Part shown: piece after piece, positions 1 to 35,227 of the stretch
Position numbering within the stretch: the stretch's first letter is position 1
Layout of the letters: every line of letters begins with the position of its first letter
Origin: a virus
Taxonomy: Duplodnaviria; Heunggongvirae; Uroviricota; Caudoviricetes
Virus record (IMG/VR): IMGVR_UViG_2778261451_000005
Reading direction: 5' to 3' (one strand)
Length of the DNA stretch: 35,227 bases
Translations under genes and position numbers: made by a program
Notes under the pieces: model-generated
Databases searched by the model: none
Told to the model about the DNA's origin: nothing
What the model saw: only the letters and a program-made list of their open reading frames with translations

Positions 1-318
1 ATGAAAAAGATAGCTGCTATATCATTAATTAGTATTTTTATTATGTCTGGTTGTGCTGTGCATAATGATGAGACAAGTATCGGTAAATTTGGTCTTGCAT
101 ATAAAAGTAATATTCAGCGTAAACTCGATAACCAATACTACACCGAAGCCGAAGCTTCTTTAGCCAGGGGCAGAATATCTGGTGCAGAAAATATAGTAAA
201 AAATGATGCAGCCCATTTCTGTGTTACTCAGGGCAAAAAAATGCAGATAGTTGACCTGAAGACAGAAGGTGCAGGATTACATGGCGTCGCTCGTCTGACA
301 TTCAAATGTGGAGAGTGA
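1..318 (+). CDS. Small lipoprotein (chromosomal flank, outside att)
   Basis: 105-aa ATG ORF with signal peptide and lipobox (IMSGC); lies on the bacterial side of attL; possibly the yegR-type ORF that neighbours this locus in E. coli (recalled, unverified). Confidence 0.6.
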   Translation: MKKIAAISLISIFIMSGCAVHNDETSIGKFGLAYKSNIQRKLDNQYYTEAEASLARGRISGAENIVKNDAAHFCVTQGKKMQIVDLKTEGAGLHGVARLTFKCGE

Positions 319-380
319 GAATATTTTTTGGTAAGCGTCAAACATGCGCGTTCTGGTTGTGCTTAGCCGGAACCTGTGCG

Positions 381-413
381 AGCACGATGCCGTTACGTGA
401 AAGGCATCGTGCT
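381..413. repeat. Perfect 11-bp stem hairpin (agcacgatgcc / ggcatcgtgct) with 11-nt loop
   Basis: Read directly from sequence; no U-tract follows, so function is unclear (terminator-like or protein binding site). Confidence 0.5.
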
Positions 414-430
414 ATGAAGGGAGATTCTAT

Positions 431-460
431 CGATGTGGTCAATGGAAGACGGTGACCAGG
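431..460. promoter_or_regulatory. Relic of a phage P-arm integrase arm-type site on the chromosomal side of attL
   Basis: cgatgtggtcaatg...gacggtgaccag closely matches the phage P arm at 33633..33660 (tcgatgtggtcaatgtgtggacgtgaccag) but lies outside the prophage. Confidence 0.45.
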
Positions 461-476
461 GATAGGGCTTATGCAT

Positions 477-503
477 AAAAAATAAGCCCGTGTAAGGGAG
501 ATT
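477..503. repeat. attL core (27 bp)
   Basis: Exact direct repeat of 33695..33721; matches the recalled P2 att core sequence. Confidence 0.9.
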
Positions 504-582
504 TAGGGTGTCACCAGTAGGGGCTTTCAACGGTACAATGCGGGTTTGAGCGGCATAAATTACCACTGAAAGCCCTTAAACG

Positions 583-1596
583 TTACTCTACTGTGGACAC
601 TGTGTGGACACTCTCGGCTTCAGTACCACCTCTTAGCGGATTAAGAGAAATGGCGTCCTGAAGGTACTCTGGCGCAAAATGAGCGTAAACCATAGTTTGC
701 TCAATCCGCGTGTGACCTAGTATCCGTTGTAGCGTGATAATACTTCCTCCATTAATCATGAAATGAGTGGCAAAGCTGTGCCTTAGTGCATGTGTGGCTT
801 GCCCCGTTGGCAAATCCGGTTTTATTGCTTTCATTGTTCGTCTGAAGCGAGGGTAATCAGCATCAGGGAATAAAAAACCTCGTTTGTTATCCGCGATCAT
901 TTTGGCAACAGCCTCTGAGATCGGGACGGTGCGTGGTTTGTTTGTTTTCGTTTTAACAAACGTGACGCGGTTATGGATGATATTTTCTGCTTTCAAACGA
1001 GCTGCTTCTCCCCAACGTGCTCCTGTACTCAGGCAAAGAATCGCAATCTTTTTATTGTCGCCGTCAAGTGCTGCAAGCAGTAAGGCAATTTCTTCCTGTG
1101 TGAGATAGCCTGTTTCTGGTTTTTCCTCCTTAAGCCTCTTTGTCCCTCTGATAGGGTGCTCACCAAAGAATAACTCCGCTTCAATCAGGGCTGTAAACAT
1201 GCCGCTAATACATGTTAAATCACGATTGATACTCGAAGGTTTAATACCCTGACTTCTTCGGGTGGCGCAGTACTGGCTGATAAGGGATTTCGTGATTTGA
1301 AATGCGCATGGGTCATTCGTTATTTTTGTGAAGATTTCAATTTTTCCAAGATTAGATTTCCCATGCTCTTCGTGTTTACCCTTTAAATCCCACCAGATCT
1401 GTGTCAGTTCCGACAGACGTCGTTTGTCTGTTGGTTTTGATAGCCATTCTTTATTGTGGTGGTTGTACAACGTGTATTTTTCGAAAGCGACAGCTTCGCT
1501 TTTCTTATCAAACTTCCTACGGATGCGTTTTCCGTTACGTCCAGTAGGGCGGATGTCCACTTCATATCGACCATCATCGAGTTTTTTGATTGCCAT
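583..1596 (-). CDS. int: Tyrosine integrase, P2 Int
   Basis: 337 aa, ATG start with GGAGGG SD; sequence essentially identical to recalled P2 integrase; adjacent to attL. Confidence 0.95.
   Translation of the reverse strand: MAIKKLDDGRYEVDIRPTGRNGKRIRRKFDKKSEAVAFEKYTLYNHHNKEWLSKPTDKRRLSELTQIWWDLKGKHEEHGKSNLGKIEIFTKITNDPCAFQITKSLISQYCATRRSQGIKPSSINRDLTCISGMFTALIEAELFFGEHPIRGTKRLKEEKPETGYLTQEEIALLLAALDGDNKKIAILCLSTGARWGEAARLKAENIIHNRVTFVKTKTNKPRTVPISEAVAKMIADNKRGFLFPDADYPRFRRTMKAIKPDLPTGQATHALRHSFATHFMINGGSIITLQRILGHTRIEQTMVYAHFAPEYLQDAISLNPLRGGTEAESVHTVSTVE
592..611. promoter_or_regulatory. P' arm-type Int binding repeats (TGTGGACAC x2, 11-bp period)
   Basis: Two direct repeats of tgtggacac one helical turn apart; same TGTGGnCA motif as the P-arm repeats near attR. 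Confidence 0.55.
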
Positions 1597-1711
1597 CAGA
1601 AAACCCTCCGAGTGGTACTTTTTTTTGCTACTACTAATCGCTTTTTTCGTGGTGGCTGAAATTTAGCCACCAATAGTAGGCACTTGTGATGAATATATTC
1701 ACGATAAATTG

Positions 1712-2011
1712 TTAACCAGTCTTTTGACCGGAGTGGGGCGACGTTGTTTCGTTTTGCCCAAAGTGTGCGAGAGCGGGCGCAATTTGCCCGGCTTCTGGAG
1801 CTACCTGATCAGTCATGAACCACAAAGTATATTTAGTAAATCTGGGATGTTGTAAGACCTTCATTATGGCTTCAACTCCAGCGTTTTTTGACCGGCTCTC
1901 ATAGCTCGAAAGTGAGCTGTAGGCTACACCAGTTAATTCACTGAATTCTTTACGGTTTAACCTTTCAGATTCACGGATTAGCTTCAACTTCTCCGAAACG
2001 TCTATTGACAT
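1712..2011 (-). CDS. C: Immunity repressor C
   Basis: 99 aa from ATG at 2011; C-terminal half matches recalled P2 C (…FTKYTLWFM…QIAPALAHFGQNETTSPHSGQKTG); divergent from cox. ORF-track start 2083 is a TTG extension. Confidence 0.88.
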   Translation of the reverse strand: MSIDVSEKLKLIRESERLNRKEFSELTGVAYSSLSSYESRSKNAGVEAIMKVLQHPRFTKYTLWFMTDQVAPEAGQIAPALAHFGQNETTSPHSGQKTG

Positions 2012-2132
2012 AATTACTCCGATTGCGTAATTTCTTGCTGATAGTGTGAAATGTTGCGCTTCTGGAGTTATCCTTTTAGGCAATAATTAGCCATTAGGAG
2101 CCATTAGAAGCACTAAGGGAGAATCGTAGCAG
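2012..2132. promoter_or_regulatory. Divergent Pc/Pe promoter-operator region of the lysis-lysogeny switch
   Basis: Position between divergent C and cox as in P2; contains a tandem 10-bp direct repeat agccattagg/agccattaga at 2089..2108; exact promoter hexamers not assigned. Confidence 0.5.
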
Positions 2133-2408
2133 ATGAATAGACAGCTTGTAAGCGTGACTGATGCCGTGCCTTATCAGGAGTTTGCAAAACTCATTGGTAA
2201 AACTCCAAGAGCTGTAAGGGGCATGATTGAGAAAGGGAAATTACCAGTTATTGAGATTACTGACCCTCAGTCAGTATCGGGGCGTGCTGGTGAATATTGG
2301 GTATACCTTCCGGCATGGAATAACGGACTAAAACTGGCTTATGAAAGCCGTCCTAAAGAGATTCGTGACGGCTGGTTGATGTGGTTAGGTCTCGGTGAAC
2401 CACGTTAA
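2133..2408 (+). CDS. cox: Cox (excisionase / transcriptional repressor of Pc)
   Basis: 91 aa; strong match to recalled P2 Cox (…YQEFAKLIGK…GRAGEYWVYLPAWNNGLKLAYESRPKEIRDGWLMWLGLGEPR). Confidence 0.93.
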   Translation: MNRQLVSVTDAVPYQEFAKLIGKTPRAVRGMIEKGKLPVIEITDPQSVSGRAGEYWVYLPAWNNGLKLAYESRPKEIRDGWLMWLGLGEPR

Positions 2409-2418
2409 GGAGAACCGT

Positions 2419-2589
2419 ATGAATGAGCCTCGTTGTATTGCTCAGTTATTGCGTAACGAAAGCCCCAGGGCGATTGACTTCACCATCACCCACGGGAAGG
2501 GACGCAAGGGAATCATTATCCGCACCAAAAAACAGAGTCCGTTAAAGAAGGCTCTGACCTTTCTGAAAAGCCGGAGGGGCTGGAAATGA
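2419..2589 (+). CDS. Small early protein (P2 orf78 position)
   Basis: ATG at 2419 preceded by TAAGGAG; 56 aa; conserved position between cox and B; ORF-track start 2395 is GTG. Confidence 0.6.
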   Translation: MNEPRCIAQLLRNESPRAIDFTITHGKGRKGIIIRTKKQSPLKKALTFLKSRRGWK

Positions 2590-3086
2590 CAGTGATGACG
2601 CTCAATCTCGTTGAAAAACAGCCAGCAACTATGCGCCGGATAATTGGTAAGCATCTTGCCGTTCCTCGCTGGCAGGAGACATGTGATTATTATAATCAGA
2701 TGATGGAGCGCGAACGGCTAACAGTTTGCTTTCATGCGCAGTTAAAACAACGTCACGCAACGATGCGTTTTGAAGAAATGAACGACGTCGAACGTGAACG
2801 GCTGGTTTGTGCAATTGATGAACTGCGTGGGGCATTCTCAAAACGCCGTCAGGTCGGTGCAAGTGAGTATGCATATATTAGTTTTTTAACAGTCAGTCAG
2901 CGTCGTACTTTATTTATGCATGCGGGATTGACAGAAAAAGAATTCAATCAGCCGTACTGGCGAATTAATGAAGAATCATGTTACTGGCGTGATGCTTTAT
3001 TCCGTGCATTACGTGAATTATTCAGTCTGTTTGAGTATGCACCGACAATTCTGACGTCGGTAAAACCAGAGCAATATCTGCATTAA
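2586..3086 (+). CDS. B: Replication protein B (helicase loading)
   Basis: 166 aa, same size and position as P2 B; ATG overlaps the upstream stop. Confidence 0.8.
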   Translation: MTVMTLNLVEKQPATMRRIIGKHLAVPRWQETCDYYNQMMERERLTVCFHAQLKQRHATMRFEEMNDVERERLVCAIDELRGAFSKRRQVGASEYAYISFLTVSQRRTLFMHAGLTEKEFNQPYWRINEESCYWRDALFRALRELFSLFEYAPTILTSVKPEQYLH

Positions 3087-3149
3087 GTAATTAACCAGAG
3101 TTTTTAACGCACTTAATCGTGCGGGGCTTCTTTTTGCCTGGAGAAAGTC

Positions 3150-3374
3150 ATGCATACAGTTTCTGAAAATCAGTGCGGTAAATACGCATTACTGCTGCAA
3201 CAGGCCAGAACCGAAGCACAGGCCGACGCTGCGACGCGCTTTTCTTCTCATCTTGACGCCATGATTCGCCACATCACAAAGGCGGAGTTATCCCGCGTGG
3301 AGATAGTCGAGCTGCTCAGTCAGGAGTCGGAAAAATTTCACAACATCGGATTGTCTCGCGGGGAGGTGCTTTGA
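3150..3374 (+). CDS. Early hypothetical protein (P2 orf80 position)
   Basis: 74 aa, ATG with GGAGAAAG SD; conserved position in P2 early operon. Confidence 0.65.
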
Positions 3375-3676
3375 TGTCCTGTTCTCATTCAGTTGTATTA
3401 CTGAACAATGCCTTAAAAATCGCCGTTATGAAAAATGGCGATTTGTCTCTTATTCAACTTGGTCTTGATAAAGAAAAACGCGAAATAACTGAATCTGTTA
3501 TCGCGATTTATCAGAGTGAATTAAACCTCCTGTCTGATGTGGTCAATTTACTTGTTAAACGCGCTGTATTTCACAAGCAAATTTCCTCCGTGGATGAACT
3601 GACGAAATTAACGACAGAAATCGCCAGCTATTGCGCTGATGAATTTAAAAAACTGAACGACAAAAGGAACTGGTAA
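3374..3676 (+). CDS. Early hypothetical protein (P2 orf81 position)
   Basis: ATG at 3374 overlapping upstream stop (ATGA); 100 aa. Confidence 0.65.
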   Translation: MSCSHSVVLLNNALKIAVMKNGDLSLIQLGLDKEKREITESVIAIYQSELNLLSDVVNLLVKRAVFHKQISSVDELTKLTTEIASYCADEFKKLNDKRNW

Positions 3677-3900
3677 TGCCGGACAACGTAGATTTTATTC
3701 AGGAACAACAGGCTGAATTACTGGAGCGCCAGATTAACGCGGCAAGGGTAAAACATTGTGGTGCTTCTGCGCTGGTTTGCGAAGAGTGTGACGCGCCAAT
3801 ACCTGCTGCCCGTCGTGCGGCTTATCCGTCAGCCACGCGTTGTGTTTCCTGTCAGTCAGTCTTTGAAGCAAAAAACAAACATTACCGGAGAACGGCATGA
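3676..3900 (+). CDS. TraR/DksA-type C4 zinc-finger protein (P2 orf82 position)
   Basis: 74 aa with CxxC…CxxC (CEECDAP…CVSCQ); translationally coupled to neighbours. Confidence 0.7.
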   Translation: MPDNVDFIQEQQAELLERQINAARVKHCGASALVCEECDAPIPAARRAAYPSATRCVSCQSVFEAKNKHYRRTA

Positions 3901-4172
3901 GTATTCGTATTGAAATTGGCGAACGTTATGTCGTTACCAGTGACAGCTTTCAGTTTATTCTCCACGAGAAAAAGAGAGCTGAAAGCGGTAAAAATGCCGG
4001 TCAGGAATGGCTGGCGGTAGTTGGTTATTACCCGAAATTAAGCCAGCTCGTTTCCGGCCTGATGCATCACGATATTCTGACCGGAAGCGCAAAATCTTTT
4101 GCTGATTTAAACGCGCAGGTTGAGCAACTCAGCAAGCGTTGTTCAGAGGCTTTTGGCTCACATGGCCGTTAA
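3897..4172 (+). CDS. Early hypothetical protein (P2 orf83 position)
   Basis: 91 aa; ATG overlaps upstream stop; ends inside the start of A. Confidence 0.6.
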   Translation: MSIRIEIGERYVVTSDSFQFILHEKKRAESGKNAGQEWLAVVGYYPKLSQLVSGLMHHDILTGSAKSFADLNAQVEQLSKRCSEAFGSHGR

Positions 4173-6447
4173 AGCCTCCGGGCATTTTGTCCCTCCGTCA
4201 GCATTTGCCGCAGGCACCGGTAAGACGTTTACCGGTGCTTATGCATGGAACGCGCCACGCGAGGCCGTCGGGCGCGAAAGACCCCTTACACGTGACGAGA
4301 TGCGTCAGGTGCAAGGTGTTTTATCCACGATTAACCGCCTGCCTTACTTTTTGCGCTCGCTGTTTACTTCACGCTATGACTACATCCGGCGCAATAAAAG
4401 CCCGGTGCACGGGTTTTATTTCCTCACATCCACTTTTCAGCGTCGTTTATGGCCGCGCATTGAGCGTGTGAATCAGCGCCATGAAATGAACACCGACGCG
4501 TCGTTACTGTTTCTGGCAGAGCGTGAGCACTATGCGCGCCTGCCGGGAATGAATGACAAGGAGCTGAAAAAGTTTGCCGCCCGTATCTCATCGCAGCTTT
4601 TCATAATGTATGAGGAACTCTGCGATGCCTGGGTGGATGCGCATGGCGAGAAAGAATCGCTGTTTACGGATGAGGCGCAGGCGCATCTGTATGGTCATGT
4701 TGCTGGCGCTGCACGTGCTTTCAATATTTCCCCGCTCTACTGGAAAAAATACCGTAAAGGACAGATGACCACGAGGCAGGCATATTCTGCCATTGCCCGT
4801 CTGTTTAACGATGAGTGGTGGACTCATCAGCTTAAAGGCCAGCGTATGCGCTGGCATGAGGCGTTACTGATTGCTGTCGGGGAGGTCAATAAAGACCGTT
4901 CTCCTTATGCCAGTAAACATGCCATTCGTGATGTGCGTGCACGCCGCCAGGCAAATCTGGAATTTCTTAAATCGTGTGACCTTGAAAACAGGGAAACCGG
5001 CGAGCGCATCGACCTTATCAGTAAGGTGATGGGCAGTATTTCTAATCCTGAAATTCGCCGGATGGAGCTGATGAACACCATTGCCGGTATTGAGCGTTAC
5101 GCCGCAGCAGAGGGTGATGTGGGGATGTTTATCACGCTGACCGCGCCGTCAAAGTATCACCCGACACGTCAGGTCAGAAAAGGCGAAAGTAAAACCGTCC
5201 AGCTAAATCACGGCTGGAACGATGAGGCATTTAATCCAAAGGATGCGCAGCGTTATCTCTGCCGTATCTGGAGCCTGATGCGCACGGCATTCAAGGATAA
5301 TGATTTACAGGTCTACGGTTTGCGTGTCGTCGAGCCACACCACGACGGAACGCCGCACTGGCATATGATGCTTTTTTGTAATCCGCGCCAGCGTAACCAG
5401 ATTATCGAAATCATGCGTCGCTATGCGCTCAAAGAGGATGGCGACGAAAGAGGAGCCGCGCGAAACCGTTTTCAGGCAAAACACCTTAATCGGGGCGGTG
5501 CTGCGGGGTATATCGCGAAATACATCTCAAAAAACATCGACGGCTATGCACTGGATGGTCAGCTCGATAACGATACCGGCAGACCTCTGAAAGATACTGC
5601 CGCGGCTGTTACTGCATGGGCGTCAACGTGGCGCATCCCGCAATTTAAAACGGTTGGTCTGCCGACAATGGGGGCTTACCGTGAACTACGCAAATTGCCG
5701 CGCGGTGTCAGCATTGCTGATGAGTTTGACGAGCGCGTCGAGGCTGCACGCGCCGCCGCAGACAGTGGTGATTTTGCGTTGTATATCAGCGCGCAGGGTG
5801 GGGCAAATGTCCCGCGCGATTGTCAGACTGTCAGGGTCGCCCGTAGCCCGTCGGATGACGTTAACGAGTACGAGGAAGAGGTCGAGAGAGTGGTCGGCAT
5901 TTACGCGCCGCATCTCGGCGCGCGTCATATTCATATCACCAGAACGACGGACTGGCGCATTGTGCCGAAAGCTCCGGTCGTTGAGCCTTTGACTTTAAAA
6001 AGCGGCATCGCCGCGCCTCGGAGTCCTGTCAATAACTGTGGAAAGCTCACCGGTGGTGATACTTCGTTACCGGCTCCCACACCTTCTGAGCACGCCGCAG
6101 CAGTGCTAAATCTGGTTGATGACGGTGTTATCGAATGGAATGACCCGGAGGTTGTGAGGACGCTCAGGGGTGCATTAAAACACGGCCTGAAAACACCAAA
6201 TCGTCAGCAAAGAAATGGAAGCCCGTTAAAACCACATGAAATAGCACCGTCGGCCAGACTGACCCGGTCGGAACGATTGCAAATTACCCGTATCCGCGTT
6301 GACCTCGCTCAGAACGGTATCAGGCCGCAACGATGGGAGCTTGAGGCGCTGGCGCGTGGCGCGACAGTAAATTATGACGGGAAAAAATTCACGTATCCGG
6401 TCGCTGATGAGTGGTCGGGATTCTCAACAGTAATGGAGTGGACATGA
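4162..6447 (+). CDS. A: Rolling-circle replication initiator (nickase) A
   Basis: 761 aa from ATG at 4162 (ORF-track start 4120 is TTG); large conserved P2 A homologue by size and position. Confidence 0.88.
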   Translation: MAVKASGHFVPPSAFAAGTGKTFTGAYAWNAPREAVGRERPLTRDEMRQVQGVLSTINRLPYFLRSLFTSRYDYIRRNKSPVHGFYFLTSTFQRRLWPRIERVNQRHEMNTDASLLFLAEREHYARLPGMNDKELKKFAARISSQLFIMYEELCDAWVDAHGEKESLFTDEAQAHLYGHVAGAARAFNISPLYWKKYRKGQMTTRQAYSAIARLFNDEWWTHQLKGQRMRWHEALLIAVGEVNKDRSPYASKHAIRDVRARRQANLEFLKSCDLENRETGERIDLISKVMGSISNPEIRRMELMNTIAGIERYAAAEGDVGMFITLTAPSKYHPTRQVRKGESKTVQLNHGWNDEAFNPKDAQRYLCRIWSLMRTAFKDNDLQVYGLRVVEPHHDGTPHWHMMLFCNPRQRNQIIEIMRRYALKEDGDERGAARNRFQAKHLNRGGAAGYIAKYISKNIDGYALDGQLDNDTGRPLKDTAAAVTAWASTWRIPQFKTVGLPTMGAYRELRKLPRGVSIADEFDERVEAARAAADSGDFALYISAQGGANVPRDCQTVRVARSPSDDVNEYEEEVERVVGIYAPHLGARHIHITRTTDWRIVPKAPVVEPLTLKSGIAAPRSPVNNCGKLTGGDTSLPAPTPSEHAAAVLNLVDDGVIEWNDPEVVRTLRGALKHGLKTPNRQQRNGSPLKPHEIAPSARLTRSERLQITRIRVDLAQNGIRPQRWELEALARGATVNYDGKKFTYPVADEWSGFSTVMEWT

Positions 6448-6899
6448 TGGCAAAAATTCACGAGGTAAAGCTGCACGCAAAATATTTCGACCTTGTGCTG
6501 GAAGGAAAGAAACGCGCAGAGTTTCGGAAAAATGACCGTAATTATGAGCGCGGGGACACGTTGATTTTGCATGAATGGGGGCAGGGTGTGTATACGGGGC
6601 GAAAGGTTGAAGCCCGGATAACAGATGTTACTGACCTGTCAGACTGGCTGGAAGATTATGTCTTGCTAAGTATTGAGCTGCTTAATACAGGCGCATATGA
6701 GATTGTGAACTGGAAAGAACTTAGTGAGCGTGGTCTGTTATTCAGAATTAATCATGAAATTATGCATAAGCTCGGCCTTGCTGTTATGTATGAACCAGAG
6801 ACGGGAATGTCTGGCGGGGCAATGGTTGCCACGGATGGAGCATGGAACTATTCAGATGAACAGATGGAGCGTGCACAGCAAAACGGGTGGCTTGGATAA
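6444..6899 (+). CDS. Hypothetical protein with ASCH/PUA-like (DUF3850-type) N-terminal region (P2 orf91 position)
   Basis: ATG overlaps A stop (ATGA); N-terminus KIHEVKLHAKYFDLVLEGKKRAEFRKNDRNYERGDTLILHEW resembles the DUF3850/ASCH pattern (from memory). Confidence 0.6.
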   Translation: MMAKIHEVKLHAKYFDLVLEGKKRAEFRKNDRNYERGDTLILHEWGQGVYTGRKVEARITDVTDLSDWLEDYVLLSIELLNTGAYEIVNWKELSERGLLFRINHEIMHKLGLAVMYEPETGMSGGAMVATDGAWNYSDEQMERAQQNGWLG

Positions 6900-7105
6900 T
6901 GCACAGAATACCAGGCGAGATACCGCACCATAAAACTAAAAATATCAAGCTGATTGCTATTGTTCAGCGTTTACAGCGGATTATGGTCAACGAAAATCTG
7001 ACGCCCGATGAGCTAGTCGGGTGTGCCGAAATAGTCCGGGATAATTACGGGCGGTTTAACTATATCGGTCAGTCCAGAGTTGCGCCACCACCACGCAGAC
7101 GATAG
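6899..7105 (+). CDS. Small hypothetical ORF (68 aa)
   Basis: ATG overlaps upstream stop; no recognisable motif; could be non-coding. Confidence 0.3.
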   Translation: MHRIPGEIPHHKTKNIKLIAIVQRLQRIMVNENLTPDELVGCAEIVRDNYGRFNYIGQSRVAPPPRRR

Positions 7106-7107
7106 AT

Positions 7108-7170
7108 AACGCCGCCAGTCGTGAAACTTGTTTTCAGGGCTGGCGGCGTTGAACAACGAGTGAAGCGAGG
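7108..7170. repeat. Copy 1 of a ~55-bp repeated element preceding cargo gene 1; contains an 11-bp perfect-stem hairpin
   Basis: aacgccgccag…ctggcggcgtt hairpin followed by gaacaacgagtgaagcgagg; about 75-80% identical (by eye) to 8086..8143. Confidence 0.7.
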
Positions 7171-7334
7171 CGTTAGTTGACATTCATATTTTTACTGCGT
7201 TGGTGCTGTTTTTTGACGGTTGAAAGGAGTTATCTCGGAGAGCTAAAGCTAACAACTTACAAATATTCAAAAGTAAGCTTCCTGTTGCTAACATAAGGTC
7301 GATTTTTTATGTGGATGATGCAAAAAGGATAGCT

Positions 7335-8066
7335 ATGGATACTATAATCGCTTTTCTATCACTCGCTTTTTTTGTTGCTTTTTTCATCGGGTTAATCAAG
7401 CCATCACTGGTGCGAATGCCAAGCCGCAAACGTGCAAGTGCGGTTTATCTCGGAGGAGGTTTTGTATTGAGCATAATTGGTTCAATACTCTATCCAACAG
7501 AAAAAAGCCAGCCAGTTGCTAAAACTGAAACATCAACCGTTGTAGAACACCAAGTCCAAAAAACATTCGAATATGGTGAAAAAACACTCAAGGAATATCG
7601 GAGCGAGCCAAAGAAAACTCGACACGATATTGTGAATAGTTACATTGACTTTAAGAAAGTTCCAGTCACCGCATCAGATGCATTTTATGCCTGCATGAGT
7701 GAGTATACATTTACCAAAGATGATGAGTTGAAACTCGGTGATGTTCTTGGGTGGTGCTTTAATGATTATGAAAATGACCCGAGTTCACTAAATAATAAAA
7801 TCAATCTTGATACATTTCAGAGTAATTTTAGTGGTTGGGATGGTTCTTATCGTCCATTGGAAAAACTAATTAAAGATAATATGAACGATGATTCATCTTA
7901 TAAACATGTATCAACGGTATATCATTTAGTTTTGAATAAAGACCCGCACGCCATTGTGAAAACGACGTTTCGCGGCACTAATGCTTATGGTGGCATGGTC
8001 AAACAGACTGTAGCAGCGCGAGTTGACGTGCGAACGGGTGAGATCGATTCAATACTCGACAATTAA
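7335..8066 (+). CDS. Cargo gene 1: membrane-anchored protein of unknown function (two N-terminal TM helices plus ~190-aa domain)
   Basis: ATG at 7335 with AAGGAT SD (ORF-track start 7311 is GTG); hydrophobic segments TIIAFLSLAFFVAFFIGLI and AVYLGGGFVLSIIGSILY separated by a basic loop; AT-rich; occupies the P2 tin/old position. Confidence 0.7.
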   Translation: MDTIIAFLSLAFFVAFFIGLIKPSLVRMPSRKRASAVYLGGGFVLSIIGSILYPTEKSQPVAKTETSTVVEHQVQKTFEYGEKTLKEYRSEPKKTRHDIVNSYIDFKKVPVTASDAFYACMSEYTFTKDDELKLGDVLGWCFNDYENDPSSLNNKINLDTFQSNFSGWDGSYRPLEKLIKDNMNDDSSYKHVSTVYHLVLNKDPHAIVKTTFRGTNAYGGMVKQTVAARVDVRTGEIDSILDN

Positions 8067-8085
8067 ATAATATAGTGACAGCTCC

Positions 8086-8143
8086 GTCAGTGATGAAACT
8101 TGCTTTTAGTCTTGGCGGGGTTGAGCAATGAGTCTTGCAAGGT
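8086..8143. repeat. Copy 2 of the ~55-bp repeated element, directly upstream of cargo gene 2
   Basis: cagtgatgaaacttgcttttagtcttggcggggttgagcaatgagtcttgcaagg aligns with 7115..7170. Confidence 0.7.
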
Positions 8144-8149
8144 GTTAGC

Positions 8150-8806
8150 ATGCGTAGAATGGAAGCTGCTTGGACGTGGGGTATTCATATGAATTTAAAA
8201 ATTTTCGGCATAATTGTCCTTTCTGCTTTGATGTTCGTTTTAGGTTTTTTTCTCGGTGGTTTTAATTGGGAATGGGCTGATAAGAATTATGCAGGTGAGG
8301 TGGCGTTGTGGAGTATGTTAGGAGGGTGGTTATCCGCAATTGCAACTCTGTTTGCCGTGTTGGTTTCATTATATATGGCGTATCAAGCTACTCAGAATGA
8401 GATTGAAAAAATCAGGGTTACTCATGGAGTAAGTATGAGTGTCACTCATGACAATGAGTTAAGTTGTAATCTCATTATTCAGAACTTGAGAAATATGAAA
8501 GTGAATATTACTGGTGTTTTTTTGTCTCTAGGTAAATCATCAGGTAAGTACTCTTTGGATAAAGTAATTGACAATCGTAATATAACGCTTTCATATAAAG
8601 GTGAAACAGAAAAGGTACAATTTGTAATCCATTCTGGGTATATTTGGTGGTCAATGTATAAATTATTCGATATGGATAAGAACATAGGTTTTGAAAAGGG
8701 TAAGATCTTTATAACAACCAACCTCAATACATATGAATTTGATTTGCCAAAAGAATATTTAAGAGCTTTTGAGAAAGCTTATTCGGAGTATCAGACAAAA
8801 AAATAA
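8150..8806 (+). CDS. Cargo gene 2: membrane-anchored protein of unknown function (two N-terminal TM helices plus ~130-aa domain)
   Basis: ATG at 8150 preceded by AAGGTG (ORF-track start 8135 is TTG); hydrophobic segments IFGIIVLSALMFVLGFFLGGF and LWSMLGGWLSAIATLFAVLVSLYMAY; strongly AT-rich. Confidence 0.7.
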   Translation: MRRMEAAWTWGIHMNLKIFGIIVLSALMFVLGFFLGGFNWEWADKNYAGEVALWSMLGGWLSAIATLFAVLVSLYMAYQATQNEIEKIRVTHGVSMSVTHDNELSCNLIIQNLRNMKVNITGVFLSLGKSSGKYSLDKVIDNRNITLSYKGETEKVQFVIHSGYIWWSMYKLFDMDKNIGFEKGKIFITTNLNTYEFDLPKEYLRAFEKAYSEYQTKK

Positions 8807-8812
8807 TGAGCT

Positions 8813-8841
8813 GCATGCAAAAGGTGCATGTTTTTGCATGT
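8813..8841 (+). terminator. Hairpin downstream of cargo gene 2 (putative terminator)
   Basis: catgcaaaa / ttttgcatg stem with 9-nt loop just after the stop; U-tract is not canonical. Confidence 0.35.
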
Positions 8842-8935
8842 GCTAAGTTCACTGGTTTTGTGTATATCGCTTCAGATCTAGCGTGGTTCCGGGGAGGGCA
8901 TGCAACTGCATTAAAACCGCTCCATGAAGCGGGCG

Positions 8936-8954
8936 GGCGAGGCGGGGAAAGCAC
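8936..8954. other. cos site (19-nt cohesive end sequence)
   Basis: ggcgaggcggggaaagcac matches the recalled P2 cohesive-end sequence; located between the cargo locus and Q, as in P2. Confidence 0.8.
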
Positions 8955-9095
8955 TGCGCGCTGGCGGTGGTGCTGATTTTATTTTTTCAGCGTCTGAGCG
9001 CGTCGTGATGGCGTTTAGATTGTTCGCCGGGGCGTTGGTGTGTCTGCGGGATGTTTTGTGCGGTGGTGAGCGTGTGAGGGCGTGATGACAGGGTG

Positions 9096-9117
9096 TAAAA
9101 AAGCCGCCCGCAGGCGG
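9096..9117 (-). terminator. Rho-independent terminator after Q
   Basis: On the minus strand, gccgcctgcgggcggc hairpin followed by TTTTTT, immediately downstream of the Q stop. Confidence 0.75.
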
Positions 9118-9123
9118 CGATGT

Positions 9124-10158
9124 TCAGCCGTTGTCAGTGTCCAGTGAGTAGTTTTTAAAGTGGATGACCTCCTGACCGAGCCAGCCGTTTATCTCGCGGA
9201 TCCTGTCCTGTAACGGGATAAGCTCATTGCGGACAAAGACCTTTGCCACTTTCTCAATATCACCCAGCGACCCGACGTTCTCCGGCTTGCCGCCCATCAA
9301 CTGAAAGGGGATGCGGTGCGCGTCCAGCAGGTCAGCGGCGCTGGCTTTTTTGATATTAAAAAAATCGTCCTTCGTTGCCACTTCACTGAGCGGGATAATT
9401 TTAATGCCGTCAGCTTTCCCCTGCGGGGCATAGAGAAACAGGTTTTTAAAGTTGTTGCGGCCTTTCGACTTCACCATGTTTTCGCGGAGCATTTCGATAT
9501 CGTTGCGATCCTGCACGGCATCAGTGACGTACATGATATATCCGGCATGAGCGCCGTTTTCGTAATACTTGCGGCGGAACAGCGTGGCTGATTCATTCAG
9601 CCAGGCAGAGTTAAGGGCGCTGAGATATTCCGGCAGACCGTACAGCTCCTGATTAATATCCGGCTCCAGCAGGTGAAACACGGAGCCGGGCGCGAAAGGT
9701 GTCGGCTCATGGAAGGACGGCACCCACCAGTAAACATCCTCTTCCACGCCACGGCGGGTATATTTTGCCGGTGAGGTTTCCAGTCTGATGACCTTACCGG
9801 TGGTGCTGTAACGCTTTTCCAGAAACGCATTACCGAACACCAGAAAATCCAGCACAAAGCGGCTGAAATCCTGCTGGGAAAGCCACGGATGCGGGATAAA
9901 TGTCGAGGACAGAATATTACGTTTGACGTAAATCGGGGAGCTGTGATGCACGGCAGCACGCAGGCTTTTTGCCAGACCGGTAAAGCTGACCGGTGGCTCA
10001 TACCATCTGCCGTTACTGATGCACTCGACGTAATCCAGAATGTCACGGCGGTCGAGTACCGGTACCGGCTCACCAAAGGTGAATGCCTCCATTTTCGGGG
10101 CGCTGGCGGTCATTGTTTTTGCCGCAGGTTGCGGTGTTTTCCCTTTTTTCTTGCTCAT
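9124..10158 (-). CDS. Q: Portal protein Q
   Basis: 344 aa; near-identical to recalled P2 Q (MSKKKGKTPQPAAKTMTASAPKMEAFTFGEP…). Confidence 0.95.
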   Translation of the reverse strand: MSKKKGKTPQPAAKTMTASAPKMEAFTFGEPVPVLDRRDILDYVECISNGRWYEPPVSFTGLAKSLRAAVHHSSPIYVKRNILSSTFIPHPWLSQQDFSRFVLDFLVFGNAFLEKRYSTTGKVIRLETSPAKYTRRGVEEDVYWWVPSFHEPTPFAPGSVFHLLEPDINQELYGLPEYLSALNSAWLNESATLFRRKYYENGAHAGYIMYVTDAVQDRNDIEMLRENMVKSKGRNNFKNLFLYAPQGKADGIKIIPLSEVATKDDFFNIKKASAADLLDAHRIPFQLMGGKPENVGSLGDIEKVAKVFVRNELIPLQDRIREINGWLGQEVIHFKNYSLDTDNG

Positions 10159-11930
10159 CAGTAAAACTCCAGAATGGTGGATGTCAGCGGAGTGCTGATA
10201 CCGGCGGTGAGTGGCTCATTTAACAGGGCGTGCATGGTCGCCCAGGCGAGGTCGGCGTGGCTGGCTTCCTCGCTGCGGCTGGCCTCATAGGTGGCGCTGC
10301 GTCCGCTGCTGGTCATGGTCTTGCGGATAGCCATAAACGAGCTGGTGATGTCGGTGGCGCTGACGTCATATTCCAGACAGCCTCGGCGGATAACGTCTTT
10401 TGCCTTGAGCACCATTGCGGTTTTCATTTCCGGCGTGTAGCGGATATCGCGCGCGGCGGGATAGAACGAGCGCACGAGCTGGAACACGCCGACACCGAGG
10501 CCGGTGGCATCAATACCGATGTATTCAACGTTATATTTTTCGGTGAGTTTGCGGATGGATTCAGCCTGGGTGGCAAAGTCCATGCCTTTCCACTGGTGAC
10601 GCTCAAGTATTCTGAATTTGCCACCGGCCACCACCGGCGGTGCCAGCACCACGCATCCGGCGCTGTCGCCACGGTGTGACGGGTCGTAACCAATCCATAC
10701 CGGGCGGGAGCCGAACGGATTGGCGGCAAATGGTGCATAGTCTTCCCATTCTTCCAGCGTGTCGACCATGCAGCGTTGCAGCTCCTCGAACGGGAACACC
10801 GACGCCTTGTCGTCAACAAATTCACACATGAACAGGTTTTTAAAATCGTCGGCGCTGTTTTCGCGTTTGAGCTGCTCAATGTCGAACAGCGTGCAGCCGC
10901 CTTTCAGGGCGTCCTCAATGGTGACAATCTGCCGCCACTGGCCGTCCGCACAGAGAAGACCTCCGGCAAGGGCGTTATGACTGACGTCGATTTCCACGCG
11001 TTCGGCGGCGCTGGCGCGTCCCCGGTTAAACAGTTCACCCGACCAGAACGGGTAGGCGTCGTGCGCCAGCGTGGACGGGGTGGAGAAATAGGTCGAACGC
11101 AGGTGACTCTGTGAGGCCATACCTGATGCCACCTTACGCAGTACCTGAAAATTCGGGATCCAGAAAATCTCGTCGACGTACAGGTCGCCGTTATGGCTCT
11201 GTGCGGTGTTGGAGTTGGTGCCGAGAAAAATCAGTTTTGCGCCGTTATTGCCCAGGACAATCGGGTCACCGGTCAGGTCAACGTCAACCAGCCGGGCAAA
11301 GGCGATGATGTATTCGCGGAACACATACGCCTGCGTTTTACTGGCCGACAGAAAAATCTGGTTATGACCGGTTTTCAGGGCGCGCAGCAGCGCCTCGCGG
11401 GAAAAATAAAACGTCGCGCCAATCTGGCGGGATTTCAGGATATCGCGGATGCGGTGCTCAAGCCCGGCGCGATACCAGTGCAACTGATATTCGAAAGACT
11501 GCTCAAAGAAAATCTGCTCCAGCTTTTCGATGGCTTCGTCACTGAAAAAATTCTTTTTCGGTTTGCGACGCCCACCTTTGTTGCGGTTAGCGATGTTCGG
11601 ATTAAGGTCTGCCTCGTTGCCGGTCTGGCTGTAACGGTTGACCCGTGCCAGTCGTTCAATCTGGCGTCCCAGCAGGTCAATTTCCTTGAAGTCCCCGCCG
11701 GTTTTCTGCGGTTTGATGATGAGCTGGGTCAGCCGCGCTTCCAGACTCATTTCGACACGGCTGATGGGGGCAACGCTGTCCCAGCCGTCGCGCTGTTTCC
11801 AGCTCTGCACCGTCGGGCGTTTCATCTGCAACATGGCGGCAATCTGCGGCACGGAAAATCCCTGCCAGTACAGCAGCGCCGCCTGACGACGCGGGTCGTG
11901 TAAAAGAGTGGTGTCTGTGGTGATGGTCAT
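10158..11930 (-). CDS. P: Terminase large subunit P
   Basis: 590 aa from ATG at 11930 (MTITTDTTLLHDPRRQAALLYWQGFSVPQI… as in P2); ORF-track start 11960 is an upstream extension. Confidence 0.93.
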   Translation of the reverse strand: MTITTDTTLLHDPRRQAALLYWQGFSVPQIAAMLQMKRPTVQSWKQRDGWDSVAPISRVEMSLEARLTQLIIKPQKTGGDFKEIDLLGRQIERLARVNRYSQTGNEADLNPNIANRNKGGRRKPKKNFFSDEAIEKLEQIFFEQSFEYQLHWYRAGLEHRIRDILKSRQIGATFYFSREALLRALKTGHNQIFLSASKTQAYVFREYIIAFARLVDVDLTGDPIVLGNNGAKLIFLGTNSNTAQSHNGDLYVDEIFWIPNFQVLRKVASGMASQSHLRSTYFSTPSTLAHDAYPFWSGELFNRGRASAAERVEIDVSHNALAGGLLCADGQWRQIVTIEDALKGGCTLFDIEQLKRENSADDFKNLFMCEFVDDKASVFPFEELQRCMVDTLEEWEDYAPFAANPFGSRPVWIGYDPSHRGDSAGCVVLAPPVVAGGKFRILERHQWKGMDFATQAESIRKLTEKYNVEYIGIDATGLGVGVFQLVRSFYPAARDIRYTPEMKTAMVLKAKDVIRRGCLEYDVSATDITSSFMAIRKTMTSSGRSATYEASRSEEASHADLAWATMHALLNEPLTAGISTPLTSTILEFY

Positions 11931-12103
11931 GAATACCTCGCCGTGATGAATACACGGCAAGGCTACTGAGTCGCGTCCCGCGATTCGCTAAGGTGCTGTT
12001 GTGTCAGTGATAAGCCATCCGGGACTGATGGCGGAGGATGCGCATCGTCGGGAAACTGATGCCGACATGTGACTCCTCTAATCACTATTCAGGACTCCTG
12101 ACA
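11931..12103. promoter_or_regulatory. Divergent late promoter region (P_P / P_O), expected Ogr-dependent
   Basis: Intergenic region between divergent P and O, as in P2; individual TGT-N12-ACA elements not confidently located. Confidence 0.5.
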
Positions 12104-12958
12104 ATGGCAAAAAAAGTCTCAAAATTCTTTCGTATCGGCGTTGAGGGTGACACCTGTGACGGGCGTGTCATCAGTGCGCAGGATATTCAGGAAATGGCCG
12201 AAACCTTTGACCCGCGTGTCTATGGTTGCCGTATTAACCTGGAACATCTGCGCGGCATCCTGCCTGACGGTATTTTTAAACGTTATGGTGATGTGGTCGA
12301 ACTGAAGGCCGAAAAGATTGACGATGATTCGGCGCTGAAAGGCAAATGGGCGCTGTTTGCGAAAATCACCCCGACCGATGACCTTATCGCGATGAACAAG
12401 GCCGCGCAGAAGGTCTATACCTCAATGGAAATTCAGCCGAACTTTGCCAACACCGGCAAATGTTATCTGGTGGGGCTGGCCGTCACCGATGACCCGGCAA
12501 GCCTCGGCACGGAATACCTGGAATTCTGCCGCACGGCAAAACACAACCCTCTGAACCGCTTCAAATTAAGCCCTGAAAACCTGATTTCAGTGGCAACGCC
12601 TGTTGAGCTGGAATTTGAAGACCTGCCTGAAACCGTGTTCACCGCCCTGACCGAAAAGGTGAAGTCCATTTTTGGCCGCAAACAGGCCAGCGATGATGCC
12701 CGTCTGAATGACGTGCATGACGCGGTGACCGCTGTTGCTGAACATGTGCAGGAAAAACTGAGCGCCACTGAGCAGCGCCTCGCTGAGATGGAAACCGCCT
12801 TTTCCGCACTTAAGCAGGAGGTGACTGACAGGGCGGATGAAACCAGCCAGGCATTCACCCGCCTGAAAAACAGTCTCGACCACACCGAAAGTCTGACCCA
12901 GCAGCGCCGCAGCAAGGCCACCGGTGGTGGCGGTGACGCCCTGATGACGAACTGCTGA
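12104..12958 (+). CDS. O: Capsid scaffolding protein O
   Basis: 284 aa from ATG at 12104 (MAKKVSKFFRIGVEGDTCDGRVISAQDIQEMAETFDPRVYG… as in P2). Confidence 0.93.
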   Translation: MAKKVSKFFRIGVEGDTCDGRVISAQDIQEMAETFDPRVYGCRINLEHLRGILPDGIFKRYGDVVELKAEKIDDDSALKGKWALFAKITPTDDLIAMNKAAQKVYTSMEIQPNFANTGKCYLVGLAVTDDPASLGTEYLEFCRTAKHNPLNRFKLSPENLISVATPVELEFEDLPETVFTALTEKVKSIFGRKQASDDARLNDVHDAVTAVAEHVQEKLSATEQRLAEMETAFSALKQEVTDRADETSQAFTRLKNSLDHTESLTQQRRSKATGGGGDALMTNC

Positions 12959-13016
12959 CCGGCGTCAGTCAGTCCGGGAAAACCTTCACGATTAACCCTT
13001 AATTTCAGGAAAAACT

Positions 13017-14090
13017 ATGCGCCAGGAAACCCGCTTTAAATTTAATGCCTACCTGTCCCGTGTTGCCGAACTGAACGGCATCGACGCCGGTGATGTGTCG
13101 AAAAAATTCACCGTTGAACCGTCGGTCACCCAGACCCTGATGAACACCATGCAGGAGTCCTCTGACTTTCTGACCCGCATCAACATTGTGCCGGTCAGCG
13201 AAATGAAAGGGGAAAAAATTGGTATCGGTGTCACCGGCCCCATTGCCAGCACCACCGACACTGCAGGAGGCACCGAGCGTCAGCCGAAGGACTTCTCGAA
13301 GCTGGCGTCCAACAAGTACGAATGCGACCAGGTTAACTTCGATTTTTATATCCGCTACAAAACGCTGGACCTGTGGGCGCGTTATCAGGATTTCCAGCTC
13401 CGTATCCGTAACGCCATTATCAAACGCCAGTCCCTTGATTTCATCATGGCCGGTTTTAACGGCGTGAAGCGTGCCGAAACCTCTGACCGCAGCAGCAATC
13501 CGATGCTGCAGGATGTGGCGGTCGGCTGGCTGCAGAAATACCGCAATGAAGCCCCGGCGCGCGTGATGAGCAAGGTCACTGACGAGGAAGGTCGCACCAC
13601 CTCTGAGGTCATCCGCGTGGGTAAGGGCGGTGATTATGCCAGCCTCGATGCACTGGTGATGGATGCGACCAACAACCTGATTGAGCCGTGGTATCAGGAA
13701 GACCCTGACCTTGTGGTGATTGTGGGGCGTCAGCTACTGGCGGACAAGTATTTCCCCATCGTTAACAAGGAGCAGGACAACAGCGAAATGCTGGCCGCTG
13801 ACGTCATCATCAGCCAGAAACGCATCGGTAACCTGCCGGCGGTACGCGTCCCGTACTTCCCGGCGGATGCGATGCTCATCACGAAGCTGGAAAACCTGTC
13901 CATCTACTACATGGATGACAGCCATCGCCGCGTGATTGAGGAAAACCCGAAACTCGACCGCGTGGAGAACTACGAGTCAATGAACATTGATTACGTGGTG
14001 GAAGACTACGCCGCCGGTTGTCTGGTGGAAAAAATTAAGGTCGGTGATTTCTCCACACCGGCTAAGGCGACCGCAGAGCCGGGAGCGTAA
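13017..14090 (+). CDS. N: Major capsid protein N
   Basis: 357 aa; size and position as P2 N; follows O. Confidence 0.93.
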   Translation: MRQETRFKFNAYLSRVAELNGIDAGDVSKKFTVEPSVTQTLMNTMQESSDFLTRINIVPVSEMKGEKIGIGVTGPIASTTDTAGGTERQPKDFSKLASNKYECDQVNFDFYIRYKTLDLWARYQDFQLRIRNAIIKRQSLDFIMAGFNGVKRAETSDRSSNPMLQDVAVGWLQKYRNEAPARVMSKVTDEEGRTTSEVIRVGKGGDYASLDALVMDATNNLIEPWYQEDPDLVVIVGRQLLADKYFPIVNKEQDNSEMLAADVIISQKRIGNLPAVRVPYFPADAMLITKLENLSIYYMDDSHRRVIEENPKLDRVENYESMNIDYVVEDYAAGCLVEKIKVGDFSTPAKATAEPGA

Positions 14091-14093
14091 CCG

Positions 14094-14837
14094 ATGACGA
14101 GTCCCGCACAGCGCCACATGATGCGGGTCTCGGCAGCGATAACCGCGCAGCGGGAAGCCGCCCCGCTGCGACATGCAACTGTCTATGAGCAGATGCTGGT
14201 TAAGCTGGCCGCAGACCAGCGCACACTGAAAGCAATTTATTCAAAAGAGCTGAAGGCCGCGAAAAAACGCGAACTGCTGCCGTTCTGGTTGCCGTGGGTG
14301 AACGGCGTGCTGGAGCAGGGCAAAGGTGCACAGGATGATATTCTGATGACGGTCATGCTGTGGCGTCTGGATACCGGCGATATTGCCGGTGCGCTGGAGA
14401 TTGCCCGTTATGCCCTGAAGTACGGTCTGACCATGCCGGGTAAACACCGCCGCACCCCGCCGTACATGTTCACCGAGGAGGTGGCGCTCGCGGCCATGCG
14501 CGCTCACGCTGCCGGTGAGTCTGTGGATCCCCGCCTGCTGACGGAGACCCTTGAACTGACCGCCACGGCTGACATGCCTGATGAAGTGCGCGCAAAGCTG
14601 CACAAAATCACCGGTCTGTTTCTGCGTGACGGTGGTGATGCCGCCGGTGCGCTGGCGCACCTGCAACGTGCGACACAGCTCGACTGTCAGGCAGGCGTCA
14701 AAAAAGAGATTGAACGACTGGAGCGGGAGCTGAAACCGAAGCCGGAGCCGCAGCCCAAAGCGGCCACCCGTACCCCGCGTAAGACCCGGAGCGTGACACC
14801 GGCAAAACGTGGACGCCCGAAAAAGAAAGCCAGTTAA
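14094..14837 (+). CDS. M: Terminase small subunit M
   Basis: 247 aa; basic C-terminal tail; P2 order. Confidence 0.9.
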   Translation: MTSPAQRHMMRVSAAITAQREAAPLRHATVYEQMLVKLAADQRTLKAIYSKELKAAKKRELLPFWLPWVNGVLEQGKGAQDDILMTVMLWRLDTGDIAGALEIARYALKYGLTMPGKHRRTPPYMFTEEVALAAMRAHAAGESVDPRLLTETLELTATADMPDEVRAKLHKITGLFLRDGGDAAGALAHLQRATQLDCQAGVKKEIERLERELKPKPEPQPKAATRTPRKTRSVTPAKRGRPKKKAS

Positions 14838-14936
14838 CAACCGAATGCGCCCCGCGCCAGGGCGGCACGCCGGTCAGTGAGGGTGAATCACCTGACACTG
14901 CACCGGCGTCCACCGCCCGACTTTTCAGAGGTGGTC

Positions 14937-15446
14937 ATGATGACGCTGATTATTCCGCGAAAGGAGGCTCCCGTGTCCGGTGAGGGTACGGTGGTCATCC
15001 CGCAACCGGCAGGCGACGAGCCGGTGATTAAAAACACGTTCTTTTTTCCCGATATCGACCCGAAGCGCGTCCGGGAACGTATGCGCCTTGAGCAGACCGT
15101 CGCCCCCGCCCGTCTGCGTGAGGCCATCAAGTCAGGCATGGCGGAGACGAATGCGGAGCTGTACGAGTACCGCGAACAGAAAATTGCTGCCGGTTTTACG
15201 CGTCTGGCGGACGTCCCGGCGGACGACATCGACGGTGAAAGCATCAAAGTTTTTTACTACGAGCGCGCCGTGTGTGCGATGGCGACCGCATCGCTTTATG
15301 AGCGTTATCGCGGCGTGGATGCCAGTGCGAAAGGCGACAAGAAGGCCGACAGCATTGACAGCACCATTGATGAGCTGTGGCGGGATATGCGCTGGGCGGT
15401 GGCGCGCATCCAGGACAAGCCGCGCTGCATCGTGAGTCAAATCTGA
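14937..15446 (+). CDS. L: Head completion protein L
   Basis: 169 aa from ATG at 14937 (MMTLIIPRKEAPVSGEG…); ORF-track start 14877 is GTG. Confidence 0.9.
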   Translation: MMTLIIPRKEAPVSGEGTVVIPQPAGDEPVIKNTFFFPDIDPKRVRERMRLEQTVAPARLREAIKSGMAETNAELYEYREQKIAAGFTRLADVPADDIDGESIKVFYYERAVCAMATASLYERYRGVDASAKGDKKADSIDSTIDELWRDMRWAVARIQDKPRCIVSQI

Positions 15447-15649
15447 TGAAGACCTTTGCGCTACAGGGCGACACGCTCGACGCCATTTGTGTCCGGTATT
15501 ACGGGCGCACTGAGGGCGTGGTTGAGACCGTGCTCGCCGCAAATCCGGGACTGGCTGAACTGGGCGCGGTGCTGCCGCACGGCACCGCCGTCGAACTGCC
15601 CGACGTTCAGACCGCGCCCGTGGCTGAAACTGTCAATCTGTGGGAGTAA
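15446..15649 (+). CDS. X: Tail protein X
   Basis: 67 aa (MKTFALQGDTLDAICVRYYGRTEGVVETVLAANPGLAELG…); ATG overlaps the L stop. Confidence 0.9.
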   Translation: MKTFALQGDTLDAICVRYYGRTEGVVETVLAANPGLAELGAVLPHGTAVELPDVQTAPVAETVNLWE

Positions 15650-15652
15650 CGC

Positions 15653-15934
15653 ATGACAGCAGAAGAAAAAAGCGTCCTGTCGCTTTTCATGATTGGGGTG
15701 CTGATTGTTGTCGGCAAGGTGCTTGCCGGTGGTGAACCCATCACCCCGCGTCTGTTTATCGGGCGCATGTTGCTCGGTGGTTTTGTCTCGATGGTTGCCG
15801 GTGTTGTTCTGGTGCAGTTTCCTGACCTGTCACTGCCTGCGGTGTGCGGCATCGGCTCCATGCTGGGTATCGCCGGTTATCAGGTGATTGAGATTGCCAT
15901 TCAGCGCCGCTTTAAGGGCAGGGGGAAACAGTAA
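15653..15934 (+). CDS. Y: Holin Y
   Basis: 93 aa with hydrophobic TM segments; first gene of lysis cassette as in P2. Confidence 0.9.
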   Translation: MTAEEKSVLSLFMIGVLIVVGKVLAGGEPITPRLFIGRMLLGGFVSMVAGVVLVQFPDLSLPAVCGIGSMLGIAGYQVIEIAIQRRFKGRGKQ

Positions 15935-16431
15935 TGCCGGTAATCAACACGCATCAGAATATCGCTGCCTTTCTCGACATGCTGGCCGTGTCCGAAGGGA
16001 CGGCGAATCATCCGCTGACGAAAAACCGTGGCTATGACGTGATAGTCACCGGACTGGACGGGAAGCCGGAAATTTTCACCGACTACAGTGACCACCCGTT
16101 CGCGCATGGCCGACCGGCGAAGGTGTTTAACCGTCGCGGTGAAAAATCAACGGCCTCCGGTCGCTATCAGCAGCTTTACCTGTTCTGGCCGCATTACCGC
16201 AAACAGCTTGCCCTGCCGGATTTCAGTCCGTTGTCACAGGACAGGCTCGCCATTCAGTTGATCCGCGAACGCGGTGCACTGGATGACATCCGGGCGGGAC
16301 GCATTGAGCGCGCCATTTCACGCTGTCGCAATATCTGGGCGTCCCTGCCGGGTGCCGGTTACGGTCAGCGTGAGCATTCACTGGAAAAACTGGTCACCGT
16401 CTGGCGTACCGCCGGCGGCGTACCGGCTTAA
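15934..16431 (+). CDS. K: Endolysin K (lysozyme)
   Basis: 165 aa; follows holin; P2 K size and position. Confidence 0.9.
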   Translation: MPVINTHQNIAAFLDMLAVSEGTANHPLTKNRGYDVIVTGLDGKPEIFTDYSDHPFAHGRPAKVFNRRGEKSTASGRYQQLYLFWPHYRKQLALPDFSPLSQDRLAIQLIRERGALDDIRAGRIERAISRCRNIWASLPGAGYGQREHSLEKLVTVWRTAGGVPA

Positions 16432-16445
16432 ACGGAGTAAACACC

Positions 16446-16871
16446 ATGAAGAAATTATCCCTTTCACTGATGCTGAACGTGTCGCTGGCGCTGATGCTGG
16501 CACTGTCCCTGATTTACCCGCAGAGCGTGGCCGTCAGTTTTGTCGCCACCTGGGCGATTCTGGCGACGGTTATCTGTGTGGTTGCCGGTGGTGTCGGCGT
16601 GTATGCCACGGAGTATGTGCTGGAACGCTACGGGCGGGAGCTGCCGCCGGAATCGCTGGCCGTGAAGATTGTCACGTCGCTGTTTTTGCAGCCGGTGCCG
16701 TGGCGCAGACGGGCGGCGGCTCTGGTGGTGATGGTGGCGACGTTTATCTCGCTGGTCGCTGCCGGGTGGATTTTTACCGCGCTGATTTATCTTGTGGCGT
16801 CGCTGTTTTTCCGGCTGATACGTAAAGCCTGTCGTCAGCGTCTTGAGGGGCGGGAACTATGTCAAAGCTGA
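16446..16871 (+). CDS. lysA: Lysis regulatory membrane protein LysA
   Basis: 141 aa, multiple TM helices. Confidence 0.85.
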   Translation: MKKLSLSLMLNVSLALMLALSLIYPQSVAVSFVATWAILATVICVVAGGVGVYATEYVLERYGRELPPESLAVKIVTSLFLQPVPWRRRAAALVVMVATFISLVAAGWIFTALIYLVASLFFRLIRKACRQRLEGRELCQS

Positions 16872-17284
16872 TGATTGTGCTGGTCGTGTTATTATCGCTG
16901 GCGGTGGCCGGTCTGTTTCTGGTGAAACACAAAAATGCCAGCCTGCGCGCCTCGCTGGACAGGGCGAATAACGTCGCCAGTGAACAGCAGACGACCATCA
17001 CCATGCTGAAAAATCAGCTTCATGTTGCCATCACCAGGGCAGACAAAAACGAGCTGGCGCAGGTGGCACTGCGTCAGGAACTGGAGAACGCCGCGAAGCG
17101 TGAAGCACAGCGCGAGAAAACCATCACGAGGTTACTCAATGAAAACGAAGATTTTCGCCGCTGGTACGGTGCTGACCTGCCTGATGCTGTGCGCCGGTTG
17201 CACCAGCGCCCGGCCTGCGCAGACGCCAGTGATTGTCCACAACGCCTGCCCGAAAGTGAGTCTTTGCCCGATGCCGGGCAGTGA
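16859..17284 (+). CDS. lysB: Rz-like spanin LysB
   Basis: 141 aa; N-terminal TM anchor then coiled-coil-like region. Confidence 0.85.
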   Translation: MSKLMIVLVVLLSLAVAGLFLVKHKNASLRASLDRANNVASEQQTTITMLKNQLHVAITRADKNELAQVALRQELENAAKREAQREKTITRLLNENEDFRRWYGADLPDAVRRLHQRPACADASDCPQRLPESESLPDAGQ

Positions 17285-17429
17285 CCCGCAGAAGAACGGC
17301 GATTTAAGTGCCGATATCCGGCTGCTTGAGAACGCGCTGGCACGCTGTGCCAGCCAGGTAAAAATGATTAAACACTGTCAGGACGAAAACGATGCTCAAA
17401 CCCGACAGCCTGCGCAGGGCGCTGACTGA
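17139..17429 (+). CDS. lysC: Rz1-like outer-membrane lipoprotein spanin LysC, embedded in +1 frame of lysB
   Basis: 96 aa from ATG at 17139 (MKTKIFAAGTVLTCLMLCAGC… lipobox LCAGC); overlaps lysB end and R start. Confidence 0.8.
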   Translation: MKTKIFAAGTVLTCLMLCAGCTSARPAQTPVIVHNACPKVSLCPMPGSDPQKNGDLSADIRLLENALARCASQVKMIKHCQDENDAQTRQPAQGAD

Positions 17430-17859
17430 TGCCGTCACGGTGCTGAAAACTAACCCCGATATGCTGCGGATATTCGTGGATAACGGGAGTATTGCCTCCA
17501 CACTGGCGACGTCGCTGTCATTCGAAAAGCGTTACACGCTCAATGTGATTGTGACCGACTTTACCGGTGATTTTGACCTGCTCATTGTGCCGGTGCTGGC
17601 GTGGCTGCGGGAAAATCAGCCCGACATCATGACCACCGACGCAGGCCAGAAAAAGGGCTTCACGTTTTATGCGGACATCAACAATGACAGCAGCTTTGAT
17701 ATCAGCATCAGCCTGATGCTGACCGAGCGAACGCTGGTCAGTGAGGTGGACGGCGCACTGCATGTGAAGAATATCCCGGAACCCCCGCCGCCGGAGCCGG
17801 TCACCCGCCCGATGGAGCTTTATATCAATGGCGAACTGGTGAGCAAGTGGGATGAATGA
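17392..17859 (+). CDS. R: Tail completion protein R
   Basis: 155 aa; P2 order. Confidence 0.9.
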   Translation: MLKPDSLRRALTDAVTVLKTNPDMLRIFVDNGSIASTLATSLSFEKRYTLNVIVTDFTGDFDLLIVPVLAWLRENQPDIMTTDAGQKKGFTFYADINNDSSFDISISLMLTERTLVSEVDGALHVKNIPEPPPPEPVTRPMELYINGELVSKWDE

Positions 17860-18304
17860 GTTTAAGCGTTTTGAAGACCGGCTGACCGGACTGATTGAGT
17901 CGCTGTCACCGTCAGGGCGTCGGCGGCTGAGTGCAGAGCTGGCGAAGCGTCTGCGGCAGAGTCAGCAGCGTCGGGTGATGGCACAGAAAGCCCCGGACGG
18001 CACACCCTACGCGCCACGCCAGCAGCAGAGCGCCAGAAAAAAGACCGGTCGTGTTAAGCGAAAAATGTTTGCGAAACTTATCAACAGTCGTTTTTTGCAT
18101 ATCCGCGCCAGCCCGGAACAGGCATCAATGGAATTTTACGGCGGGAAGTCGCCGAAAATCGCCAGTGTGCATCAGTTCGGTCTGTCGGAAGAAACCCGGA
18201 AAGACGGTAAGAAAATTGATTATCCGGCGCGTCCTCTGCTCGGCTTTACCGGTGAGGATGTGCAGATGATTGAAGAGATTATCCTGACTCACCTTGAGCG
18301 TTAG
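17852..18304 (+). CDS. S: Tail completion protein S
   Basis: 150 aa; P2 order. Confidence 0.9.
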   Translation: MNEFKRFEDRLTGLIESLSPSGRRRLSAELAKRLRQSQQRRVMAQKAPDGTPYAPRQQQSARKKTGRVKRKMFAKLINSRFLHIRASPEQASMEFYGGKSPKIASVHQFGLSEETRKDGKKIDYPARPLLGFTGEDVQMIEEIILTHLER

Positions 18305-18332
18305 TTTTATCCAGGCAGAGGCTGATGCGCAA

Positions 18333-18371
18333 TTAAACATTGAGCGGCCATGCTGGTCGCTCAATGTTTAG
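18333..18371. terminator. Bidirectional hairpin terminator between S and the antisense cargo gene
   Basis: 12-bp perfect stem aaacattgagcg / cgctcaatgttt with 11-nt loop, flanked by A/T-rich sequence on both sides. Confidence 0.6.
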
Positions 18372-18375
18372 AGGT

Positions 18376-19161
18376 TTATGAGTGATTTTTATTTGATGCT
18401 TTGTATTCTAAAACCTTCTTATTGGCGTAAAAGAATTTTGTATATGACAGGAATATAACCAGACCTGAAGTGAAATAGACGAGGGATAGTATTAATAATG
18501 CTTTTTTGTGACTGTTATTATCTTTAATCTCCTGGCTTAACCATTCGGAGTCCTCCTCGTTTAGCTGTAAGAGCTTATTGCAGGCGATCTCAGGAAGTGT
18601 GTCTTTTATAAATACGTTTTGCAGTCTCTTGCAATCGGCAAGGCTATAAGTTTTATTAAATTCAACTGCTTTATTTTTGAAGGATAAAAGAACTTTGTCA
18701 CTATAAACATAGTACATCATGTTTTTATATGGTATGCCTATGGCATCCCTTACTATAACGGATTGTTCGTTGTGTATGTAACATGCGAGGAGAATGTAAA
18801 AAATACTGGCCAGAATTACAATTATTGTTTTAATTATGTGTGGTGGTTTTGTTATGTCACCCCAGATGCGAGTAAGGAAAAAATACGATGTTTTTAGTTT
18901 TCCATCAATCAGTCCCTGCTGTATCATTCTCACATTTTCAATGCCTGATACATTGATTCCATTAATTATTTTAAATAGTTGAATGTCGCGCCACTCGCGG
19001 TCAAGTCTTTTTAATTTTTTGTCTGAATATCCAAAATTGAAATAATGTGCAATAAGCCTCATAAGGTTACTTTTACCAAAGCTAAAAAATGCTAATACTG
19101 CAAAGCTACAAAGGAAAAAAACGATTAGCCCCCACACATTAGTCACATTATAGCTGACCAT
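18376..19161 (-). CDS. Cargo gene: 261-aa integral membrane protein of unknown function (three predicted TM helices), antisense to the tail operon
   Basis: ATG at 19161 with AAGGAGAG SD on minus strand; hydrophobic segments VWGLIVFFLCSFAVLAFFSF, IIKTIIVILASIFYILLACYI, ALLILSLVYFTSGLVIFLSY; strongly AT-rich; inserted between S and V (P2 orf30 position). Confidence 0.75.
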   Translation of the reverse strand: MVSYNVTNVWGLIVFFLCSFAVLAFFSFGKSNLMRLIAHYFNFGYSDKKLKRLDREWRDIQLFKIINGINVSGIENVRMIQQGLIDGKLKTSYFFLTRIWGDITKPPHIIKTIIVILASIFYILLACYIHNEQSVIVRDAIGIPYKNMMYYVYSDKVLLSFKNKAVEFNKTYSLADCKRLQNVFIKDTLPEIACNKLLQLNEEDSEWLSQEIKDNNSHKKALLILSLVYFTSGLVIFLSYTKFFYANKKVLEYKASNKNHS

Positions 19162-19244
19162 TACGCTCTCCTTGAATGTTGTCTGGTAGTTCTACAAATG
19201 AATCCAGATAGCATAACTTTTATATATTGTGCAATCTCACATGC
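19162..19244. promoter_or_regulatory. Region expected to carry late promoter P_V, plus the divergent promoter of the antisense cargo gene
   Basis: Intergenic; contains tgt-N11/12-aca-like element (ttgtctggtagttctacaa) resembling the Ogr-dependent late promoter dyad; assignment tentative. Confidence 0.4.
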
Positions 19245-19880
19245 ATGAACACTCTCGCAAATATTCAGGAACTCGCGCGCGCACTGCGCAACATGATTCG
19301 CACCGGCATTATCGTCGAAACCGACCTTAACGCCGGTCGCTGCCGCGTGCAGACCGGCGGCATGTGCACCGACTGGCTTCAGTGGCTGACCCATCGCGCC
19401 GGTCGTTCGCGCACATGGTGGGCACCTTCCGTGGGGGAACAGGTGCTGATTCTGTCCGTGGGCGGTGAACTCGACACGGCATTCGTTCTGCCGGGAATTT
19501 ATTCCGGCGATAACCCCGCGCCGTCTGCGTCGGCGGATGCCCTGCATATCCGTTTCCCTGACGGGGCGGTGATTGAGTATGAACCCGAAACCAGTGCACT
19601 TACGGTAAGCGGAATTAAAACGGCCAGCGTGACGGCTTCTGATTCTGTTACTGCCACGGTGCCGGTGGTCATGGTGAAAGCATCAACCCGCGTCACCCTG
19701 GACACACCGGAGGTGGTCTGCACCAACAGGCTGATTACCGGCACGCTGGAAGTGCAGAAGGGCGGGACGATGCGCGGCAACATTGAACACACCGGCGGTG
19801 AACTCTCATCAAACGGTAAGGTACTGCATACCCATAAACACCCCGGCGACAGTGGCGGCACAACAGGGGGACCTCTATGA
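19245..19880 (+). CDS. V: Baseplate spike protein V
   Basis: 211 aa from ATG at 19245 (MNTLANIQELARALRNMIRTGIIVETDLNAGRCRVQTGG… as in P2). Confidence 0.93.
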   Translation: MNTLANIQELARALRNMIRTGIIVETDLNAGRCRVQTGGMCTDWLQWLTHRAGRSRTWWAPSVGEQVLILSVGGELDTAFVLPGIYSGDNPAPSASADALHIRFPDGAVIEYEPETSALTVSGIKTASVTASDSVTATVPVVMVKASTRVTLDTPEVVCTNRLITGTLEVQKGGTMRGNIEHTGGELSSNGKVLHTHKHPGDSGGTTGGPL

Positions 19881-20224
19881 CAGCGCGTTATCTCGGAATG
19901 AATCGCAGTGATGGCCTGACTGTCACTGACCTTGAGCATATCAGCCAGAGTATCGGCGATATCCTGCGCACACCGGTCGGCTCACGGGTGATGCGTCGTG
20001 ATTACGGCTCGTTGCTGGCGTCAATGATTGACCAGCCGCAGACCCCGGCGCTTGAGTTGCAGATTAAAGTCGCCTGTTACATGGCAGTGCTGAAATGGGA
20101 ACCCCGCGTCACCCTGTCATCCGTCACCACGGCGCGCAGTTTTGACGGGCGAATGACGGTCACGTTAACCGGCCAGCACAACGACACCGGCCAGCCACTT
20201 TCGTTAACCATCCCTGTGAGTTGA
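19877..20224 (+). CDS. W: Baseplate protein W (gp25-like)
   Basis: 115 aa; P2 order. Confidence 0.9.
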   Translation: MTARYLGMNRSDGLTVTDLEHISQSIGDILRTPVGSRVMRRDYGSLLASMIDQPQTPALELQIKVACYMAVLKWEPRVTLSSVTTARSFDGRMTVTLTGQHNDTGQPLSLTIPVS

Positions 20225-20228
20225 AACC

Positions 20229-21137
20229 ATGCCGATTATCGACCTGAACCAGCTACCCGCACCGGATGTGGTCGAGGAGCTGGACTTTGAAACCATTCTT
20301 GCTGAACGCAAGGCGACACTGATTTCCCTTTACCCGGAAGACCAGCAGGAGGCGGTCGCCCGTGCCCTGATGCTGGAATCCGAGCCTCTCGTCAAACTGC
20401 TGGAGGAAAATGCTTATCGTGAGCTTATCTGGCGTCAGCGTGTGAATGAGGCCGCACGGGCGGTAATGCTGGCCTGTGCCGCCGGTAATGACCTTGATGT
20501 GATTGGTGCCAATTACAACACCACGCGTCTGACTATCACCCCGGCAGATGATTCGACCCTCCCGCCGACACCGGCCGTGATGGAATCTGACACGGATTAT
20601 CGTCTGCGTATTCAGCAGGCGTTTGAAGGTTTAAGCGTCGCCGGGTCGGTGGGGGCTTATCAGTATCATGGTCGCAGTGCCGACGGGCGTGTCGCGGATA
20701 TCTCTGTCACCAGTCCGTCTCCGGCCTGCGTCACCATCTCTGTGCTGTCACGTGAAAATAACGGTGTCGCATCCGAAGACCTGCTGGCGGTGGTGCGTAA
20801 CGCCCTTAATGGCGAGGACGTCAGGCCGGTGGCCGACCGCGTGACCGTGCAGTCTGCCGCCATCGTTGAATACCAGATAAACGCCACGCTTTACCTTTAC
20901 CCTGGTCCCGAAAGCGAACCCATCCGCGCTGCTGCCGTGAAAAAACTGGAAGCGTACATCACGGCACAGCACCGGCTGGGGCGCGACATCCGTCTGTCTG
21001 CCATTTATGCCGCTTTGCATGTGGAAGGCGTGCAGCGTGTCGAACTGGCTGCACCACTGGTCGATATCGTGCTCAACAGTACGCAGGCGTCTTTCTGTAC
21101 CGAATACCACGTCGTGACCGGAGGCTCGGATGAGTGA
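20229..21137 (+). CDS. J: Baseplate protein J
   Basis: 302 aa; P2 order. Confidence 0.9.
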   Translation: MPIIDLNQLPAPDVVEELDFETILAERKATLISLYPEDQQEAVARALMLESEPLVKLLEENAYRELIWRQRVNEAARAVMLACAAGNDLDVIGANYNTTRLTITPADDSTLPPTPAVMESDTDYRLRIQQAFEGLSVAGSVGAYQYHGRSADGRVADISVTSPSPACVTISVLSRENNGVASEDLLAVVRNALNGEDVRPVADRVTVQSAAIVEYQINATLYLYPGPESEPIRAAAVKKLEAYITAQHRLGRDIRLSAIYAALHVEGVQRVELAAPLVDIVLNSTQASFCTEYHVVTGGSDE

Positions 21138-21660
21138 TTCGCGACTGCTGCCGACCGGCTCATCACCGCTTGAAGTTGCCGCCGCAAAAGCCTGTGCGGA
21201 AATTGAAAAAACGCCGGTCAGTATTCGTGATCTGTGGAACCCGAATACCTGTCCGGCAAATCTGCTGCCGTGGCTGGCGTGGGCGTTTTCGGTCGACAGA
21301 TGGGATGAAAAGTGGCCGGAAGCGACAAAACGCGCCGTTATCCGCGATGCCTATTTCATCCACTGTCATAAGGGCACGATAGGTGCAATCCGGCGTGTGG
21401 TGGAGCCGCTCGGCTATCTCATCAACGTGACGGAGTGGTGGGAAAACAGTGACCCGCCCGGCACCTTCCGGCTTGATATTGGTGTACTGGAAAGCGGTAT
21501 CACAGAGGCAATGTATCAGGAAATGGAACGGCTGATTGCTGATGCCAAACCTGCAAGCCGTCACCTTATTGGCCTGAACATTACCCGGGACATTCCCGGC
21601 TACCTGTTCGCCGGTGGTGTGGCTTACGACGGCGATGTAATTACGGTTTACCCCGGATAA
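21130..21660 (+). CDS. I: Baseplate protein I
   Basis: 176 aa; P2 order. Confidence 0.9.
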   Translation: MSDSRLLPTGSSPLEVAAAKACAEIEKTPVSIRDLWNPNTCPANLLPWLAWAFSVDRWDEKWPEATKRAVIRDAYFIHCHKGTIGAIRRVVEPLGYLINVTEWWENSDPPGTFRLDIGVLESGITEAMYQEMERLIADAKPASRHLIGLNITRDIPGYLFAGGVAYDGDVITVYPG

Positions 21661-21670
21661 GTGAGGAATA

Positions 21671-23776
21671 ATGAGCACAAAATTCAAAACCGTTATCACC
21701 ACTGCCGGTGCAGCAAAGCTGGCAGCGGCAACCGCACCGGGAGGGCGGAAGGTCAACATTACCACGATGGCCGTCGGGGATGGCGGTGGTAAATTGCCTG
21801 TCCCGGATGCCGGACAGACCGGGCTTATCCATGAAGTCTGGCGACATGCGCTGAACAAAATCACCCTGGACAAACGAAACAGTAATTATATTATCGCAGA
21901 GCTGGTTATTCCGCCGGAGGTGGGCGGTTTCTGGATGCGTGAGCTTGGCCTGTACGATGATGCGGGAACGCTAATTGCCGTGGCGAACATGGCTGAAAGT
22001 TATAAACCCGCTCTTGCCGAAGGCTCAGGGCGTTCGCAGACCTGCCGCATGGTCATCATCGTCAGCAGTGTGGCCTCAGTGGAGCTGACCATTGACACCA
22101 CAACGGTGATGGCAACGCAGGATTACGTTGATGACAAAATTGCAGAGCATGAACAGTCACGACGTCACCCGGACGCCTCGCTGACCGCAAAAGGTTTTAC
22201 TCAGTTAAGCAGTGCAACCAACAGCGCGTCTGAAACACTGGCTGCAACGCCGAAAGCGGTAAAGGCCGCGTATGACCTTGCTAACGGGAAATATACTGCG
22301 CAGGATGCCACCACAGCGCGAAAAGGTCTTGTCCAACTCAGTAGTGCCACCAACAGCACGTCTGAAACGCTCGCCGCAACACCAAAAGCGGTAAAGGCCG
22401 CGTATGACCTTGCTAACGGGAAATACACTGCACAGGACGCCACCACAGCGCGAAAAGGTCTTGTTCAGCTCAGTAGCGCCACCAACAGCGATTCTGAAAC
22501 GCTGGCCGCAACGCCAAAGGCGGTAAAGGTCGCGTATGACCTTGCTAACGGGAAATACACTGCACAGGACGCCACCACAGCGAGAAAAGGCCTTGTCCAG
22601 CTCAGTAGCGCCACCAACAGTGATTCTGAAACGCTTGCGGCAACGCCAAAGGCGGTAAAGGTCGCGTATGACCTTGCTAACGGGAAATACACTGCACAGG
22701 ATGCCACCACAGCGCGAAAAGGGCTTGTTCAGCTCAGTAGCGCCACCAACAGTGATTCTGAAACACTGGCCGCAACACCAAAAGCGGTGAAGTCTGCCTA
22801 TGACAATGCTGAAAAACGTCTTCAGAAAGATCAGAACGGTGCGGATATTCCTGATAAAAGATTATTCCTGCGCAATATTGGAGCAACAAATTCAACAACC
22901 ATGTCTTTTAGTGGTGGTACAGGATGGTTCAGGCTGGCAACTGTAACCATGCCCCAGGCCAGTTCCGTGGTTTACATAAGCCTGATTGGTGGTGCCGGAT
23001 ATAATGTTAACTCCCCTATGCAGGCTGGTATATCTGAACTTGTTCTTCGTGCGGGAAATGGAAATCCAAAAGGTCTTACTGGTGCGTTATGGCGACGGAC
23101 ATCGGTTGGATTTACTAATTTTGCATGGGTGAATACATCCGGTGATACCTATGATGTTTATGTTGAAATAGGTAATTACGCCACAGGTGTTAATATTCAG
23201 TGGGATTATACCAGTAACGCCAGCGTAACGATTCATACATCACCAACTTATACAGCGAATAAACCAACAGGCCTGACAGATGGAACTGTATATGTAATTT
23301 ACAGTTCGTACATTAAACCGACTGCTGCTGATGTTGGGGCGTTATCATTATCTGGTGGTCAATTGAATGGTGCTCTGGGTATAGGAACATCCAGTGCTCT
23401 TGGCGGTAATTCGATTGTTTTGGGTGATAATGACACGGGCTTTAAACAAAATGGTGATGGTAATCTGGATGTTTATGCTAATAGCGTCCATGTTATGCGC
23501 TTTGTCTCCGGAAGCGTTCAAAGTAATAAAACCATAAATATTACGGGGCGTGTTAATCCCTCGGATTACGGTAACTTTGATTCCCGCTATGTGAGAGATG
23601 TCAGACTTGGCACACGTGTTGTCCAGACCATGCAGAAAGGGGTGATGTATGAGAAAGCAGGGCACGTAATTACCGGGCTTGGTATTGTCGGTGAAGTCGA
23701 TGGTGATGACCCCGCAGTATTCAGACCAATACAAAAATACATCAATGGCACATGGTATAACGTCGCACAGGTGTAA
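21671..23776 (+). CDS. H: Tail fiber protein H with expanded internal repeats
   Basis: 701 aa; conserved N-terminus; about five tandem 44-aa repeats (…QLSSATNSxSETLAATPKAVKxAYDLANGKYTAQDATTARKG…); AT-richer C-terminal tip. Confidence 0.9.
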   Translation: MSTKFKTVITTAGAAKLAAATAPGGRKVNITTMAVGDGGGKLPVPDAGQTGLIHEVWRHALNKITLDKRNSNYIIAELVIPPEVGGFWMRELGLYDDAGTLIAVANMAESYKPALAEGSGRSQTCRMVIIVSSVASVELTIDTTTVMATQDYVDDKIAEHEQSRRHPDASLTAKGFTQLSSATNSASETLAATPKAVKAAYDLANGKYTAQDATTARKGLVQLSSATNSTSETLAATPKAVKAAYDLANGKYTAQDATTARKGLVQLSSATNSDSETLAATPKAVKVAYDLANGKYTAQDATTARKGLVQLSSATNSDSETLAATPKAVKVAYDLANGKYTAQDATTARKGLVQLSSATNSDSETLAATPKAVKSAYDNAEKRLQKDQNGADIPDKRLFLRNIGATNSTTMSFSGGTGWFRLATVTMPQASSVVYISLIGGAGYNVNSPMQAGISELVLRAGNGNPKGLTGALWRRTSVGFTNFAWVNTSGDTYDVYVEIGNYATGVNIQWDYTSNASVTIHTSPTYTANKPTGLTDGTVYVIYSSYIKPTAADVGALSLSGGQLNGALGIGTSSALGGNSIVLGDNDTGFKQNGDGNLDVYANSVHVMRFVSGSVQSNKTINITGRVNPSDYGNFDSRYVRDVRLGTRVVQTMQKGVMYEKAGHVITGLGIVGEVDGDDPAVFRPIQKYINGTWYNVAQV
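22189..22800 (+). repeat. About 4.6 tandem copies of a 132-bp coding repeat inside H
   Basis: Period 132 bp, nearly identical units; explains the spurious antisense ORFs 22201..22446 and 22465..22710. Confidence 0.85.
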
Positions 23777-23779
23777 TTT

Positions 23780-24307
23780 ATGCAGCATTTAAAAAATATT
23801 ACTGCGGGTAATCCAAAAACTGTTGCCCAATATCAACTGACAAAAAATTTTGATGTTATCTGGTTATGGTCCGAAGAGGGAAAAAACTGGTATGAGGAAG
23901 TAAGTAATTTTCAGGAAGACACGATAAAGATTGTTTACGATGAGAATAATATAATTGTCGGCATCACCAGAGATGCTTCAACGCTCAACCCTGAAGGTTT
24001 TAGCGTTGTCGAGGTTCCTGATATTACCGCCAACCGACGTGCTGATGACTCAGGTAAATGGATGTTTAAGGATGGTGCCGTGATTAAGCGGATTTATACG
24101 GCAGACGAACAGCTGCAACTGGCGGAATTACAGAAGTCAGCTTTGCTTTCCGAAGCTGAAACTATCATTCAGCCACTGGAACGCTCTGTCAGACTGAATA
24201 TGGCAACAGATGAGGAGCGTAGCCGACTGGAAGCATGGGAACGCTACAGTGTTCTGGTCAGCCGTGTGGATCCTGCAAATCCTGAATGGCCGGAAATGCC
24301 GCAATAA
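23780..24307 (+). CDS. G: Tail fiber assembly chaperone G
   Basis: 175 aa; follows H as in P2. Confidence 0.88.
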
Positions 24308-24341
24308 GTTGTATGATCTCTGGAGTGAGCTAACGTATCTA

Positions 24342-24383
24342 TAGCACAGAGTAAAGCCTAATCTGACAGTCTGCTCTGTGCTA
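24342..24383. repeat. Hairpin (10-bp stem tagcacagag / ctctgtgcta, 22-nt loop) carrying the left inverted-repeat site
   Basis: Read directly; no U-tract, so not a canonical terminator. Confidence 0.55.
24360..24375. repeat. Site L: 16-bp element aatctgacagtctgct, perfect inverted repeat of 26793..26808
   Basis: Exact reverse-complement match; candidate recombinase recognition site. Confidence 0.7.
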
Positions 24384-24485
24384 GGAGCGGACTGACCTGC
24401 TTCCCGATGATTAATACACAGCTATGCTAGTAATGTCCGTAGATCGCTGTGTGTTGCATCCATCGGTTGAACTCACAGTCCAAAC

Positions 24486-24506
24486 CAGACTGTCAGCTTT
24501 GATTAG
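24486..24506. repeat. Site M: cagactgtcagctttgattag, direct copy of site R (26795..26814) and inverted relative to site L
   Basis: 20 of 21 positions match site R, with one indel. Confidence 0.65.
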
Positions 24507-24659
24507 ATTCTACCTACTCAACCTGTCAGATAAGGTCTGAGCTAATACATCTAATATATGGCTTCGTGCAGGGGACGGCTATCGCGAACGTTAGGCCAGG
24601 TATCTGAATACGCACATTCACTTGGTTGTACTTCTTGCACTGATCTGCTATCCCGCACA

Positions 24660-24696
24660 GCTATTTATAGGTAATCTTCAGTGTATAATCTGCCAA
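24660..24696 (+). promoter_or_regulatory. Putative sigma70 promoter for the 280-aa cargo gene
   Basis: Perfect TATAAT at 24684..24689 with a weak -35; AGGAG SD at 24717..24721 before ATG 24728. Confidence 0.45.
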
Positions 24697-24727
24697 CTTA
24701 TGGAAGCTTGTACAACAGGAGAAATAT

Positions 24728-25570
24728 ATGAAAAAAGAATTGTTTGGACGTTGCCCGTTTGATCTTGACGAAGATGTAAAAAAAATAGCCGCGATAAATA
24801 AATATATCCATGCAAAATTTGAGGAGCATAAAAATAAAATAGACAACCTAAAGGGTGTGGAACAAAAATTGATGGTCTTACAGTACTTTAATGTACTGAA
24901 TGAACTTAGTAATCAGGCTATCTCTTCTTTGAATATAGGAGCCTTTTCAGCATCGGAAGTATTAGCTAGGGTTATAATAGAACAGGCTGCCAATCAATTT
25001 TATATAGCAATAGATGATGGCGAAAATGCACAAGCATTACTCAAGGCTAGTAAGAAATTAGTTCATAGTAATGGAAAACGGTGGCTGGAGTGTTTAAAAT
25101 CCAAAGGAATGACTAATCCAGCAGCAAATGAAAGGATTCGCATGGGAAAAGAACTAACTGATCTATTTAATAGATTGTGGCCAAATACACCTGAATATCC
25201 AGGAACCAGAAAACTTTTTGAATTAATTGGCTGGGAAACACACTATCATGCCCATTACGTTCCCCTTTGTGATTCAATACATACATTCTCTGATGATATG
25301 GTAAATATAGTATCTCTATATAATGCAATCCAAAGTGATGAAAATACTGCTATCGAATTCATTCTTGCAGTTAAACAAGAAAATAAACGGCTGGCAATTT
25401 ATAATTTTGTAATTGCTACGGCCCTTCGGTGTGAGGCCTTAGTAAATGTATTTAACTCTTTAGGTTATCAGGATATTATAACAGAAATGACACCAACAAT
25501 AGATACAGTCAACCAGACTATAATTCGATATGATGATTTTGATCATTCCAGAATTGATGATTGTCAATAA
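24728..25570 (+). CDS. Cargo gene: 280-aa soluble protein of unknown function (candidate defence/exclusion effector)
   Basis: ATG with AGGAG SD; AT-rich; no TM segments or motifs I recognise; in the P2 Z/fun position. Confidence 0.75.
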   Translation: MKKELFGRCPFDLDEDVKKIAAINKYIHAKFEEHKNKIDNLKGVEQKLMVLQYFNVLNELSNQAISSLNIGAFSASEVLARVIIEQAANQFYIAIDDGENAQALLKASKKLVHSNGKRWLECLKSKGMTNPAANERIRMGKELTDLFNRLWPNTPEYPGTRKLFELIGWETHYHAHYVPLCDSIHTFSDDMVNIVSLYNAIQSDENTAIEFILAVKQENKRLAIYNFVIATALRCEALVNVFNSLGYQDIITEMTPTIDTVNQTIIRYDDFDHSRIDDCQ

Positions 25571-25676
25571 TTAATTGACAGAATACGTACATGCGCAACA
25601 ACTAGTGATAGTTGACTTATTTTCGCTCTTGAGAGACAACCATACTCAAATCTCCCACATTGCAGGAGATTTGAAT

Positions 25677-26261
25677 ATGAAAACGTCACCGTGGAATAAA
25701 GACCGTACCATCGGTCAAAAAAGGCCACTTCAGATATCTCATATCTGGGGGATCCGGATTAGACTTGAGTTGGAAGGTAAAACACGCGATCTAGCTCTGT
25801 TCAACATGGCTTTGGACACTAAGCTACGGGGCTGTGATTTGGTCAAACTCAAAGTATCAGATGCTGCATATGGCAGTTCTGTCTCAAGCAGAGCAACGGT
25901 GTTGCAACAGAAAACCGGCAGCCCTGTCCAATTTGAGATAACCAAAGGGACAAGGGAAGCGGTTACTGCATTGATAAAGCTCGGCAACTGGCATAGTAAA
26001 GGCTTCCTGTTCCGCTCTCGGGTCGGAACTAACCACCATATATCAACCCGGCAATACAACCGAATTTTTCATGGGTGGGTAGAAAAGCTTGGTCTCGAAG
26101 ATTCGCTGTACAGCACACATTCCATGAGAAGAACAAAACCTTACTTAATCTACAAGAAAACCAAGAGTCTCCGGGTGATCCAACTTCTGTTGGGCCATAA
26201 GAAACTGGAAAGCACAGTCCGTTATTTGGGCATTGAAGTCGATATAGAAGGTCTCTTTTAA
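25677..26261 (+). CDS. Small tyrosine recombinase, catalytic domain only (FimB/FimE-like size)
   Basis: 194 aa from ATG at 25677 with AGGAG SD (ORF-track start 25575 rejected); catalytic signature R (…TKLRGCDL…), HxxR (…THSMRRT…), LLGHxxxxxTxxY (…LLGHKKLESTVRY…); lacks an N-terminal core-binding domain. Confidence 0.75.
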   Translation: MKTSPWNKDRTIGQKRPLQISHIWGIRIRLELEGKTRDLALFNMALDTKLRGCDLVKLKVSDAAYGSSVSSRATVLQQKTGSPVQFEITKGTREAVTALIKLGNWHSKGFLFRSRVGTNHHISTRQYNRIFHGWVEKLGLEDSLYSTHSMRRTKPYLIYKKTKSLRVIQLLLGHKKLESTVRYLGIEVDIEGLF

Positions 26262-26283
26262 GTTATGGGGGCTGATTTTATAT

Positions 26284-26661
26284 TCAATAGCGTATGCTCA
26301 TCGAAGAAATAAACTCATAAAATGTAAAGACAGCCAGCAAAAACATACAGATAAAGATAAGGGAAATAGCACACTTAACTAAGGGCTGAACCCCCCGAGG
26401 TGTTCCCCATGGTTTAGACATTTGGGTTATAACCCAAATAAATAAGGCCACAAAACAGCAAACACCAGCCAATCCGAGCAGAGATATTATGACAACTCCA
26501 AACAGATTTCCAACATCTAGTTTATCTGTTTTTGCAACTAGGGTTAACAAACCAGCAATAATAGTTGCAATCGATATTCCCGCAATGGTTGTGAGATCGG
26601 CGATAACAGCCAGTTTTTCTTTAGTATTTCCTTGAGTAAAAACCTCTAAAATTGATTTCAT
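26284..26661 (-). CDS. Cargo gene: 125-aa membrane protein (three predicted TM helices), convergent with the recombinase
   Basis: ATG at 26661 with AGGTGG SD; TATAAT-like -10 elements upstream on minus strand; hydrophobic segments throughout; AT-rich. Confidence 0.65.
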   Translation of the reverse strand: MKSILEVFTQGNTKEKLAVIADLTTIAGISIATIIAGLLTLVAKTDKLDVGNLFGVVIISLLGLAGVCCFVALFIWVITQMSKPWGTPRGVQPLVKCAISLIFICMFLLAVFTFYEFISSMSIRY

Positions 26662-26792
26662 GGAAATAACCACCTACTATCGATTATATTCAGGAGCTTT
26701 TTATTATAACGATATCAGATAGATAAGGACATTGTAATATTTTGGATGATTTAAACTTGCTTTTGTAACTCTAATGTCCACTTTTCGCTCAA

Positions 26793-26814
26793 AGCAGACT
26801 GTCAGATTTGATAG
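26793..26814. repeat. Site R: agcagactgtcagatttgatag (inverted partner of site L, direct partner of site M)
   Basis: Exact 16-bp reverse-complement match to 24360..24375; lies between the island and FI. Confidence 0.7.
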
Positions 26815-26867
26815 CATTTGGGCTATGTAAATTGTCAGGCGGAAAATGAGTGAGTACAAATCAGGAC

Positions 26868-26895
26868 AGGCGGGCGAATTGCCCGCCTTTTCTTT
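26868..26895 (+). terminator. Rho-independent terminator upstream of FI
   Basis: aggcgggc / gcccgcct stem, 5-nt loop, followed by TTTTCTTT. Confidence 0.7.
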
Positions 26896-26991
26896 ATCTG
26901 TTGTTTCATCCACTGACCAGTCAGGTCAAATAGCGTCTCATGCACTGCCCAACAGAAAATAGTTGCACCCATTAACCACGGAGTTAAACGG
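26896..26991 (+). promoter_or_regulatory. Region expected to contain late promoter P_F
   Basis: Position upstream of FI as in P2; specific Ogr dyad not confidently located. Confidence 0.4.
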
Positions 26992-28182
26992 ATGAGTGAC
27001 TATCATCATGGCGTGCAGGTGCTGGAGATTAACGACGGCACCCGCGTCATTTCCACCGTATCCACTGCCATTGTCGGCATGGTCTGCACGGCCAGCGATG
27101 CGGATGCGGAAACCTTCCCCCTCAATAAACCGGTGCTGATTACCAATGTGCAAAGCGCAATTGCAAAGGCCGGTAAAAAAGGCACGCTGGCGGCATCGTT
27201 GCAGGCCATCGCTGACCAGTCAAAACCGGTCACCGTTGTCGTGCGCGTGGAAGACGGCACCGGTGATGACGAGGAAACGAAACTCGCGCAGACCGTTTTC
27301 AATATCATCGGCACCACCGACGAAAACGGTCAGTACACCGGACTAAAAGCCCTGCTGGCGGCGGAGTCGGTAACCGGTGTTAAACCGCGTATTCTCGGTG
27401 TGCCGGGACTGGATACCAAAGAGGTGGCTGTTGCACTGGCATCCGTCTGTCAGAAGCTGCGCGCTTTCGGATATATCAGCGCATGGGGCTGTAAGACCAT
27501 TTCCGAGGTGAAAGCCTACCGCCAGAATTTCAGCCAGCGTGAGCTGATGGTCATCTGGCCGGATTTCCTCGCATGGGATACGGTCACCAGTACCACCGCC
27601 ACCGCGTATGCCACCGCCCGTGCGCTGGGTCTGCGCGCTAAAATCGACCAGGAGCAGGGCTGGCATAAAACGCTGTCCAACGTCGGGGTAAACGGTGTTA
27701 CCGGCATCAGCGCGTCCGTATTCTGGGATTTGCAGGAGTCCGGCACCGATGCTGACCTGCTTAACGAGTCAGGCGTCACAACGCTGATTCGCCGTGACGG
27801 TTTCCGCTTCTGGGGTAACCGTACCTGCTCTGATGACCCGCTGTTCCTCTTTGAAAACTACACCCGCACCGCGCAGGTGCTGGCCGACACGATGGCTGAG
27901 GCGCACATGTGGGCGGTGGACAAGCCCATCACCGCAACGCTGATTCGCGACATCGTTGACGGCATCAATGCCAAATTCCGAGAGCTGAAAACAAACGGCT
28001 ATATCGTGGATGCGACCTGCTGGTTCAGCGAAGAATCCAACGATGCGGAAACCCTCAAGGCCGGAAAACTGTATATCGACTACGACTATACCCCGGTGCC
28101 TCCTCTCGAAAACCTGACCCTGCGCCAGCGTATTACCGATAAATACCTGGCAAATCTGGTCACCTCGGTTAACAGCAATTAA
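26992..28182 (+). CDS. FI: Tail sheath protein FI
   Basis: 396 aa; P2 size and order. Confidence 0.93.
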   Translation: MSDYHHGVQVLEINDGTRVISTVSTAIVGMVCTASDADAETFPLNKPVLITNVQSAIAKAGKKGTLAASLQAIADQSKPVTVVVRVEDGTGDDEETKLAQTVFNIIGTTDENGQYTGLKALLAAESVTGVKPRILGVPGLDTKEVAVALASVCQKLRAFGYISAWGCKTISEVKAYRQNFSQRELMVIWPDFLAWDTVTSTTATAYATARALGLRAKIDQEQGWHKTLSNVGVNGVTGISASVFWDLQESGTDADLLNESGVTTLIRRDGFRFWGNRTCSDDPLFLFENYTRTAQVLADTMAEAHMWAVDKPITATLIRDIVDGINAKFRELKTNGYIVDATCWFSEESNDAETLKAGKLYIDYDYTPVPPLENLTLRQRITDKYLANLVTSVNSN

Positions 28183-28194
28183 GGAGCCTGACCG

Positions 28195-28713
28195 ATGGCA
28201 ATGCCGCGCAAACTCAAATACATGAATGTCTTTCTGAACGGCTACAGCTATCAGGGCGTTGCAACGTCCGTCACGCTGCCAAAACTGACCCGTAAGCTCG
28301 AAAATTATCGCGGTGCGGGGATGAACGGCAGCGCACCGGTAGACCTCGGCCTTGATGACGATGCGCTGTCAATGGAGTGGTCGCTCGGGGGTTTCCCGGA
28401 TTCGGTTATCTGGGAGCTTTACGCTGCAACCAGTGCTGATGCCGTACCGATTCGTTTTGCTGGTTCTTACCAGCGCGACGATACCGGCGAAACGGTGGCC
28501 GTCGAAGTGGTCATGCGTGGGCGTCAGAAAGAAGTCGACACCGGAGAGGGTAAACAGGGAGAGGATACCGAATCGAAACTCCCGGTGATTTGTACTTATT
28601 TCCGGCTGACGATGGACGGTAAGGAGCTGGTCGAAATCGACACCATCAACATGATTGAGAAGGTGAACGGCGTCGACCGGCTGGAGCAACACCGCCGAAA
28701 TATCGGCCTGTGA
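28195..28713 (+). CDS. FII: Tail tube protein FII
   Basis: 172 aa; follows sheath. Confidence 0.93.
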   Translation: MAMPRKLKYMNVFLNGYSYQGVATSVTLPKLTRKLENYRGAGMNGSAPVDLGLDDDALSMEWSLGGFPDSVIWELYAATSADAVPIRFAGSYQRDDTGETVAVEVVMRGRQKEVDTGEGKQGEDTESKLPVICTYFRLTMDGKELVEIDTINMIEKVNGVDRLEQHRRNIGL

Positions 28714-28769
28714 TTTTCATACGGTCAGCCAGGCTGACCGGTTAACCCTGATTCAGAAGTGAGAAAACC

Positions 28770-29045
28770 ATGAACAAAGAAAATGTCATTACCCTGGAAA
28801 ATCCGGTCAAACGTGGTGAGCAGGTTATCGAACAGGTCACGCTGATGAAACCCAATGCCGGGACGCTGCGCGGTGTCAGTCTGGCTGCGGTTGCAAACTC
28901 CGAAGTCGATGCACTGATTAAGGTGCTGCCGCGCATGACGGCACCGATGCTGACCGAGCAGGAAGTCGCCGCGCTGGAACTGCCTGACCTTGTGGCGCTG
29001 GCCGGTAAGGTGGTCGGTTTTTTGTCGCCGAACTCGGTGCAGTGA
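28770..29045 (+). CDS. E: Tail assembly chaperone E
   Basis: 91 aa; precedes tape measure. Confidence 0.88.
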   Translation: MNKENVITLENPVKRGEQVIEQVTLMKPNAGTLRGVSLAAVANSEVDALIKVLPRMTAPMLTEQEVAALELPDLVALAGKVVGFLSPNSVQ

Positions 29046-29197
29046 CGTTTCCGAAAAATCTGTCGGTCGATGACCTGATGGCGGATGTGGCAGTGATATT
29101 TCACTGGCCGCCATCAGAACTGTATCCCATGAGCCTGACCGAACTCATCACATGGCGCGAAAAGGCGCTCCGGCGAAGCGGAAACACGAATGAGTAA
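28770..29197 (+). CDS. E+E' tail chaperone made by programmed -1 ribosomal frameshift
   Basis: Slippery T_TTT_TTG at 29018..29024; -1 frame continues …FHWPPSELYPMSLTELITWREKALRRSGNTNE to stop at 29195..29197, giving 142 aa as in P2. Confidence 0.75.
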
Positions 29198-31637
29198 CAA
29201 TGTAAAATTACAGGTATTGCTCAGGGCTGTTGACCAGGCATCCCGCCCGTTTAAATCCATCCGTACAGCGAGCAAGTCGCTGTCGGGGGATATCCGGGAC
29301 ACACAAAAATCACTGCGCGAGCTGAACGGTCACGCATCCCGTATTGAGGGATTTCGCAAGACCAGCGCACAGCTCGCCGTGACTGGTCATGCACTTGAGA
29401 AGGCACGGCTGGAAGCCGAAGCCCTTGCCACACAGTTTAAAAATACCGAACGTCCGACCCGTGCTCAGGCGAAAGTGCTGGAATCCGCAAAGCGAGCGGC
29501 GGAGGACTTACAGGCGAAATATAACCGCCTGACGGATTCCGTTAAACGCCAGCAGCGGGAACTGGCTGCTGTGGGAATTAATACCCGCAATCTTGCACAT
29601 GATGAGCAGGGGCTGAAAAACCGTATCAGTGAAACCACCGCGCAGCTTAACCGGCAGCGTGACGCGCTGGCGCGTGTCAGCGCGCAACAGGCAAAACTTA
29701 ACGCAGTCAAACAGCGTTATCAGGCCGGAAAGGAACTGGCCGGAAATATGGCCTCAGTGGGCGCTGCCGGTGTGGGGATTGCGGCGGCGGGAACGATGGC
29801 CGGAGTTAAGCTGCTGATGCCCGGTTATGAGTTTGCGCAGAAAAACTCAGAATTACAGGCTGTGCTCGGCGTGGCAAAAGACTCCGCCGAAATGGCCGCG
29901 CTCCGCAAACAGGCGCGCCAGCTCGGCGACAACACCGCCGCCTCGGCGGATGATGCAGCCGGTGCGCAGATTATCATTGCAAAAGCCGGTGGGGATGTTG
30001 ATGCCATTCAGGCGGCAACGCCGGTCACGCTGAATATGGCGCTGGCGAACCGTCGCACGATGGAAGAAAACGCCGCCCTGCTGATGGGGATGAAATCCGC
30101 CTTTCAGCTTTCAAACGATAAGGTCGCTCATATCGGGGATGTTCTCTCCATGACGATGAACAAAACCGCCGCCGATTTTGACGGCATGAGCGATGCGCTG
30201 ACCTATGCCGCACCTGTGGCAAAAAATGCCGGTGTCAGCATTGAAGAAACCGCCGCAATGGTCGGGGCGCTGCATGATGCAAAAATCACAGGCTCAATGG
30301 CGGGGACGGGAAGCCGTGCCGTGTTAAGCCGCCTGCAGGCACCGACGGGAAAAGCGTGGGATGCACTGAAAGAGCTTGGTGTGAAAACCTCAGACAGCAA
30401 GGGAAACACCCGACCAGTATTTACCATTCTGAAAGAAATGCAGGCCAGTTTTGAGAAAAACCGGCTCGGTACTGCCCAGCAGGCTGAATACATGAAAACT
30501 ATTTTCGGGGAAGAGGCCAGCTCAGCCGCCGCCGTGCTGATGACTGCCGCCTCAACCGGAAAGCTGGACAAACTGACCGCTGCGTTTAAAGCCTCAGACG
30601 GGAAGACCGCCGAGCTGGTAAATATCATGCAGGACAACCTCGGCGGTGACTTTAAGGAGTTTCAGTCCGCTTATGAGGCGGTGGGGACTGACCTGTTTGA
30701 CCAGCAGGAAGGCGCACTGCGTAATCTCACGCAGACAGCCACAAAGTATGTGCTAAAACTCGACGGCTGGATCCAGAAAAACAAATCACTGGCGTCAACC
30801 ACCGGCCTCATTGCCGGTGGCGCACTGGCGCTGACTGGCATCATCGGTGCCATTGGTCTTGTAGCCTGGCCGGTTATCACCGGCATCAATGCCATTATCG
30901 CGGCAGCAGGCGCAATGGGGGCAATCTTCACGACGGTTGGCAGTGCTGTTATGACGGCCATCGGGGCGATTAGCTGGCCGGTTGTGGCCGTGGTGGCCGC
31001 CATTGTCGCCGGGGCGTTGCTTATCCGTAAATACTGGGAGCCTGTCAGCGCATTCTTTGGCGGTGTGGTGGAAGGGCTGAAAGCGGCATTTGCGCCGGTG
31101 GGGGAACTGTTCATGCCACTTAAGCCGGTGTTTGACTGGCTGGGCGAAAAGTTACAGGCCGCGTGGCAGTGGTTTAAAAACCTGATTGCCCCGGTCAAAG
31201 CCACCCAGGACACCCTGAACCGTTGCCGTGACACGGGTGTCATGTTCGGGCAGGCACTGGCTGACGCGCTGATGCTGCCGCTTAATGCGTTCAACAAACT
31301 GCGCAGCGGTATTGCCTGGGTACTGGAAAAGCTCGGGGTCATCAACAAAGAGTCAGACACACTTGACCAGACCGCCGCCAGAACTCATGCCGCCACGTAT
31401 GGCACCGGTGGTTATATTCCGGCGACCAGCTCTTATGCAGGCTATCAGGCTTATCAGCCAGTCACGGCACTGGCTGGCCGCTCTTATGTGGACCAGAGTA
31501 AAAACGAATATCACATCAGCCTGACGGGTGGTACTGCGCCGGGGACACAGCTTGACCGCCAGTTACAGGATGCGCTCGAAAAATACGAGCGGGATAAACG
31601 TGCGCGTGCCCGTGCCAGCATGATGCATGACGGTTAA
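29190..31637 (+). CDS. T: Tail tape measure protein T
   Basis: 815 aa; coiled-coil N-terminus and Gly/Ala-rich hydrophobic region. Confidence 0.93.
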   Translation: MSNNVKLQVLLRAVDQASRPFKSIRTASKSLSGDIRDTQKSLRELNGHASRIEGFRKTSAQLAVTGHALEKARLEAEALATQFKNTERPTRAQAKVLESAKRAAEDLQAKYNRLTDSVKRQQRELAAVGINTRNLAHDEQGLKNRISETTAQLNRQRDALARVSAQQAKLNAVKQRYQAGKELAGNMASVGAAGVGIAAAGTMAGVKLLMPGYEFAQKNSELQAVLGVAKDSAEMAALRKQARQLGDNTAASADDAAGAQIIIAKAGGDVDAIQAATPVTLNMALANRRTMEENAALLMGMKSAFQLSNDKVAHIGDVLSMTMNKTAADFDGMSDALTYAAPVAKNAGVSIEETAAMVGALHDAKITGSMAGTGSRAVLSRLQAPTGKAWDALKELGVKTSDSKGNTRPVFTILKEMQASFEKNRLGTAQQAEYMKTIFGEEASSAAAVLMTAASTGKLDKLTAAFKASDGKTAELVNIMQDNLGGDFKEFQSAYEAVGTDLFDQQEGALRNLTQTATKYVLKLDGWIQKNKSLASTTGLIAGGALALTGIIGAIGLVAWPVITGINAIIAAAGAMGAIFTTVGSAVMTAIGAISWPVVAVVAAIVAGALLIRKYWEPVSAFFGGVVEGLKAAFAPVGELFMPLKPVFDWLGEKLQAAWQWFKNLIAPVKATQDTLNRCRDTGVMFGQALADALMLPLNAFNKLRSGIAWVLEKLGVINKESDTLDQTAARTHAATYGTGGYIPATSSYAGYQAYQPVTALAGRSYVDQSKNEYHISLTGGTAPGTQLDRQLQDALEKYERDKRARARASMMHDG

Positions 31638-31651
31638 GGAGGTGACGAAAA

Positions 31652-32131
31652 ATGATGCTCGCGTTAGGTATGTTTGTTTTTATGCGCCAGACGCTGCCAC
31701 ACCAGACCATGCAGCGTGAATCAGATTATCGCTGGCCGTCAAATTCCCGTATCGGTAAACGGGATGCCTTTCAGTTTCTCGGTGTGGGTGAGGAAAACAT
31801 GACGCTTGCCGGCGTGCTTTATCCCGAACTGACCGGCGGGAAGCTGACGATGACCACGCTCAGGCTGATGGCAGAGGAAGGCCGGGCGTGGCCGTTGCTG
31901 GATGGCACCGGCATGATTTACGGCATGTATGTCATCAGCAGGGTGAGTGAAACAGGGAGTATTTTCTTTGCAGACGGCACACCCCGGAAAATTGATTTTA
32001 CGCTGTCGCTCACCCGCGTGGATGAATCACTGGCCGCGCTTTATGGCGATATCGGTAAACAGGCGGAATCGCTCATCGGTAAGGCTGGCAGTGTGGCGAC
32101 CAGATTCACGGGTATGACGGGGGCGGGATAA
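31652..32131 (+). CDS. U: Tail protein U
   Basis: 159 aa; P2 order. Confidence 0.9.
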   Translation: MMLALGMFVFMRQTLPHQTMQRESDYRWPSNSRIGKRDAFQFLGVGEENMTLAGVLYPELTGGKLTMTTLRLMAEEGRAWPLLDGTGMIYGMYVISRVSETGSIFFADGTPRKIDFTLSLTRVDESLAALYGDIGKQAESLIGKAGSVATRFTGMTGAG

Positions 32132-33294
32132 TGCTGGATGCGCTGACATTTGATGCAGGCAGTACGCTGACGCCGGATTACATGCTGATGCTCGACAGCA
32201 GGGATATTACCGGCAATATCAGCGACCGTCTGATGAGCATGACCCTGACGGATAACCGGGGCTTTGAGGCTGACCAGCTTGATATTGAACTGAACGATGC
32301 CGACGGGCAGGTCGAACTGCCGGTTCGTGGTGCTGTTCTGAAGGTGTATATCGGCTGGAAAGGTTTTGCCCTGGTATGCAAAGGGAAATTTACCGTTGAT
32401 GAGGTTGAACACCGGGGCGCACCGGATGTGGTCACCATCCGCGCCCGGAGTGCAGATTTTCGCGGGACGCTCAATTCCCGCCGTGAAGGGTCATGGCATG
32501 ACACCACGCTCGGTGCGATTGTTGAGGCGATAGCCTCCCGTAACAGGCTGGAAGCCAGTGTCGCGCCGTCACTGGCCGGAATTAAAATCCCGCACATCGA
32601 CCAGTCGCAGGAGTCTGATGCGAAATTCCTGACCCGTCTTGCAGAACGCAACGGCGGTGAGGTGTCGGTAAAAATGGGAAAACTGTTGTTTCTCAAAGCG
32701 GGGCAGGGGGTGACGGCCAGCGGTAAAAAAATCCCGCAGGTCACCATAACCCGCAGCGACGGCGACCGCCATCATTTTGCGATTGCTGACCGTGGAGCCT
32801 ATACCGGCGTAACGGCAAAGTGGTTACACACCAAAGACCCGAAGCCGCAAAAGCAGAAGGTAAAACTGAAACGCAAAAAGAAAGAGAAACACCTGCGCGC
32901 ACTGGAGCACCCGAAAGCGAAACCAGTCACGCAGAAGAAAGCGCCAAAAGTACCGGAAGCGCGCGAAGGTGAATACATGGCCGGTGAAGCTGACAACGTT
33001 TTTGCCCTGACCACGGTATATGCCACGAAAGCGCAGGCCATGCGCGCCGCTCAGGCGAAGTGGGATAAACTGCAACGGGGCGTTGCGGAGTTCTCCATCA
33101 GCCTTGCCACTGGTCGTGCTGATATTTACACGGAAACACCGGTCAGAGTGTCAGGCTTTAAGCGCGTCATAGACGAGCAGGACTGGACAATCACTAAGGT
33201 GACACATTTTCTGAATAATAGCGGCTTCACGACGTCCTTAGAGCTTGAGGTCAGGCTTTCTGATGTGGAGTACGAAACAGAAGATGATGATTAA
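32131..33294 (+). CDS. D: Tail protein D
   Basis: 387 aa; P2 order. Confidence 0.9.
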   Translation: MLDALTFDAGSTLTPDYMLMLDSRDITGNISDRLMSMTLTDNRGFEADQLDIELNDADGQVELPVRGAVLKVYIGWKGFALVCKGKFTVDEVEHRGAPDVVTIRARSADFRGTLNSRREGSWHDTTLGAIVEAIASRNRLEASVAPSLAGIKIPHIDQSQESDAKFLTRLAERNGGEVSVKMGKLLFLKAGQGVTASGKKIPQVTITRSDGDRHHFAIADRGAYTGVTAKWLHTKDPKPQKQKVKLKRKKKEKHLRALEHPKAKPVTQKKAPKVPEAREGEYMAGEADNVFALTTVYATKAQAMRAAQAKWDKLQRGVAEFSISLATGRADIYTETPVRVSGFKRVIDEQDWTITKVTHFLNNSGFTTSLELEVRLSDVEYETEDDD

Positions 33295-33374
33295 TGTTTT
33301 GTTTTATCTGTTTGTTTTATAAGGATAAATTAAATAAAATGGCACCATTAACAAAACCGGAAGAGGTGCTCGCG

Positions 33375-33593
33375 ATGTTTCATTGTCCTTTATGCCAGCA
33401 TGCCGCACATGCGCGTACAAGCCGCTATATCACTGACACGACAAAAGAGCGTTATCACCAGTGCCAGAACGTGAATTGCAGCGCCACGTTCATCACTTAT
33501 GAGTCGGTACAGAGATACATCGTGAAGCCGGGAGAAGTCCACGCCGTAAGGCCGCACCCGTTGCCGTCAGGGCAGCAAATTATGTGGATGTAA
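33375..33593 (+). CDS. ogr: Late gene activator Ogr (zinc finger)
   Basis: 72 aa from ATG at 33375 with GAGGTG SD (MFHCPLCQHAAHARTSRYITDTTKERYHQCQNVNCSATF…); four-Cys zinc finger; ORF-track start 33294 rejected. Confidence 0.93.
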   Translation: MFHCPLCQHAAHARTSRYITDTTKERYHQCQNVNCSATFITYESVQRYIVKPGEVHAVRPHPLPSGQQIMWM

Positions 33594-33605
33594 TTACAAA
33601 CAGAA

Positions 33606-33630
33606 AGCCCCTCAGTCGAGGGGCTTTTTT
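33606..33630 (+). terminator. Rho-independent terminator after ogr
   Basis: gcccctc / gaggggc stem followed by TTTTTT. Confidence 0.8.
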
Positions 33631-33635
33631 GTCGA

Positions 33636-33655
33636 TGTGGTCAATGTGTGGACGT
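33636..33655. promoter_or_regulatory. P-arm integrase arm-type repeats (tgtggtcaa, tgtggacgt; 11-bp period)
   Basis: Same TGTGGnCA motif and spacing as the repeats at 592..611. Confidence 0.55.
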
Positions 33656-33694
33656 GACCAGAAATAAATCCTTTTATTTCATTGTATTACGCGT

Positions 33695-33721
33695 AAAAAA
33701 TAAGCCCGTGTAAGGGAGATT
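33695..33721. repeat. attR core (27 bp), identical to 477..503
   Basis: Exact direct repeat; embedded in the cyaR terminator. Confidence 0.9.
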
Positions 33722-33781
33722 ACACAGGCTAAGGAGGTGGTTCCTGGTACAGCTAGCATTTTATGGGTTATGTTTTTCAGC
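33695..33781 (-). ncRNA. cyaR: CyaR (RyeE) Hfq-dependent small RNA
   Basis: Minus strand reads GCTGAAAAACATAACCCATAAAATGCTAGCTGTACCAGGAACCACCTCCTTAGCCTGTGTAATCTCCCTTACACGGGCTTATTTTTT, matching the recalled E. coli CyaR sequence including the terminator. Confidence 0.85.
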
Positions 33782-33835
33782 GAAACGGATGATAACCTTA
33801 ATAAATGCAGCTGTATGTGATCGGTTTCTAAGAAT
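33782..33835 (-). promoter_or_regulatory. cyaR promoter with class II CRP-like site
   Basis: -10 TATCAT at 33789..33794 (minus strand); TGTGA-N6-TCTAA at 33816..33831, centred about 42 bp upstream of the inferred start; CyaR is known to be CRP-activated. Confidence 0.45.
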
Positions 33836-33865
33836 TTTCCATCCGGGAAAAATAATCGAAATTAA

Positions 33866-35227
33866 TCACTTACCGTGGGGATTACGCGTGGTTTCCCCGG
33901 AGAAATTACGCATCAGCAGCGCGTAATTGAGCTCAAGATCCTGCGGGACCGGGAGCCACACAGTATAACCATCGCCTGGTGCTATCGGCATAGCTTCGCC
34001 TTTGGCGTTTTCCATGTGCTCAAGGGTAAAATTAATGTTGCCTTGCGGCGTCATCAGCTCAAGGCTGTCGCCAACGGAGAATTTATTTTTCACCGCTACC
34101 GCCGCGAGGTCCCCCTTGCGCTCACCGGTAAACTCACCAACAAACTGCTGGCGGTCAGAAACTGAATAACCGTATTCGTAGTTCTGATAATCGTCGTGAG
34201 TATGACGACGCAGGAAACCTTCGGTATAGCCACGATGCGCCAGACCTTCCAGAGTTTCCAGCAGGCTGGTATCGAACGGTTTTCCCGCAGCGGCGTCATC
34301 GATAGCTTTGCGGTAAACCTGTGCGGTGCGTGCACAATAGTAGAAAGATTTGGTACGACCTTCGATTTTCAGCGAATGCACGCCCATTTTGGTCAGGCGT
34401 TCTACATGGGCGATGGCGCGCAGATCTTTCGAGTTCATGATGTAAGTGCCGTGCTCATCTTCAAACGCGGTCATATACTCGCCCGGACGCTGGGCCTCTT
34501 CGATCATAAACACTTTGTCGGTTGGTGCGCCGATACCCAGCGTCGGCTCAACATTTTGCACCGGAATCGGCTCGTACTTGTGTACGATGTTGCCAACATC
34601 ATCTTCTTTCCCTTCCTGGACGTTGTACTCCCAGCGGCAGGCGTTGGTGCAGGTGCCCTGGTTCGGGTCGCGCTTGTTGATATAGCCAGAGAGCAGGCAG
34701 CGACCGGAGTAGGCCATGCACAGCGCGCCGTGAACGAAGATCTCGATCTCCATATCCGGCACCTGATTGCGGATCTCTTCAATCTCTTCCAGCGACAGCT
34801 CGCGAGAGAGGATCACGCGGGTCAGGCCCATTTGCTGCCAGAATTTCACCGTCGCCCAGTTCACGGCGTTAGCCTGCACCGAAAGGTGGATCGGCATTTC
34901 AGGGAAGTGCTCACGCACCAGCATAATCAGCCCTGGATCGGACATAATCAGCGCATCCGGCCCCATTTCCACCACCGGTTTCAGGTCACGGATAAAGGTT
35001 TTCAGCTTGGCGTTGTGCGGTGCAATGTTGACCACGACATAAAACTTTTTCCCCAGCGCGTGGGCTTCATTGATGCCGAGCTGAAGATTTTCGTGGTTGA
35101 ATTCGTTGTTGCGCACACGCAGGGAATAACGCGGCTGGCCCGCATAAACAGCATCTGCGCCATAAGCGAAAGCGTAACGCATATTTTTCAGCGTTCCCGC
35201 CGGGGAAAGGAGTTCCGGTTTAAACAT
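33866..35227 (-). CDS. yegQ: Peptidase U32-family protein YegQ (tRNA hydroxylation protein TrhP)
   Basis: 453 aa beginning MFKPELLSPAGTLKNMRYAFAYGADAVYAGQPRYSLRVRNNEF…; start codon is the last three bases of the window; known neighbour of cyaR. Confidence 0.9.
   Translation of the reverse strand: MFKPELLSPAGTLKNMRYAFAYGADAVYAGQPRYSLRVRNNEFNHENLQLGINEAHALGKKFYVVVNIAPHNAKLKTFIRDLKPVVEMGPDALIMSDPGLIMLVREHFPEMPIHLSVQANAVNWATVKFWQQMGLTRVILSRELSLEEIEEIRNQVPDMEIEIFVHGALCMAYSGRCLLSGYINKRDPNQGTCTNACRWEYNVQEGKEDDVGNIVHKYEPIPVQNVEPTLGIGAPTDKVFMIEEAQRPGEYMTAFEDEHGTYIMNSKDLRAIAHVERLTKMGVHSLKIEGRTKSFYYCARTAQVYRKAIDDAAAGKPFDTSLLETLEGLAHRGYTEGFLRRHTHDDYQNYEYGYSVSDRQQFVGEFTGERKGDLAAVAVKNKFSVGDSLELMTPQGNINFTLEHMENAKGEAMPIAPGDGYTVWLPVPQDLELNYALLMRNFSGETTRNPHGK

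Follow-up and report, generated by a model that had tools for sequence, protein, structure and literature searches.

The stretch of DNA analysed here, referred to as the window, comprises 35,227 nucleotides of a virus record assigned to the Caudoviricetes (IMG/VR record IMGVR_UViG_2778261451_000005). It runs from the first base of yegR (plus strand) to the start codon of yegQ/trhP (minus strand) and holds a P2-type prophage, which is inserted at the 3′ end of the gene for the small RNA CyaR. The first gene, yegR (1 to 318, plus strand), encodes a lipoprotein-like orphan protein of 105 residues and carries this name in E. coli records. It is followed by a non-coding segment (319 to 476), which forms the B arm of the attL site of the resident prophage. 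The attL copy of the 27-nt att core (AAAAAATAAGCCCGTGTAAGGGAGATT) sits at 477 to 503. Next to it lies the P′ arm of the prophage (504 to 625), in which the repeat TGTGGACA is found at both 592 to 599 and 603 to 610; the arm overlaps the 3′ end of the integrase gene int (583 to 1596, minus strand).

The opposite end of the prophage has the arrangement expected from the P2 annotation. The gene ogr (33375 to 33593, plus strand) is followed by its terminator hairpin (33604 to 33630, plus strand), by the intact Int arm-type site of the P arm (33632 to 33659, plus strand), with its repeats TGTGGTCA at 33636 to 33643 and TGTGGACG at 33647 to 33654, and by a 35-nt spacer that contains the IHF site (33660 to 33694). 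The attR copy of the core (33695 to 33721) adjoins this spacer and at the same time constitutes the 3′ half of the CyaR terminator; cyaR itself (the CyaR/RyeE small RNA) is on the minus strand at 33698 to 33783 and is recognised by Rfam model RF00112 with 100.7 bits (gathering score 47). The window contains these two copies of the core, which are identical to one another and to the attP core of P2. In its att region the resident prophage has 96% identity with P2 and 100% with Peduovirus P22H1.

The P-arm match in the left flank

The preliminary description of this locus drew attention to a short segment just outside the prophage, which it held to match the phage P arm closely, including one arm repeat, and to lie about 16 bp nearer to the core. 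Both observations are borne out. Positions 430 to 457 (TCGATGTGGTCAATGGAAGACGGTGACC) align with 33632 to 33659 (TCGATGTGGTCAATGTGTGGACGTGACC), the first 15 and the last 5 nt being identical. When the core is left out and the two arms are aligned locally, the score is 38. This value was never reached in 5000 shuffles, which scored 15.1 ± 2.3 and peaked at 31. The matched segment coincides with the feature “protein_bind Int, P arm” (24293 to 24320) in the GenBank record of P2, AF063097. On the basis of this annotation and of the shuffles we assign 430 to 457 (plus strand) as the relic of a P-arm Int arm-type site. The box lies upstream of the core at 477 to 503 just as 33632 to 33659 lies upstream of 33695 to 33721; it is thus on the side away from int and has the ogr-to-core orientation.

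Arm repeats of the P2 type follow the consensus tgTGGaCa (PMC3448106). The first repeat of the flank box (TGTGGTCA, 434 to 441) is intact and fits this consensus. The second (445 to 452) is degenerate and reads GGAAGACG where the phage has TGTGGACG; neither this repeat nor its counterpart in a longer allele described below (GGAAGGAG) matches the consensus at more than 5 of 8 positions. The flank box therefore does not contain two direct repeats of the consensus about 11 nt apart, and its degenerate second repeat is consistent with a decayed, non-working site. Between box and core there are 19 nt in the flank (458 to 476) and 35 nt in the phage arm (33660 to 33694). A spacer of about 35 nt, with room for the IHF site, is thus not found in the flank, and the 19 nt are probably the part of the IHF-site region that survived a deletion within it.

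Two further features lie upstream of the box. Reading of the sequence revealed a perfect 10-bp inverted repeat (GCACGATGCC ... GGCATCGTGC) with an 11-nt loop at 382 to 412, the place that the ogr terminator occupies in P2. No T-run follows this hairpin. Inspection of the hairpin at 382 to 412 gave no compensatory changes; the polymorphic positions at the top of the stem, 390 and 403, are not partners. The second feature, AAGGGAGATT (417 to 426), lies 3 nt upstream of the box and repeats the final 10 nt of the core for a third time. The chance of any core 10-mer recurring is roughly 0.015. An additional integration event may have left this 10-mer as a third remnant of the core. Other E. coli lineages have variants of it (AAGGAGGATT, AAGGGGAATT), and we note that these resemble the right end of the decayed left core (see below), in the same or in other lineages.

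The flank in E. coli and in outgroups

The flank (1 to 503, at least 80% coverage) was located in 5398 of 5426 complete E. coli genomes (about 99.5%), empty sites included; in an O111 strain, for example, it is joined directly to cyaR. An artificial empty-site junction was covered in 4572 genomes, a figure that includes K-12-type remnants joined as two pieces. The window's own junction of flank, core and P′ arm was found in 812 genomes, so that about 15% carry a P2-type prophage at this position. The preliminary description had proposed that the prophage integrated into a core retained from an earlier, largely deleted P2-like element, and it would have given up this idea if the same sequence were present in strains with no history of P2-like elements at the site. 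The flank is indeed present in such strains, yet the idea stands. The earlier element would not be a strain-level feature but one that is fixed in E. coli, empty sites included; as the flank is near-universal in the species, a refutation by P2-free strains would wrongly reject a correct idea. Presence in phage-free strains is thus no valid test against a prophage origin, and the valid comparison is with outgroups.

In K-12 the old flank and core continue to position 494 and are then followed by a D′ fragment, ogrK, a near-intact P arm, a second core and cyaR. The second core is complete, and the locus in K-12 W3110 (L003, 3300 to 4140) thus contains two generations of P2 fossils. The preliminary description had suggested the K-12 remnant for comparison; it was right that a P2 remnant lies at the same core there, but this remnant is a second, younger fossil, which sits inside the old core.

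A few genomes depart from the common pattern. In NZ_CP010228.1 (strain S3) the match to the flank query is limited to its first 78 nt and lies under a P2 family major capsid protein gene, which suggests a rearrangement or deletion that joined the flank to the prophage interior. Frameshifts in yegR and its neighbours, with scattered single-base indels, are seen in CP178302.1, which represents E. coli in the set of one genome per species, and in locus L140. These two look like uncorrected long-read assemblies, and their protein identities of 65 to 88% would then not be biological.

Outgroup loci were collected by a scan for the conserved part of cyaR in one genome per species. At least 120 loci were obtained, 115 of them with a CyaR-type terminator; with the exception of a few chance pattern matches, the loci listed are enterobacterial. 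In 51 of the 115 listed enterobacterial loci yegS starts at a distance of at most 180 nt from the cyaR pattern. This short arrangement is observed in Klebsiella, Enterobacter, Kosakonia, Citrobacter, Phytobacter, Atlantibacter and Escherichia sp. E1V33, and in many of these loci a common yegS promoter segment runs directly into the terminator. The corresponding distance in E. coli is 907 to 1097 nt, and among the cyaR loci listed yegR is found in E. coli only. The segment at 319 to 476 is likewise absent from the outgroups; in empty sites it joins the cyaR core directly.

Pairwise comparison of E. coli with E1V33 reveals a single insertion of 798 bp, which on its right side extends to the first base of the core. 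At its left edge the E. coli sequence TAAAAAGTCAGTTCAAGTATGGAGGATT aligns onward into the outgroup core CAAAAAATAAGCCTGCGTAAGGGAGATT. An unbiased scan of the whole E. coli spacer placed the best ungapped match to the core, 18 of 27 positions, 88 nt from the yegS start; the true core of E1V33 begins 86 nt from the yegS start. The binomial tail for at least 18 of 27 matches at a fixed site is 6e-6 to 9e-5. An intact core thus delimits the insertion on the right, and a decayed one, in the orthologous position, delimits it on the left; such a pair of boundaries is characteristic of an integrated element. Only E1V33 sets a limit to the age of the insertion; the comparison does not extend to E. fergusonii, the named cryptic clades or E. 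albertii, for which the single locus retrieved shows no more than the right end of a resident prophage.

These results support the proposal that the resident prophage sits in a core left by an earlier, largely deleted P2-like element: before the present integration the core at 477 to 503 would have been the attR core of this fossil. The preliminary description had confined the relic to 319 to 503. The P-arm relic does lie there, but the extent is larger, and the fossil is better described as an island of about 0.8 to 1.1 kb that includes yegR.

The core of E1V33 combines a terminator half-site GCCTGCGT, as in Citrobacter and Enterobacter, with an E. coli-type body half ACACAGGC. In place of GCCTGCGT, E. 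coli has GCCCGTGT, which agrees fully with the P2 core; the ancient phage may have been the source of the 3′ half of the E. coli CyaR terminator.

Between yegS and the cyaR terminator, lineage-specific insertions measuring 0.5 to 2.8 kb occur in many other Enterobacteriaceae. They are present in Enterobacter spp. (loci L014, L065, L066, L106, L109, L111 and L117), Kluyvera (L020, L028 and L094), Leclercia (L061 and L089) and Scandinavium (L108), as well as in loci L086 and L025. A decayed core is found at the ancestral position in the Scandinavium locus (18/27) and in Enterobacter L014 (16/27). In L086 an ogr-terminator-like hairpin is followed by GTCGAT, and L025 has an intact-looking P arm just 2.8 kb from yegS. 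With small insertions or remnants at the same site in Enterobacter, Kluyvera, Leclercia, Scandinavium and Citrobacter sp. Awk 4, the site at the end of cyaR appears to be a recurrent graveyard of integrated elements.

The long allele and the island interior

A scan of metagenome contigs with the 3′ end of yegR returned 120 loci, of which 101 had usable flanks; these represent 35 haplotypes. One haplotype (L183) is divergent, its yegS and yegQ being 92.9% and 96.4% identical to reference E. coli. This long allele is also carried by 23 complete genomes, among them APEC E19025, in which a modern P2-type prophage again occupies the right-hand core. In the long allele the left core and the next 120 nt are identical to the resident core and P′ arm at 107 of 146 positions (73%), and the P′ alignment scores 111 against 6.4 ± 3.3 in shuffles. 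Both P′ repeats are kept, as TGTGGATT and CGTGGCAG where P2 has TGTGGACA twice. A P′ arm, with Cox region and two arm repeats, thus stands beside the left core. BLAST by itself paired this fossil P′ arm with attL sequence from another strain, in which a P2-like prophage is resident (74.8% identity, E = 9e-11). On the other side of the island, P arm and core of the long allele are identical to those of the resident prophage at 76 of 95 positions. The spacer is full-length (39 nt, CGGTATGAATCCTTCCTTCTGTTTCATTGAATTACGCAT); it has the motif AATCC..TTTCATTG.ATTACGC, and the IHF-region motif AATCCTTCCTTCTGTTTCATTGAATTACGCAT is recognisable.

The spacer between P box and core measures 19 nt in the common allele, 31 nt in PCN033, 35 nt in P2 and 39 nt in the long allele; in PCN033, an intermediate, the loss from the spacer is only 8 nt. 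The common and the long allele have the same degenerate second P repeat (GGAAG for TGTGG) and are therefore orthologous. From the series of alleles, the common allele would be derived from a longer ancestor, having lost about 70 nt of P′ and a net of about 20 nt of the P spacer. That the box stands 16 nt closer to the core than in the phage would thus be explained by a deletion that later removed part of the IHF-binding spacer. The common allele retains some similarity to P′ in an alignment anchored at the core edge (score 8 against −7.4 ± 3.7, reached in 0 of 3000 shuffles); the unanchored similarity is not significant (458 of 3000 shuffles).

Searches by tblastn with Int and by tblastx against the whole window matched the arms only, and the island contains no P2 coding remnant (int, ogr, D and others). 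In phage records, yegR and the island interior are found only as host flank. Only two phage records match the flank at 319 to 475, both with host flank, and we rejected the idea that it is phage-carried. One of these records, AY639599.1 (Phage TP), looks like a K-12-type remnant with yegQ; the other, ON470606.1 (vB_EcoM-720R8), contains host DNA including yegS, yegR and the flank. A strong full-length match of YegR to phrog_21109 was discounted, yegR being in phage records only as host flank; we suspect that this family was built from host-flank contamination. Prophage-boundary tools and phage databases thus absorb the flank, with the two “phage” records and the one PHROG family containing yegR as results.

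A Pfam scan of YegR gave nothing above threshold; its precomputed family is PF27694, which is named “YegR”. No P2 setting was found around distant homologues of YegR, which occupy unrelated loci, one of them flanked by insertion sequences. The closest relatives outside E. coli (81 to 83% identity) are in Cedecea and a Klebsiella sp., at an unrelated chromosomal locus, and there an ORF of 108 to 110 residues follows the yegR homologue. Homology of this cassette to E. coli begins 10 nt upstream of yegR and ends about 120 nt past its stop codon. An AT-rich segment of 174 bp after the stop codon of yegR is kept by some E. coli (L004, 2826 to 2999; L005; L136; L264, 2331 to 2506) and is missing from the window at 323/324. 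The segment is homologous to the 5′ part of the 108- to 110-residue ORF; yegR would thus once have been part of a two-gene cassette. On this evidence yegR was acquired horizontally. Its arrival as phage cargo and its later entry into the remnant appear about equally likely. Because the island is without P2 coding remnants and phage records hold yegR only as host flank, we infer rather than observe that the element was once a complete P2-like phage, and yegR perhaps came separately.

An origin in two steps is accordingly a credible possibility, although not the one that we favour. The arms would be P2 fossils, with yegR and the AT-rich interior inserted later, or two elements would have arrived in succession and left a composite. 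The relatives of YegR at an unrelated locus, with an ORF of which E. coli keeps a fragment, are in line with such a history, as is the restriction of yegR in phage records to host flank. The partial third core copy at 417 to 426 misfits a simple one-event model and, by its place upstream of the P box, is a hint of an additional att junction; given its probability of recurring by chance, this 10-mer is weak evidence when taken alone. On the other hand, neither insertion-sequence ends nor target duplications are present around yegR, and a single decayed full-length core (18/27) is detectable in the spacer.

We also considered whether the P-arm relic still acts. Across 36 haplotypes (the 35 metagenomic ones and the window's own) 45 of 151 flank sites vary. 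Positions 424 to 446, which cover the intact repeat, are invariant in 35 of the 36; by permutation p = 0.02 when the divergent haplotype is left out. With all 36 haplotypes the longest invariant run has p = 0.62, so this result hinges on one haplotype. The invariant run and the intact first repeat would fit a box that has been retained, either because it still binds P2 Int and so aids attB preference or alters excision, or because it has a host function. We regard such retention as improbable. The divergent allele is changed within the repeat itself (TATGGTCA), position 454 has four alleles and the distance to the core varies (19, 31 and 39 nt); the common allele has lost both its second repeat and its IHF site. 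The reported binding of P2 Int to arm sites in the form of paired direct repeats also counts against a retained relic. The relic is most likely inert. It is comparably doubtful that the fossil P arm is still partly alive, a case that would be clearest in the long allele with its IHF spacer of P2 length. A P2 prophage newly integrated there has an attL of the form P*-core-P′, which is almost an attP. Were this so, residual binding of Int and IHF could alter the rules of recombination at the site. The fossil could then contribute to the preferred attB of P2 or to Cox-independent or aberrant excision, and the stability of P2 lysogens would differ among E. coli lineages according to their fossil allele.

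Origin of the island and known systems

The segment at 319 to 476 is very probably what an ancient P2-like prophage has left at its attR side. This prophage would have entered the 3′ end of cyaR in an E. coli ancestor, and deletions would then have cut it down to the present island. From left to right, the locus would consist of the yegS promoter, attL* with its decayed core, the P′-arm relic, AT-rich DNA, yegR (in some strains with a fragment of the second ORF beside it), the P-arm relic, the intact core and the body of cyaR. The island would therefore extend to the left of the window, as far as the decayed attL core and P′ arm by the yegS promoter. The right core would have stayed intact because the CyaR terminator uses it as its 3′ half; the left core and both arms would have decayed because they are functionless. 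Since the right core is a perfect 27-nt match to the attP core of P2, present-day P2-like phages integrate there. Judging from established P2 biology, they would do so by Int-mediated core-by-core exchange, and the fossil P arm would thereby become the “bacterial” arm of the new attL, as in the window.

The reverse direction, in which the phage P arm was copied from host DNA, for instance by aberrant excision, is very improbable. The similarity alone would allow it, but the sequence is missing from outgroup chromosomes and the host copy is the degenerate one; moreover, P2-like prophages of Citrobacter, Enterobacter, Scandinavium and Huaxiibacter have the same box beside their own cores. A chance resemblance, conceivable for a match as short as 28 nt, or a recent strain-specific remnant such as that of K-12, is scarcely credible in view of the shuffles, of the correct side, orientation and partner arm, and of a flank found in nearly every E. 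coli genome.

If the segment is indeed the end of an ancient prophage, one side of the main P2 attB of E. coli, taken as plain bacterial DNA, would be the end of an older P2-like prophage. The live right-hand core is cyaR terminator and P2 attB at once. The K-12 “y-gene” yegR would lie inside the fossil, a position that identifies it as a horizontal acquisition rather than core E. coli DNA. The locus provides a dated, multi-allele case of prophage decay, in which the CyaR terminator needed by the host is preserved and stays open to re-infection. It would hold three generations of elements, namely the ancient fossil, the K-12 remnant and the live prophages of today.

The P2 attachment site, its 27-nt core and the P2 remnant of K-12 are already known; Barreiro and Haggard-Ljungquist reportedly described this cryptic remnant in 1992. 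In the searchable literature, whose coverage does not extend to the primary papers of 1992 and 2009, so that a prior mention is possible, we found neither the older species-wide fossil nor the position of yegR within it described. The fossil belongs to a familiar class, prophage remnants at reusable att sites in the 3′ ends of small RNA genes; its novelty is modest and no new mechanism is involved.

The closest relative is the K-12 remnant itself (yegZ/D′, ogrK, P arm and core by cyaR). Both derive from a P2-type element at the same core and both underwent internal deletion from the attL side with the attR end kept. They differ in age: the K-12 remnant is young, with a P arm near-identical to P2 and an intact ogr, is confined to few lineages and lies inside the core of the older fossil, whereas the latter has no phage gene left, has arms that are at best 73 to 80% identical to P2 and is found throughout the species. 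Compared with the attP of P2 (AF063097), which has the order P-arm Int sites, IHF site, core, Cox sites and P′-arm Int sites, the fossil shows the same order, orientation and repeat consensus. The island stands between its two arms, which is the situation of an integrated prophage; of its two cores one has decayed, and its second P repeat has gone. Deletions in the common allele have also removed the IHF spacer and both P′ repeats.

Elements are known to integrate and decay time after time where sRNA, tRNA and tmRNA genes have their 3′ ends, for example at the Salmonella sdsR locus (PMC3333887). As at loci of the sdsR type, the 3′ end of a small RNA gene serves here as attB, and a replacement 3′ end supplied by the phage allows the gene to survive and the site to be used again. 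What distinguishes the cyaR locus from these is that the leftover of an earlier round is fixed species-wide and forms the textbook “bacterial” arm of the attachment site.

Follow-up and report, generated by a model that had tools for sequence, protein, structure and literature searches.

The stretch of DNA analysed here (the window; 35,227 nucleotides, IMG/VR record IMGVR_UViG_2778261451_000005) carries a P2-like prophage in which gene A, an ASCH/DUF3850 gene, a small ORF, and two cargo genes all lie on the + strand, and the portal and terminase genes occupy the minus strand from position 9124. Gene A (4120..6447) encodes a rolling-circle replication endonuclease homologous to the annotated gpA proteins of P2 and Wphi. 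It contains the gpA nick site, a P2-type origin motif GCGCCTCGGAGTCCTGTCAATAAC (6013..6036, + strand) that is identical to the sequence surrounding the 'nick site at ori' annotated in P2 (NC_001895) and has G/A-N8-9-AATAAC in common with the viral-strand origin of phiX174. Gene A is followed by an orf91-like gene with ASCH/DUF3850 and DUF7415 domains (6447..6899; PF12961 5e-18, PF24187 2.5e-13, PF04266 4e-11; phrog_1812) and by a small conserved ORF (6887..7105; phrog_11386, 6e-38; upstream cluster U74, n=44). Cargo 1 (7335..8066) encodes a homologue of phage 186 Orf97 (phrog_3403, 7e-144), and cargo 2 (8150..8806) encodes a 218-amino-acid protein with a hydrophobic N-terminus that covers the whole phrog_16957 profile (6e-100). 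Behind cargo 2, a terminator-like hairpin with a T-run (8813..8841, + strand) is indicated by a consensus scan only. The right edge of the hotspot is the cos cohesive-end sequence GGCGAGGCGGGGAAAGCAC (8936..8954), which is identical to the annotated cosR of P2. CyaR is located at the far end of the window.

Two copies of a repeat, which we call element E, are located on either side of cargo 1, with copy 2 placed after the cargo 1 stop codon. Without gaps, the repeat corresponds to positions 7105-7176 and 8077-8148 on the same strand and is identical at 53 of 72 positions, compared to 36-39 for the best 72-nt match in 30 shuffles of the surrounding 3.5-kb region. The original prediction of two related copies is thus supported, with slightly wider limits (7102-7176 and 8074-8148, both on the + strand) and an identity of 74%. 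A covariance model (R1), which was built from E copies only and includes no microvirus sequence, scores copy 1 as canonical (89.7 bits, E 6e-25, where E-values are roughly calibrated) and copy 2 as degraded (62.1 bits), and it detects no third copy in the 35-kb window. The 11-bp perfect stem proposed for copy 1 is also present (AACGCCGCCAG/CTGGCGGCGTT), and it forms the base of a longer hairpin of 19 pairs with the loop ACTTG (hairpin I, 7108-7150). This hairpin is followed by a tail, or hairpin II (7148-7176), with the arrangement GTTGAACAACGAG-TGAA-GCGAGGCGTTAG. The copy 1 hairpin is stable both as RNA (-36.4 kcal/mol, z -4.9) and as DNA (-22.7 kcal/mol, z -6.75). The stem of copy 2 is held by G-U/G-T pairs alone, on the + strand, and as DNA its stability does not exceed that of shuffled sequences (-6 kcal/mol, z +0.8). 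Copy 2 also carries four transitions at tail positions that are otherwise invariant (GAGCAATGAG, GCAAGGTGTTAG).

Both copies lie after the stop codon of an ORF and upstream of a cargo gene, as had been noted, although across the family the fixed relation is to the upstream stop codon and not to the downstream gene. Specifically, the copy 1 hairpin begins 2 nt past the TAG of the small ORF, and the aligned hairpin base of copy 2 (8080) begins 13 nt past the TAA of cargo 1. Among 102 strong copies of the family, the distance to a stop codon on the same strand is exactly 2 nt in 58 and between 2 and 27 nt in 94. On the downstream side, the ATG of cargo 2 is located 1 nt past the GTTAG that ends copy 2, such that the AAGG of this copy acts as the Shine-Dalgarno (SD) sequence of the gene, and the same junction between element and ATG is found at three other loci (L030, L031, and L114). 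An ATG located 1-3 nt past GTTAG makes the GAGG of the tail the SD sequence of the gene concerned, and genes of at least three unrelated families obtain their ribosome-binding site from the tail in this way (cargo 2, a family of proteins of 85-93 amino acids, and a UmuD-like protein). Approximately 80% of E copies have no start codon nearby. We read the use of GAGG as an SD sequence, and the flush fit of E to its flanking genes, as opportunistic co-option because the intergenic space is tight.

Element E is widespread among P2-like phages, and its expected presence at hotspot boundaries of other P2-like prophages was confirmed by searches across phage records and Escherichia coli genomes. An nhmmer search recovered 135 copies at 120 loci, of which 105 carry one copy and 15 carry two; because the latter include the window and a locus identical to it (L121), there are 14 distinct two-copy loci. 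Among 5,426 complete E. coli genomes, 515 carry E, in no more than two places per genome. A blastn search with copy 1 yielded 78 phage records, including those of Wphi, 186, PSP3, and P2-like phages of Yersinia, Klebsiella, Salmonella, and Erwinia. Copy 1 is 100% identical to the copy in Escherichia phage S164 and 93-95% identical to those in Wphi and other P2-like phages. When IMG/VR and a set with one genome per species were scanned for the pattern, numerous diverse copies were recovered, and the exact tail occurred in 34 species, all of them Enterobacterales. With R1, two copies are found in the window, one in 186, and none in canonical P2 (NC_001895).

The element does not correspond to an annotated feature in the inspected records of 186, P2, Wphi, P2-EC58/67, or the plasmids described below. 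A search of Rfam 15, carried to an E-value of 10, gave nothing at the element; within 6850-9150 no match reached the gathering score and only chance-level matches (E >=0.86) were obtained. The tail motifs occur in the literature only in unrelated primer listings, and nothing resembling E is described in papers on the sRNAs and transcriptomes of P2-like prophages (BTP5). A conserved boundary element is not named where the A-to-cos hotspot is discussed in print (PMC9122126). The paper of Nilsson et al. 2004, according to a review that cites it, concerns the Z/fun locus. A coding function was also considered and rejected. The minus-strand ORFs 7013-7183 and 7999-8151 start within E, but the encoded products show no conservation from one copy to the other, and the + strand frames contain stop codons.

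In the 5ˊ to 3ˊ direction, E consists of the upstream stop codon, a spacer that is usually 2 nt, hairpin I, and a nearly invariant tail, for a total length of approximately 75 nt. Hairpin I comprises 19 pairs of variable sequence with an AAC...GTT base and a loop near ACTYG, and the tail has the consensus GTTGAACAACGAG-N3-5-GCGAGGCGTTAG. Beyond the final GTTAG, conservation ends sharply and the sequences are wholly divergent. Among 45 diverse copies, pairing in hairpin I is retained in 89.9% of cells, compared to 50% or less when the partner strand is slid, and 14 of the 19 pairs exhibit double changes. The covariation score is 0.416 versus 0.234 in shuffles, and none of 500 shuffles reaches the observed value. 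RNAalifold finds the same helix unaided and also predicts a small irregular hairpin in the tail, with the variable N3-5 segment as its loop. The fourth pair of hairpin I is unpaired in 30 of the 45 copies, mostly as a G-G mismatch. On the + strand there are 100 G-T cells versus 15 A-C cells, and therefore the + strand is the folding strand. An additional outer helix, in which the 5ˊ-terminal AACGCC would pair with the 3ˊ-terminal GGCGTT, was rejected because it is broken by AACCCC or AAGCCC variants, and complements of the two tail blocks are no more frequent elsewhere in the window than in shuffles. The tail is under strong purifying selection, a feature that was overlooked in the original prediction, as were the strand-specific covariation and the phiX174 match described below.

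When gene A was used as a tblastn probe for genomic context, nearly all E loci were found to carry P2-type A, Q, or P genes, with E located between A and cos. E and gene A have the same orientation in all 99 cases. The distance from the end of gene A to E is 211-2,902 nt and that from E to the end of gene Q is 340-3,682 nt, and E is always ahead of cos and Q. Flanking genes, clustered for the 131 nhmmer-extracted copies with both flanks, fall into 19 kinds upstream and 38 kinds downstream, in 52 combinations. The dominant upstream families are the small ORF represented by phrog_11386, which is the most common partner, DinI/Tum-like genes, and 186-orf97-like genes. Because few kinds of gene precede E and many follow it, E is the last conserved item before the variable region. 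In other words, the cargo hotspot has E as its fixed left edge, and the module boundary suggested for this repeat is upheld both by the asymmetry of the flanks and by the abrupt end of conservation at GTTAG. In the state without cargo, represented by 186 and its relatives, E is followed by 20-45 nt, a separate intrinsic terminator, and then cos.

Loci with two copies are organized as tandem gene-E units. The arrangement seen most often is DinI-E'-small ORF-E, at a spacing of 405 nt. Each of the 14 distinct two-copy loci pairs a canonical copy (89-93 bits) with a weaker one (34-77 bits), and without exception it is the canonical copy that follows the small ORF. The proposal that the genes were acquired as separate modules is likewise supported, since the order in the window (small ORF-E-orf97-E) is reversed at two other loci, L050 and L073 (orf97-E-small ORF-E). 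The DNA encoding the C-terminus of cargo 1, together with copy 2, is collinear with orf97 of 186 and its E. The single copy of 186 comes after orf97 and copy 2 comes after its homologue, and thus copy 2 appears to have arrived with a 186-type orf97 module. It is redundant and decaying.

A few copies reside in other settings. At one locus (L125), E retains its full score (84 bits) between two genes on the opposite strand. In the Providencia plasmid pPrY2001, it is found 125 bp upstream of the iterons and rep gene, and in a 3.7-kb Klebsiella Mob/RepL plasmid it occupies the intergenic region between mob and repL.

The suggestion that the repeat is a shared terminator was not upheld. Intrinsic terminators, such as t95b of phage 186, resemble E in placing a GC-rich hairpin behind a stop codon, but E lacks the T-run. 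Nothing T-rich follows hairpin I, where the next sequence is GAACAACGAG, and a T-run is present past E in only 20 of 133 copies, representing 5 of the 38 downstream families. In the 186 record, E (30344-30412) lies inside the p95 transcript, and the annotated p95 terminator t95b (30436-30463) begins 24 nt downstream with a hairpin and T-run of its own. A consensus scan reported no terminator at either copy in the window, and neither copy has a match to a sigma-70-like promoter.

E was also compared with the microvirus phiX174. R1 matches phiX174 at 2302-2371 on the + strand with a score of 30.1 bits and a roughly calibrated E-value of ~9e-8, which is the only significant match in phiX174 and G4, and a sequence-only HMM (nhmmer) ranks the same site first (E 1.5e-4). 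The copy from the Klebsiella plasmid agrees with phiX174 at 24 of 26 positions aligned over GAGGGGTTGA.CA..AGCGAAGCG.GG. The matched region contains the hairpin between genes F and G, called the T_F hairpin, whose 5ˊ stem is at 2308-2326, and which overlaps the complementary-strand origin and binds PriA (10.64898/2026.07.25.740675). Saturation mutagenesis of phiX174 also revealed a shorter mutation-sensitive hairpin at 2353-2373 (same preprint). This shorter hairpin corresponds to the tail of E. The concept of the primosome assembly site (PAS) that this region exemplifies has been reviewed (PMC5778457).

Structurally, the phiX174 PAS and E adopt similar folds, in which a short second hairpin comes after a long imperfect one. 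They have in common AACGCC at the base of the stem, (G)GGGTTGA(A/C)C, AGCGAAGCG, and GCG(G/T)TAG, and a base-by-base reading places a G-G mismatch at the fourth pair of the phiX174 stem as well (AACG../..GGTT). Both elements also occupy an intergenic gap, which in phiX174 is on the strand nicked by an HUH Rep protein and in the case of E on the strand presumed to be nicked. However, the stem sequences are unrelated except at the base, and the tail of E, which is far more invariant, exceeds its phiX174 counterpart by 6 nt. Because it has no T-run, E is not a terminator, whereas its phiX174 counterpart doubles as terminator T_F. Unlike phiX174, the replicon that carries E is a 30-35 kb double-stranded temperate phage with a helicase-loader gene, B.

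Other priming signals offer looser parallels. The ssiA site of ColE1 and pBR322 (n'-pas, a factor Y effector site) embodies the same concept that we propose for E. The ColE1 stretch 1310-1347 (GCAGTCGAACGACCGAGCGTAGCGAGTCAG), which we take to be ssiA, resembles GGGGTTGAACAACGAGCGAAGCGAGGCGTTAG of E, although ColE1 has no equivalent of the long hairpin. The R1 match to ColE1 is weak (9.3 bits, E 0.08) and lies between rop and ori. In ColE1, the strand bearing the PriA-dependent site is exposed just downstream of the origin (PMC3167613). G4-type sites, which depend on primase only, are like the function proposed for E in being hairpin signals for complementary-strand priming on SSB-coated DNA, but their invariant CTG start triplet is absent from the tail of E. 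This type of priming site was also rejected as a match, since R1 finds nothing in G4.

Strong selection on the tail, strand-specific covariation, and the phiX174 match together point to a function in replication. A single-strand initiation site was first suggested by three features, namely the asymmetry between strands, the location of E downstream of a rolling-circle origin, and the two plasmid replication contexts. The R1 search of phiX174 and G4 was run to test this idea, and the match to the phiX174 PriA site leads us to read E as a primosome assembly site on the displaced strand. By analogy with phiX174, therefore, our assessment is that E is probably a cis-acting replication signal, namely a single-strand initiation site or primosome assembly site of the phiX174 type. 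The origin motif in the window precedes copy 1 by approximately 1,090 nt and copy 2 by approximately 2,060 nt on the same strand. We presume from the orientation of the motif, and in line with the P2 literature, that gpA nicks the + strand at the origin inside gene A. Extension of the resulting 3ˊ end would displace the + strand rightwards, and approximately 1.1 kb further on the SSB-coated strand would expose E. The element could then fold into its long imperfect hairpin and short irregular second hairpin, both of which would escape coating by SSB. Recognition by host PriA, with the tail rather than bare structure as the recognition feature, would allow PriA together with PriB and DnaT to load DnaB/DnaC, after which primase could start the lagging strand.

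Such a role would account for the fixed orientation of E, its folding on one strand, the invariant tail, the proximity to plasmid origins, the retention of E at L125, and the decay of surplus copies. Phage 186 is reported to need dnaA and dnaC (Hooper and Egan 1981). Not every observation fits equally well. PriA is viewed in textbooks as a structure-specific binder, and the tail is more invariant in sequence than such a protein requires, which counts against the assignment of E as a PAS. Canonical P2 lacks E yet replicates well, and therefore E is dispensable, at least where B works; the annotation of P2 NC_001895 describes B as a lagging-strand loading function. Searches of the openly searchable literature found nothing that links P2-like phages or 186 with the primosome or PriA.

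The main competing explanation is that E acts as RNA. It would be either a 3ˊ-UTR or intercistronic stem-loop involved in stabilizing or processing the message upstream of it, or an attenuator of a weak, T_F-like kind, and it would in addition offer a ready-made SD sequence to whichever gene comes next. Several of the features described above would be expected of such an element, including the close spacing to a stop codon on the same strand in 94 of 102 strong copies, the use of GAGG by at least three unrelated gene families, the location of the 186 copy within the p95 transcript ahead of t95b, and G-U pairs on the transcribed strand. The phiX174 counterpart is itself also the terminator T_F, and therefore homology cannot separate a DNA role from an RNA role. 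Against this possibility, no T-run is found behind hairpin I and few copies have one after E, and no Rfam family matches E. An SD sequence accounts for 4 nt but E has 29 that are invariant, and most copies have no start codon for it to serve. Moreover, E is found beside plasmid iterons, behind a separate terminator, and between opposite-strand genes at L125. We consider a purely RNA-based function unlikely, although E may have a role at the RNA level beside a role as DNA.

Some features of E also recall the attC sites of integrons, which likewise are imperfect hairpins folded from one strand, lie at the 3ˊ ends of gene modules, and form arrays of variable gene order. A dedicated recombination site of this kind would be a folded single-stranded DNA on which a recombinase acts to insert and remove gene-E cassettes. 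The sharp edges of conservation on both sides of E, the occurrence of gene-E units in both orders and in two-copy arrays, and the imperfect hairpin with its conserved mismatch are consistent with this explanation. The attC core is GTTRRRY, which the terminal GTTAG of E recalls. However, no locus among the 120 examined or in the 5,426 E. coli genomes exceeds two copies, and the second of them is always in decay, whereas recombination sites in an array would be maintained. The upstream partners are drawn from only three main gene families, the ordinary phage integrase is the one candidate recombinase that was noted and is not an integron integrase, and canonical P2 has no E at all. The conserved part of E is its single-stranded tail, whereas that of attC is the paired core sites. 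Homologous recombination over 75 bp explains the junctions equally well, and overall a dedicated site seems very unlikely. The recombination joint envisaged in the original prediction is thus retained in part: E is a short patch of invariant homology that may serve recombination as a by-product, and it exhibits no sign of a dedicated site. A still more improbable alternative, to which we give almost no weight, is that E is a substrate for an HUH nuclease or relaxase, in which gpA or a plasmid relaxase cuts a single-stranded nick region next to the hairpin to create a secondary origin or a mimic of oriT. A hairpin followed by a conserved single-stranded tail does have the geometry of oriT and Rep sites, and in the small Klebsiella plasmid E sits where an oriT is expected, upstream of the mob genes. 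Nevertheless, local alignments of either strand of E with the nick regions of the P2 and 186 origins score no better than shuffles (p 0.23-0.96), and the best-supported relative of E is a PriA site rather than a nick site.

If E is indeed a primosome assembly site, its position at the hotspot might be explained simply. Strong selection on an element located just ahead of a non-essential region makes E the last conserved sequence before cos. Its 75 invariant or structured bases could then provide the left homology anchor when phages exchange cargo, and modules that carry their own E would stack to produce the second copy seen in the window. It is also conceivable, but in our estimation quite unlikely, that the priming hairpin itself causes the defence hotspot to be where it is. 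In this view, when related phages replicate together, the extruded hairpin would be a place of primosome assembly, fork restart, or template switching, and these events would drive the stacking of gene-E cassettes and the turnover of cargo. As a single-stranded DNA hairpin bound by PriA, E could also be among the structures sensed by hairpin- and PriA-dependent defences, as is the case for DdmABC/Lamassu in Vibrio cholerae (preprint 10.1101/2022.11.18.517080).

Anti-phage systems are abundant in P2-like prophages, which form a major reservoir of them, and the A-to-cos hotspot serves as a tool for their discovery. The 75-nt covariance model provides a precise and searchable left border for this hotspot, one that ends exactly at GTTAG and has a testable function. 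Primosome assembly sites are textbook biology, and E extends what is known rather than representing a new kind of system. Should E prove to be a PriA site, many phages related to P2 and 186 would rely on the restart primosome of their host to make the lagging strand, as do phiX174 and ColE1, and the classic rolling-circle model of replication would gain a missing cis element. Such a function would also explain why insertions are tolerated only downstream of E, and the many annotations of 'hypothetical protein' that overlap the hairpin would represent over-annotation.

Cargo 1, one of two cargo genes in the A-to-cos variable region (7335-8066, plus strand), encodes a protein homologous over its full length to Orf97 of phage 186 (phrog_3403). 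According to the annotation of the 186 record, plasmid-borne expression of Orf97 blocks 186 infection. Cargo 1 can be listed as a candidate gene for superinfection exclusion instead of an unknown cargo. Cargo 2 (8135-8806, plus strand; phrog_16957) yielded no match in Pfam and PADLOC searches. The N-terminus of its product carries a short MRRMEAAWTWGIH leader followed by a hydrophobic segment. Wherever this gene is found (comparison loci L030, L031, and L114), the tail of the two-hairpin element and the start codon of the gene are fused.

Other genes also lie directly 3ˊ of the element. In seven prophages of Pantoea, Citrobacter, Raoultella, and Phytobacter (L130, L131, L142, L145, L147, L148, and L156), a conserved protein of 85-93 amino acids with the pattern M.G.D.NYQVVYRGE...GGWVFFQRPKE.GGG.W.G begins 2-3 nucleotides past the element, and a DinI-like gene is located upstream of it. 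The slot of this protein is held in L143 and L152 by a 107-amino-acid UmuD-like protein (MGFPSPAQDYVE...). Cargo entry is also possible upstream of the unit formed by the element and the small ORF that most commonly precedes it (phrog_11386), because at 1100-1405 of P2-EC67 (L163, AM157369) an inserted ORF226 has removed the 5ˊ part of this small ORF.

Two minus-strand ORFs (7013-7183 and 7999-8151) each have their ATG within an element copy, and their products show no conservation between the copies. Many records of phages and of E. coli carry a 'hypothetical protein' annotation at the position of the element, and these calls probably represent over-annotation of the hairpin.

Full copies of the element are present outside P2-like phages on two plasmids. 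The copy in Providencia pPrY2001 (L128, NC_022589; 4978-5055) is followed, after 125 bp, by five 22-bp iterons and a rep gene. A Klebsiella plasmid of 3.7 kb (L126, NZ_LR890238) carries the second copy (2431-2514) in the intergenic region between mob and repL; there, the hairpin sequence is unrelated but the stem base is phiX174-like (AACGCCGAA...TTGAGGGGTT).

The covariance model of the element also produced weak matches. In ColE1 (L167, NC_001371), a 9.3-bit match between rop and ori (1272-1347, plus strand) covers GCAGTCGAACGACCGAGCGTAGCGAGTCAG...GAGCGAGGAAGCGGAAAAGCG, a stretch similar to the element tail that we take to be the ssiA (factor Y) site. Another match of about 12 bits near the start of gene A (4205-4270, plus strand) recurs at the equivalent position in P2, Wphi, and the comparison locus L124, probably because gene A itself is conserved, such that a chance resemblance has been retained.

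At the prophage end, the CyaR/RyeE sRNA (33698-33783, minus strand) matches its full model with 100.7 bits and marks the adjoining host flank.

What the first reader, a model, noticed from the sequence alone, without database searches (positions are those of the whole stretch)
18305..19244. Antisense membrane-protein gene inserted between tail genes S and V
A strongly AT-rich 261-aa three-TM protein gene is inserted on the opposite strand between S and V, insulated by a 12-bp-stem bidirectional hairpin terminator and carrying its own SD. It is a third cargo site distinct from the two classical hotspots, and the protein has no recognisable motif, so it is a candidate lysogenic-conversion or exclusion gene expressed independently of the late operon.
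Basis: partly seen in the sequence, partly recalled or inferred. Interest (0 to 1): 0.65.

Follow-up and report, generated by a model that had tools for sequence, protein, structure and literature searches.

The report
Phage P2 orf30, an unexplained membrane gene
The flagged gene is orf30 of phage P2, described in 1998: a non-essential, AT-rich inner-membrane protein gene of unknown function that sits backwards between two tail genes, at an insertion site already in the literature. It also proves to be the P2 copy of a fast-diverging family that holds this same position in many P2-like prophages.

Summary
Window 18376-19161 (- strand) is an intact 261-aa ORF with three hydrophobic helices. Its GC is 34%, against 55-60% in the flanks. 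It has an AAGGAG ribosome-binding site, and a strong hairpin separates its 3' end from the end of gene S.

It is not new. The protein is 99.6% identical to phage P2 Orf30 (annotated "nonessential"). The S/V gap is already described in the literature as the third site of horizontally acquired genes in P2-like phages.

What I add:
- Orf30 belongs to a small family of about 250-270 aa proteins, distantly linked to Pfam DUF6216. In 9 of 12 sampled clusters, and in all 80 IMG/VR loci, the gene lies antisense in the same S/V gap, at only 16-40% identity.
- Predicted topology is N-out/C-in, with a conserved cytoplasmic helical loop and a periplasmic domain that carries exactly two cysteines in all 29 aligned members.
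- The gene is under purifying selection (dN/dS 0.46, 71 of 71 copies intact), but its alleles are mosaic, most of all in the membrane helices.
- Elsewhere the same gap holds a type VI retron and other cargo.
- The fold has no relative in PDB or BFVD.

Function is untested. My best guess, at about 0.4, is a membrane-level anti-phage or exclusion protein made in lysogens.

The parts
17852..18304 (+). Gene S (tail completion), the left flank of the slot
   Evidence: 150-aa ORF. Matches P2 gpS in the annotated P2 record.
18305..19244 (.). AT-rich island filling the whole S/V gap
   Evidence: GC 0.34-0.44 against 0.55-0.60 in the flanks. Replaced by an unrelated 66-bp spacer in L-413C and fiAA91-ss.
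18334..18370 (.). Hairpin between the convergent 3' ends of S and orf30; a putative bidirectional terminator
   Evidence: 17-nt arms, 94% complementary, 3-nt loop. Folding energy -27.1 and -21.3 kcal/mol, z = -6.5 and -6.0. Corresponds to the P2 'putative rho-independent terminator for O operon' at 9397-9433. The U tract is only 3 nt, and the consensus scan did not call it.
18376..19161 (-). orf30 coding sequence: 261 aa, 30.4 kDa, pI 9.4, predicted inner-membrane protein with three transmembrane helices
   Evidence: ORF. 99.6% identical to P2 Orf30 by tblastn. Full-length match to PHROG 2407, E 5.5e-149. Transmembrane segments 4-31, 106-132 and 219-241. AlphaFold2 model pLDDT 84.3, pTM 0.75.
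19168..19173 (-). Shine-Dalgarno sequence AAGGAG, six bases upstream of the orf30 ATG
   Evidence: Read directly from the sequence. Conserved in all P2-type alleles.
19176..19203 (+). Late-activator (Ogr) binding site of the V promoter; it lies inside the presumed orf30 leader
   Evidence: Transferred from the P2 annotation at 10239-10266, using an offset of 8937. The ACAACA half-site is conserved next to the start of the orf30-like gene in diverged loci.
19245..19880 (+). Gene V (baseplate spike), the right flank of the slot
   Evidence: 211-aa protein. 100% identical to V of P2_AC1. V is annotated at the corresponding position in P2.

Best explanation
**Identity (near certain).** This is orf30 of a P2-type prophage. 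It is a non-essential accessory gene in the S/V cargo gap, and it is the P2 representative of a small family, remotely related to DUF6216, that occupies this gap in many P2-like phages.

**Anatomy (predicted).**
- An inner-membrane protein with the N terminus outside and the C terminus inside.
- TM1, then a conserved, basic, roughly 75-aa helical cytoplasmic loop with the motif D-x-Q-L-F-[KR]-x-x-N-G-I-N-V...D-A.
- TM2, then a roughly 85-aa periplasmic domain: a four-stranded sheet plus helices, with a conserved cysteine pair.
- TM3, then a short basic tail.

**Function (inferred, not shown).**
- The protein is made, or is held in reserve under H-NS silencing, when the late operons are off. 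It runs antisense to them, and the Ogr site of the V promoter lies in its leader.
- It protects the lysogen at the inner membrane against other phages.
- The most likely route is interference with genome entry (superinfection-exclusion type). An abortive, membrane-damaging response is less likely.
- The shuffling of variable transmembrane-helix segments between alleles would then set which intruders are recognised.

**My odds.** About 0.4 for an anti-phage role of any kind, and about 0.2-0.25 for an entry block specifically.
For: **Identity.**
- 98-99% nucleotide identity to P2 and P2_AC1 over 2.1 kb.
- The P2 record annotates orf30 as nonessential.
- 99.6% amino-acid identity.
- Full-length match to PHROG 2407.

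**A real, selected protein.**
- 71 of 71 copies are intact, giving 45 distinct proteins.
- dN/dS is 0.46 overall and 0.23-0.37 in the two loops and the tail.

**Family and position.**
- A profile search of 1.84 billion representatives gave 44 hits, almost all 250-270 aa.
- Nine of 12 sampled clusters (16-34% identical to Orf30) lie antisense in the S/V gap.
- So do all 80 IMG/VR loci.

**Acts on its own.**
- It is a single gene.
- In Enterobacter it also occurs as an isolated AT-rich islet with no P2 genes within 3 kb.

**Topology.**
- Lys+Arg counts next to the membrane helices favour N-out/C-in in 25 of 29 members.
- The N terminus has no Lys or Arg in 28 of 29.
- There are exactly two cysteines in loop 2 in 29 of 29.

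**Arms-race signature.**
- Within P2 proper, Orf30 is 80-100% identical while R, S, W and J are mostly 96-100% and V mostly 95-100% identical.
- dN is 5-10 times that of the tail genes.
- Divergence is mosaic and concentrated in TM1 and in TM2/loop 2.

**Company it keeps.**
- The same gap holds a complete type VI retron (RT_VI 2.6e-104, HTH_VI 6e-36) in Yersinia phage vB_YenM_56.17.
- It holds a weak LmuA-like hit in a Klebsiella phage.

**Timing.**
- It runs antisense to both late operons.
- It converges on S and overlaps its 3' end in several lineages.
- It is divergent from the Ogr-dependent V promoter.
Against: - There are no expression data, and no convincing sigma-70 promoter in the 83 bp upstream.
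- There is no match to any PADLOC v2 defence model.
- From my own knowledge of P2 genetics, the classical exclusion phenotypes of P2 lysogens map to old, tin and fun(Z). P2 vir1 also plates on P2 lysogens, so Orf30 does not exclude P2 itself under laboratory conditions.
- Long-term residence at one locus is unlike typical defence cargo, which PMC13586616 reports is swapped very rapidly.
- dN/dS near 1 in TM1 and TM3 may simply be neutral exchange of hydrophobic residues.
- Guilt by association with the retron rests on a few loci.
Confidence: 0.4

Rival explanations
1. It is an envelope-protecting conversion gene unrelated to phages. For example, it could be an orphan immunity protein that neutralises membrane-inserting toxins (pore-forming colicins or bacteriocins, or membrane-targeting type VI effectors) through helix-helix contacts in the inner membrane.
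For: - A predicted inner-membrane protein with three helices.
- Variation is concentrated in the membrane helices and shuffled between alleles. In the known pore-former immunity proteins, that is where specificity lies (my own knowledge).
- It works as a lone gene, and it also occurs as a chromosomal islet in Enterobacter.
- One family member gives a faint match to the colicin K immunity family (E 0.11).
Against: - The colicin K immunity match is noise-level and seen in 1 of 29 members.
- No toxin gene is adjacent in any of the loci examined.
- The near-exclusive link with one position in P2-like phages argues for a phage-related role.
- At about 260 aa, with two folded soluble domains, it is larger than the known immunity proteins (my own knowledge).
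Confidence: 0.15
2. It is a helper in the phage's own life cycle. For example, it could act at the inner membrane on lysis timing, on the phage's own DNA entry or exit, or against the P4 satellite. Its fixed place between the tail-completion and baseplate genes would then reflect co-regulation with them.
For: - It has kept its position beside V across lineages whose V proteins are only 63-86% identical.
- It shares a regulatory region with the late V promoter, with the Ogr site in its leader.
- It has no terminator of its own in several lineages.
Against: - It runs antisense to both late operons, so it would meet head-on transcription late in infection.
- It is annotated as nonessential.
- It is missing from about 70% of E. 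coli genomes that carry a P2-type V gene, and from viable phages.
- It is retained intact in the defective prophage of E. coli B, which has lost the region from Q to S.
- It occurs without any phage genes nearby in Enterobacter.
Confidence: 0.15
3. It is silent baggage: a horizontally acquired AT-rich gene kept off by H-NS, contributing nothing measurable and persisting only because the S/V gap tolerates insertions.
For: - Extreme AT-richness.
- No detectable strong promoter.
- No phenotype is attached to it in the P2 annotation, which says only 'nonessential'; I also recall no reported phenotype (my own knowledge).
Against: - 71 of 71 copies are intact.
- The loops are under purifying selection, dN/dS 0.23-0.37.
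- A motif, a cysteine pair and the overall architecture are conserved across members only 16-40% identical.
- L015 carries a tandem duplicate.
Confidence: 0.1

Closest known systems
Bacteriophage P2 Orf30 (AAD03281.1, AF063097 9439-10224 complement; PHROG 2407)
   Same: 99.6% amino-acid identity, and the same length, strand, flanking genes, hairpin and V-promoter elements.
   Different: Nothing of substance; the window carries an allele of that gene. Its function is still recorded as unknown (PMC3091744, PMC2771037).
Pfam DUF6216 (PF19723)
   Same: Same length class (profile of 270 positions) and full-length collinear alignment. Family member P0030, which lies in an S/V gap, passes the Pfam cut-off (28.9 bits against 27.3). 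In all, 10 of 29 members give hits. The Orf30 profile finds P0030 at E 8.5e-14.
   Different: Orf30 itself gives no DUF6216 hit even at E<=10. DUF6216 has no known function, so the link names the family without explaining it.
The two classical P2 cargo hotspots: old/tin (between A and Q) and Z/fun (between G and FI)
   Same: An AT-rich, non-essential insert in a conserved backbone, variable between relatives, and able to hold defence systems. The S/V gap carries a type VI retron in vB_YenM_56.17.
   Different: In the S/V gap one family recurs as a long-term resident at 16-40% identity, sometimes with extra cargo beside it. It is antisense to the late genes, and no function is known.
Prophage 'morons' that encode membrane proteins, such as lambda lom and bor and HK97 gp15 (comparison from my own knowledge)
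   Same: A small, AT-rich, single-gene unit inside the late or tail region of a temperate phage, encoding an envelope protein that is dispensable for growth. HK97 gp15 is an inner-membrane protein that blocks DNA entry.
   Different: No sequence or fold similarity was found to anything in PDB or BFVD. The promoter, and expression in lysogens, are not shown for orf30.
Inner-membrane superinfection-exclusion proteins, such as T4 Imm and P22 SieA (comparison from my own knowledge)
   Same: Predicted inner-membrane location, single-gene action, phage-encoded, rapid diversification.
   Different: Orf30 is larger and has two folded soluble domains. No homology was detected and no exclusion phenotype is known.

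Membership tests
P2 Orf30 / PHROG 2407 | Full-length sequence match to the family profile and to P2 Orf30 | tested here: met
   phrog_2407 E 5.5e-149, residues 1-261 on profile positions 1-261. 99.6% identity to AF063097 orf30.
P2 Orf30 / PHROG 2407 | Located antisense between S and V of a P2-type genome | tested here: met
   The same holds in all 80 IMG/VR loci.
Pfam DUF6216 (PF19723) | The protein scores above the Pfam gathering cut-off (27.3 bits) | tested here: not met
   Orf30 has no Pfam hit at E<=10.
Pfam DUF6216 (PF19723) | Transitive homology through intermediate family members | tested here: met
   The Orf30 profile hits P0030 at E 8.5e-14. P0030 scores 28.9 bits, full length, on DUF6216. 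Ten of 29 members give DUF6216 as their most frequent hit.
Moron (autonomous gene unit in a prophage late region) | Base composition distinct from the surrounding phage genes | tested here: met
   GC 0.34 against 0.55-0.60. GC3 0.36 against 0.60-0.65. The same contrast is seen in every homologous locus examined.
Moron (autonomous gene unit in a prophage late region) | Own terminator | tested here: inconclusive
   There is a strong hairpin, but with only a 3-nt U tract, and the consensus scan did not call it. It is absent in L016, L102, L103 and L104, where the gene abuts or overlaps S.
Moron (autonomous gene unit in a prophage late region) | Own promoter, active in the lysogen | tested here: inconclusive
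   No site matching 9 or more of 12 consensus positions lies upstream of the ATG. Only weak AT-rich -10-like hexamers overlap the V promoter. Expression cannot be tested with these tools.
Known anti-phage defence systems (PADLOC-DB v2.0) | Match to a model of a known or candidate defence protein | tested here: not met
   0 families at E<=10.
Superinfection-exclusion proteins acting at the inner membrane | Integral inner-membrane protein encoded by a temperate phage | tested here: met
   Three transmembrane segments. The positive-inside bias is consistent in 25 of 29 members. This is a prediction only.
Superinfection-exclusion proteins acting at the inner membrane | Expression in the lysogen blocks DNA entry of a superinfecting phage | not testable with these tools
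   This needs phage challenge and DNA-entry assays.
Superinfection-exclusion proteins acting at the inner membrane | Sequence or fold similarity to a characterised member | tested here: not met
Pore-forming colicin immunity proteins | Match to an immunity family, and linkage to a toxin gene | tested here: not met
   Colicin K immunity family at E 0.11 in 1 of 29 members. No toxin gene is adjacent in any locus.

The most novel reading that the evidence does not exclude
Orf30 and its DUF6216-like relatives are a previously unrecognised class of phage-encoded inner-membrane exclusion or defence proteins with a new fold. They would be fixed in the S/V gap of Peduoviridae for a long evolutionary time, kept AT-rich so that H-NS holds them in check, and diversified by shuffling of transmembrane-helix modules that set which invading phages (or satellites) are blocked. 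A 2026 preprint that I could not open (10.64898/2026.09.05.749240) mentions DUF6216, 'P2-like prophage' and BL21 together, and may already bear on this.
Probability: 0.3. Interest if true: 0.6.

Novelty: already known. Interest (0 to 1): 0.33.

Why it matters
P2 is a textbook phage, and orf30 is still listed with function unknown in the gene tables I could read (PMC3091744, PMC2771037).

- About 9% of complete E. coli genomes carry orf30 (464 of 5426), including the laboratory B lineage.
- It belongs to a family that holds the same spot in many P2-like prophages, evolves several times faster than its neighbours, and has a fold with no known relative.
- Together these make it a cheap and well-defined target: one gene, many natural alleles, and obvious phage-challenge assays.
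- If it is an exclusion or defence protein, it would add a membrane-level, single-gene mechanism to the P2 hotspot repertoire. It would also give a natural system for studying specificity carried by transmembrane helices.
- If it is not, the persistence of an AT-rich gene at one locus still needs an explanation.

Tried and rejected
- **Pfam, PADLOC and PDB sequence searches with Orf30 or the family profile.** They gave no informative hit.
- **Two AlphaFold2 models.** The shallow alignment gave pLDDT 72 and the 29-sequence alignment gave pLDDT 84.
  - Only generic helical-bundle matches came back.
  - The AlphaFold database libraries were not available.
- **Two 48-49 aa ORFs upstream of distant homologue P0016.** They looked briefly like bacteriocin precursors. 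On reading, they are fragments of a tyrosine-recombinase C terminus, so I rejected the idea.
- **Covariation of Orf30 alleles with the V spike.** I found none. The 92% V variant and the standard V both occur with the 100% Orf30 allele.
- **A sigma-70 promoter for orf30.** Nothing convincing turned up.
- **Non-homologous occupants of the gap.** phiCTX orf15, the R18C 246-aa protein and the Klebsiella 230-aa antisense protein are not family members by profile search.
- **Searching genome collections with the broad alignments.** The narrow alignment found only three Enterobacter loci.
- **Papers I could not open.** The H-NS preprint and the Christie and Calendar P2 review.
- **Accession and family-identifier searches of the literature.** They found nothing.
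Full report
**1. What is there**

The window is a P2-type prophage. Between the stop codon of tail-completion gene S (18304) and the start codon of baseplate-spike gene V (19245) lies a 940-bp island.
- Its GC is 0.34-0.44, against 0.55-0.60 on both sides.
- On the - strand it carries one long ORF, 18376-19161: ATG start, 261 aa, 30.4 kDa, pI 9.4.
- With this base composition a stop-free run of 261 codons has probability about 3e-9. The longest ORF in 2000 shuffles of the island was 183 codons.
- AAGGAG sits six bases upstream of the ATG.
- Three hydrophobic segments (4-31, 106-132, 219-241) pass a Kyte-Doolittle threshold of 1.6.
- Between the convergent ends of S and the ORF is a 17-nt-arm inverted repeat, 18334-18350 / 18354-18370. 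It folds at -27.1 and -21.3 kcal/mol on the two strands, better than all 200 shuffles.
- Only three U residues follow the hairpin, and the consensus terminator scan did not call it.

The stem is in fact longer than the 12 bp claimed.

**2. What it is**

- The 2.1-kb stretch around the ORF is 98.1% identical to bacteriophage P2 and 99.0% identical to P2_AC1.
- In the P2 record the ORF is 'orf30, nonessential'. The hairpin is the 'putative rho-independent terminator for O operon'. A late-activator binding site for the V promoter lies at the position that maps to window 19176-19203.
- The protein is 99.6% identical to P2 Orf30. It matches PHROG 2407 (unknown function) end to end at E 5.5e-149.
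- The literature already describes both the gene and the site. [quoted passage not shown] PMC3091744, citing Nilsson and Haggard-Ljungquist, lists the TO region, the Z region and orf30 as the three loci where P2-like phages carry horizontally acquired genes.

The finding is therefore a rediscovery of a known gene at a known cargo site.

**3. Accessory status**

- Viable relatives have an unrelated 66-68 bp spacer in place of the island: L-413C, fiAA91-ss, phage 899 and the 186-like Eganvirus phages.
- Among 5426 complete E. coli genomes, 1574 carry a P2-type V gene and 464 carry orf30. All copies are chromosomal, and all those listed are annotated 'hypothetical protein'.
- E. coli B keeps an intact allele inside a defective prophage that has lost everything from Q to S.

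**4. The family**

- The word-indexed search found only five clusters, at 98%, 88%, 84%, 80% and 39% identity.
- An exhaustive HMMER profile search of 1.84 billion representatives found 44 relatives, 36 of them below E 1e-10. Nearly all full-length ones are 250-270 aa.
- In an alignment of 29 full-length members (16-39% identical to Orf30 outside the close alleles), G68, G87, C194 and I212 are invariant.
- The motif D-x-Q-L-F-[KR]-x-x-N-G-I-N-V...D-A in the first loop is the most conserved stretch.
- Ten of the 29 members give Pfam DUF6216 as a hit. One of them, P0030, passes the curated cut-off over its full length (28.9 bits against 27.3).
- Orf30 itself gives no Pfam hit. It is therefore a remote relative of DUF6216 rather than a member by Pfam's own rule.

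**5. Position is conserved far beyond sequence**

I looked up the genomic context of 12 family clusters.
- Nine lie antisense in the S/V gap of P2-like prophages or viral contigs: Orf30, P0006, P0008, P0021, P0023, P0026, P0030, P0033 and P0036.
- All 80 loci recovered from IMG/VR have the same arrangement.
- In these lineages V is 63-86% identical to the window copy, J 63-82% and R 60-84%. The Orf30 relative is only 22-40% identical.
- GC is 0.30-0.36 in every homologue, against 0.48-0.61 for its neighbours.
- In L016 the gene ends 3 bp from S. In L102, L103 and L104 it overlaps the end of S. The hairpin is therefore a feature of the P2 lineage, not of the family.
- L015 carries two tandem paralogues.
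- Three clusters were not shown to lie in the gap. P0016 sits beside recombinase fragments, P0017 is on short contigs next to a DsbA-like gene, and P0005 is at a contig end.
- In Enterobacter sp. ECC-219 and E. nematophilus the gene is a lone AT-rich islet with no P2 genes within 3 kb.

So this is not random cargo. One family has kept this position across genus-level divergence, and it can also work as a stand-alone gene.

**6. The gap is nevertheless a true cargo site**

In other Peduoviridae it holds different contents:
- a complete type VI retron (PADLOC RT_VI E 2.6e-104, HTH_VI E 6e-36) in Yersinia phage vB_YenM_56.17;
- a weak LmuA-like protein in Klebsiella phage Kp4886-2;
- an HNH-like 246-aa gene in R18C, and again beside the Orf30 relative in L096;
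- two-helix membrane proteins in L093 and in Klebsiella phage ST11-VIM1phi8.4;
- an ORF6N protein plus two small genes in L100;
- DUF7480 plus a 180-aa protein in L104;
- a DNA methylase in Burkholderia phage phiE12-2;
- a soluble AT-rich 242-aa protein in phiCTX.

None of the alternative occupants I tested against the family profile matches it.

**7. Selection**

- All 71 full-length copies in the P2 lineage are intact. They give 53 nucleotide alleles and 45 distinct proteins.
- Against the window copy, orf30 reaches dN 0.10 and dS 0.24, with dN/dS of 0.4-0.5. In the same loci V, S, W, R and J have dN of 0.02 or less, dS mostly about 0.04-0.15, and dN/dS mostly 0.05-0.25.
- The fraction of variable sites is 61% in the N terminus plus TM1, 70% in TM2, 43% in TM3, 38% in loop 2, 24% in loop 1 and 15% in the C tail.
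- Divergence is mosaic. Blocks of 77-86% nucleotide identity are confined to about 19000-19160 (the N-terminal third, densest in TM1), or to 18600-18900 (TM2 and loop 2). They sit inside a backbone that is mostly 91-100% identical. This points to recombination within the gene between old alleles.
- A crude averaged Nei-Gojobori estimate gives dN/dS of 1.17 for TM1, 1.71 for TM3, 0.48 for TM2 and 0.23-0.37 for the loops and tail.
- These segment values are suggestive only. The segments are short, the pairs are not independent, recombination is present, and hydrophobic exchange within helices may be near neutral.

**8. Architecture**

- The family-wide charge distribution favours N-out/C-in. Lys+Arg counts next to the helices agree in 25 of 29 members, and the N terminus lacks Lys and Arg in 28 of 29.
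- This places the conserved basic loop 1 and the C tail in the cytoplasm and loop 2 in the periplasm.
- Loop 2 has exactly two cysteines in all 29 members, as expected for a periplasmic disulfide.
- The AlphaFold2 model from the 29-sequence alignment is fairly confident: pLDDT 84.3, pTM 0.75. It shows long helices at 6-40, 109-134 and 202-260, a helical loop 1, and a four-stranded sheet (140-173) plus helices in loop 2.
- No catalytic-looking motif is conserved. I read the protein as a binder or gate rather than an enzyme; this is inference.

**9. Regulation (inferred)**

- Only 83 bp separate the orf30 ATG from the V ATG.
- The annotated activator site of the V promoter lies 15 nt upstream of the orf30 start. 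Its ACAACA half-site is conserved in the same relative place in diverged loci.
- Any orf30 promoter must therefore overlap the V core promoter on the opposite strand, and Ogr would bind within the orf30 leader.
- The scan found no good sigma-70 promoter there.
- The geometry fits a gene that can be read only while the late promoters are silent. The AT-richness fits H-NS control. Neither point is shown.
- A preprint I could not open mentions DUF6216 once, 'P2-like prophage' four times and BL21 29 times. It may already address this.

**10. Most likely function, and rivals**

- I put about 0.4 on a membrane-level anti-phage role in the lysogen, and about 0.2-0.25 on a block of genome entry specifically.
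- The grounds are: single-gene autonomy, inner-membrane location with a periplasmic domain, fast mosaic diversification, antisense placement to the late genes, and the defence cargo found in the same gap elsewhere.
- Against it: no defence-model hit, no expression data, and unusually stable residence for defence cargo. From my own knowledge, the classical P2 exclusion phenotypes map to old, tin and fun, and P2 vir1 grows on P2 lysogens.
- Rivals are an orphan immunity or envelope-protection factor (0.15), a helper in the phage's own cycle (0.15) and silent baggage (0.1). The remaining probability is unassigned.

**11. Verdict**

- The useful additions are the family-wide positional conservation, the link to DUF6216, the predicted topology with a conserved cysteine pair, the selection pattern, and the catalogue of other cargo in the gap.
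- Novelty: already known. Interest: modest, about 0.33, because a well-defined experiment could settle a long-standing 'function unknown' in a model phage.

Noticed in passing
window 7311-8066 and 8135-8806 (+ strand), with 6411-6899 upstream: The classical hotspot between A and Q holds two AT-rich ORFs (251 and 223 aa, GC about 0.37-0.40) with no Pfam or PADLOC hit. They are candidate unknown cargo. The ORF just upstream (162 aa) carries ASCH/DUF3850 and DUF7415 domains.
   Followed up: partly
window 24400-26900: The Z/fun slot is AT-rich (GC 0.34-0.45). It holds a DUF5677 protein (24728-25570, E 5e-10), a short 228-aa phage-integrase-family protein (25575-26261, E 1.5e-17) and a 129-aa antisense ORF (26284-26673). 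None matches a PADLOC model.
   Followed up: partly
window 21671-23776, repeats at about 22180-22860: Tail-fibre gene H encodes five near-identical tandem repeats of about 44 aa (DATTARKGLVQLSSATNS.SETLAATPKAVK.AYDLANGKYTAQ). Repeated antisense ORFs mirror them.
   Followed up: no
L108 (E. coli B-LamR, NZ_CP115179.1 2100023-2105808): The defective P2-like prophage of E. coli B has a portal-gene fragment joined to an S fragment. It still keeps an intact orf30 allele (WP_000490543.1, 91% nucleotide identity), followed by V, W, J and I.
   Followed up: partly
L114 (Yersinia phage vB_YenM_56.17) 980-2400: A complete type VI retron (HTH_VI plus RT_VI) sits in the S/V gap on the late-gene strand. 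This shows that the gap can carry a recognised defence system.
   Followed up: yes
L015 8001-8771 and 8900-9658: Two tandem paralogues of the Orf30 family lie next to V in a P2-like remnant. Both score E < 1e-76 against the family profile.
   Followed up: partly
L106, L107 (Enterobacter chromosomes) 3001-3753; L004: A family member occurs as a single-gene AT-rich islet (GC 0.33-0.35 against 0.57) with no P2 genes within 3 kb. In L004 it lies beside ordinary chromosomal genes: an outer-membrane beta-barrel protein, SIP, PadR and chemoreceptors.
   Followed up: partly
window 17852-18304 compared with L009, L011, L016, L093-L099: gpS is only 47-51% identical between lineages whose neighbouring R, V and J proteins are 66-86% identical. 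The gene bordering the gap is much more diverged than the rest of the tail module.
   Followed up: no
window 18376-19161 (whole window): The orf30 allele is 100% identical in nucleotides to E. coli PCN033 (NZ_CP006632.1), and V is 99.8% identical there. That strain, or a close relative, is the probable source of the window.
   Followed up: no

What the first reader, a model, noticed from the sequence alone, without database searches (positions are those of the whole stretch)
24308..26991. Recombinase-bounded cargo island at the P2 Z/fun position (between G and FI)
The 2.7-kb G-FI interval does not carry P2 Z/fun. It holds an AT-rich three-gene module: a promoter-driven 280-aa protein with no motif I recognise, a 194-aa catalytic-domain-only tyrosine recombinase, and a convergent 125-aa three-TM membrane protein. 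The module is bracketed by a perfect 16-bp inverted repeat with a third direct copy, the arrangement expected for an invertible or excisable element controlled by a FimB/FimE-type recombinase. This locus is an established anti-phage cargo hotspot in P2-like phages, so the module may be an undescribed, possibly phase-variable, defence or superinfection-exclusion system.
Basis: partly seen in the sequence, partly recalled or inferred. Interest (0 to 1): 0.85.

Follow-up and report, generated by a model that had tools for sequence, protein, structure and literature searches.

The report
Cassette slot in a P2 prophage
The repeats around this island are the P2 phage's own cargo-swapping sites rather than a gene on/off switch, and the small recombinase inside is a damaged copy of a widespread enzyme family that sits next to such sites and may move defence genes between phages.

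Summary
The G-FI interval carries a DUF5677 gene, a 194-aa tyrosine recombinase with only a catalytic domain, and a convergent 3-TM gene, flanked by a perfect 16-bp inverted repeat.

The repeats are not private to this island. They are the conserved left and right inverted repeats of the P2 Z/fun hotspot, and nine other cargos without a recombinase have them too.

They resolve into two core sites with different centres: type A (GTGCCA) on the left and type B (GAGCGA), inverted, on the right. The same grammar, A - cassette - inverted B, surrounds a widespread 200-aa recombinase. In 18 enterobacterial loci I found 66 sites against 0.6 expected. One 1-kb cassette is 99.7% identical in a P2-like and a lambdoid phage, and its homology starts in A and ends in B.

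The three genes are not one module. The 3-TM gene occurs alone at this slot, and DUF5677 and the recombinase each occur without the other. The local recombinase has lost its invariant C-terminal 11 residues and its 3' site. None of 5426 complete E. coli genomes shows an inverted or excised form.

Best reading: a decayed two-cassette array in a site-specific cassette slot. Recombinase catalysis at these sites, and any defence role for the cargo, are inferred, not shown.

The parts
24280..24392 (+). Conserved P2 'left inverted repeat' region (end of G plus the intergenic flank); cargo of every P2-like phage compared diverges right after it
   Evidence: Equivalent to repeat_region 3-115 of AJ512683/85/77; alignment of 7 hotspots; about 75% similar to L032 4575-4688 in Providencia
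24369..24392 (+). Left core site, type A: inner arm GTCTGCT, CT, centre GTGCTA, GG, outer arm AGCGGAC.
   Evidence: Folds as a 10-8-10 hairpin, z -2.4. The platform-specific to cassette-specific switch falls within GTGCCA in 35 viral sites
24393..24530 (.). Site debris: a 40-nt cassette-end motif (24392-24430), a degenerate inverted type B site (24427-24465, 5 mismatches), and the 'middle' copy (24484-24499) with a 49-nt, 71% copy of the right-repeat inner flank (24481-24529)
   Evidence: The whole stretch travels with the DUF5677 gene in the lambdoid prophage of E2348/69
24728..25570 (+). DUF5677 protein gene (280 aa); all-helical; function unknown; a cassette gene
   Evidence: PF18928 E 5e-10; phrog_4167; no PADLOC hit. 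AF2 pLDDT 70, only generic helical matches. Homologues at 42-44% sit in lambdoid prophages without the recombinase
25614..25638 (-). Degenerate type B site that marks the 5' end of the recombinase unit
   Evidence: 5 mismatches to the seed. Intact in other loci at the same offset, where homology between species begins
25620..26243 (+). Recombinase unit, truncated at its 3' end. It matches the 705-bp unit shared by 12 enterobacterial loci but stops 67 nt short of where the type A site would be
25641..25679 (+). 15-bp inverted repeat that covers the ribosome-binding site and the ATG of the recombinase gene
   Evidence: I7; fold -9.9 kcal/mol, z -6.0; kept in marine copies with one compensatory change
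25677..26261 (+). Tyrosine recombinase, 194 aa, catalytic domain only. R51, K79, H148, R151, H174 and Y183 are present. The last 5 residues (IEGLF) are read from the neighbouring cassette's terminator, and the family's invariant C-terminal DALE..E. tail is missing
26243..26775 (-). Remainder of the 3-TM cassette: the right half of its bidirectional terminator (26246-26259) and the 125-aa membrane protein gene (26284-26661, - strand)
   Evidence: 99.9% identical to TUM18781, where this gene is the only cargo between G and FI. phrog_4155; three TM segments
26776..26799 (-). Right core site, type B, inverted: outer arm GTCCACT, centre TCGCTC, inner arm AGCAGAC on the + strand. The 16-bp arm at 26793-26808 is the inner arm plus the inner flank
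   Evidence: The R-flank match starts at query position 2460-2478 (window 26767-26785) in most of the listed rows among the 1630 E. coli genomes with any match
26776..26866 (+). Conserved P2 'right inverted repeat' region
   Evidence: Equivalent to repeat_region 1743-1833 of AJ512683; alignment
26868..26898 (+). Intrinsic terminator between the cargo slot and the FI operon (phage backbone)
   Evidence: conserved in all hotspots aligned

Best explanation
**What the interval is.** It is the single cassette slot of a P2-like prophage. The phage backbone supplies two core sites of tyrosine-recombinase type, in inverted orientation and with different centres. Type A is on the left (inner arm GTCYGCT, centre GTGCCA, outer arm AGCGGAC). 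Type B is on the right (centre GAGCGA). Whatever lies between them is exchangeable cargo.

**How exchange is proposed to work.** Strand exchange needs matching centres, so A should pair only with A and B only with B. That allows a cassette to be integrated or swapped between two elements that both carry the sites, such as P2-like phages, Qin-like lambdoid prophages, plasmids and ICEs. It does not allow the cargo to be inverted or excised by A x B recombination.

**Who is proposed to catalyse it.** The candidate is a widespread 200-aa tyrosine recombinase with no core-binding domain. Its gene always sits between an inverted B site and an A site, which is the junction position between two cassettes.

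**This particular slot.** It holds the wreck of a two-cassette array: A, then site debris and the DUF5677 cassette, then a degenerate inverted B, then the recombinase, then a deletion, then the 3-TM cassette, then inverted B. A unit of DUF5677 plus recombinase, also found at 89% identity in a lambdoid prophage, most likely entered a P2 that already carried the 3-TM cassette. A later 2-nt-microhomology deletion removed the recombinase's last 11 codons, its 3' stem-loop, its A site and about 325 bp of the 3-TM cassette. The array is now static.

**Shown:** the site family and its grammar, the boundaries, the mosaic structure, the truncation, and the absence of rearranged forms.

**Inferred:** that this recombinase family acts on these sites, that the centres are heterospecific, the order of events, and that the local copy is impaired. 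By analogy with neighbouring cassettes, the DUF5677 and 3-TM genes are candidate single-gene anti-phage or exclusion functions.
For: 1. **The repeats belong to the hotspot.** The same left and right sequences flank nine other cargos that have no recombinase, and conservation ends at the sites. GenBank annotates them. [quoted passage not shown]
2. **The site family is real.**
   - There are 66 sites in 209 kb of 18 enterobacterial recombinase loci, against 0.63 in shuffles (maximum 3).
   - The window has exactly 2, the L and R sites.
3. **The sites follow a grammar.**
   - Counts by orientation are A+ 32, B- 28, A- 3 and B+ 3.
   - A+ is followed by B- at 0.6-5 kb in 18 pairs.
   - B- is followed by A+ at 26-43 bp in 7 pairs, or at 683-686 bp around the recombinase in 4 pairs.
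4. **The recombinase unit is bounded by the sites.** A 705-bp unit shared by 12 enterobacterial loci starts 1-18 nt from the B centre and ends 2-21 nt from the A centre.
5. **A cassette is shared precisely between phage types.** A 1.03-kb cassette is 99.7% identical in a P2-like contig (L215) and a Qin-like contig (L168). Homology begins in the A site and ends in the B site, with no similarity outside them.
6. **The switch point is narrow.**
   - 18 lambdoid-type A sites all read TT before GTGCCA and are followed by 8 different sequences.
   - 17 P2-type sites read CT in 15 cases and are followed by 16 different sequences.
7. **The island is a mosaic.**
   - TUM18781 has only the 3-TM gene at this slot.
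   - Window 24392-26243 is 87-90% identical to a lambdoid prophage of E2348/69.
8. **The recombinase is truncated.** The family's C-terminal tail (DALE..E.) is conserved in all ten other family members aligned, down to 59% identity, and is absent here.
9. **No rearranged forms exist.** 0 of 5426 genomes match the junction queries.
10. **Neighbouring cassettes are defence genes.** They include PD-T7-1, Septu, Shedu and PDC-S15.
Against: - No experiment links the recombinase to the sites. The association is positional only.
- Outside the enterobacterial clade only 28 of 78 loci keep an A-like centre after the gene, and only 12 of 78 keep a B-like one before it.
- The left junction of the DUF5677 module is not a clean A x A product in E2348/69: there are 30 extra nt after a degenerate A site.
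- The right junction in the window is an illegitimate 2-nt join, and IHE3034 lost the same region through a 5-nt microhomology. Non-site-specific events clearly shape this locus too.
- The un-deleted ancestor was not found.
- An enterococcal DUF5677 protein was not among the ORFs that protected in a phage panel.
- None of the three proteins hits a PADLOC model.
- I could not read Nilsson et al. 2004, so part of this may already be described there.
Confidence: 0.6

Rival explanations
1. The island is an invertible or excisable, phase-variable element whose own FimB/FimE-type recombinase acts on the bracketing 16-bp inverted repeat and on the third copy, switching a defence module on and off.
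For: There is a perfect 16-bp inverted repeat plus a third copy. A recombinase with a complete catalytic signature lies between them. The repeats are of the type that accompanies this recombinase family.
Against: The same repeats flank nine cargos that have no recombinase. The centres of the left and right sites differ (GTGCTA against GAGCGA), and the middle copy lacks a core. The inverted junction and the middle x right deletion junction each match 0 of 5426 genomes, while 36 genomes carry the island in one arrangement. The recombinase scores 22.9 bits against a cut-off of 222 for the invertase model, and it has lost its invariant C-terminus and its own 3' site.
Confidence: 0.04
2. The repeats are only short conserved sequences, for example structural or regulatory elements of the phage, at which cargo is replaced by homologous or illegitimate recombination such as lambda Red or RecA. 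The small recombinase is an unrelated, decaying integrase remnant that happens to be cargo.
For: Microhomology joins occur at 26243 and in IHE3034. The recombinase is a pseudogene in E2348/69 and is deleted in IHE3034. A 2026 survey of P2/P4 hotspots lists only transposable elements, homologous recombination and illegitimate recombination as candidate mechanisms.
Against: The recombinase gene sits at a fixed offset between an inverted B and an A site, and its conserved unit ends in the site centres in 12 enterobacterial loci. The sites have the arm-centre-arm build of tyrosine-recombinase cores and a strict orientation grammar. The switch from platform-specific to cassette-specific sequence is confined to 6-11 identical nucleotides in 35 or more sites, which is too short for RecA or Red. 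Recombinase identity of 60-98% across many genera indicates purifying selection.
Confidence: 0.2
3. The three genes form one functional anti-phage system in which the recombinase-like protein is an effector or regulator rather than a mobility enzyme.
For: The location is a defence hotspot. DUF5677 and the recombinase are adjacent in two phage types.
Against: Each gene occurs without the others. The 3-TM gene occurs alone. DUF5677 homologues occur without the recombinase. The recombinase occurs in 80 loci with no DUF5677 or 3-TM neighbour. There is no PADLOC hit.
Confidence: 0.05

Closest known systems
P2 Z/fun variable region with flanking inverted repeats (Nilsson, Karlsson and Haggard-Ljungquist 2004; GenBank AJ512677-AJ512685)
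   Same: It has the same position between G and FI. The left and right repeats are the same (93-95% identical flanks). The cargo is foreign and AT-rich. The idea of site-specific exchange is the same.
   Different: The cargo differs. As far as I could find, no recombinase had been tied to those repeats, and their split into two core types with different centres is worked out here. The original paper could not be read.
Integrons (IntI, attI, attC cassette arrays)
   Same: There are arrays of promoter-poor cassettes separated by short imperfect inverted-repeat junctions. A tyrosine recombinase is encoded beside the array. Cassettes are shared between unrelated replicons, and many of them are defence genes.
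   Different: The recombinase is 200 aa, has no core-binding domain and lacks the IntI-specific insertion: 18 bits against cut-offs of 265-435 for integron integrase models. The sites are not attC, having no RYYYAAC/GTTRRRY boxes. There are two alternating site types. The recombinase sits inside the array at a junction. The platform is a phage or an ICE.
pdif modules of Acinetobacter plasmids, and engineered recombinase-mediated cassette exchange with heterospecific lox/FRT pairs
   Same: Cargo is bracketed by two inverted core sites, exchange occurs between replicons that carry the same pair, and no excision or inversion is expected when the two centres differ.
   Different: The sites are unrelated to dif (11-6-11). 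The enzyme is not XerC/XerD. The heterospecificity is inferred from sequence only.
FimB/FimE, and other small recombinases with only a catalytic domain that invert promoter segments
   Same: The size (about 200 aa) is similar, the N-terminal DNA-binding domain is absent, and inverted repeats are present.
   Different: Scores are far below the family cut-offs. The repeats differ in their centres. No second orientation exists in 36 genomes.

Membership tests
P2 Z/fun hotspot cargo | Lies between tail-fibre assembly gene G and sheath gene FI of a P2-like phage | tested here: met
   PF02413 and sheath domains on either side; RefSeq annotation of the identical locus
P2 Z/fun hotspot cargo | Bounded by the conserved left and right inverted repeats | tested here: met
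   Flanks are 93-95% identical to P2, Wphi, L-413C and the P2-EC records. The boundaries coincide with the annotated repeat_regions
Tyrosine recombinase superfamily | PF00589 catalytic domain with the R-K-H-R-H-Y residues | tested here: met
   E 9e-18; R51, K79, H148, R151, H174 and Y183 are invariant in the family alignment
Tyrosine recombinase superfamily | Complete C-terminal segment after the catalytic Tyr | tested here: not met
   The last 11 residues of the family (DALE..E. tail, 200 aa in full) are replaced by IEGLF
FimB/FimE-type invertible switch | Recombinase belongs to the tyrosine-type DNA invertase family | tested here: not met
   NF007371 gives 22.9 bits against a cut-off of 222; NF007370 gives 14.5 against 221
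FimB/FimE-type invertible switch | Both orientations of the segment occur in natural populations | tested here: not met
   The inverted-junction query matched 0 of 5426 genomes; 36 genomes carry the island in a single arrangement
FimB/FimE-type invertible switch | The two inverted repeats share an identical core where strands are exchanged | tested here: not met
   Only the inner flank and inner arm are identical. The centres are CTGTGCTAGG and TTGAGCGAAA
Integron | IntI-type integrase | tested here: not met
   NF011946 gives 18.3 bits against 435; TIGR02249 gives 18.2 against 265
Integron | attC sites with R''/R' boxes (RYYYAAC / GTTRRRY) | tested here: not met
   The site consensus is gtCcGcT.tGTGCCAgaAGCGGACgTt for A and ggtC.gctatGAGCGAgaAGCGGAcgTt for B
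Known anti-phage defence systems (PADLOC 2.0) | Any of the three proteins matches a defence model | tested here: not met
   No family at E <= 0.1
DUF5677 (PF18928) | Passes the Pfam gathering score | tested here: met
   40.1 bits against 27.1
A/B-site cassette platform (defined here) | Type A site on the + strand at the left and type B site on the - strand at the right of the cargo | tested here: met
   Window 24362-24400 (A, +) and 26768-26806 (B, -), the only two sites in 35 kb
A/B-site cassette platform (defined here) | Recombinase catalyses A x A and B x B exchange | not testable with these tools
   The evidence is only positional and comparative

The most novel reading that the evidence does not exclude
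P2-like phages, Qin-like lambdoid prophages, plasmids and ICEs of Gammaproteobacteria share an undescribed, integron-like but mechanistically distinct cassette system. It has two heterospecific core sites (A and B), 80-bp B/A junction elements, and a 200-aa tyrosine recombinase without a core-binding domain encoded at a junction. This system would be what moves defence genes such as Shedu, Septu and PD-T7-1, and other cargo such as ars and metal operons, into and between hotspots. This window would then be the case where the enzyme's gene is caught inside the P2 Z/fun slot whose repeats were noticed in 2004.
Probability: 0.4. Interest if true: 0.85.

Novelty: new variant of a known kind. Interest (0 to 1): 0.7.

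Why it matters
How defence genes land in the same few hotspots of phages and satellites, and how they jump between unrelated mobile elements, is still an open question. A 2026 survey of thousands of P2/P4 elements offers only transposable elements, homologous recombination or illegitimate recombination as candidates. If the A/B sites and the small recombinase are a working pair, this hotspot has a concrete and testable mechanism. The sites could then be used to find cassettes, and so new defence genes, in genomes, as attC sites are used for integrons. A minimal 200-aa recombinase with two heterospecific sites would also be a natural cassette-exchange tool. For the island itself the lesson is a sober one. 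It is a fossil array and not a switch, and its two cargo genes should be tested separately.

Tried and rejected
- **Rfam.** No family matched 24200-27100.
- **Isolated phage genomes.** tblastn of the 3-TM protein found nothing, and the recombinase gave 3 remote hits. These genes are seen in prophages only.
- **IntKX subgroup.** I considered it as a name for the recombinase and rejected it. IntKX covers the integrases of PAPI-1/ICEEc2-type islands.
- **Literature searches.** Searches for the site sequences, and for a small recombinase with cassettes in prophages, found nothing relevant.
- **Nilsson 2004.** The paper is not held.
- **Un-deleted ancestor.** A junction query for it found none.
- **B-site statistic in viral contigs.** I tried counting a B site downstream of A sites. 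The loose pattern has too high a background (1.8 per 8 kb), so I do not use it.
- **Raw count of A patterns in viral contigs.** The count is uninformative by itself. Only the unspecified left arm (80 of 121 with <= 2 mismatches, against about 1.6 expected) shows that the hits are real sites.
- **Promoter scan.** It does not support a canonical promoter for the DUF5677 gene.
Full report
**1. What is in the interval**

The tail-fibre assembly gene G (PF02413) ends at 24307, and the sheath gene FI starts at 26992. Three ORFs lie between them:

| ORF | Strand | Length | Best matches |
|---|---|---|---|
| 24728-25570 | + | 280 aa | PF18928 DUF5677; phrog_4167 |
| 25677-26261 | + | 194 aa | PF00589 only, residues 35-184 |
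| 26284-26661 | - | 125 aa | phrog_4155; three hydrophobic segments |

RefSeq annotates the same three genes in E. coli PCN033, which is 99.8-100% identical here.

GC drops to 0.34-0.39 over the first and third genes, against about 0.55 in the phage backbone.

The 16-bp inverted repeat is perfect (24360-24375 and 26793-26808). The third copy (24484-24499) has two mismatches. That gives 3 matches against 0.23 expected. None of the three proteins hits a PADLOC model.

One claim is not established: that the first gene is 'promoter-driven'. There is a perfect -10 at 24684-24689 but no recognisable -35.

**2. The repeats belong to the phage, not to the island**

Megablast against phage genomes matches only the two ends of the interval, at 93-95% identity. 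The matching phages include P2, Wphi, L-413C, HQ103 and the P2-EC proviral records.

Those GenBank records (AJ512683, AJ512685, AJ512677) annotate a 'left inverted repeat' and a 'right inverted repeat'. In window coordinates these are 24280-24392 and 26776-26866.

I aligned seven hotspots with different cargo. The left flank is conserved up to ...CTCTGTGCC, and the right flank is conserved from TCGCTCAAAGCAGACTGTCAG onward. Everything between differs. Two more cargos behave the same way. None of the nine other cargos includes a recombinase.

A review summarises the source paper (Nilsson et al. [quoted passage not shown] I could not read the paper itself.

In most of the rows listed from the E. 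coli search, where 1630 of 5426 complete genomes have some match to the interval, the right-flank match begins at query 2460-2478. That is window 26767-26785, exactly at the right site.

**3. The three genes are not one module**

- Strain TUM18781 has only the 3-TM gene between G and FI. Its cassette is 99.9% identical to window 26243-27049.
- The join at 26243 lies in the loop of that cassette's bidirectional terminator (AAAAGAGACCTT-ATA-GAAGGTCTCTTTT). As a result, the last five codons of the window's recombinase are read from the terminator arm.
- Window 24392-26243 (leader, DUF5677 and recombinase) is 87-90% identical to a segment of a Qin-like lambdoid prophage of E2348/69. There it lies between the replication genes and hokD, and is followed by Septu.
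- DUF5677 homologues at 42-44% identity sit in the same kind of lambdoid position without the recombinase.
- None of 80 recombinase loci from other species has a DUF5677 or 3-TM neighbour.

**4. The recombinase family**

At least 7986 protein clusters match at E <= 1e-5. Nearly all are 196-203 aa and 72-96% identical among the best 120. They come from Enterobacterales, Proteus, Providencia, Pantoea, Idiomarina and Cycloclasticus. In one-genome-per-species contigs, relatives at 60% identity or more reach Pseudomonas, Burkholderiales and methylotrophs.

In marine elements that carry traF/H/G, the gene lies amid ars and metal-resistance cargo.

In E. coli about 870 of 5426 genomes have it, mostly with other neighbours. 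No NCBIfam model claims it. The invertase and integron-integrase models score far below their cut-offs.

All catalytic residues are present in the window's copy. However, the family's C-terminal tail (DALE..E.), conserved in all ten other family members aligned (down to 59% identity), is replaced by IEGLF.

The gene is a pseudogene in E2348/69 and is deleted in IHE3034, there by a GTAAA microhomology.

**5. A site family with a grammar**

The sequence after native recombinase genes is a stem-loop followed by (G/T)GCCA-NN-AGCGG(A/C)C. The P2 left boundary reads GTCCGCTCTGTGCCAGAAGCGGA. I therefore searched for two seeds at up to 2 mismatches, GTGCCAGAAGCGGAC (type A) and GAGCGAGAAGCGGAC (type B).

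- **Abundance.** There are 66 sites in 209 kb of 18 enterobacterial loci, against 0.63 (maximum 3) in dinucleotide shuffles. The 35-kb window has exactly two, the left and right sites.
- **Consensus.** Type A is gtCcGcT.tGTGCCAgaAGCGGACgTt. Type B is ggtC.gctatGAGCGAgaAGCGGAcgTt. This is 7-bp inverted arms around a centre of about 10 nt, the build of a tyrosine-recombinase core site. The window's left site folds as a 10-8-10 hairpin.
- **Orientation relative to the recombinase.** Counts are A+ 32, B- 28, A- 3 and B+ 3.
- **Neighbouring pairs.** A+ is followed by B- at 619-5072 bp in 18 pairs, which I call cassettes. B- is followed by A+ in 14 pairs. Seven of these are 26-43 bp apart (80-bp junction elements), and four are 683-686 bp apart (the recombinase gene).
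- **Unit boundaries.** All-against-all BLAST shows that the only thing 12 enterobacterial loci share is a 705-bp recombinase unit. It starts 1-18 nt from the B centre and ends 2-21 nt from the A centre.
- **The window's copy.** It starts at the equivalent point (25620) but stops at 26243, 67 nt short of the A site. Its upstream B site has 5 mismatches.
- **Limit of the result.** Outside this clade the pattern weakens. An A-like centre follows 28 of 78 genes, and a B-like one precedes 12 of 78.

**6. The P2 slot uses the same sites, and cassettes are shared precisely**

All P2 hotspots examined have A(+) on the left, and all but the diverged right end of L-413C have B(-) on the right.

The centres differ: CTGTGCTAGG on the left and TTGAGCGAAA on the right.

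A scan of viral contigs for TGTGCCANNAGCGGAC returned 121 matches. Of these, 80 carry the unspecified left arm GTCCGCT with 2 mismatches or fewer, against about 1.6 expected. They fall into platform classes:

- 18 lambdoid-type sites (GTGGTT-GTCCGCT-TT) are followed by 8 different sequences.
- 17 P2-type sites (CTGACA-GTCCGCT; CT in 15, TT in 2) are followed by 16 different sequences.

The switch from platform to cargo therefore lies within GTGCCA.

One 1.03-kb cassette is 99.7% identical in a P2-like contig (L215, FI 99.7%) and a Qin-like contig (L168). Its backbone is 95% identical to strain F070 on both sides of the slot. Homology starts at the A site and ends within TCGCTCAAAGC of the B site, and nothing outside is similar.

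At that same lambdoid slot, F070 has three cassettes plus the recombinase, and L168 has one cassette and no recombinase.

**7. Tests of the switch model**

Chimeric junction queries gave these results:

- The inverted form (L x R) matched 0 of 5426 genomes over 80% of the query or more.
- The deletion between the middle and right copies also matched 0.

Thirty-six genomes carry the full island in the one arrangement. Others carry IS insertions or a microhomology deletion.

Different centres, a coreless middle copy and a truncated enzyme make phase variation very unlikely.

**8. What the cargo may do**

Cassettes in this system include:

| Cassette | Location | Match |
|---|---|---|
| PD-T7-1 | beside the recombinase in F070 | E 7e-157 |
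| Septu PtuA/PtuB | beside the recombinase in E2348/69 | E 2e-165 / 1e-83 |
| Shedu SduA | in P2-EC31 | E 9e-163 |
| PDC-S15, an FRG-domain protein | in A3024 | E 7e-99 |

The tail-gene hotspot holds 16% of the defence systems of P2-like prophages in a 2026 survey.

By association, the DUF5677 protein and the 3-TM protein are candidates for single-gene defence or exclusion functions. This is inference only.

- The DUF5677 model is a helical bundle with no informative neighbour.
- Its invariant H174, C181, D182, H185, D189, D190 patch lies in the low-confidence part of that model.
- An enterococcal DUF5677 ORF was not among the five that protected in a six-phage panel.

**9. Reconstruction (inferred)**

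1. A P2 that carried the 3-TM cassette received a unit of the form [DUF5677 cassette - inverted B - recombinase - A] at its A site.
2. A 2-nt-microhomology deletion then removed the recombinase's last 11 codons, its stem-loop, its A site and about 325 bp of the 3-TM cassette.

The un-deleted intermediate is not among complete E. coli genomes. The left junction of the same unit in E2348/69 is not clean. This order of events is therefore plausible, not shown.

**10. Verdict**

The finding is real, but the 'recombinase-bounded invertible island' reading is wrong in its specifics. The interval is a known hotspot with known repeats.

What appears to be new is threefold:

- the resolution of those repeats into two heterospecific core sites;
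- their shared grammar with a very widespread recombinase that has only a catalytic domain;
- direct evidence of precise cassette sharing between P2-like and lambdoid phages.

The enzymatic link is untested.

Noticed in passing
window 22217-22804 (within tail-fibre gene H, 21671-23776): There are 4.5 tandem copies of a 132-bp (44-aa) unit, 91% matching. The same gene in PCN033 is shorter and is annotated as frameshifted, so the repeat number varies between otherwise near-identical prophages.
   Followed up: partly
window 22800-24300: GC falls to 0.41-0.43 already in the 3' half of H and across G. The receptor-binding end of the fibre and its chaperone also look horizontally acquired, separately from the cassette slot.
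   Followed up: no
window 25641-25679: A 15-bp inverted repeat pairs the Shine-Dalgarno sequence and the ATG of the recombinase gene with an upstream anti-SD (z -6.0). It is kept in marine copies with one compensatory change. It may give translational control of the recombinase, or it may be another protein-binding site.
   Followed up: partly
L003 6664-6690, and the equivalent position in about 60 of 80 recombinase loci: A stem-loop directly follows the recombinase stop codon. Its sequence differs between clades but always pairs, and it is followed by the type A centre. It is not followed by a T-run, so it is not a standard terminator.
   Followed up: partly
window 24392-24430; L003 3966-4010; L004 6001-6040; L103 about 1925-1965; L025 about 8280-8320: A motif of about 40 nt, (C)TGACCTGCTCCCCGNTGATTAAYACACAG, recurs just inside the inverted-B end of unrelated cassettes. 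It may be an accessory-factor site or a cassette 3' signal.
   Followed up: no
L003 4388-5737 and L004 8199-10194: The cassettes immediately beside the recombinase in E. coli lambdoid prophages are PD-T7-1 and Septu (PtuA/PtuB).
   Followed up: yes
L215 5659-6688 and L168 10699-11729: A 269-aa ORF with no Pfam or PADLOC match is carried on the cassette shared at 99.7% identity between a P2-like and a lambdoid phage contig. It is a good candidate for an untested defence gene.
   Followed up: partly
L023 (5939-6645 and 9794-10495) and L033 (1172-1870 and 3903-4593): Two recombinase units lie in one locus a few kb apart, which suggests longer arrays with several platforms.
   Followed up: no
L006 505-2807 (strain 98208); H73 (strain GPEC128-620): Other strains have IS insertions inside the same island: ISEc12 between the left site and the DUF5677 gene, and an IS3-family element.
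   Followed up: no
L032 4575-4688 (Providencia heimbachae): A stretch 74-83% similar to the whole P2 'left inverted repeat', including the outer hairpin GCACAGAG...CTCTGTGC, lies 1.3 kb upstream of a recombinase gene. The longer repeat is therefore not specific to P2.
   Followed up: partly

What the first reader, a model, noticed from the sequence alone, without database searches (positions are those of the whole stretch)
24360..26814. Perfect 16-bp inverted repeat plus a third direct copy flank the island
aatctgacagtctgct (24360..24375) is the exact reverse complement of agcagactgtcagatt (26793..26808). A third copy, cagactgtcagctttgattag (24486..24506), is direct to the right site and inverted to the left one. 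All three are intergenic, and the left site sits in the loop of a 10-bp-stem hairpin. Inversion between L and R would flip the whole 2.4-kb gene module; inversion between L and M would flip a ~110-bp segment just upstream of the island promoter; recombination between M and R would delete the module.
Basis: seen in the sequence. Interest (0 to 1): 0.75.

Follow-up and report, generated by a model that had tools for sequence, protein, structure and literature searches.

The report
Recombination sites bounding phage gene cassettes
The inverted repeat is real, but it is not special to this island: its two copies are the conserved left and right boundary sites of a cargo slot shared by P2-like phages, and the same sites flank swappable defence-gene cassettes and a small recombinase gene in unrelated prophages, which points to a testable mechanism for how phages trade defence genes.

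Summary
The 16-bp inverted repeat is present exactly as described. It is far beyond chance: 0.02 such pairs are expected within 3 kb.

It is backbone, not island. P2 itself and 38 distinct P2-like phages carry both arms. Dozens of unrelated cargos sit exactly between them, in the known Z/fun hotspot.

Each arm is a 24-bp palindromic core site (GTCCGCT-N10-AGCGGAC) plus 9 nt. The left (L) and right (R) sites have different, fixed centres.

The same L and R sites bound cassettes in lambdoid prophages and other islands. There, cassettes form co-oriented arrays separated by R-18 nt-L junctions. In one junction per array, a conserved 200-aa tyrosine recombinase gene takes the place of the linker. 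The island's recombinase belongs to this family.

Evidence for movement:
- Identical cassettes, including the defence gene PD-T7-1, occur in P2-like and lambdoid contexts with the same L-to-R ends.
- One natural insertion/deletion has a hybrid R site, with the crossover inside the 10-nt centre.

No inversion or site-mediated deletion of this island was seen: 36 of 36 genomes are collinear. The third copy (M) is a degenerate relic.

Best reading (confidence 0.65): these are sites for recombinase-driven cassette integration, excision and exchange, integron-like in logic. The catalysis itself is inferred, not shown.

The parts
23780..24307 (+). Tail fibre assembly gene (P2 gene G), the left backbone gene of the hotspot
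   Evidence: Pfam Caudo_TAP, E=7e-34. Collinear with P2 G.
24308..24359 (.). Left flank of the slot unit. Conserved in P2-like phages that have arms and absent from 'empty' phages.
   Evidence: In empty phages the G stop codon plus 2 nt joins directly to the terminator.
24342..24383 (+). It is an alternative fold, not the most stable one.
   Evidence: Read from the sequence. The minimum-energy DNA fold uses the L-site dyad instead. Variants among P2-like phages are not compensated.
24360..24368 (.). Outer 9 nt, AATCTGACA.
   Evidence: Nearly invariant in 38 P2-like phages. It mirrors TGTCAGATT at 26800-26808.
24369..24392 (+). L core site, GTCTGCT | CTGTGCTAGG | AGCGGAC. The backbone-side half-site comes first and the cargo-side half-site last. 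Cargo begins after 24392.
   Evidence: Homology to P2 ends at 24392. The boundary is the same for dozens of cargos. Matrix score 26 bits. The same site follows the recombinase gene in non-P2 loci.
24431..24556 (+). Degenerate R-type relic inside the cargo. It travels with the DUF5677 cassette.
   Evidence: 71% direct repeat of 26790-26838. Present in a lambdoid prophage copy of the cassette (L003). The flank matches L017 2997-3050. Below 7 bits on the site matrices.
24728..25570 (+). DUF5677 protein, a cargo gene of unknown function
   Evidence: Pfam DUF5677, E=5e-10. phrog_4167. No PADLOC match.
25623..25637 (+). Truncated R-type site upstream of the recombinase gene (TCGCTCTTGAGAGAC). The cargo-side half-site has been lost.
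   Evidence: Homology to the canonical recombinase module starts near 25620. Intact versions are shown.
25641..25679 (+). 15-9-15 palindrome over the recombinase ribosome-binding site and start codon
   Evidence: (pair I7). DNA fold -9.9 kcal/mol, z=-6.0. Conserved across the family.
25677..26261 (+). 194-aa tyrosine recombinase with a catalytic domain only. Motif residues R51, H148, R151, H174 and Y183 are present. The family's usual C-terminal tail and downstream L site are lost after 26243.
   Evidence: Pfam Phage_integrase, E=9e-18. 86-93% identical to the canonical 200-202-aa family. The homology break at 26243 is shown. Catalytic residues were read from the motifs and are an inference.
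26284..26673 (-). 129-aa predicted membrane protein, a cargo gene of unknown function
   Evidence: ORF. phrog_4155, E=1e-84. No Pfam or PADLOC match.
26776..26799 (+). R core site, GTCCACT | TTTCGCTCAA | AGCAGAC. The cargo-side half-site comes first and the backbone-side half-site last. It is preceded by the AATG tip (26772-26775).
   Evidence: Homology to P2 resumes at 26777. Matrix score 35 bits. The boundary is the same for dozens of cargos.
26800..26808 (.). Outer 9 nt, TGTCAGATT.
26809..26865 (.). Right flank of the slot unit, absent from 'empty' P2-like phages
26868..26896 (+). Terminator-like hairpin plus T run. In empty phages it directly follows gene G.
   Evidence: 9-bp stem, 7 G-C pairs..
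26992..28182 (+). Tail sheath gene (P2 gene FI), the right backbone gene of the hotspot
   Evidence: Pfam Phage_sheath domains. P2 annotation.

Best explanation
L (24369-24392) and R (26776-26799) are the two boundary sites of the cargo slot between genes G and FI of P2-like phages, the known Z/fun hotspot.

Site anatomy. Each is a 24-bp palindromic core site, GTCCGCT-N10-AGCGGAC. The two point in opposite directions and have different 10-nt centres: yTGTGCCArr in L and yyTCGCTCAy in R.

Wider system. The same two sites delimit gene cassettes of about 0.4-7 kb, often single defence genes, in lambdoid prophages and other islands. There the cassettes form co-oriented arrays separated by R-18 nt-L junctions. 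In one junction per array, a conserved 200-aa tyrosine recombinase gene takes the place of the linker.

Inferred mechanism. This recombinase, supplied in cis or in trans, recombines like sites (R with R, L with L), with the crossover in the 10-nt centre.
- Recombination between two direct R sites, or two direct L sites, excises or integrates a circular cassette.
- One event at each site type replaces the cargo of a slot.
- L with R is disfavoured because the centres differ, so the slot is neither inverted nor emptied.

In this window. The slot holds a composite cargo: DUF5677, a family recombinase whose own flanking sites are degraded, and a membrane protein. M is a decayed R-type site left by an earlier event.

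Shown: the sites, their exact coincidence with cargo boundaries, the arrays, the physical link to the recombinase gene, and cassette sharing between unrelated phages.

Inferred: that the recombinase catalyses the exchanges.
For: - Boundaries. Homology to P2 stops at 24392 and resumes at 26777. Among 80 P2-like loci, 52 carry both arms, with 42 distinct cargo starts inserted at the same positions.
- Site matrices trained on P2-like arms find more than 20 R-L junctions in non-P2 loci. R-core start to L-core start is 47-51 nt, and all are co-oriented with the recombinase gene. Shuffled controls gave 4 L and 3 R hits of at least 14 bits in 4.8 Mb, against a working threshold of 15.
- The canonical recombinase module runs R site, leader, gene, hairpin, L site, with unrelated DNA beyond both tips.
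- About 870-935 of 5,426 E. coli genomes matched these queries. In every module-only hit listed, the match begins and ends at the two site tips.
- Natural insertion/deletion. L202 has the single site GTCCACTC|CTCGCTCA|AAGCGGAC. This is the exact hybrid of the two R sites that flank recombinase + L site + cargo in L011.
- Whole cassettes are shared end to end between P2-like and other contexts: L089 = L202, 1917/1917 nt at 99.2%; L049 = L127, 984/984 nt at 92.5%. Homology starts and stops at the backbone-side half-sites.
- Cargo-side half-sites vary with the cargo, while backbone-side half-sites are conserved.
- P2 slots themselves hold arrays of 2-3 cassettes.
- Cassettes encode PD-T7-1, bSEFIR and PDC-S15.
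Against: - No experiment or read-level junction shows catalysis.
- Most P2-like slots contain no recombinase, so action in trans must be assumed.
- A 10-nt centre is longer than the 6-8 bp overlap typical of tyrosine recombinases, so the real half-site/overlap split is unknown.
- The L site next to the recombinase gene lacks a good backbone-side half-site.
- In distant family members (about 60% identity) the palindromic sites are not enriched under a strict pattern: 5 hits against 3 in shuffles. Motif and inverted-repeat statistics are also weak.
- The single hybrid-site case could also arise by short-homology recombination. Its right flank is only 90.7% identical.
- No variant of this particular island shows a site-mediated event.
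Confidence: 0.65

Rival explanations
1. The arms are only short conserved homology patches. Cassettes are swapped by general or phage-encoded (Red/RecET-type) homologous recombination, using the 24-37 bp arms and the flanking genes. The recombinase gene is an unrelated passenger.
For: Exchange between P2-like phages needs no special mechanism, because G and FI are conserved. The hybrid R site of L202 shares an 8-16 nt identical stretch that could support short-homology recombination. Most slots lack a recombinase.
Against: This does not explain several observations:
- why such patches exist and stay conserved in unrelated phage backbones;
- why they are palindromic with fixed, oriented centres;
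- why they come as R-18 nt-L pairs;
- why one gene family sits exactly between an R and an L site, with every listed module-only E. coli hit ending at the site tips.
Confidence: 0.15
2. The unit R site-recombinase-L site is a small transposon-like element with terminal inverted repeats. Junctions without the gene are its miniature derivatives. The 'cargo' is merely the DNA between insertions, and the P2 arms are solo ends.
For: The gene is bracketed by inverted tips, GTCCGCTyyT... and ...ArrAGCGGAC, in Enterobacterales. In Pseudomonas the inverted repeats are about 24 bp. The unit is discrete: every listed module-only match among the E. coli genomes spans it tip to tip.
Against: In P2-like phages the backbone is constant and the DNA between the tips varies, which is the reverse of a transposon. 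The locus lacking the element keeps one complete hybrid R site rather than a clean target. The deleted unit includes the neighbouring cargo. No target-site duplication is evident.
Confidence: 0.08
3. L, M and R are targets of the island's own recombinase, which inverts the 2.4-kb module (L x R) or a 110-bp switch (L x M), or deletes the module (M x R).
For: An intact tyrosine recombinase lies between the repeats. L and R are in inverted orientation, and M and R are direct.
Against: - 36 of 36 genomes are collinear.
- The arms are present in P2 and in many phages whose slot lacks a recombinase.
- L and R keep four fixed differences, with no swapping, in 38 phages.
- The canonical module was never found inverted: 0 of about 181 genomes with the same context, and 0 inversion-type flank pairs.
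- M is degenerate.
Confidence: 0.05
4. The two arms pair in a long late transcript that runs from G through the cargo to the terminator. The resulting double-stranded stem is cut to excise the cargo RNA, or insulates phage late genes from cargo transcription.
For: The whole unit sits between the G stop codon and the terminator-like hairpin that follows G in empty phages, which makes co-transcription possible. The arms are 78% complementary in register.
Against: Covariation is no better than in shuffles: 77.6% paired against 77.9%. Four mismatches are fixed and never compensated. In P2 an annotated terminator lies between the arms. In arrays the sites form local hairpins, and their loop sequences are conserved.
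Confidence: 0.03

Closest known systems
Integrons (IntI integrase, attI, attC-bounded gene cassettes)
   Same: - Co-oriented arrays of mostly single-gene cassettes.
- Cassettes are separated by imperfect palindromic junctions of about 75-80 nt, with AAy...rTT at the outer edges.
- A dedicated tyrosine recombinase gene is physically attached to the array.
- Cassettes can be inferred to leave and enter as circles.
- Defence genes are carried as cargo.
   Different: - The recombinase is 194-203 aa, has a catalytic domain only, and scores far below the IntI models.
- Its gene sits inside a junction rather than at the head of the array beside an attI site.
- Each junction holds two separate palindromic core sites (R and L) with conserved sequence, instead of one attC recognised by its folded structure.
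- The arrays sit in prophage hotspots.
Acinetobacter pdif modules (cargo flanked by inverted XerC/XerD sites)
   Same: Discrete cargo modules are bounded by two inverted, short, palindromic tyrosine-recombinase sites. The modules are found in many different replicon contexts with identical ends.
   Different: Those sites are 28-bp dif-like Xer sites served by the host XerCD. Here the sites are unrelated in sequence to dif as I recall it, and a dedicated small recombinase gene accompanies the arrays. This comparison rests on my own knowledge of pdif modules.
Recombinase-mediated cassette exchange with heterospecific lox/FRT sites (engineered)
   Same: A cassette is flanked by two sites of one recombinase that differ in the central region. 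This allows exchange between like sites while blocking excision or inversion between unlike sites.
   Different: That is a laboratory design. Here it would be a natural arrangement, and incompatibility between L and R is inferred only from fixed centre differences and the absence of inversions.
Invertible-DNA switches (Hin/Gin/Cin; FimB/FimE with fimS)
   Same: Inverted repeats flank a segment next to tail-fibre genes. The recombinase is about 200 aa, like FimB/FimE. As with hin, the gene lies between inverted sites.
   Different: No inverted form was found in 36 + 181 genomes. The match to the tyrosine invertase model is negligible. The P2-like phages that really do carry an invertase at this position have a serine invertase and lack these arms.
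P2 Z/fun variable region (second P2 defence hotspot)
   Same: Same locus, between G and FI. P2's fun(Z) occupies the same slot between diverged copies of the same arms. The region is recognised as a cargo/defence hotspot (PMC9519451; bioRxiv 10.1101/2024.10.15.618418).
   Different: The papers I could read do not mention boundary sites or a mechanism. A 2026 survey states that the recombination processes at P2/P4 hotspots 'still need to be elucidated' (PMC13586616). Nilsson et al. 2004 (Mol Biol Evol 21:1) may have described flanking sequences, judging by its title, but it could not be read here.

Membership tests
P2 Z/fun hotspot cargo slot | Variable DNA between tail fibre assembly gene G and sheath gene FI of a P2-like phage | tested here: met
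   G and FI were identified. The region is collinear with P2 except for 24393-26776.
P2 Z/fun hotspot cargo slot | The same insertion point is used by many unrelated cargos | tested here: met
   52 of 80 P2-like loci have both arms, with 42 distinct cargo starts at the same boundaries.
Integron | IntI-type integrase (about 320 aa with the IntI-specific insertion) | tested here: not met
   The protein is 194 aa. It scores 18 bits on the NCBIfam integron integrase models, against cut-offs of 265 and 435.
Integron | Co-oriented cassettes separated by imperfect palindromic recombination sites | tested here: met
   More than 20 R-L junctions spaced 47-51 nt apart, all co-oriented. The junction folds as two hairpins, z=-3.5.
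Integron | attC sites recombined as folded single strands and recognised by structure, with low sequence conservation | tested here: inconclusive
   Here the sequence, including the hairpin loops, is conserved. That argues for double-strand sequence recognition. The actual substrate is not testable with these tools.
Tyrosine-recombinase site-specific recombination system (generic) | Recombinase with the catalytic residues R..HxxR..H/W..Y | tested here: met
   Pfam PF00589, E=9e-18. R51, H148, R151, H174 and Y183 were read from the translation. The motif assignment is an inference.
Tyrosine-recombinase site-specific recombination system (generic) | Core sites made of inverted half-sites around an asymmetric centre | tested here: met
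   GTCCGCT-N10-AGCGGAC, with distinct conserved centres in L and R.
Tyrosine-recombinase site-specific recombination system (generic) | Recombinant products with the crossover inside the site centre | tested here: met
   One natural case: the L202 site is a hybrid of R1 and R2 of L011. Cargo-side half-sites are linked to the cargo and backbone-side half-sites to the backbone. This is comparative evidence only.
Tyrosine-recombinase site-specific recombination system (generic) | The recombinase binds and cleaves these sites | not testable with these tools
   This needs biochemistry or genetics.
Invertible DNA switch | Both orientations occur among closely related genomes | tested here: not met
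   0 of 36 for the island. 0 of about 181 for the canonical module, using an inverted-junction query. 0 inversion-type flank pairs.
Invertible DNA switch | FimB/FimE-type tyrosine invertase | tested here: not met
   NF007371 scores 22.9 bits against a cut-off of 222.
Insertion sequence / miniature inverted-repeat element | The empty site lacks the element's ends, with a target duplication in filled sites | tested here: not met
   The locus without the module keeps a complete hybrid R site. No duplication is visible at the boundaries.
Xer/dif-type modules (pdif) | 28-bp XerC-6 bp-XerD sites | not tested
   By eye the sites do not resemble the dif/cer consensus as I recall it. No formal comparison was run.

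The most novel reading that the evidence does not exclude
Temperate phages of Enterobacterales, both P2-like and lambdoid, and related islands share an undescribed integron-like platform. Defence-gene cassettes are bounded by paired 24-bp L and R core sites. A dedicated 200-aa tyrosine recombinase, encoded inside one junction and able to act in trans, moves them as circles and exchanges them between unrelated prophages in the same cell. This would be the missing mechanism for the precise and rapid swapping of defence systems at phage hotspots.
Probability: 0.4. Interest if true: 0.85.

Novelty: new variant of a known kind. Interest (0 to 1): 0.72.

Why it matters
Defence systems in phage hotspots are replaced very quickly and at exact positions. 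[quoted passage not shown]

This work yields a defined pair of sites, a candidate enzyme and natural recombinants. Together they turn that open question into simple experiments: binding assays, circle detection and cassette-exchange assays.

It also gives a sequence signature for delimiting cassettes. With it, new single-gene defence systems could be harvested from prophages. About one sixth of complete E. coli genomes matched queries built on the recombinase module.

If the L and R sites really are incompatible with each other, the system would be a natural cassette-exchange tool.

Tried and rejected
- RNA processing stem formed by the two arms. Rejected: no covariation and four fixed mismatches.
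- Ancestral palindrome with no cargo. Two pattern scans of IMG/VR found none. The single hit was an unrelated chance match.
- Known RNA families. None: the only match was 19.7 bits against a cut-off of 50.
- hin-like invertible switch. An inverted-junction query found 0 genomes. No inversion-type flank pairs were seen.
- Defence annotation of the island's own proteins. No PADLOC match.
- Solved structures by sequence for the recombinase. None.
- Generalising the palindromic site to distant family members (Pseudomonas, Betaproteobacteria). A strict pattern was not enriched: 5 hits against 3 in shuffles. Inverted-repeat scores around the gene were only weakly above shuffles. The array claim is therefore limited to Enterobacterales and close relatives.
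- The IntKX group of tyrosine recombinases. This is a different family of integrases from conjugative elements.
- A hit with a truncated left end (CP173533). It is only an IS21-family insertion.
- Literature. Eight searches and several papers gave no description of these sites or of this recombinase. Nilsson et al. 2004 and Odegrip et al. 2006 could not be read.
Full report
**The observation**

The window is a P2-like prophage. The flagged region lies between the tail fibre assembly gene G (23780-24307) and the tail sheath gene FI (26992-28182). The 16-mer at 24360-24375 is the exact reverse complement of 26793-26808. The repeat extends to 33 nt at 82% complementarity. An exact 16-mer inverted pair is expected 0.14 times in the window and 0.024 times within 3 kb. 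The shared 11-mer with up to one mismatch occurs 5 times against 0.31 expected. The third copy M (24486-24506) is real. With its downstream 28 nt it is a 71% direct copy of 26790-26838.

**The island**

The island holds three genes:
- a DUF5677 protein (24728-25570);
- a 194-aa tyrosine recombinase with a catalytic domain only (25677-26261);
- a 129-aa membrane protein on the other strand (26284-26673).

None of the three matches a known defence family.

**The arms are backbone**

Homology to phage P2 stops exactly at 24392 and resumes at 26777. P2 itself carries diverged copies of both arms around its fun(Z) gene. This is the known Z/fun variable region, described as a second defence hotspot of P2 (PMC9519451; bioRxiv 10.1101/2024.10.15.618418).

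I surveyed 80 P2-like loci from IMG/VR:
- 52 have both arms, with 42 distinct cargo starts of 0.85-4.1 kb. All are inserted after ...CTCTGTGCCArrAGCGGAC and before TCCGCTyyTCGCTCAAAGCAGAC....
- 'Empty' phages join the G stop codon, after 2 nt, to the terminator-like hairpin found at 26868-26888 in the window. The whole unit 24308-26865 is therefore an insertion relative to them.
- A third class has no arms and carries a serine invertase gene at this position.

**No inversion or pairing**

All 36 complete E. coli genomes with this island are collinear. On 38 distinct arm pairs the arms are 77.6% complementary in register, against 28-40% when slid out of register. That is no better than column shuffles (77.9%), and four mismatches are fixed. 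The arms are therefore two distinct conserved sequences. They are not a selected stem, and they have never been swapped by inversion.

**The link to the recombinase**

The recombinase gene alone (25620-26243) recurs at 87-91% DNA identity in many non-P2 prophages next to unrelated genes. In those loci the canonical 200-203-aa gene has the following surroundings:
- An R-type site (AAyk|TCCrCTyyTCGCTC) about 50 nt upstream.
- A hairpin and an L-type site (CTGTGCCArrAGCGGAmrTT|) immediately after the stop codon.
- Unrelated DNA beyond both tips.

About 870-935 of 5,426 complete E. coli genomes matched these queries, and in every listed module-only hit the match begins and ends at the two tips. 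The protein family is large (about 8,000 database hits). It is 75-93% identical across Enterobacterales, Proteus/Providencia, Pantoea and marine Gammaproteobacteria, and about 60% identical in Pseudomonas and Betaproteobacteria. It is not IntI, Xer or FimB/E by the curated models.

**Arrays**

I trained matrices on the P2-like arms and scored hits at 15 bits or more. Shuffled controls gave 4 L and 3 R hits of at least 14 bits in 4.8 Mb. These matrices show that non-P2 loci hold co-oriented arrays of the form L-cargo-R, L-cargo-R. More than 20 junctions have 47-51 nt between the R-core start and the L-core start.

The canonical junction is AAyk-[GTCCGCT yyTCGCTCAyA GCGGAC]-18 nt-[GTCCGCT yTGTGCCArrA GCGGAC]-rTT. 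It contains two complete palindromic core sites whose centres are about 70% reverse complements of each other. In one junction per array the recombinase gene takes the place of the 18-nt linker.

P2 slots also hold arrays of two or three cassettes. E. coli K-12's Qin prophage has an L and an R site around ydfV-flxA and no recombinase.

**Evidence of movement**

The 108 L-to-R intervals fall into 64 cassette clusters with a median length of 1.5 kb. Two cassettes occur both in a P2-like slot and in a non-P2 array, with identical ends:
- L089 = L202/L011: 1917 of 1917 nt at 99.2% identity. This cassette encodes PD-T7-1.
- L049 = L127 (Erwinia): 984 of 984 nt at 92.5% identity.

Homology starts at the backbone-side half-site of L and stops at the backbone-side half-site of R. 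Cargo-side half-site variants travel with the cargo, while backbone-side half-sites are specific to the backbone.

Locus L202 lacks the recombinase, the L site and the downstream cargo of L011. Its single R site, GTCCACTC|CTCGCTCA|AAGCGGAC, is the exact hybrid of L011's two R sites. This is what a tyrosine-recombinase crossover in the site centre would produce. Short-homology recombination cannot be excluded for this one case.

Other cassettes encode bSEFIR and PDC-S15.

**Reading of the window**

The slot holds a composite cargo.
- After the L site comes a short stretch, then a decayed R-type site that includes M. Its flank is of the type that follows the R site of L017.
- This leader, DUF5677 and the recombinase also occur at 89% identity in a lambdoid prophage, starting exactly at position 24392.
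- The recombinase's own upstream R site is truncated at about 25620. Its usual C-terminal tail and L site are lost after 26243.
- M scores below 7 bits on the matrices and is probably inert.
- The IHE3034 variant lost 25782-26827. Both break points appear to share a 5-nt GTAAA, as read, and they are not at the sites.

**Mechanism and rivals**

The best-supported model is recombinase-driven integration, excision and exchange of cassettes between like sites. L and R are kept apart by their different centres (confidence 0.65). That the sites are conserved slot boundaries is shown directly. Catalysis is inferred.

Rivals:
- Homology-driven exchange with passenger sites (0.15).
- A transposon-like reading of the recombinase unit (0.08).
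- An RNA stem (0.03).

Limits:
- The site/array pattern could not be generalised to distant family members.
- The 10-nt centre is longer than typical overlaps.
- The L site next to the gene has a poor backbone-side half-site.

**Novelty**

Eight literature searches found no description of these sites or of this recombinase. A September 2026 survey of P2/P4 hotspots states that the recombination processes remain to be elucidated (PMC13586616). Nilsson et al. 2004, whose title invokes site-specific recombination at P2 variable loci, could not be read and may anticipate the P2-side boundary sequences.

I rate the system a new variant of a known kind: site-specific gene-cassette systems such as integrons and pdif modules.

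Noticed in passing
window 25641-25679: A 15-9-15 palindrome covers the recombinase ribosome-binding site and start codon (DNA fold z=-6.0). It is conserved across the family, including Proteus and Pseudomonas versions. It could be a translational control hairpin or an extra binding site.
   Followed up: partly
window 21671-23776 (about 22200-22800): The tail fibre gene H contains about five tandem copies of a 44-aa unit (...TAQDATTARKGLVQLSSATNS-SETLAATPKAVK-AYDLANGKY), with a 132-nt period. The number of copies may vary between phages.
   Followed up: no
L043 6342-6941, and about 15 other P2-like loci (L035, L040, L047, ...): A class of P2-like phages has no L/R arms. Instead it carries a serine DNA invertase gene (Hin/Gin-like) immediately upstream of FI, presumably for tail-fibre switching. 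The two architectures look mutually exclusive in this sample.
   Followed up: partly
L002 (E. coli IHE3034), equivalent to window 25782-26827: A 1-kb deletion removes the 3' part of the recombinase gene, the membrane ORF and the R site. The two break points appear to share a 5-nt GTAAA. The phage keeps DUF5677.
   Followed up: yes
L204 (CP173533) at window position about 24535; hit H16 (GPEC128-620): IS insertions inside the island. An IS21-family ISEc12 sits just after the second CTGTCAG of the M region, and an IS3-family element is present in another strain.
   Followed up: partly
L203 (E. coli K-12 Qin prophage), L site at 3986 and R site at 4969: K-12's Qin prophage has an L and an R site bracketing ydfV-flxA, next to relBE-hokD, with no recombinase. 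The classic relBE/hokD neighbourhood may therefore be a remnant cassette array.
   Followed up: partly
L009 5995-6600 and about 7500-8110; L122; L132: Some loci carry two diverged copies of the recombinase, each followed by its own L site, within one array.
   Followed up: no
Yersinia P2-like phages vB_YpM_22/50 and Escherichia phage vB_EcoM-720R8: Isolated P2-like phages contain only a 74-nt relic of the recombinase module (part of the R site plus the leader palindrome). No sequenced phage isolate in the collection carries the full module, although about one sixth of complete E. coli genomes matched queries built on it.
   Followed up: partly
window 5824-5834: A fourth exact copy of CAGACTGTCAG lies far from the hotspot and has no adjacent half-sites. 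It is probably chance.
   Followed up: partly
L116/L117 (Idiomarina) 8001-8612: In Idiomarina the recombinase and its L site sit after gcvP, at the edge of a 6.9-kb L-to-R interval that carries a phosphoethanolamine-transferase/two-component cluster. Cargo is therefore not limited to phage defence or to prophages.
   Followed up: no

Follow-up and report, generated by a model that had tools for sequence, protein, structure and literature searches.

A DUF5677-family gene with a predicted HEPN-like core and a co-travelling small integrase in the Z/fun slot of a P2-like prophage

Fun(Z) of P2 is a T5-exclusion gene. The Z/fun locus is recognised as a defence hotspot of P2 (PMC13586616), and cargo unrelated to defence, for instance partition systems and toxins, is found in P2 hotspots as well (PMC9122126). 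HepS, an abortive-infection (Abi) protein of the solo HEPN kind, comes from a lambdoid accessory slot of the Gifsy-1 prophage, and its family comprises stand-alone HEPN proteins of under 250 aa with the canonical RX4-6H motif, R100-H105 in HepS (PMC13043305). HEPN domains are common as toxins of toxin-antitoxin (TA) systems, many HEPN families bear a second motif, Ex3[KR], in helix 2, and non-catalytic HEPN domains exist as well (PMC3710099). According to the same survey, AbiV and the AF0298 class are HEPN proteins without the canonical histidine, for which an alternative histidine supplied by an insert was proposed, and other families keep the histidine and recruit a basic residue from elsewhere (PMC3710099). 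The catalytic triad of the anticodon nuclease PrrC consists of R320-x3-E324 and a distant H356 (PMC1484252). For the family treated here, a preprint reported that DUF5677 genes of Bacillota are enriched next to serine recombinases, with which they are predicted to be co-transcribed; a single Bacillota DUF5677 ORF, a distant homologue of the present protein, was placed in E. faecalis, and the five candidates out of nine that gave protection against six phages did not include it.

The stretch of DNA analysed, called the window throughout, is the 35,227-nt IMG/VR virus record IMGVR_UViG_2778261451_000005, which is a P2-like prophage. Its features are collected in Table 1. Between G, the gene for tail-fibre assembly, and FI, the gene for the sheath, lies a 2.7-kb AT-rich insert (GC 0.35-0.42, against 0.54-0.59 in the flanks). 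Its flanks match GenBank entries such as 'P2-EC58 proviral Z-region', in which a left and a right inverted repeat are annotated. An earlier reading of the window, made from the sequence only, had placed the gene under study in the Z/fun hotspot, and this placement was confirmed. That reading had also described a 280-aa ORF of high AT content with a soluble product, and each of these points held: the ORF is intact on the plus strand from an ATG start to a TAA stop at exactly the positions it had assigned, the GC content of the gene is 0.34 against ~0.55 in the flanks (0.35-0.38 in 500-nt windows, against 0.54-0.59 in the flanking tail genes), and the protein is predicted to be all-alpha with no transmembrane segment.

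Table 1. Positions of the genes, repeats and signals in and around the insert, counted from the first nucleotide of the window
Feature	Position	Strand	Description
H	21671..23776		Tail fibre
G	23780..24307		Tail-fibre assembly; Caudo_TAP
Left inverted repeat of the hotspot, A-type site	24360..24392	+	Aligns with the P2-EC58 left inverted repeat; inverted with 26776-26808
A-type hairpin	24369..24392		GTCTGCTC-TGTGCTAG-GAGCGGAC; left boundary of the DUF5677 cassette
Match to the site pattern	24378		
Relic B-type (right-repeat-like) copy, upstream of the gene	24455..24535	-	Core CCAGACTGTCAG at 24485-24496; direct with 26790-26838 (71% identity), inverted with 24360-24387
Conserved leader, putative promoter and SD	24509..24727	+	83-96% identical in four contexts
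-10 element	24684..24689		TATAAT
SD	24717..24721		AGGAG
DUF5677-family gene	24728..25570	+	280 aa, predicted all-alpha with HEPN-like core
Start of the integrase core	near 25623		
Integrase-SD hairpin	25641..25679	+	Sequesters GGAG and ATG; belongs to the integrase core; 15-nt arms, 93% complementary
Small tyrosine recombinase	25677..26261	+	Catalytic domain only; PF00589, E = 1.5e-17; RefSeq CDS in S88
Illegitimate junction	26243		Right end of the DUF5677 cassette
phrog_4155 gene	26284..26673	-	129-aa multi-pass membrane protein; separate cassette
Right inverted repeat, B-type site	26776..26838	+	GTCCACTTTTCGCTCAAAGCAGACTGTCAGATT...; matches the annotated P2-EC58 right inverted repeat
Intrinsic terminator before FI	26868..26888	+	Closes the insert; RNA fold -20.1 kcal/mol, z = -4.9
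FI	26992..28182		Sheath

Upstream of the gene lie a perfect -10 element and, 6 nt ahead of the ATG, a Shine-Dalgarno (SD) sequence, both of which are invariant in an alignment of four independent genomic contexts that keep ~220 nt of the leader. The gene had been given a promoter of its own with a strong -10 element and SD. The perfect -10 element and the conserved SD bear this out, but to call the promoter as a whole strong would overstate it: the -35 element is poor, and because of this no sigma-70 promoter was called at the leader in a consensus scan. Promoter-like sites across the whole region numbered 5, fewer than the 7.8 found in shuffled sequence. No plus-strand terminator was found between G and the gene, and read-through from the late operon is therefore also possible. 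The translation-initiation region is unusually unstructured (z = +2.0), and no Rfam family was found in the leader.

The protein is not the orphan for which it had been taken. It matches Pfam DUF5677 (PF18928) over residues 50-194 with 40.1 bits against a cutoff of 27.1, matches the phrog_4167 profile over its full length (E = 2.3e-202, 1-280 of 280), and is named 'DUF5677 domain-containing protein' in RefSeq; phrog_4167 carries no annotated function. A search of PADLOC-DB v2, which includes AbiV and other catalogued defence proteins, returned 0 families at E <= 1, NCBIfam provided no model for the protein, and in a literature search the protein itself was mentioned in no paper. An exhaustive profile search of 1.84 billion representatives yielded ~80 clusters, all single-domain and most of 270-300 aa (range ~190-340 aa, or fragments, among 80 representatives); domain fusions were sought with a broad profile, and none was found among these representatives. 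All 73 relatives that were aligned match DUF5677 (best E = 3.4e-20), with no secondary Pfam family at E <= 1. The close subfamily was present in only 8 of ~185,000 species-representative genomes.

Among 5,426 complete E. coli genomes, the gene and its downstream neighbour are present in 55, and 36 hold the insert in full at an identity of 99.6% or more, S88, ATCC 11775 and PCN033 among them. The gene also occurs in 18 prophage-type contigs of IMG/VR, and tblastn of the protein gave no match in 50,697 isolated-phage genomes, P2 among them. The gene is real, intact and under purifying selection: the full-length ORF is preserved in all 55 of the E. coli genomes and in the 18 viral contigs, and dN/dS was 0.20-0.36 among four contexts (the window, Buttiauxella L014, 'Bacterium BS0013' L015 and the E. 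coli lambdoid prophage L006). Conservation of the family motifs spans Proteobacteria and beyond.

Across the 73 relatives, which share ~16-40% identity, R81 is invariant, and E85, N89, W119, P158, F164, Y173, H185, D190 and N193 are at least 90% conserved. The conserved polar residues are E77, R81, E85, N89, H185, D190 and N193. They fall into two motifs, which read S74-x2-E77-x3-R81-V-x2-E85-Q-x-A-N89-x2-Y92 and Y173-H-x2-Y-x-P-L-C-D-S-x-H185-x2-S-D-D-M-x-N193 in the close subfamily, and the i, i+4, i+8 spacing places each conserved set on one face of a helix. An AlphaFold2 model built from a 28-sequence alignment (pLDDT 90.2, pTM 0.87) consists of ten helices and no strands, with polar stripes formed by E77/R81/E85/N89 on helix 3 and by H185/D190/N193 at the start of helix 8.

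In the structure comparison that the sequence-only reading had proposed, the model had no meaningful Foldseek match in the PDB or BFVD (best E ~0.1-0.16, TM <= 0.33), whereas a fold search identified a four-helix up-down bundle of HEPN type in the model, with KNTase_C-type domains in the list of matches and generic helical bundles interleaved among them. The claim that no HEPN motif was recognisable stands as far as the motif is concerned, and the fold search nevertheless points to a HEPN-like core. The canonical Rx4-6H, which in HEPN proteins stands at the end of helix 3, is absent, since no conserved arginine lies 5-7 residues before any conserved histidine; ahead of H185, positions -5 to -7 hold L, P and V, and R81 and H185 are 104 residues apart in the sequence. 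At the level of sequence, E77-x3-R81 fits the second HEPN motif, Ex3[KR]; it is invariant in the 28-sequence subfamily, and in all 73 relatives glutamate is the majority residue at position 77 and R81 is invariant. PDB profile searches with the family alignments gave chance matches only, and hhalign of the family profile against HEC-08/DUF3644, which is HEPN-type, gave 0.2% probability. Neither these searches nor the Pfam scan of the 73 members revealed a sequence-profile link to any HEPN or Abi family. Because of this, and because the parallels in mechanism considered below are analogies, the protein is described here as HEPN-like in fold, as judged from the model, and not as a proven HEPN RNase.

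The gene does not stand alone in the insert. A gene for a small tyrosine recombinase begins 107 nt downstream and travels with it; DUF5677, the 107-nt gap and the integrase are found on one strand in three contexts (P2, lambdoid and Buttiauxella), and no terminator lies between the two genes. By blastn, the DNA shared between contexts comprises the leader (from ~24376-24444), the DUF5677 gene and the recombinase gene. The R...K...HxxR...H...Y residues of the recombinase are all present. A hairpin covers its translation start (Table 1; RNA fold -17.4 kcal/mol, z = -3.5). Buttiauxella carries the module at 96-98% identity, and E. coli lambdoid prophages such as that of E2348/69, where the recombinase is frameshifted, carry it at 83-92%. 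In the P2-type contig L111 only 35 aa of the recombinase are left and the gene after it is missing, yet DUF5677 is 100% intact. DUF5677 is regarded as the retained part of the module, because it is intact where the integrase is frameshifted, truncated or nearly deleted.

The integrase also occurs apart from DUF5677. Homology to other loci starts 53-66 nt upstream of its ATG, and a core running from ~55 nt upstream to ~45 nt downstream of the 200-aa gene is 88-94% identical in ~800 further E. coli genomes, with other cargo and without DUF5677. The recombinase of the window has 194 aa against 200 aa natively, its 3' end being replaced from the junction onward, where homology to the recombinase ends and homology to the neighbouring cassette starts. 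A site-specific origin of this junction was considered and rejected: the join lies inside a terminator hairpin of the neighbouring cassette, into which the 3' end of the integrase is fused with replacement of its last 12 codons. The 129-aa membrane protein encoded next was likewise rejected as a partner of DUF5677; in the hotspots of other P2 prophages its gene accompanies DUF6650 where DUF5677 is lacking, and it is absent from L014, L006-L009 and L111. Inversion of the insert by the integrase between the inverted repeats of the hotspot was not borne out either, as all 36 full-length E. coli copies align with the flanks in a single piece and a single orientation.

The integrase core ends in a hairpin followed by GTGCCA-N4-CGGAC, a form shared by the inner part of the left inverted repeat of P2. 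A relaxed pattern, GTGC[CT]A-N4-C[AG]GA[AC], had 15 matches in the loci of the integrase and the hotspot, where 0.4 were expected, with about half of the sites unused in defining the pattern; all 15 copies are on the integrase strand, and ~200 kb of unrelated loci contained none. In full, the site forms a hairpin, GTCCGCTC-TGTGCCAG-GAGCGGAC, and lies 31 nt past the integrase stop codon in 5 of 5 integrase loci. At junctions between cassettes a B-type hairpin, of the kind found in the right repeat, precedes the A-type site, giving units of ~70 nt. When four such units were folded, three were more stable than nearly all shuffled sequences (z = -2.6 to -3.5), and that of L023 had z = -1.8; the left repeat of the window folds as single-stranded DNA with -11.1 kcal/mol (z = -2.6). 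The exact 24-mer is present in 72 IMG/VR contigs, 38 of which are P2 G-FI hotspots carrying it ~75 nt after G in a fixed orientation, and all 15 multi-site loci are co-oriented. The sites bracket cassettes that contain PD-T7-1 and integrase, HEC-08 and integrase, ETEC_3214 and a hypothetical gene, DUF5677 and integrase, TM129, or DUF6650. In Buttiauxella L014 the module has the same A-type site at its left end, and the relic repeat keeps its position in the non-P2 contexts L014 and L006-L009. Taken at the level of sequence, these arrangements suggest that the inverted repeats of Z/fun serve a cassette system as docking sites, which would explain the swapping of defence genes at this locus.

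Defence genes recur next to the integrase and around relatives of DUF5677. Integrase neighbours include PD-T7-1 (L022, E = 3.7e-157), HEC-08/DUF3644 (L023, E = 1.1e-173) and an annotated restriction endonuclease (L026); PD-T7-5 lies two genes away in L024 (E = 8e-102), and a degraded integrase copy sits beside glycosyltransferases and ArdC in L027. A complete Septu system is encoded directly downstream of the lambdoid DUF5677 module (PtuA 1.9e-165, PtuB 1.1e-83). Distant relatives of DUF5677 were found beside Lamassu-like Cap4_nuclease and SMC genes, beside AAA_15/21 and methylase genes, beside DUF4365 and PDDEXK_GAPS4, next to a giant sacsin (SACS)/NOV_C protein with a STAND-like ATPase, and in islands with ScoMcrA_N/NOV_C and a PrrC-type AAA_13 ATPase. 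Relatives also lie in lambdoid prophages just after the replication genes, and one is in a Burkholderia integrative element with an AcrVA2-like gene nearby. The Pseudomonas relatives are lone genes among ordinary chromosomal genes of metabolic and regulatory function.

The reading tentatively favoured here is that DUF5677 is a gene for a stand-alone cytoplasmic anti-phage protein. The sequence-only reading had put the gene forward as a candidate exclusion or abortive-infection effector; its supporting arguments were partly wrong, as the protein is no orphan and its predicted fold is a recognisable, nuclease-associated one, and the candidacy is now better supported by context, through the defence neighbours, the other cargo of the integrase, the intact state of the gene under selection and the HEPN-like core. 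On this plausible account, a cassette made up of the leader, DUF5677 and the ~200-aa recombinase would have landed at the hairpin-type repeat that bounds the Z/fun slot of a P2-like prophage. A -10-driven promoter of its own would give the gene expression in the lysogen, and its product would protect the lysogen against other phages as a single-protein effector of abortive-infection type. We infer the catalytic mechanism from the conserved residues: the two polar stripes, which would lie on neighbouring helices, may come together as a non-canonical, metal-independent RNase-type site of Arg, Glu and His, in the manner of the PrrC triad or of AbiV/AF0298, and the additional C-terminal helices may hold the enzyme inactive until a cue from infection.

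Several other readings were weighed against this one. It is rather unlikely that the protein serves lysogenic conversion or another accessory role outside defence, for example as a HEPN-like regulator that binds RNA or a ligand without catalysis, as has been proposed for MtlR-type HEPN domains, and that benefits the host or the prophage in another way. Such a role would fit the lack of the canonical catalytic motif, the non-catalytic HEPN domains noted in the survey, the absence of a PADLOC match, the negative result for the sole DUF5677 homologue tested, the Pseudomonas relatives among metabolic and regulatory genes and the non-defence cargo of P2 hotspots (PMC9122126). It accords poorly with an Arg/Glu/Asn and His/Asp/Asn set that is kept down to ~16% identity and looks catalytic, with neighbourhoods most of which, among those sampled, are defence islands or prophage defence slots, and with a carrier integrase whose other cargo consists of defence genes. 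The link to the integrase raises the question of whether DUF5677 serves the cassette itself, as an accessory or directionality factor of the recombinase or as an addiction-type toxin. The fixed 107-nt arrangement on one strand in three independent contexts, the missing terminator, the enrichment beside serine recombinases in Bacillota and the frequency of HEPN domains among TA toxins would all agree with this; we nevertheless consider it improbable, given that ~800 E. coli genomes hold the same integrase core without DUF5677, that DUF5677 is intact even in loci whose integrase has become a pseudogene or been deleted, that many relatives have no recombinase nearby, and that no conserved antitoxin candidate was found.

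A counter-defence protein, helping the prophage or its relatives past host immunity, is a still weaker prospect. Phage accessory hotspots do hold both defence and counter-defence genes, and one relative neighbours the AcrVA2-like gene of an integrative element, but the gene occupies prophage slots typical of lysogen-expressed genes, beside defence systems, and not early lytic operons. It has no tblastn match among the isolated-phage genomes, and its 280 aa and enzyme-like conservation are atypical for small inhibitors. Finally, the patchwork state of the locus, with its illegitimate junction, truncated integrase and relic repeat, might suggest a hitch-hiking or decaying ORF without current function; this is very improbable and largely refuted by the data on selection and conservation, namely the ORF intact in 55 genomes and 18 contigs, its dN/dS and the family-wide conservation of its motifs.

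If DUF5677 is anti-phage, as is tentatively favoured, a function would be assigned to an uncharacterised Pfam family, and the protein would be a HEPN-fold enzyme that works without Rx4-6H, of a kind that screens based on this motif miss, as the sequence-only reading did. HepS provides the precedent of one HEPN protein that, from an accessory slot of a prophage, makes up an entire Abi system by itself (PMC13043305). The carrier may matter more: loci of several kinds, the P2 Z/fun repeats among them, hold defence cassettes bracketed by a small integrase and a structured, directional site. The architecture suggests a link between the P2 Z/fun repeats and the mobility of defence genes, gives a concrete and testable mechanism for turnover at these repeats, and provides in the 24-nt site a sequence handle for mining new defence genes. 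A bolder combination, which we regard as somewhat unlikely in its entirety, is that DUF5677 is a new single-protein Abi nuclease with a re-wired Arg/Glu/His site on a HEPN-like scaffold and that it is moved by a previously undescribed cassette system carrying defence cargo between prophage hotspots and chromosomal islets. In that system a ~200-aa recombinase with the catalytic domain only, acting with hairpin sites of ~24-70 nt, would shuttle PD-T7-1, HEC-08, DUF5677 and other cargos among P2 Z/fun, the lambdoid post-replication slot and chromosomal islets.

Compared with the described systems, the DUF5677 protein falls outside the HepS family as defined, being 280 aa in length and without RX4-6H; two ORFs in the LT2 Gifsy-1 record, considered as candidates for HepS itself, lacked R100-x4-H105. 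To AF0298/AbiV it has no sequence or profile similarity, PADLOC gave no AbiV match and the only Pfam match is DUF5677; AF0298 is a minimal domain of 126 aa, in contrast to the 280 aa of the present protein. PrrC offers a parallel in its Arg-x3-Glu and sequence-distant His, to be set beside R81-x3-E85 and H185, although this is an analogy of motifs and not an alignment. PrrC/RloC and DUF5677 are alike in being classed as, or resembling, HEPN and in their anti-phage associations, whereas the nuclease of PrrC is fused to an ABC-type ATPase and tied to type I restriction-modification, and DUF5677 stands alone. Fun(Z) of P2 occupies the same slot between G and FI with the same flanking inverted repeats, and DUF5677 would, like Fun(Z), be an accessory gene expressed in the lysogen. 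Fun(Z) and DUF5677 are not homologous; the insert matches P2, Wphi and L-413C in its flanks only.

The cassettes invite comparison with integrons and pdif modules. An integron relies on the platform integrase IntI, whereas here a ~200-aa recombinase comprising the catalytic domain only is encoded inside the cassette, and its matches to the NCBIfam integron-integrase models (E = 1.4e-3 and 1.7e-3; 17.9 and 17.8 bits) are far below the cutoffs of 435 and 265. The present cassettes bring promoters of their own and are found in both orientations, and their sites are unlike attC or dif in sequence. What is shared with integrons and pdif modules is the arrangement of short, structured and imperfectly palindromic sites that separate cassettes of a single or a few genes, are co-oriented and are associated with a tyrosine recombinase.

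The gene cassettes are flanked on both sides by a structured 24-nt hairpin site, GTCCGCTC-TGTGCCAG-GAGCGGAC, which is paired at the cassette junctions with a related 'right-type' hairpin, and the sites are co-oriented in every case. Copies are present at both borders in the window, in the Buttiauxella locus that carries the DUF5677 module (L014), in loci with the integrase core (L022-L026), and in 72 IMG/VR viral contigs with the exact 24-mer (L034-L105). The settings of the site comprise P2 G-FI hotspots, lambdoid post-replication slots, and chromosomal islets; fifteen sites were found where 0.4 were expected. The 'inverted repeats' of P2 Z/fun are examples of this hairpin site. Together with the relic right-type copy that follows it, the left A-type site looks like an 'empty' mini-cassette, and this pair is kept within the DUF5677 module in non-P2 contexts also. 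Far from the hotspot, the region of replication gene A holds one more exact match to the repeat core CTGACAGTCTG, which may be due to chance.

Coordinates of the features described (window positions unless an accession is given)
Feature	Position	Strand	Remarks
Repeat core CTGACAGTCTG, extra copy	5824-5834	-	
Hotspot at the old/tin position	6411-8806		between gpA (4120-6447) and portal (9124-10158)
261-aa ORF	18376-19161	-	flanked by tail-completion gene S and spike gene V
Tail-fiber protein H	21671-23776	+	
Hairpin site, left	24369-24392		
Stretch with relic right-type repeat copy	24393-24535		relic copy ~60 nt after left A-type site
Stable hairpin	25641-25679	+	-17.4 kcal/mol, z = -3.5
Tyrosine recombinase, catalytic domain only	25677-26261	+	core 25623-26243
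129-aa multi-pass membrane protein	26284-26673	-	phrog_4155
Hairpin site, right	26776-26838		
DUF5677 locus of E. coli E2348/69 (L028)	NC_011601.1 1277241-1281117		prototype EPEC strain

The core of the small tyrosine recombinase (~710 nt) is found at 88-94% identity in ~800 other E. coli genomes, where the adjoining cargo includes PD-T7-1, HEC-08/DUF3644, PD-T7-5, and others. In the window, an illegitimate junction at 26243 replaces the last 12 codons of the recombinase, which has 194 aa here compared with 200 aa natively. The stable hairpin at its start, in which an upstream complement base-pairs with the integrase SD (GGAG) and ATG, is conserved together with the integrase core and probably acts as a translational brake or belongs to a recombination site. 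The 129-aa membrane protein, which matched neither Pfam nor PADLOC, forms a separate cassette of its own; 64 complete E. coli genomes carry it, and its partner in other P2 hotspots is a DUF6650 gene rather than DUF5677.

The other P2 hotspot in the window, located at the old/tin position, is AT-rich (GC 0.37-0.46). It encodes a 162-aa ASCH/DUF3850/DUF7415 protein and contains two ORFs (251 aa and 223 aa) that matched neither Pfam nor PADLOC, and its genes are further candidate accessory or defense genes. The 261-aa ORF is encoded on the opposite strand, within a patch of very high AT content (GC 0.36); it likewise matched neither Pfam nor PADLOC and is a third moron-like insertion. Tail-fiber protein H contains five copies of a tandem repeat of ~44 aa, TAQDATTARKGLVQLSSATNS-SETLAATPKAVK-AYDLANGKY, and this repeat region is not the same in the S88 homolog.

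In E. coli E2348/69, the DUF5677 gene is followed in tandem by a frameshifted integrase copy and a complete Septu system (PtuA/PtuB), all located in a lambdoid prophage, with the replication genes on one side and hokD/rem on the other. HepS, a solo HEPN abortive-infection protein, occupies a slot of the same kind in the Gifsy-1 prophage.

Follow-up and report, generated by a model that had tools for sequence, protein, structure and literature searches.

In integrons (IntI, attI/attC), the recombinase gene stands by an array of compact cassettes, mostly of one to three genes, with a composite, imperfectly palindromic site of about 60–70 bp between neighbours. Anti-phage defence genes have recently been reported as cargo of sedentary integrons (bioRxiv 10.1101/2024.07.02.601686). 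The tyrosine recombinases FimB/FimE, MrpI, HbiF and IpuA, which are DNA invertases, have about 200 aa and no core-binding domain, and arms of about 9 bp are expected in their sites. The pdif modules of Acinetobacter plasmids are discrete units with short, alternately oriented sites that are shared by neighbouring modules, and a given module turns up in more than one replicon, the breakpoints falling at the sites. They are moved by the host XerC and XerD (for a review, see PMC9771954). Rci of the R64 shufflon, a tyrosine recombinase of about 384 aa with an N-terminal domain, uses short sfx sites with one well-conserved arm, and the shufflon inverts segments of the pilV gene.

The left and right inverted repeats of the Z/fun region of phage P2 were reportedly described by Nilsson, Karlsson and Haggard-Ljungquist in 2004 in Mol Biol Evol 21:1. 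According to a summary (PMC8987985), entry of foreign genes into Z/fun by site-specific recombination was proposed in that year; the summaries of this proposal, as far as their accessible passages go, name no recombinase. The Z/fun slot of P2-like phages is a known defence hot spot (PMC9122126; PMC13586616).

We analysed a stretch of 35,227 nt (the window) in which a gene for a catalytic-domain-only tyrosine recombinase of 194 aa is part of the cargo in the Z/fun slot of a P2-like Escherichia coli prophage (25677..26261, plus strand). The new points reported here are that the cores of the P2 repeats match the ends of the unit which carries this recombinase and that the same sites occur in arrays beyond P2. 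Full-text searches of the literature on the site sequences, DUF5677 and recombinase/cassette/defence found no account of the recombinase family or of the sites. The family probably moves cargo cassettes rather than inverting DNA.

Results

The recombinase and its family

The recombinase ORF begins with ATG at 25677 and ends with the stop codon at 26259-26261. As stated in a first-pass annotation of the window, it has its own AGGAG ribosome-binding site; this was located at 25664-25668, 8 nt 5' of the ATG. Residues 35-184 matched PF00589 (Phage_integrase) in Pfam with E = 9e-18 and 65 bits against a cut-off of 27.1, and PHROG 216 'integrase' was also hit (E = 6e-29). The catalytic residues were mapped by a profile alignment with the XerD catalytic domain (1a0p residues 131-279). 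The XerD catalytic positions were occupied by R51 in KLRGCDL (codon 25827-25829), K79 in QQKTG (25911-25913), H148 and R151 in HSMRR, spaced as H-x-x-R (26118-26120 and 26127-26129), H174 in LLGH (26196-26198) and Y183 in VRYLG (26223-26225). This bears out the R / HxxR / GH…Y signature noted earlier, and the residues are invariant across the family alignment. At the level of sequence comparison, the fold and the catalytic residues are settled by the Pfam and XerD alignments, and the ORF is confirmed as a genuine member of the tyrosine recombinase superfamily. RefSeq contains the identical 194-aa ORF as WP_001514314.1, 'tyrosine-type recombinase/integrase'. The gene lineage has been under purifying selection (dN/dS about 0.07). 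An AlphaFold2 model based on an 11-sequence alignment had a mean pLDDT of 39 and was unusable.

Only about 35 residues precede the catalytic domain. The in-frame region upstream was checked for remnants of an integrase N-terminal domain: extension to the TTG at 25575 gained no domain in a Pfam scan, and the DNA between this TTG and the ATG was found to be the conserved 5' leader of the family unit instead. The core-binding domain, the absence of which had been pointed out in the first-pass annotation, is natively missing, more than 7,900 homologues being about 200 aa long. An N-terminally truncated integrase was ruled out because the whole family has a native length of about 200–210 aa. The family comprises 354 clusters at 50% identity; its full-length members among the 150 best matches have about 198–211 aa, and the matches of family representatives begin at residues 10-16 of those proteins. 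Identity of the window protein was 74–93% to relatives P0001-P0120 and 59–95% to the proteins of 80 genome loci. We define the family of minimal recombinases by at least 59% identity over the full length to proteins of about 200 aa, which places the window protein within it. The members are found in Alpha-, Beta- and Gammaproteobacteria and are carried on plasmids, genomic islands and prophages. Judged by these comparisons, the minimal catalytic-domain-only recombinases of about 200–210 aa are a large, uncharacterised family.

With 194 aa and no core-binding domain, the window protein resembles FimB/FimE in size and architecture. The kinship with the FimB/FimE type proposed earlier did not hold in any specific sense: the NCBIfam models NF007371 and NF007370 gave 22.9 and 14.5 bits against cut-offs of 222 and 221, and the protein is not a member of these families. 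The XerC/XerD models scored slightly higher (43.3 and 25.7 bits against cut-offs of 335 and 330), and the N-terminal domain of these two-domain proteins of about 300 aa is missing. The IntI models, in which the IntI-specific insertion is included, gave 18 bits against cut-offs of 265–435, and the sites described below have the form GTCCGC-N12-GCGGAC, not that of attC. No gene is a constant neighbour of the recombinase across the family loci, where dozens of unrelated genes adjoin it. Since its neighbours vary freely, it appears to have no dedicated target gene.

The recombinase unit and its sites

The intact unit of about 710 bp consists, in the 5' to 3' direction, of a left-type site, a hairpin which buries the ribosome-binding site and the ATG, the recombinase gene, a GC hairpin and a right-type site. 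In all 19 enterobacterial units examined, the gene was flanked by two 24-bp quasi-palindromes GTCCGC-N12-GCGGAC. Their layout is 9-6-9, GTCCGCnnn-(TCGCTC or GTGCCA)-nnnGCGGAC, with the centre TCGCTC in left-type and GTGCCA in right-type sites; a 9-6-9 quasi-palindrome is the classical simple core-site layout for tyrosine recombinases. The centre and the unit-side arm were near-invariant in the 19 units and the outer arm was variable. The inner arms of the recombinase units match GTCCGC poorly, and the unit-flanking sites with such arms may not be full sites. In intact units, the left-type site lies about 54 nt upstream of the ATG and the right-type site about 26 nt past the stop codon.

The borders of the unit were visible in different contexts. 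In Proteus, a block of about 705 bp with 98.5% identity was the sole sequence common to three contexts, and in E. coli the homology between contexts began and stopped at the sites (locus positions 8993 and 9700-9704). Neither a target-site duplication nor a shared target sequence was seen at the unit borders. Units from Pseudomonas have lineage-specific 25-nt inverted repeats. Across 72 loci, CCGCT was found upstream in 27 and AGCGG downstream in 29, compared with 6 and 3 in displaced control windows, and the distances were clustered. An ungapped inverted-repeat test of 76 usable loci is insensitive and only 16 of them exceeded the 95th percentile of shuffles; the flanking repeats were weak in distant lineages by this test. 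The 5-mer position test and the table of enterobacterial sites were more informative than the ungapped search.

The hairpin burying the ribosome-binding site and the ATG is a family-wide trait according to per-sequence folding and a stem-length test against shuffles. An RNAalifold consensus for 30 leaders aligned by MAFFT missed the hairpin, the alignment being out of register between lineages. A control in which only the upstream 28 nt were shuffled was non-discriminating (ribosome-binding site still paired: 69/80 versus 71%).

The Z/fun slot of the window

The slot is flanked by the tail-fibre assembly gene G (23780-24307, Caudo_TAP) and the sheath gene FI (26992-28182). Next to G lies site L, a right-type 24-bp site GTCTGCTCT-GTGCTA-GGAGCGGAC (24369..24392, plus strand). 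It forms the core of the 'left inverted repeat' of P2, whose longer arm occupies 24360-24392, and the cargo starts at 24393. Site R, a left-type 24-bp site GTCCACTTT-TCGCTC-AAAGCAGAC (26776..26799, plus strand), forms the core of the 'right inverted repeat' of P2, with the longer arm at 26776-26808 and the last cargo base at 26775. L and R of the window are the P2 Z/fun repeats (GenBank AJ512683, AJ512685). L contains CTCTGTGC(C/T)ANNAGCGGAC and R contains GTCCRCTTTTCGCTCA, and both match the ends of the recombinase unit. Read in the same orientation, the central 6-mers of L and R differ in two of six positions. The centre GTGCTA of L in place of GTGCCA is not pressed as an inactivating mutation, the same variant being present at position 13080 of locus L030. 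The L and R repeats also occur in P2-like phages which have no recombinase and carry other cargo.

A degenerate left-type site, GTCCGTAGA-TCGCTG-..., was read directly from the sequence 41 bp past site L (24434..24457, plus strand); it looks like the relic of an emptied cassette position. The segment named site M in the first-pass annotation (24472..24529, plus strand) repeats, in direct orientation and with 71% identity, the half of R on the phage side together with its flank. It is a recombination scar and not a full site; M was dropped as a third functional site, the cargo-side arm being missing. The DUF5677 cargo gene (24728..25570, plus strand; 280 aa, PHROG 4167) belongs to a cassette bounded by 24393 and 25613. 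The second cargo gene (26284..26673, minus strand) encodes a predicted membrane protein of 129 aa (PHROG 4155), and it is the lone Z-slot cargo in a P2-like prophage of E. coli TUM18781. In comparisons with six other P2-like prophages representing five cargo types, the cargo breakpoints were located at 24380-24394 and 26773-26785. TUM18781 is an exception, with only the left breakpoint at a site and the right break at an illegitimate junction at 26243. Rfam gave no match within 24200-27100. A promoter scan found no more sites than in shuffled sequences and none 5' of the recombinase gene.

The window copy follows the upstream pattern of the family. Its left-type unit site, GACTTATTT-TCGCTC-TTGAGAGAC (25614..25637, plus strand), is degenerate, having lost the outer arm and kept the centre and the inner arm, and the hairpin at the ribosome-binding site and the ATG (25641..25679, plus strand) is intact, with 15-nt arms complementary in 14 of 15 positions and a 9-nt loop. 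The 3' damage and the loss of the gene's own flanking sites had escaped the first-pass annotation. Family homology extends to 26243 and no further. The 18 nt that close the ORF (26244..26261, plus strand) encode IEGLF and the stop codon and are not recombinase sequence: they come from the terminator hairpin of the adjacent membrane-protein cassette, of which they are the distal half. The sequence past 26243 is the TUM18781 cassette (99.65% identity), joined inside the terminator loop. The conserved DALEISESIEV tail was replaced at this junction and the last 11 conserved codons are gone. IEGLF is unique to the window lineage, and the aligned close relatives have DDALEISESIEV with hardly any variation. 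The conserved C-terminal tail, the GC hairpin and the downstream right-type site are all three deleted in the window. The copy of strain S88 has the substitution V167G at an invariant residue.

By these comparisons, the window copy is a damaged, 3'-truncated member of the family. It is most likely a crippled passenger, probably without activity, which marks the route by which the cargo arrived, because of the lost tail, the junction at 26243, the degenerate left site, the absent right site and V167G in S88. The effect of the lost tail can be argued from the C-terminal contacts made by Cre and XerD. The copy could still be active, since no catalytic residue is lost from its intact ORF and dN/dS is low, and it may have some activity in trans.

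Cassette arrays outside the window

Both site types were also found without the recombinase, as solo sites and as 66-bp 'mini-units' made of a left-type plus a right-type site; mini-units were present in 637 of 5426 E. coli genomes. The sites divide arrays of compact cargo cassettes of 0.5–9 kb. They numbered 123 in 458 kb, whereas about 2 were expected, and an unbiased scan for GTCCGC-N12-GCGGAC yielded 54 sites versus about 1 expected, all but one with either of the two centre types. Solo sites and mini-units bracket the cargo tightly, regularly and in a single orientation over many kb. In total, 31 cassettes were delimited; they lie in either orientation and no common promoter was identified among them. 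Ten cassette proteins were scanned and several of them are encoded by anti-phage defence genes; the cargo includes SIR2-HerA, a dGTPase and DUF4238. Population breakpoints concentrate at the sites. Not all breakpoints coincide with one: loci L004 and L008, for example, diverge at about 9500 and not at the site at 9154.

The recombinase gene was found in 18% of E. coli genomes and site-bearing backbones in about 79%. The gene was absent from every isolated P2-like phage in the phage collection searched.

Discussion

The best reading of these data is that the enzymes of the recombinase family insert, excise or exchange cassettes in a system resembling integrons or pdif modules. The recombinase would bind the GTCCGC arms and recombine like with like, i.e. 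left-type with left-type and right-type with right-type sites. Inside an array, this would excise a cassette circle bearing one mini-unit; between molecules, cassette circles would be inserted, and two crossovers would swap a cassette between a phage and the chromosome or a plasmid. The window would be a decayed array in the order G, right-type site, DUF5677 cassette, left-type site, recombinase, a right-type site since lost, membrane-protein cassette, left-type site and FI. A later illegitimate deletion ran from recombinase codon 189 through the hairpin and the right-type site into the first approximately 325 bp of the next cassette. We consider it reasonably probable that a genuine family of minimal recombinases inserts, excises and exchanges cassettes in this like-with-like manner and that the window holds a decayed array with a damaged copy of the gene. 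The link between the protein and the sites is suggested by their co-location and co-variation. The sites are far more widespread than the gene (79% versus 18%), so that a different enzyme, for instance a phage integrase or the Xer of the host, could act on them.

The first-pass annotation had offered two roles for the protein, and cassette exchange is the one we favour. The other, a dedicated invertase of the FimB/FimE type which switches cargo expression on and off by flipping the L–R segment or the short L–M segment, seems hardly probable. Catalytic domains standing alone in proteins of about 200 aa are indeed the architecture of FimB/FimE, L and R are inverted repeats around the cargo, L and M are inverted repeats 84 nt apart, and inversion is conceivable in Pseudomonas, where the flanking sites are perfect inverted repeats including the centre. 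The protein nevertheless scores far below the cut-offs of the NCBIfam invertase models and higher in the Xer models, and M has no cargo-side arm. No inverted allele was seen: the best 20 of 36 E. coli genomes with the cargo were co-linear with the window (19 aligned as one piece and one was split only by an IS3 insertion), although these are assemblies of closely related genomes and give limited evidence on inversion. Moreover, the two fixed differences between the centres of the enterobacterial L and R sites should block exchange between them, L and R accompany other cargo in P2-like phages devoid of the recombinase, and the neighbours of the recombinase vary freely. An autonomous IS-like mini-element has more in its favour but is still unlikely. 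In this case the unit of about 710 bp would itself be mobile as an insertion sequence of the tyrosine-recombinase type, bounded by terminal inverted repeats, the 66-bp mini-units would be MITE-like derivatives, and the arrays and the P2 repeats would be insertion scars. Near-identical units in unrelated contexts with borders at the repeats would agree with such an element, as would mini-units at many E. coli locations and the symmetric core site that joined ends would make. In IS10 and IS50, too, a fold-back hairpin sequesters the ribosome-binding site, and there it prevents activation by outside transcription. Against this, the tight and regular bracketing of cargo in one orientation fits an exchange of whole cassettes, the order in the P2 slot, with the right-type site on its left and the left-type site on its right, is the reverse of an inserted unit, and the borders show neither a target-site duplication nor a common target sequence. 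The two explanations overlap, as the unit may be mobile as well.

It is highly improbable that DUF5677, the recombinase-fold protein as a DNA sensor or effector, and the membrane protein form a three-gene anti-phage system. The genes are adjacent, their functions are not known, and the slot is a defence hot spot of P2-like phages (PMC9122126; PMC13586616), but no PADLOC model was matched by any of the three proteins and the membrane-protein gene is solitary in the same slot of another prophage. What joins it to the recombinase in the window is an illegitimate deletion. A fixed three-gene defence operon was rejected, the recombinase family having no conserved partner and standing beside dozens of unrelated genes.

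The cassette system favoured here shares with integrons a recombinase gene by an array of compact cassettes, a composite imperfect palindrome between them (here the 66-bp mini-unit), the predicted cassette circles bearing one composite site, and anti-phage defence cargo. It differs in that the protein has no IntI core-binding domain and scores 18 bits versus the 265–435 of the IntI models, and in that the sites have no GTTRRRY core, each half being a 9-6-9 palindrome of the double-strand type. The cassettes lie in either orientation with no common promoter identified, the recombinase gene is inside the array between two sites, and prophages, islands and plasmids harbour the arrays. As with pdif modules, discrete modules with short shared sites recur in different replicons with breakpoints at the sites; the sites here do not resemble dif, they fall into two centre classes, and a dedicated minimal recombinase is encoded within the array with no reliance on host XerCD. 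From the FimB/FimE group, which it resembles in size, in the lack of a core-binding domain and in the expected arms of about 9 bp, the protein is set apart at the family level: no invertible promoter element and no inversion were observed, and the gene lies between two sites of its own and is tied to cassette arrays. Rci is likewise a tyrosine recombinase with short sites of one well-conserved arm, but it is larger and its shufflon inverts gene segments. The sfx spacer, which we take to be GTGCCAA, resembles the right-type centre GTGCCA; this could be chance.

For the window itself, the meaning is modest: the gene would be a damaged passenger, not a switch. For the family, we propose more tentatively, and with some doubt, that the recombinase and its two site types constitute an unrecognised integron-like cassette platform which reshuffles defence hot spots, the window being a fossil array. 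Such a platform would build and rearrange accessory and defence hot spots across Proteobacteria, in P2-like phages (at Z/fun), in islands of the CP4 type, in lambdoid, Rac and e14 prophages and in plasmids, and would be the missing mobilisation function for the swapping of defence systems. If the family is the enzyme, a protein of 200 aa and a 24-bp site would provide the concrete mechanism, and so small a recombinase, whose two sites are possibly heterospecific, could serve as a tool. The rule GTCCGC-N12-GCGGAC with the centre TCGCTC or GTGCCA would delimit cassettes and find new cargo. The proposal would thus explain how defence and accessory cassettes move among phages, islands and plasmids in E. 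coli and many Proteobacteria.

The recombinase and its family

The window consists of a P2-like E. coli prophage. Its recombinase gene (25677-26261, + strand) occupies the Z/fun slot, the classical place for accessory genes in P2, between the tail-fibre assembly gene G (23780-24307) and the sheath gene FI (26992-28182). Across the cargo region 24300-27000, identity to the prophages of S88, PCN033, MS7163 and others is 99.6-99.8%, and the region is present as a whole in 36 of 5426 complete E. coli genomes. The tail-fibre gene H (21671-23776, + strand) contains four to five tandem units of ~40 amino acids, YTAQDATTARKGLVQLSSATNS(D/T)SETLAATPKAVK(A/V)AYDLANGK.

The ORF encodes 194 amino acids, and the RefSeq entry for the identical ORF (WP_001514314.1) bears the generic annotation 'tyrosine-type recombinase/integrase'. 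Residues 35-184 match Pfam Phage_integrase (E = 9e-18), and R51, K79, H148, R151, H174 and Y183 fall on the XerD catalytic residues when the family profile is aligned with the XerD catalytic domain. Only ~35 residues precede the Phage_integrase domain. The first-pass annotation was correct in describing a tyrosine recombinase reduced to its catalytic domain. A search of 5.8 billion proteins reached saturation with over 7,900 homologues, so that its counts are lower bounds. The best 120 homologues (72-96% identity, nearly all 200-203 amino acids) come from Proteus, Providencia, Pantoea, Pectobacterium, Idiomarina, Cycloclasticus and other hosts. The exhaustive search with 50%-identity representatives gave 354 clusters at E <= 1e-30. 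Since the full-length members among the 150 best representatives have ~198-211 amino acids (the match starts at residues 10-16 in most) and none of the 150 has a core-binding domain, the short architecture is native to the family. The in-frame extension upstream of the window ORF added no recognisable domain either, in agreement with the earlier view that the protein is not an N-terminally truncated integrase.

Assignment to a named NCBIfam family was rejected, as all scores were below the cut-offs: 22.9 bits for invertase NF007371 (cut-off 222), 14.5 for invertase NF007370 (221), 43.3 for the XerC model (335) and 18 for the integron integrase models (265-435). Kinship with FimB/FimE, whose architecture the first-pass annotation had recognised in the protein, was thus not borne out by the profile comparison suggested for it.

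The recombinase unit and its two sites

Three or more unrelated contexts harbour the identical Proteus protein P0022 and have in common only a ~705-bp block (98.5% identity) consisting of the gene, ~60 bp upstream and ~42 bp downstream. Nissle 1917 and ATCC 25922 are among the 970 of 5426 E. coli genomes with a copy 88-91% identical to the window gene, and in the E. coli loci L105-L107 the homology between contexts is bounded at 8993 and 9700-9704. The border anatomy was identical in all 19 enterobacterial units: a left-type site, GTCCGCnnn-TCGCTC-(A/T)nAAGGGAC, ~54 nt upstream of the ATG and a right-type site, AGCAGCCCT-GTGCCA-nnAGCGGAC, ~26 nt downstream of the stop codon. Both have the 9-6-9 quasi-palindromic layout that is usual for simple core sites of tyrosine recombinases. 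Read in one orientation, the centres (TCGCTC and TGGCAC) have two fixed differences. The 6-bp centre and the unit-side arm are essentially invariant across enterobacterial units; the outer arm keeps the GTCCGC/GCGGAC pattern while its three centre-adjacent bases differ from copy to copy, as expected if strand exchange takes place at the centre and the outer arm is part of the neighbouring DNA.

Units in Pseudomonas are flanked by a version of their own, near-perfect inverted repeats of 25 nt (TGTCCGCTTCTGGCCGGTTAGCGAC); the sites therefore co-vary with the protein lineage. In five Pseudomonas loci (L079, L084, L085, L089 and L100), they lie ~60-75 nt upstream and 40-55 nt downstream of the gene and, unlike the enterobacterial sites, whose centres differ at two positions, are near-perfect repeats including the centre TGGCCG. 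Unit inversion may therefore be possible in Pseudomonas. Among 72 diverse loci, CCGCT was found upstream in 27 and AGCGG downstream in 29, at clustered distances from the gene, compared with 6 and 3 in displaced control windows.

A hairpin immediately upstream of the gene covers the ribosome-binding site (RBS) and the ATG. In the window (25641-25679) it has 15-nt arms, 14 of 15 positions being complementary, and a predicted stability of about -16 kcal/mol over a 51-nt segment. Its arms change by lineage with complementarity kept (ATCTCC/GGAGAT, GTCCTCC/GGAGGAC, GTTCTCC/GGAGAAC, GGCTCCT/AGGAGCC), and in 55% of 80 loci, compared with 8.5% of shuffles, the leader can form at least six Watson-Crick pairs in a row with the RBS-ATG segment. 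The AGGAG noted in the first-pass annotation as the gene's own RBS, 8 nt ahead of the ATG, is therefore real but normally masked. Such RBS masking is known in transposase genes, with IS10 and IS50 as examples.

Cassette arrays

The enterobacterial loci with a recombinase gene, 458 kb in all, contained 123 left- or right-type sites, where chance would give about 2. An unbiased search with the pattern GTCCGC-N12-GCGGAC, in which no more than one mismatch was allowed overall, gave 54 sites versus about 1 expected; 53 of the 54 bear one of the two centre types. Nearly all array sites have one orientation and alternate as right-type / cargo / left-type - 18 bp - right-type / cargo. The 66-bp 'mini-unit' (left-type site, 18 bp, right-type site; e.g. 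L106 7009-7075, L105 11715-11780 and L107 7447-7512) lacks the recombinase and is a discrete, unannotated intergenic element present in 637 of 5426 E. coli genomes, with 1-3 copies per carrying genome; the recombinase unit has the same structure with the gene replacing the 18-bp spacer. Because the two 24-bp halves of the mini-unit are complementary at 18 of 24 positions, it could fold into an attC-like hairpin when single-stranded.

We delimited 31 cassettes of 0.5-8.7 kb, usually with one to three genes in either orientation, which often fit tightly between the sites. The ten cassette proteins scanned included a complete SIR2-HerA system, a defence dGTPase and a DUF4238 protein, a domain that protects against T7 (PMC9122126), as well as helicase, NUDIX, GNAT and Sel1 proteins. 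E. coli units sit in CP4-type islands (e.g. in Nissle 1917), Qin-, Rac- and e14-like prophages and IncF plasmids, and units were found on 320 plasmids of Alpha-, Beta- and Gammaproteobacteria; none was found in the isolated P2-like phages of the phage collection. In marine Gammaproteobacteria (L014-L021, e.g. Cycloclasticus), the identical protein P0069 lies between arsenic- and copper-resistance modules of an ICE-like element that also has genes for RadC, a primase and CobT/VWA, so unit-adjacent cargo is not confined to phage defence. Proteus locus L008 has two recombinase genes (2544-3023 and 8001-8603, one of them partial, 159 amino acids) on either side of a ~5-kb cargo encoding TIR-domain proteins, a composite-like layout.

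The P2 Z/fun repeats

The site types of the unit are identical with the cores of the P2 Z/fun repeats. The window's long inverted repeat has 33-nt arms (24360-24392 and 26776-26808, 82% complementary), which are the 'left inverted repeat' and 'right inverted repeat' of GenBank AJ512683 and AJ512685. The left core is a full right-type site (24369-24392, GTCTGCTCT-GTGCTA-GGAGCGGAC) and the right core a full left-type site (26776-26799, GTCCACTTT-TCGCTC-AAAGCAGAC). According to a review (PMC8987985), the repeats were described as allowing site-specific exchange of fun (Nilsson 2004). We compared six other P2-like prophages with five cargo types (EC58, EC67, P2 and AC1 with a common cargo, Wphi and TUM18781). 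The left homology break fell at 24380-24394 and the right one at 26773-26785, except for TUM18781, where it is the junction at 26243. The phage-side arm and the centre are constant in every phage compared, and the cargo-side arm varies with the cargo. Between the right arm and the start of FI, a strong GC-rich hairpin followed by a T run (26863-26893, AGGCGGGCGAATTGCCCGCCTTTTC) forms a terminator-like element that belongs to the conserved flank of the phage.

At population scale, the breakpoints of the Nissle 1917 segment cluster at the right-type site L105 7489-7512 and the left-type site at 8993. The former, with a flank (7455-7512) like that of the left P2 repeat (TAATCTGACAGTCCGCTCTGTGCCAGGAGCGGAC), closes a conserved backbone next to the gene for a 'GTPase family protein' in CP4-type islands. 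The backbone ending there (query positions 1-213) occurs in 4294 of the 5426 complete E. coli genomes (median 2 places per genome), and its homology often stops where the site ends, which points to a second hot spot, a very common one, using a right-type site of the P2 left-repeat type.

The window copy

Homology of the window gene to every intact unit ends at 26243 (codon 189). From there on, the sequence is 99.65% identical to the membrane-protein cassette which is the sole Z-slot cargo of E. coli TUM18781, and the junction lies within the loop of the terminator hairpin of that cassette (AAAAGAGACCTT-ATA-GAAGGTCTCTTTT). The last 11 codons are replaced by IEGLF, a tail confined to the window lineage; the lost DALEISESIEV hardly varies among the close relatives aligned. 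Downstream, neither the GC hairpin nor the right-type site is left; the upstream site keeps its centre and inner arm, but its outer arm (GACTTATTT) is degenerate. The membrane-protein gene (- strand) contains, at 26420-26439, a perfect palindrome of 20 nt (ATTTGGGTTATAACCCAAAT).

The simplest history starts from an array of canonical order, G / right-type / DUF5677 cassette / left-type-recombinase-right-type / membrane-protein cassette / left-type / FI. A single illegitimate deletion, running from the 3' end of the recombinase gene across the right-type site, would then have taken away all of this together with ~325 bp at the start of the next cassette. The third site (24472-24529) proposed in the first-pass annotation is a 71%-identical copy of the phage-side half and flank of the right repeat, with no arm on the cargo side. 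This copy and a degenerate left-type site (24434-24457) together are a scar left by earlier events. Pairwise dN/dS values of 0.06-0.11 indicate that the gene lineage has long been under purifying selection, and the damage is probably recent since the window branch (~0.07, three-taxon estimate) resembles intact copies. The copy of E. coli S88 (L001 2879-3463) has V167G at a position where the family alignment shows no variation, which fits a relaxation of constraint following truncation. In Cre and XerD, the segment beyond the catalytic tyrosine mediates contacts between subunits, and this segment is conserved among the aligned relatives; we therefore lean towards impaired activity. We regard the window copy as a damaged passenger gene.

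Proposed mechanism

The recombinase probably binds the GTCCGC arms, a tetramer spanning two sites, and would exchange strands at the 6-bp centre. In enterobacteria, like sites would recombine with like because the two centres differ. Two directly ordered left-type sites in an array would release a cassette circle with one mini-unit, which could insert at any matching site of a phage, island or plasmid, and cassette exchange between two molecules would need one crossover per site type. The proposed excision, insertion and exchange of cassettes by a recombinase family resemble integrons and pdif modules. From their association with the gene, we infer that the sites are used by the family recombinase rather than by another one; the much wider distribution of the sites than of the gene weakens this link.

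A self-mobile, IS-like unit is a possible but distinctly less probable explanation and overlaps with the cassette reading. A FimB/FimE-type switch, for which the near-perfect Pseudomonas repeats might speak, is quite improbable in view of the invertase scores, and we give still less credence to the recombinase being a component of a defence system.

The P2 repeats were already known, as was the proposal that cargo enters by site-specific recombination. A full-text literature search for six site sequences found no occurrence, and no description of the recombinase family, the unit, the two site types, the mini-units or the arrays was found in the literature, a hint in Nilsson (2004) being possible. 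The proposed system would join the cassette systems driven by tyrosine recombinases.
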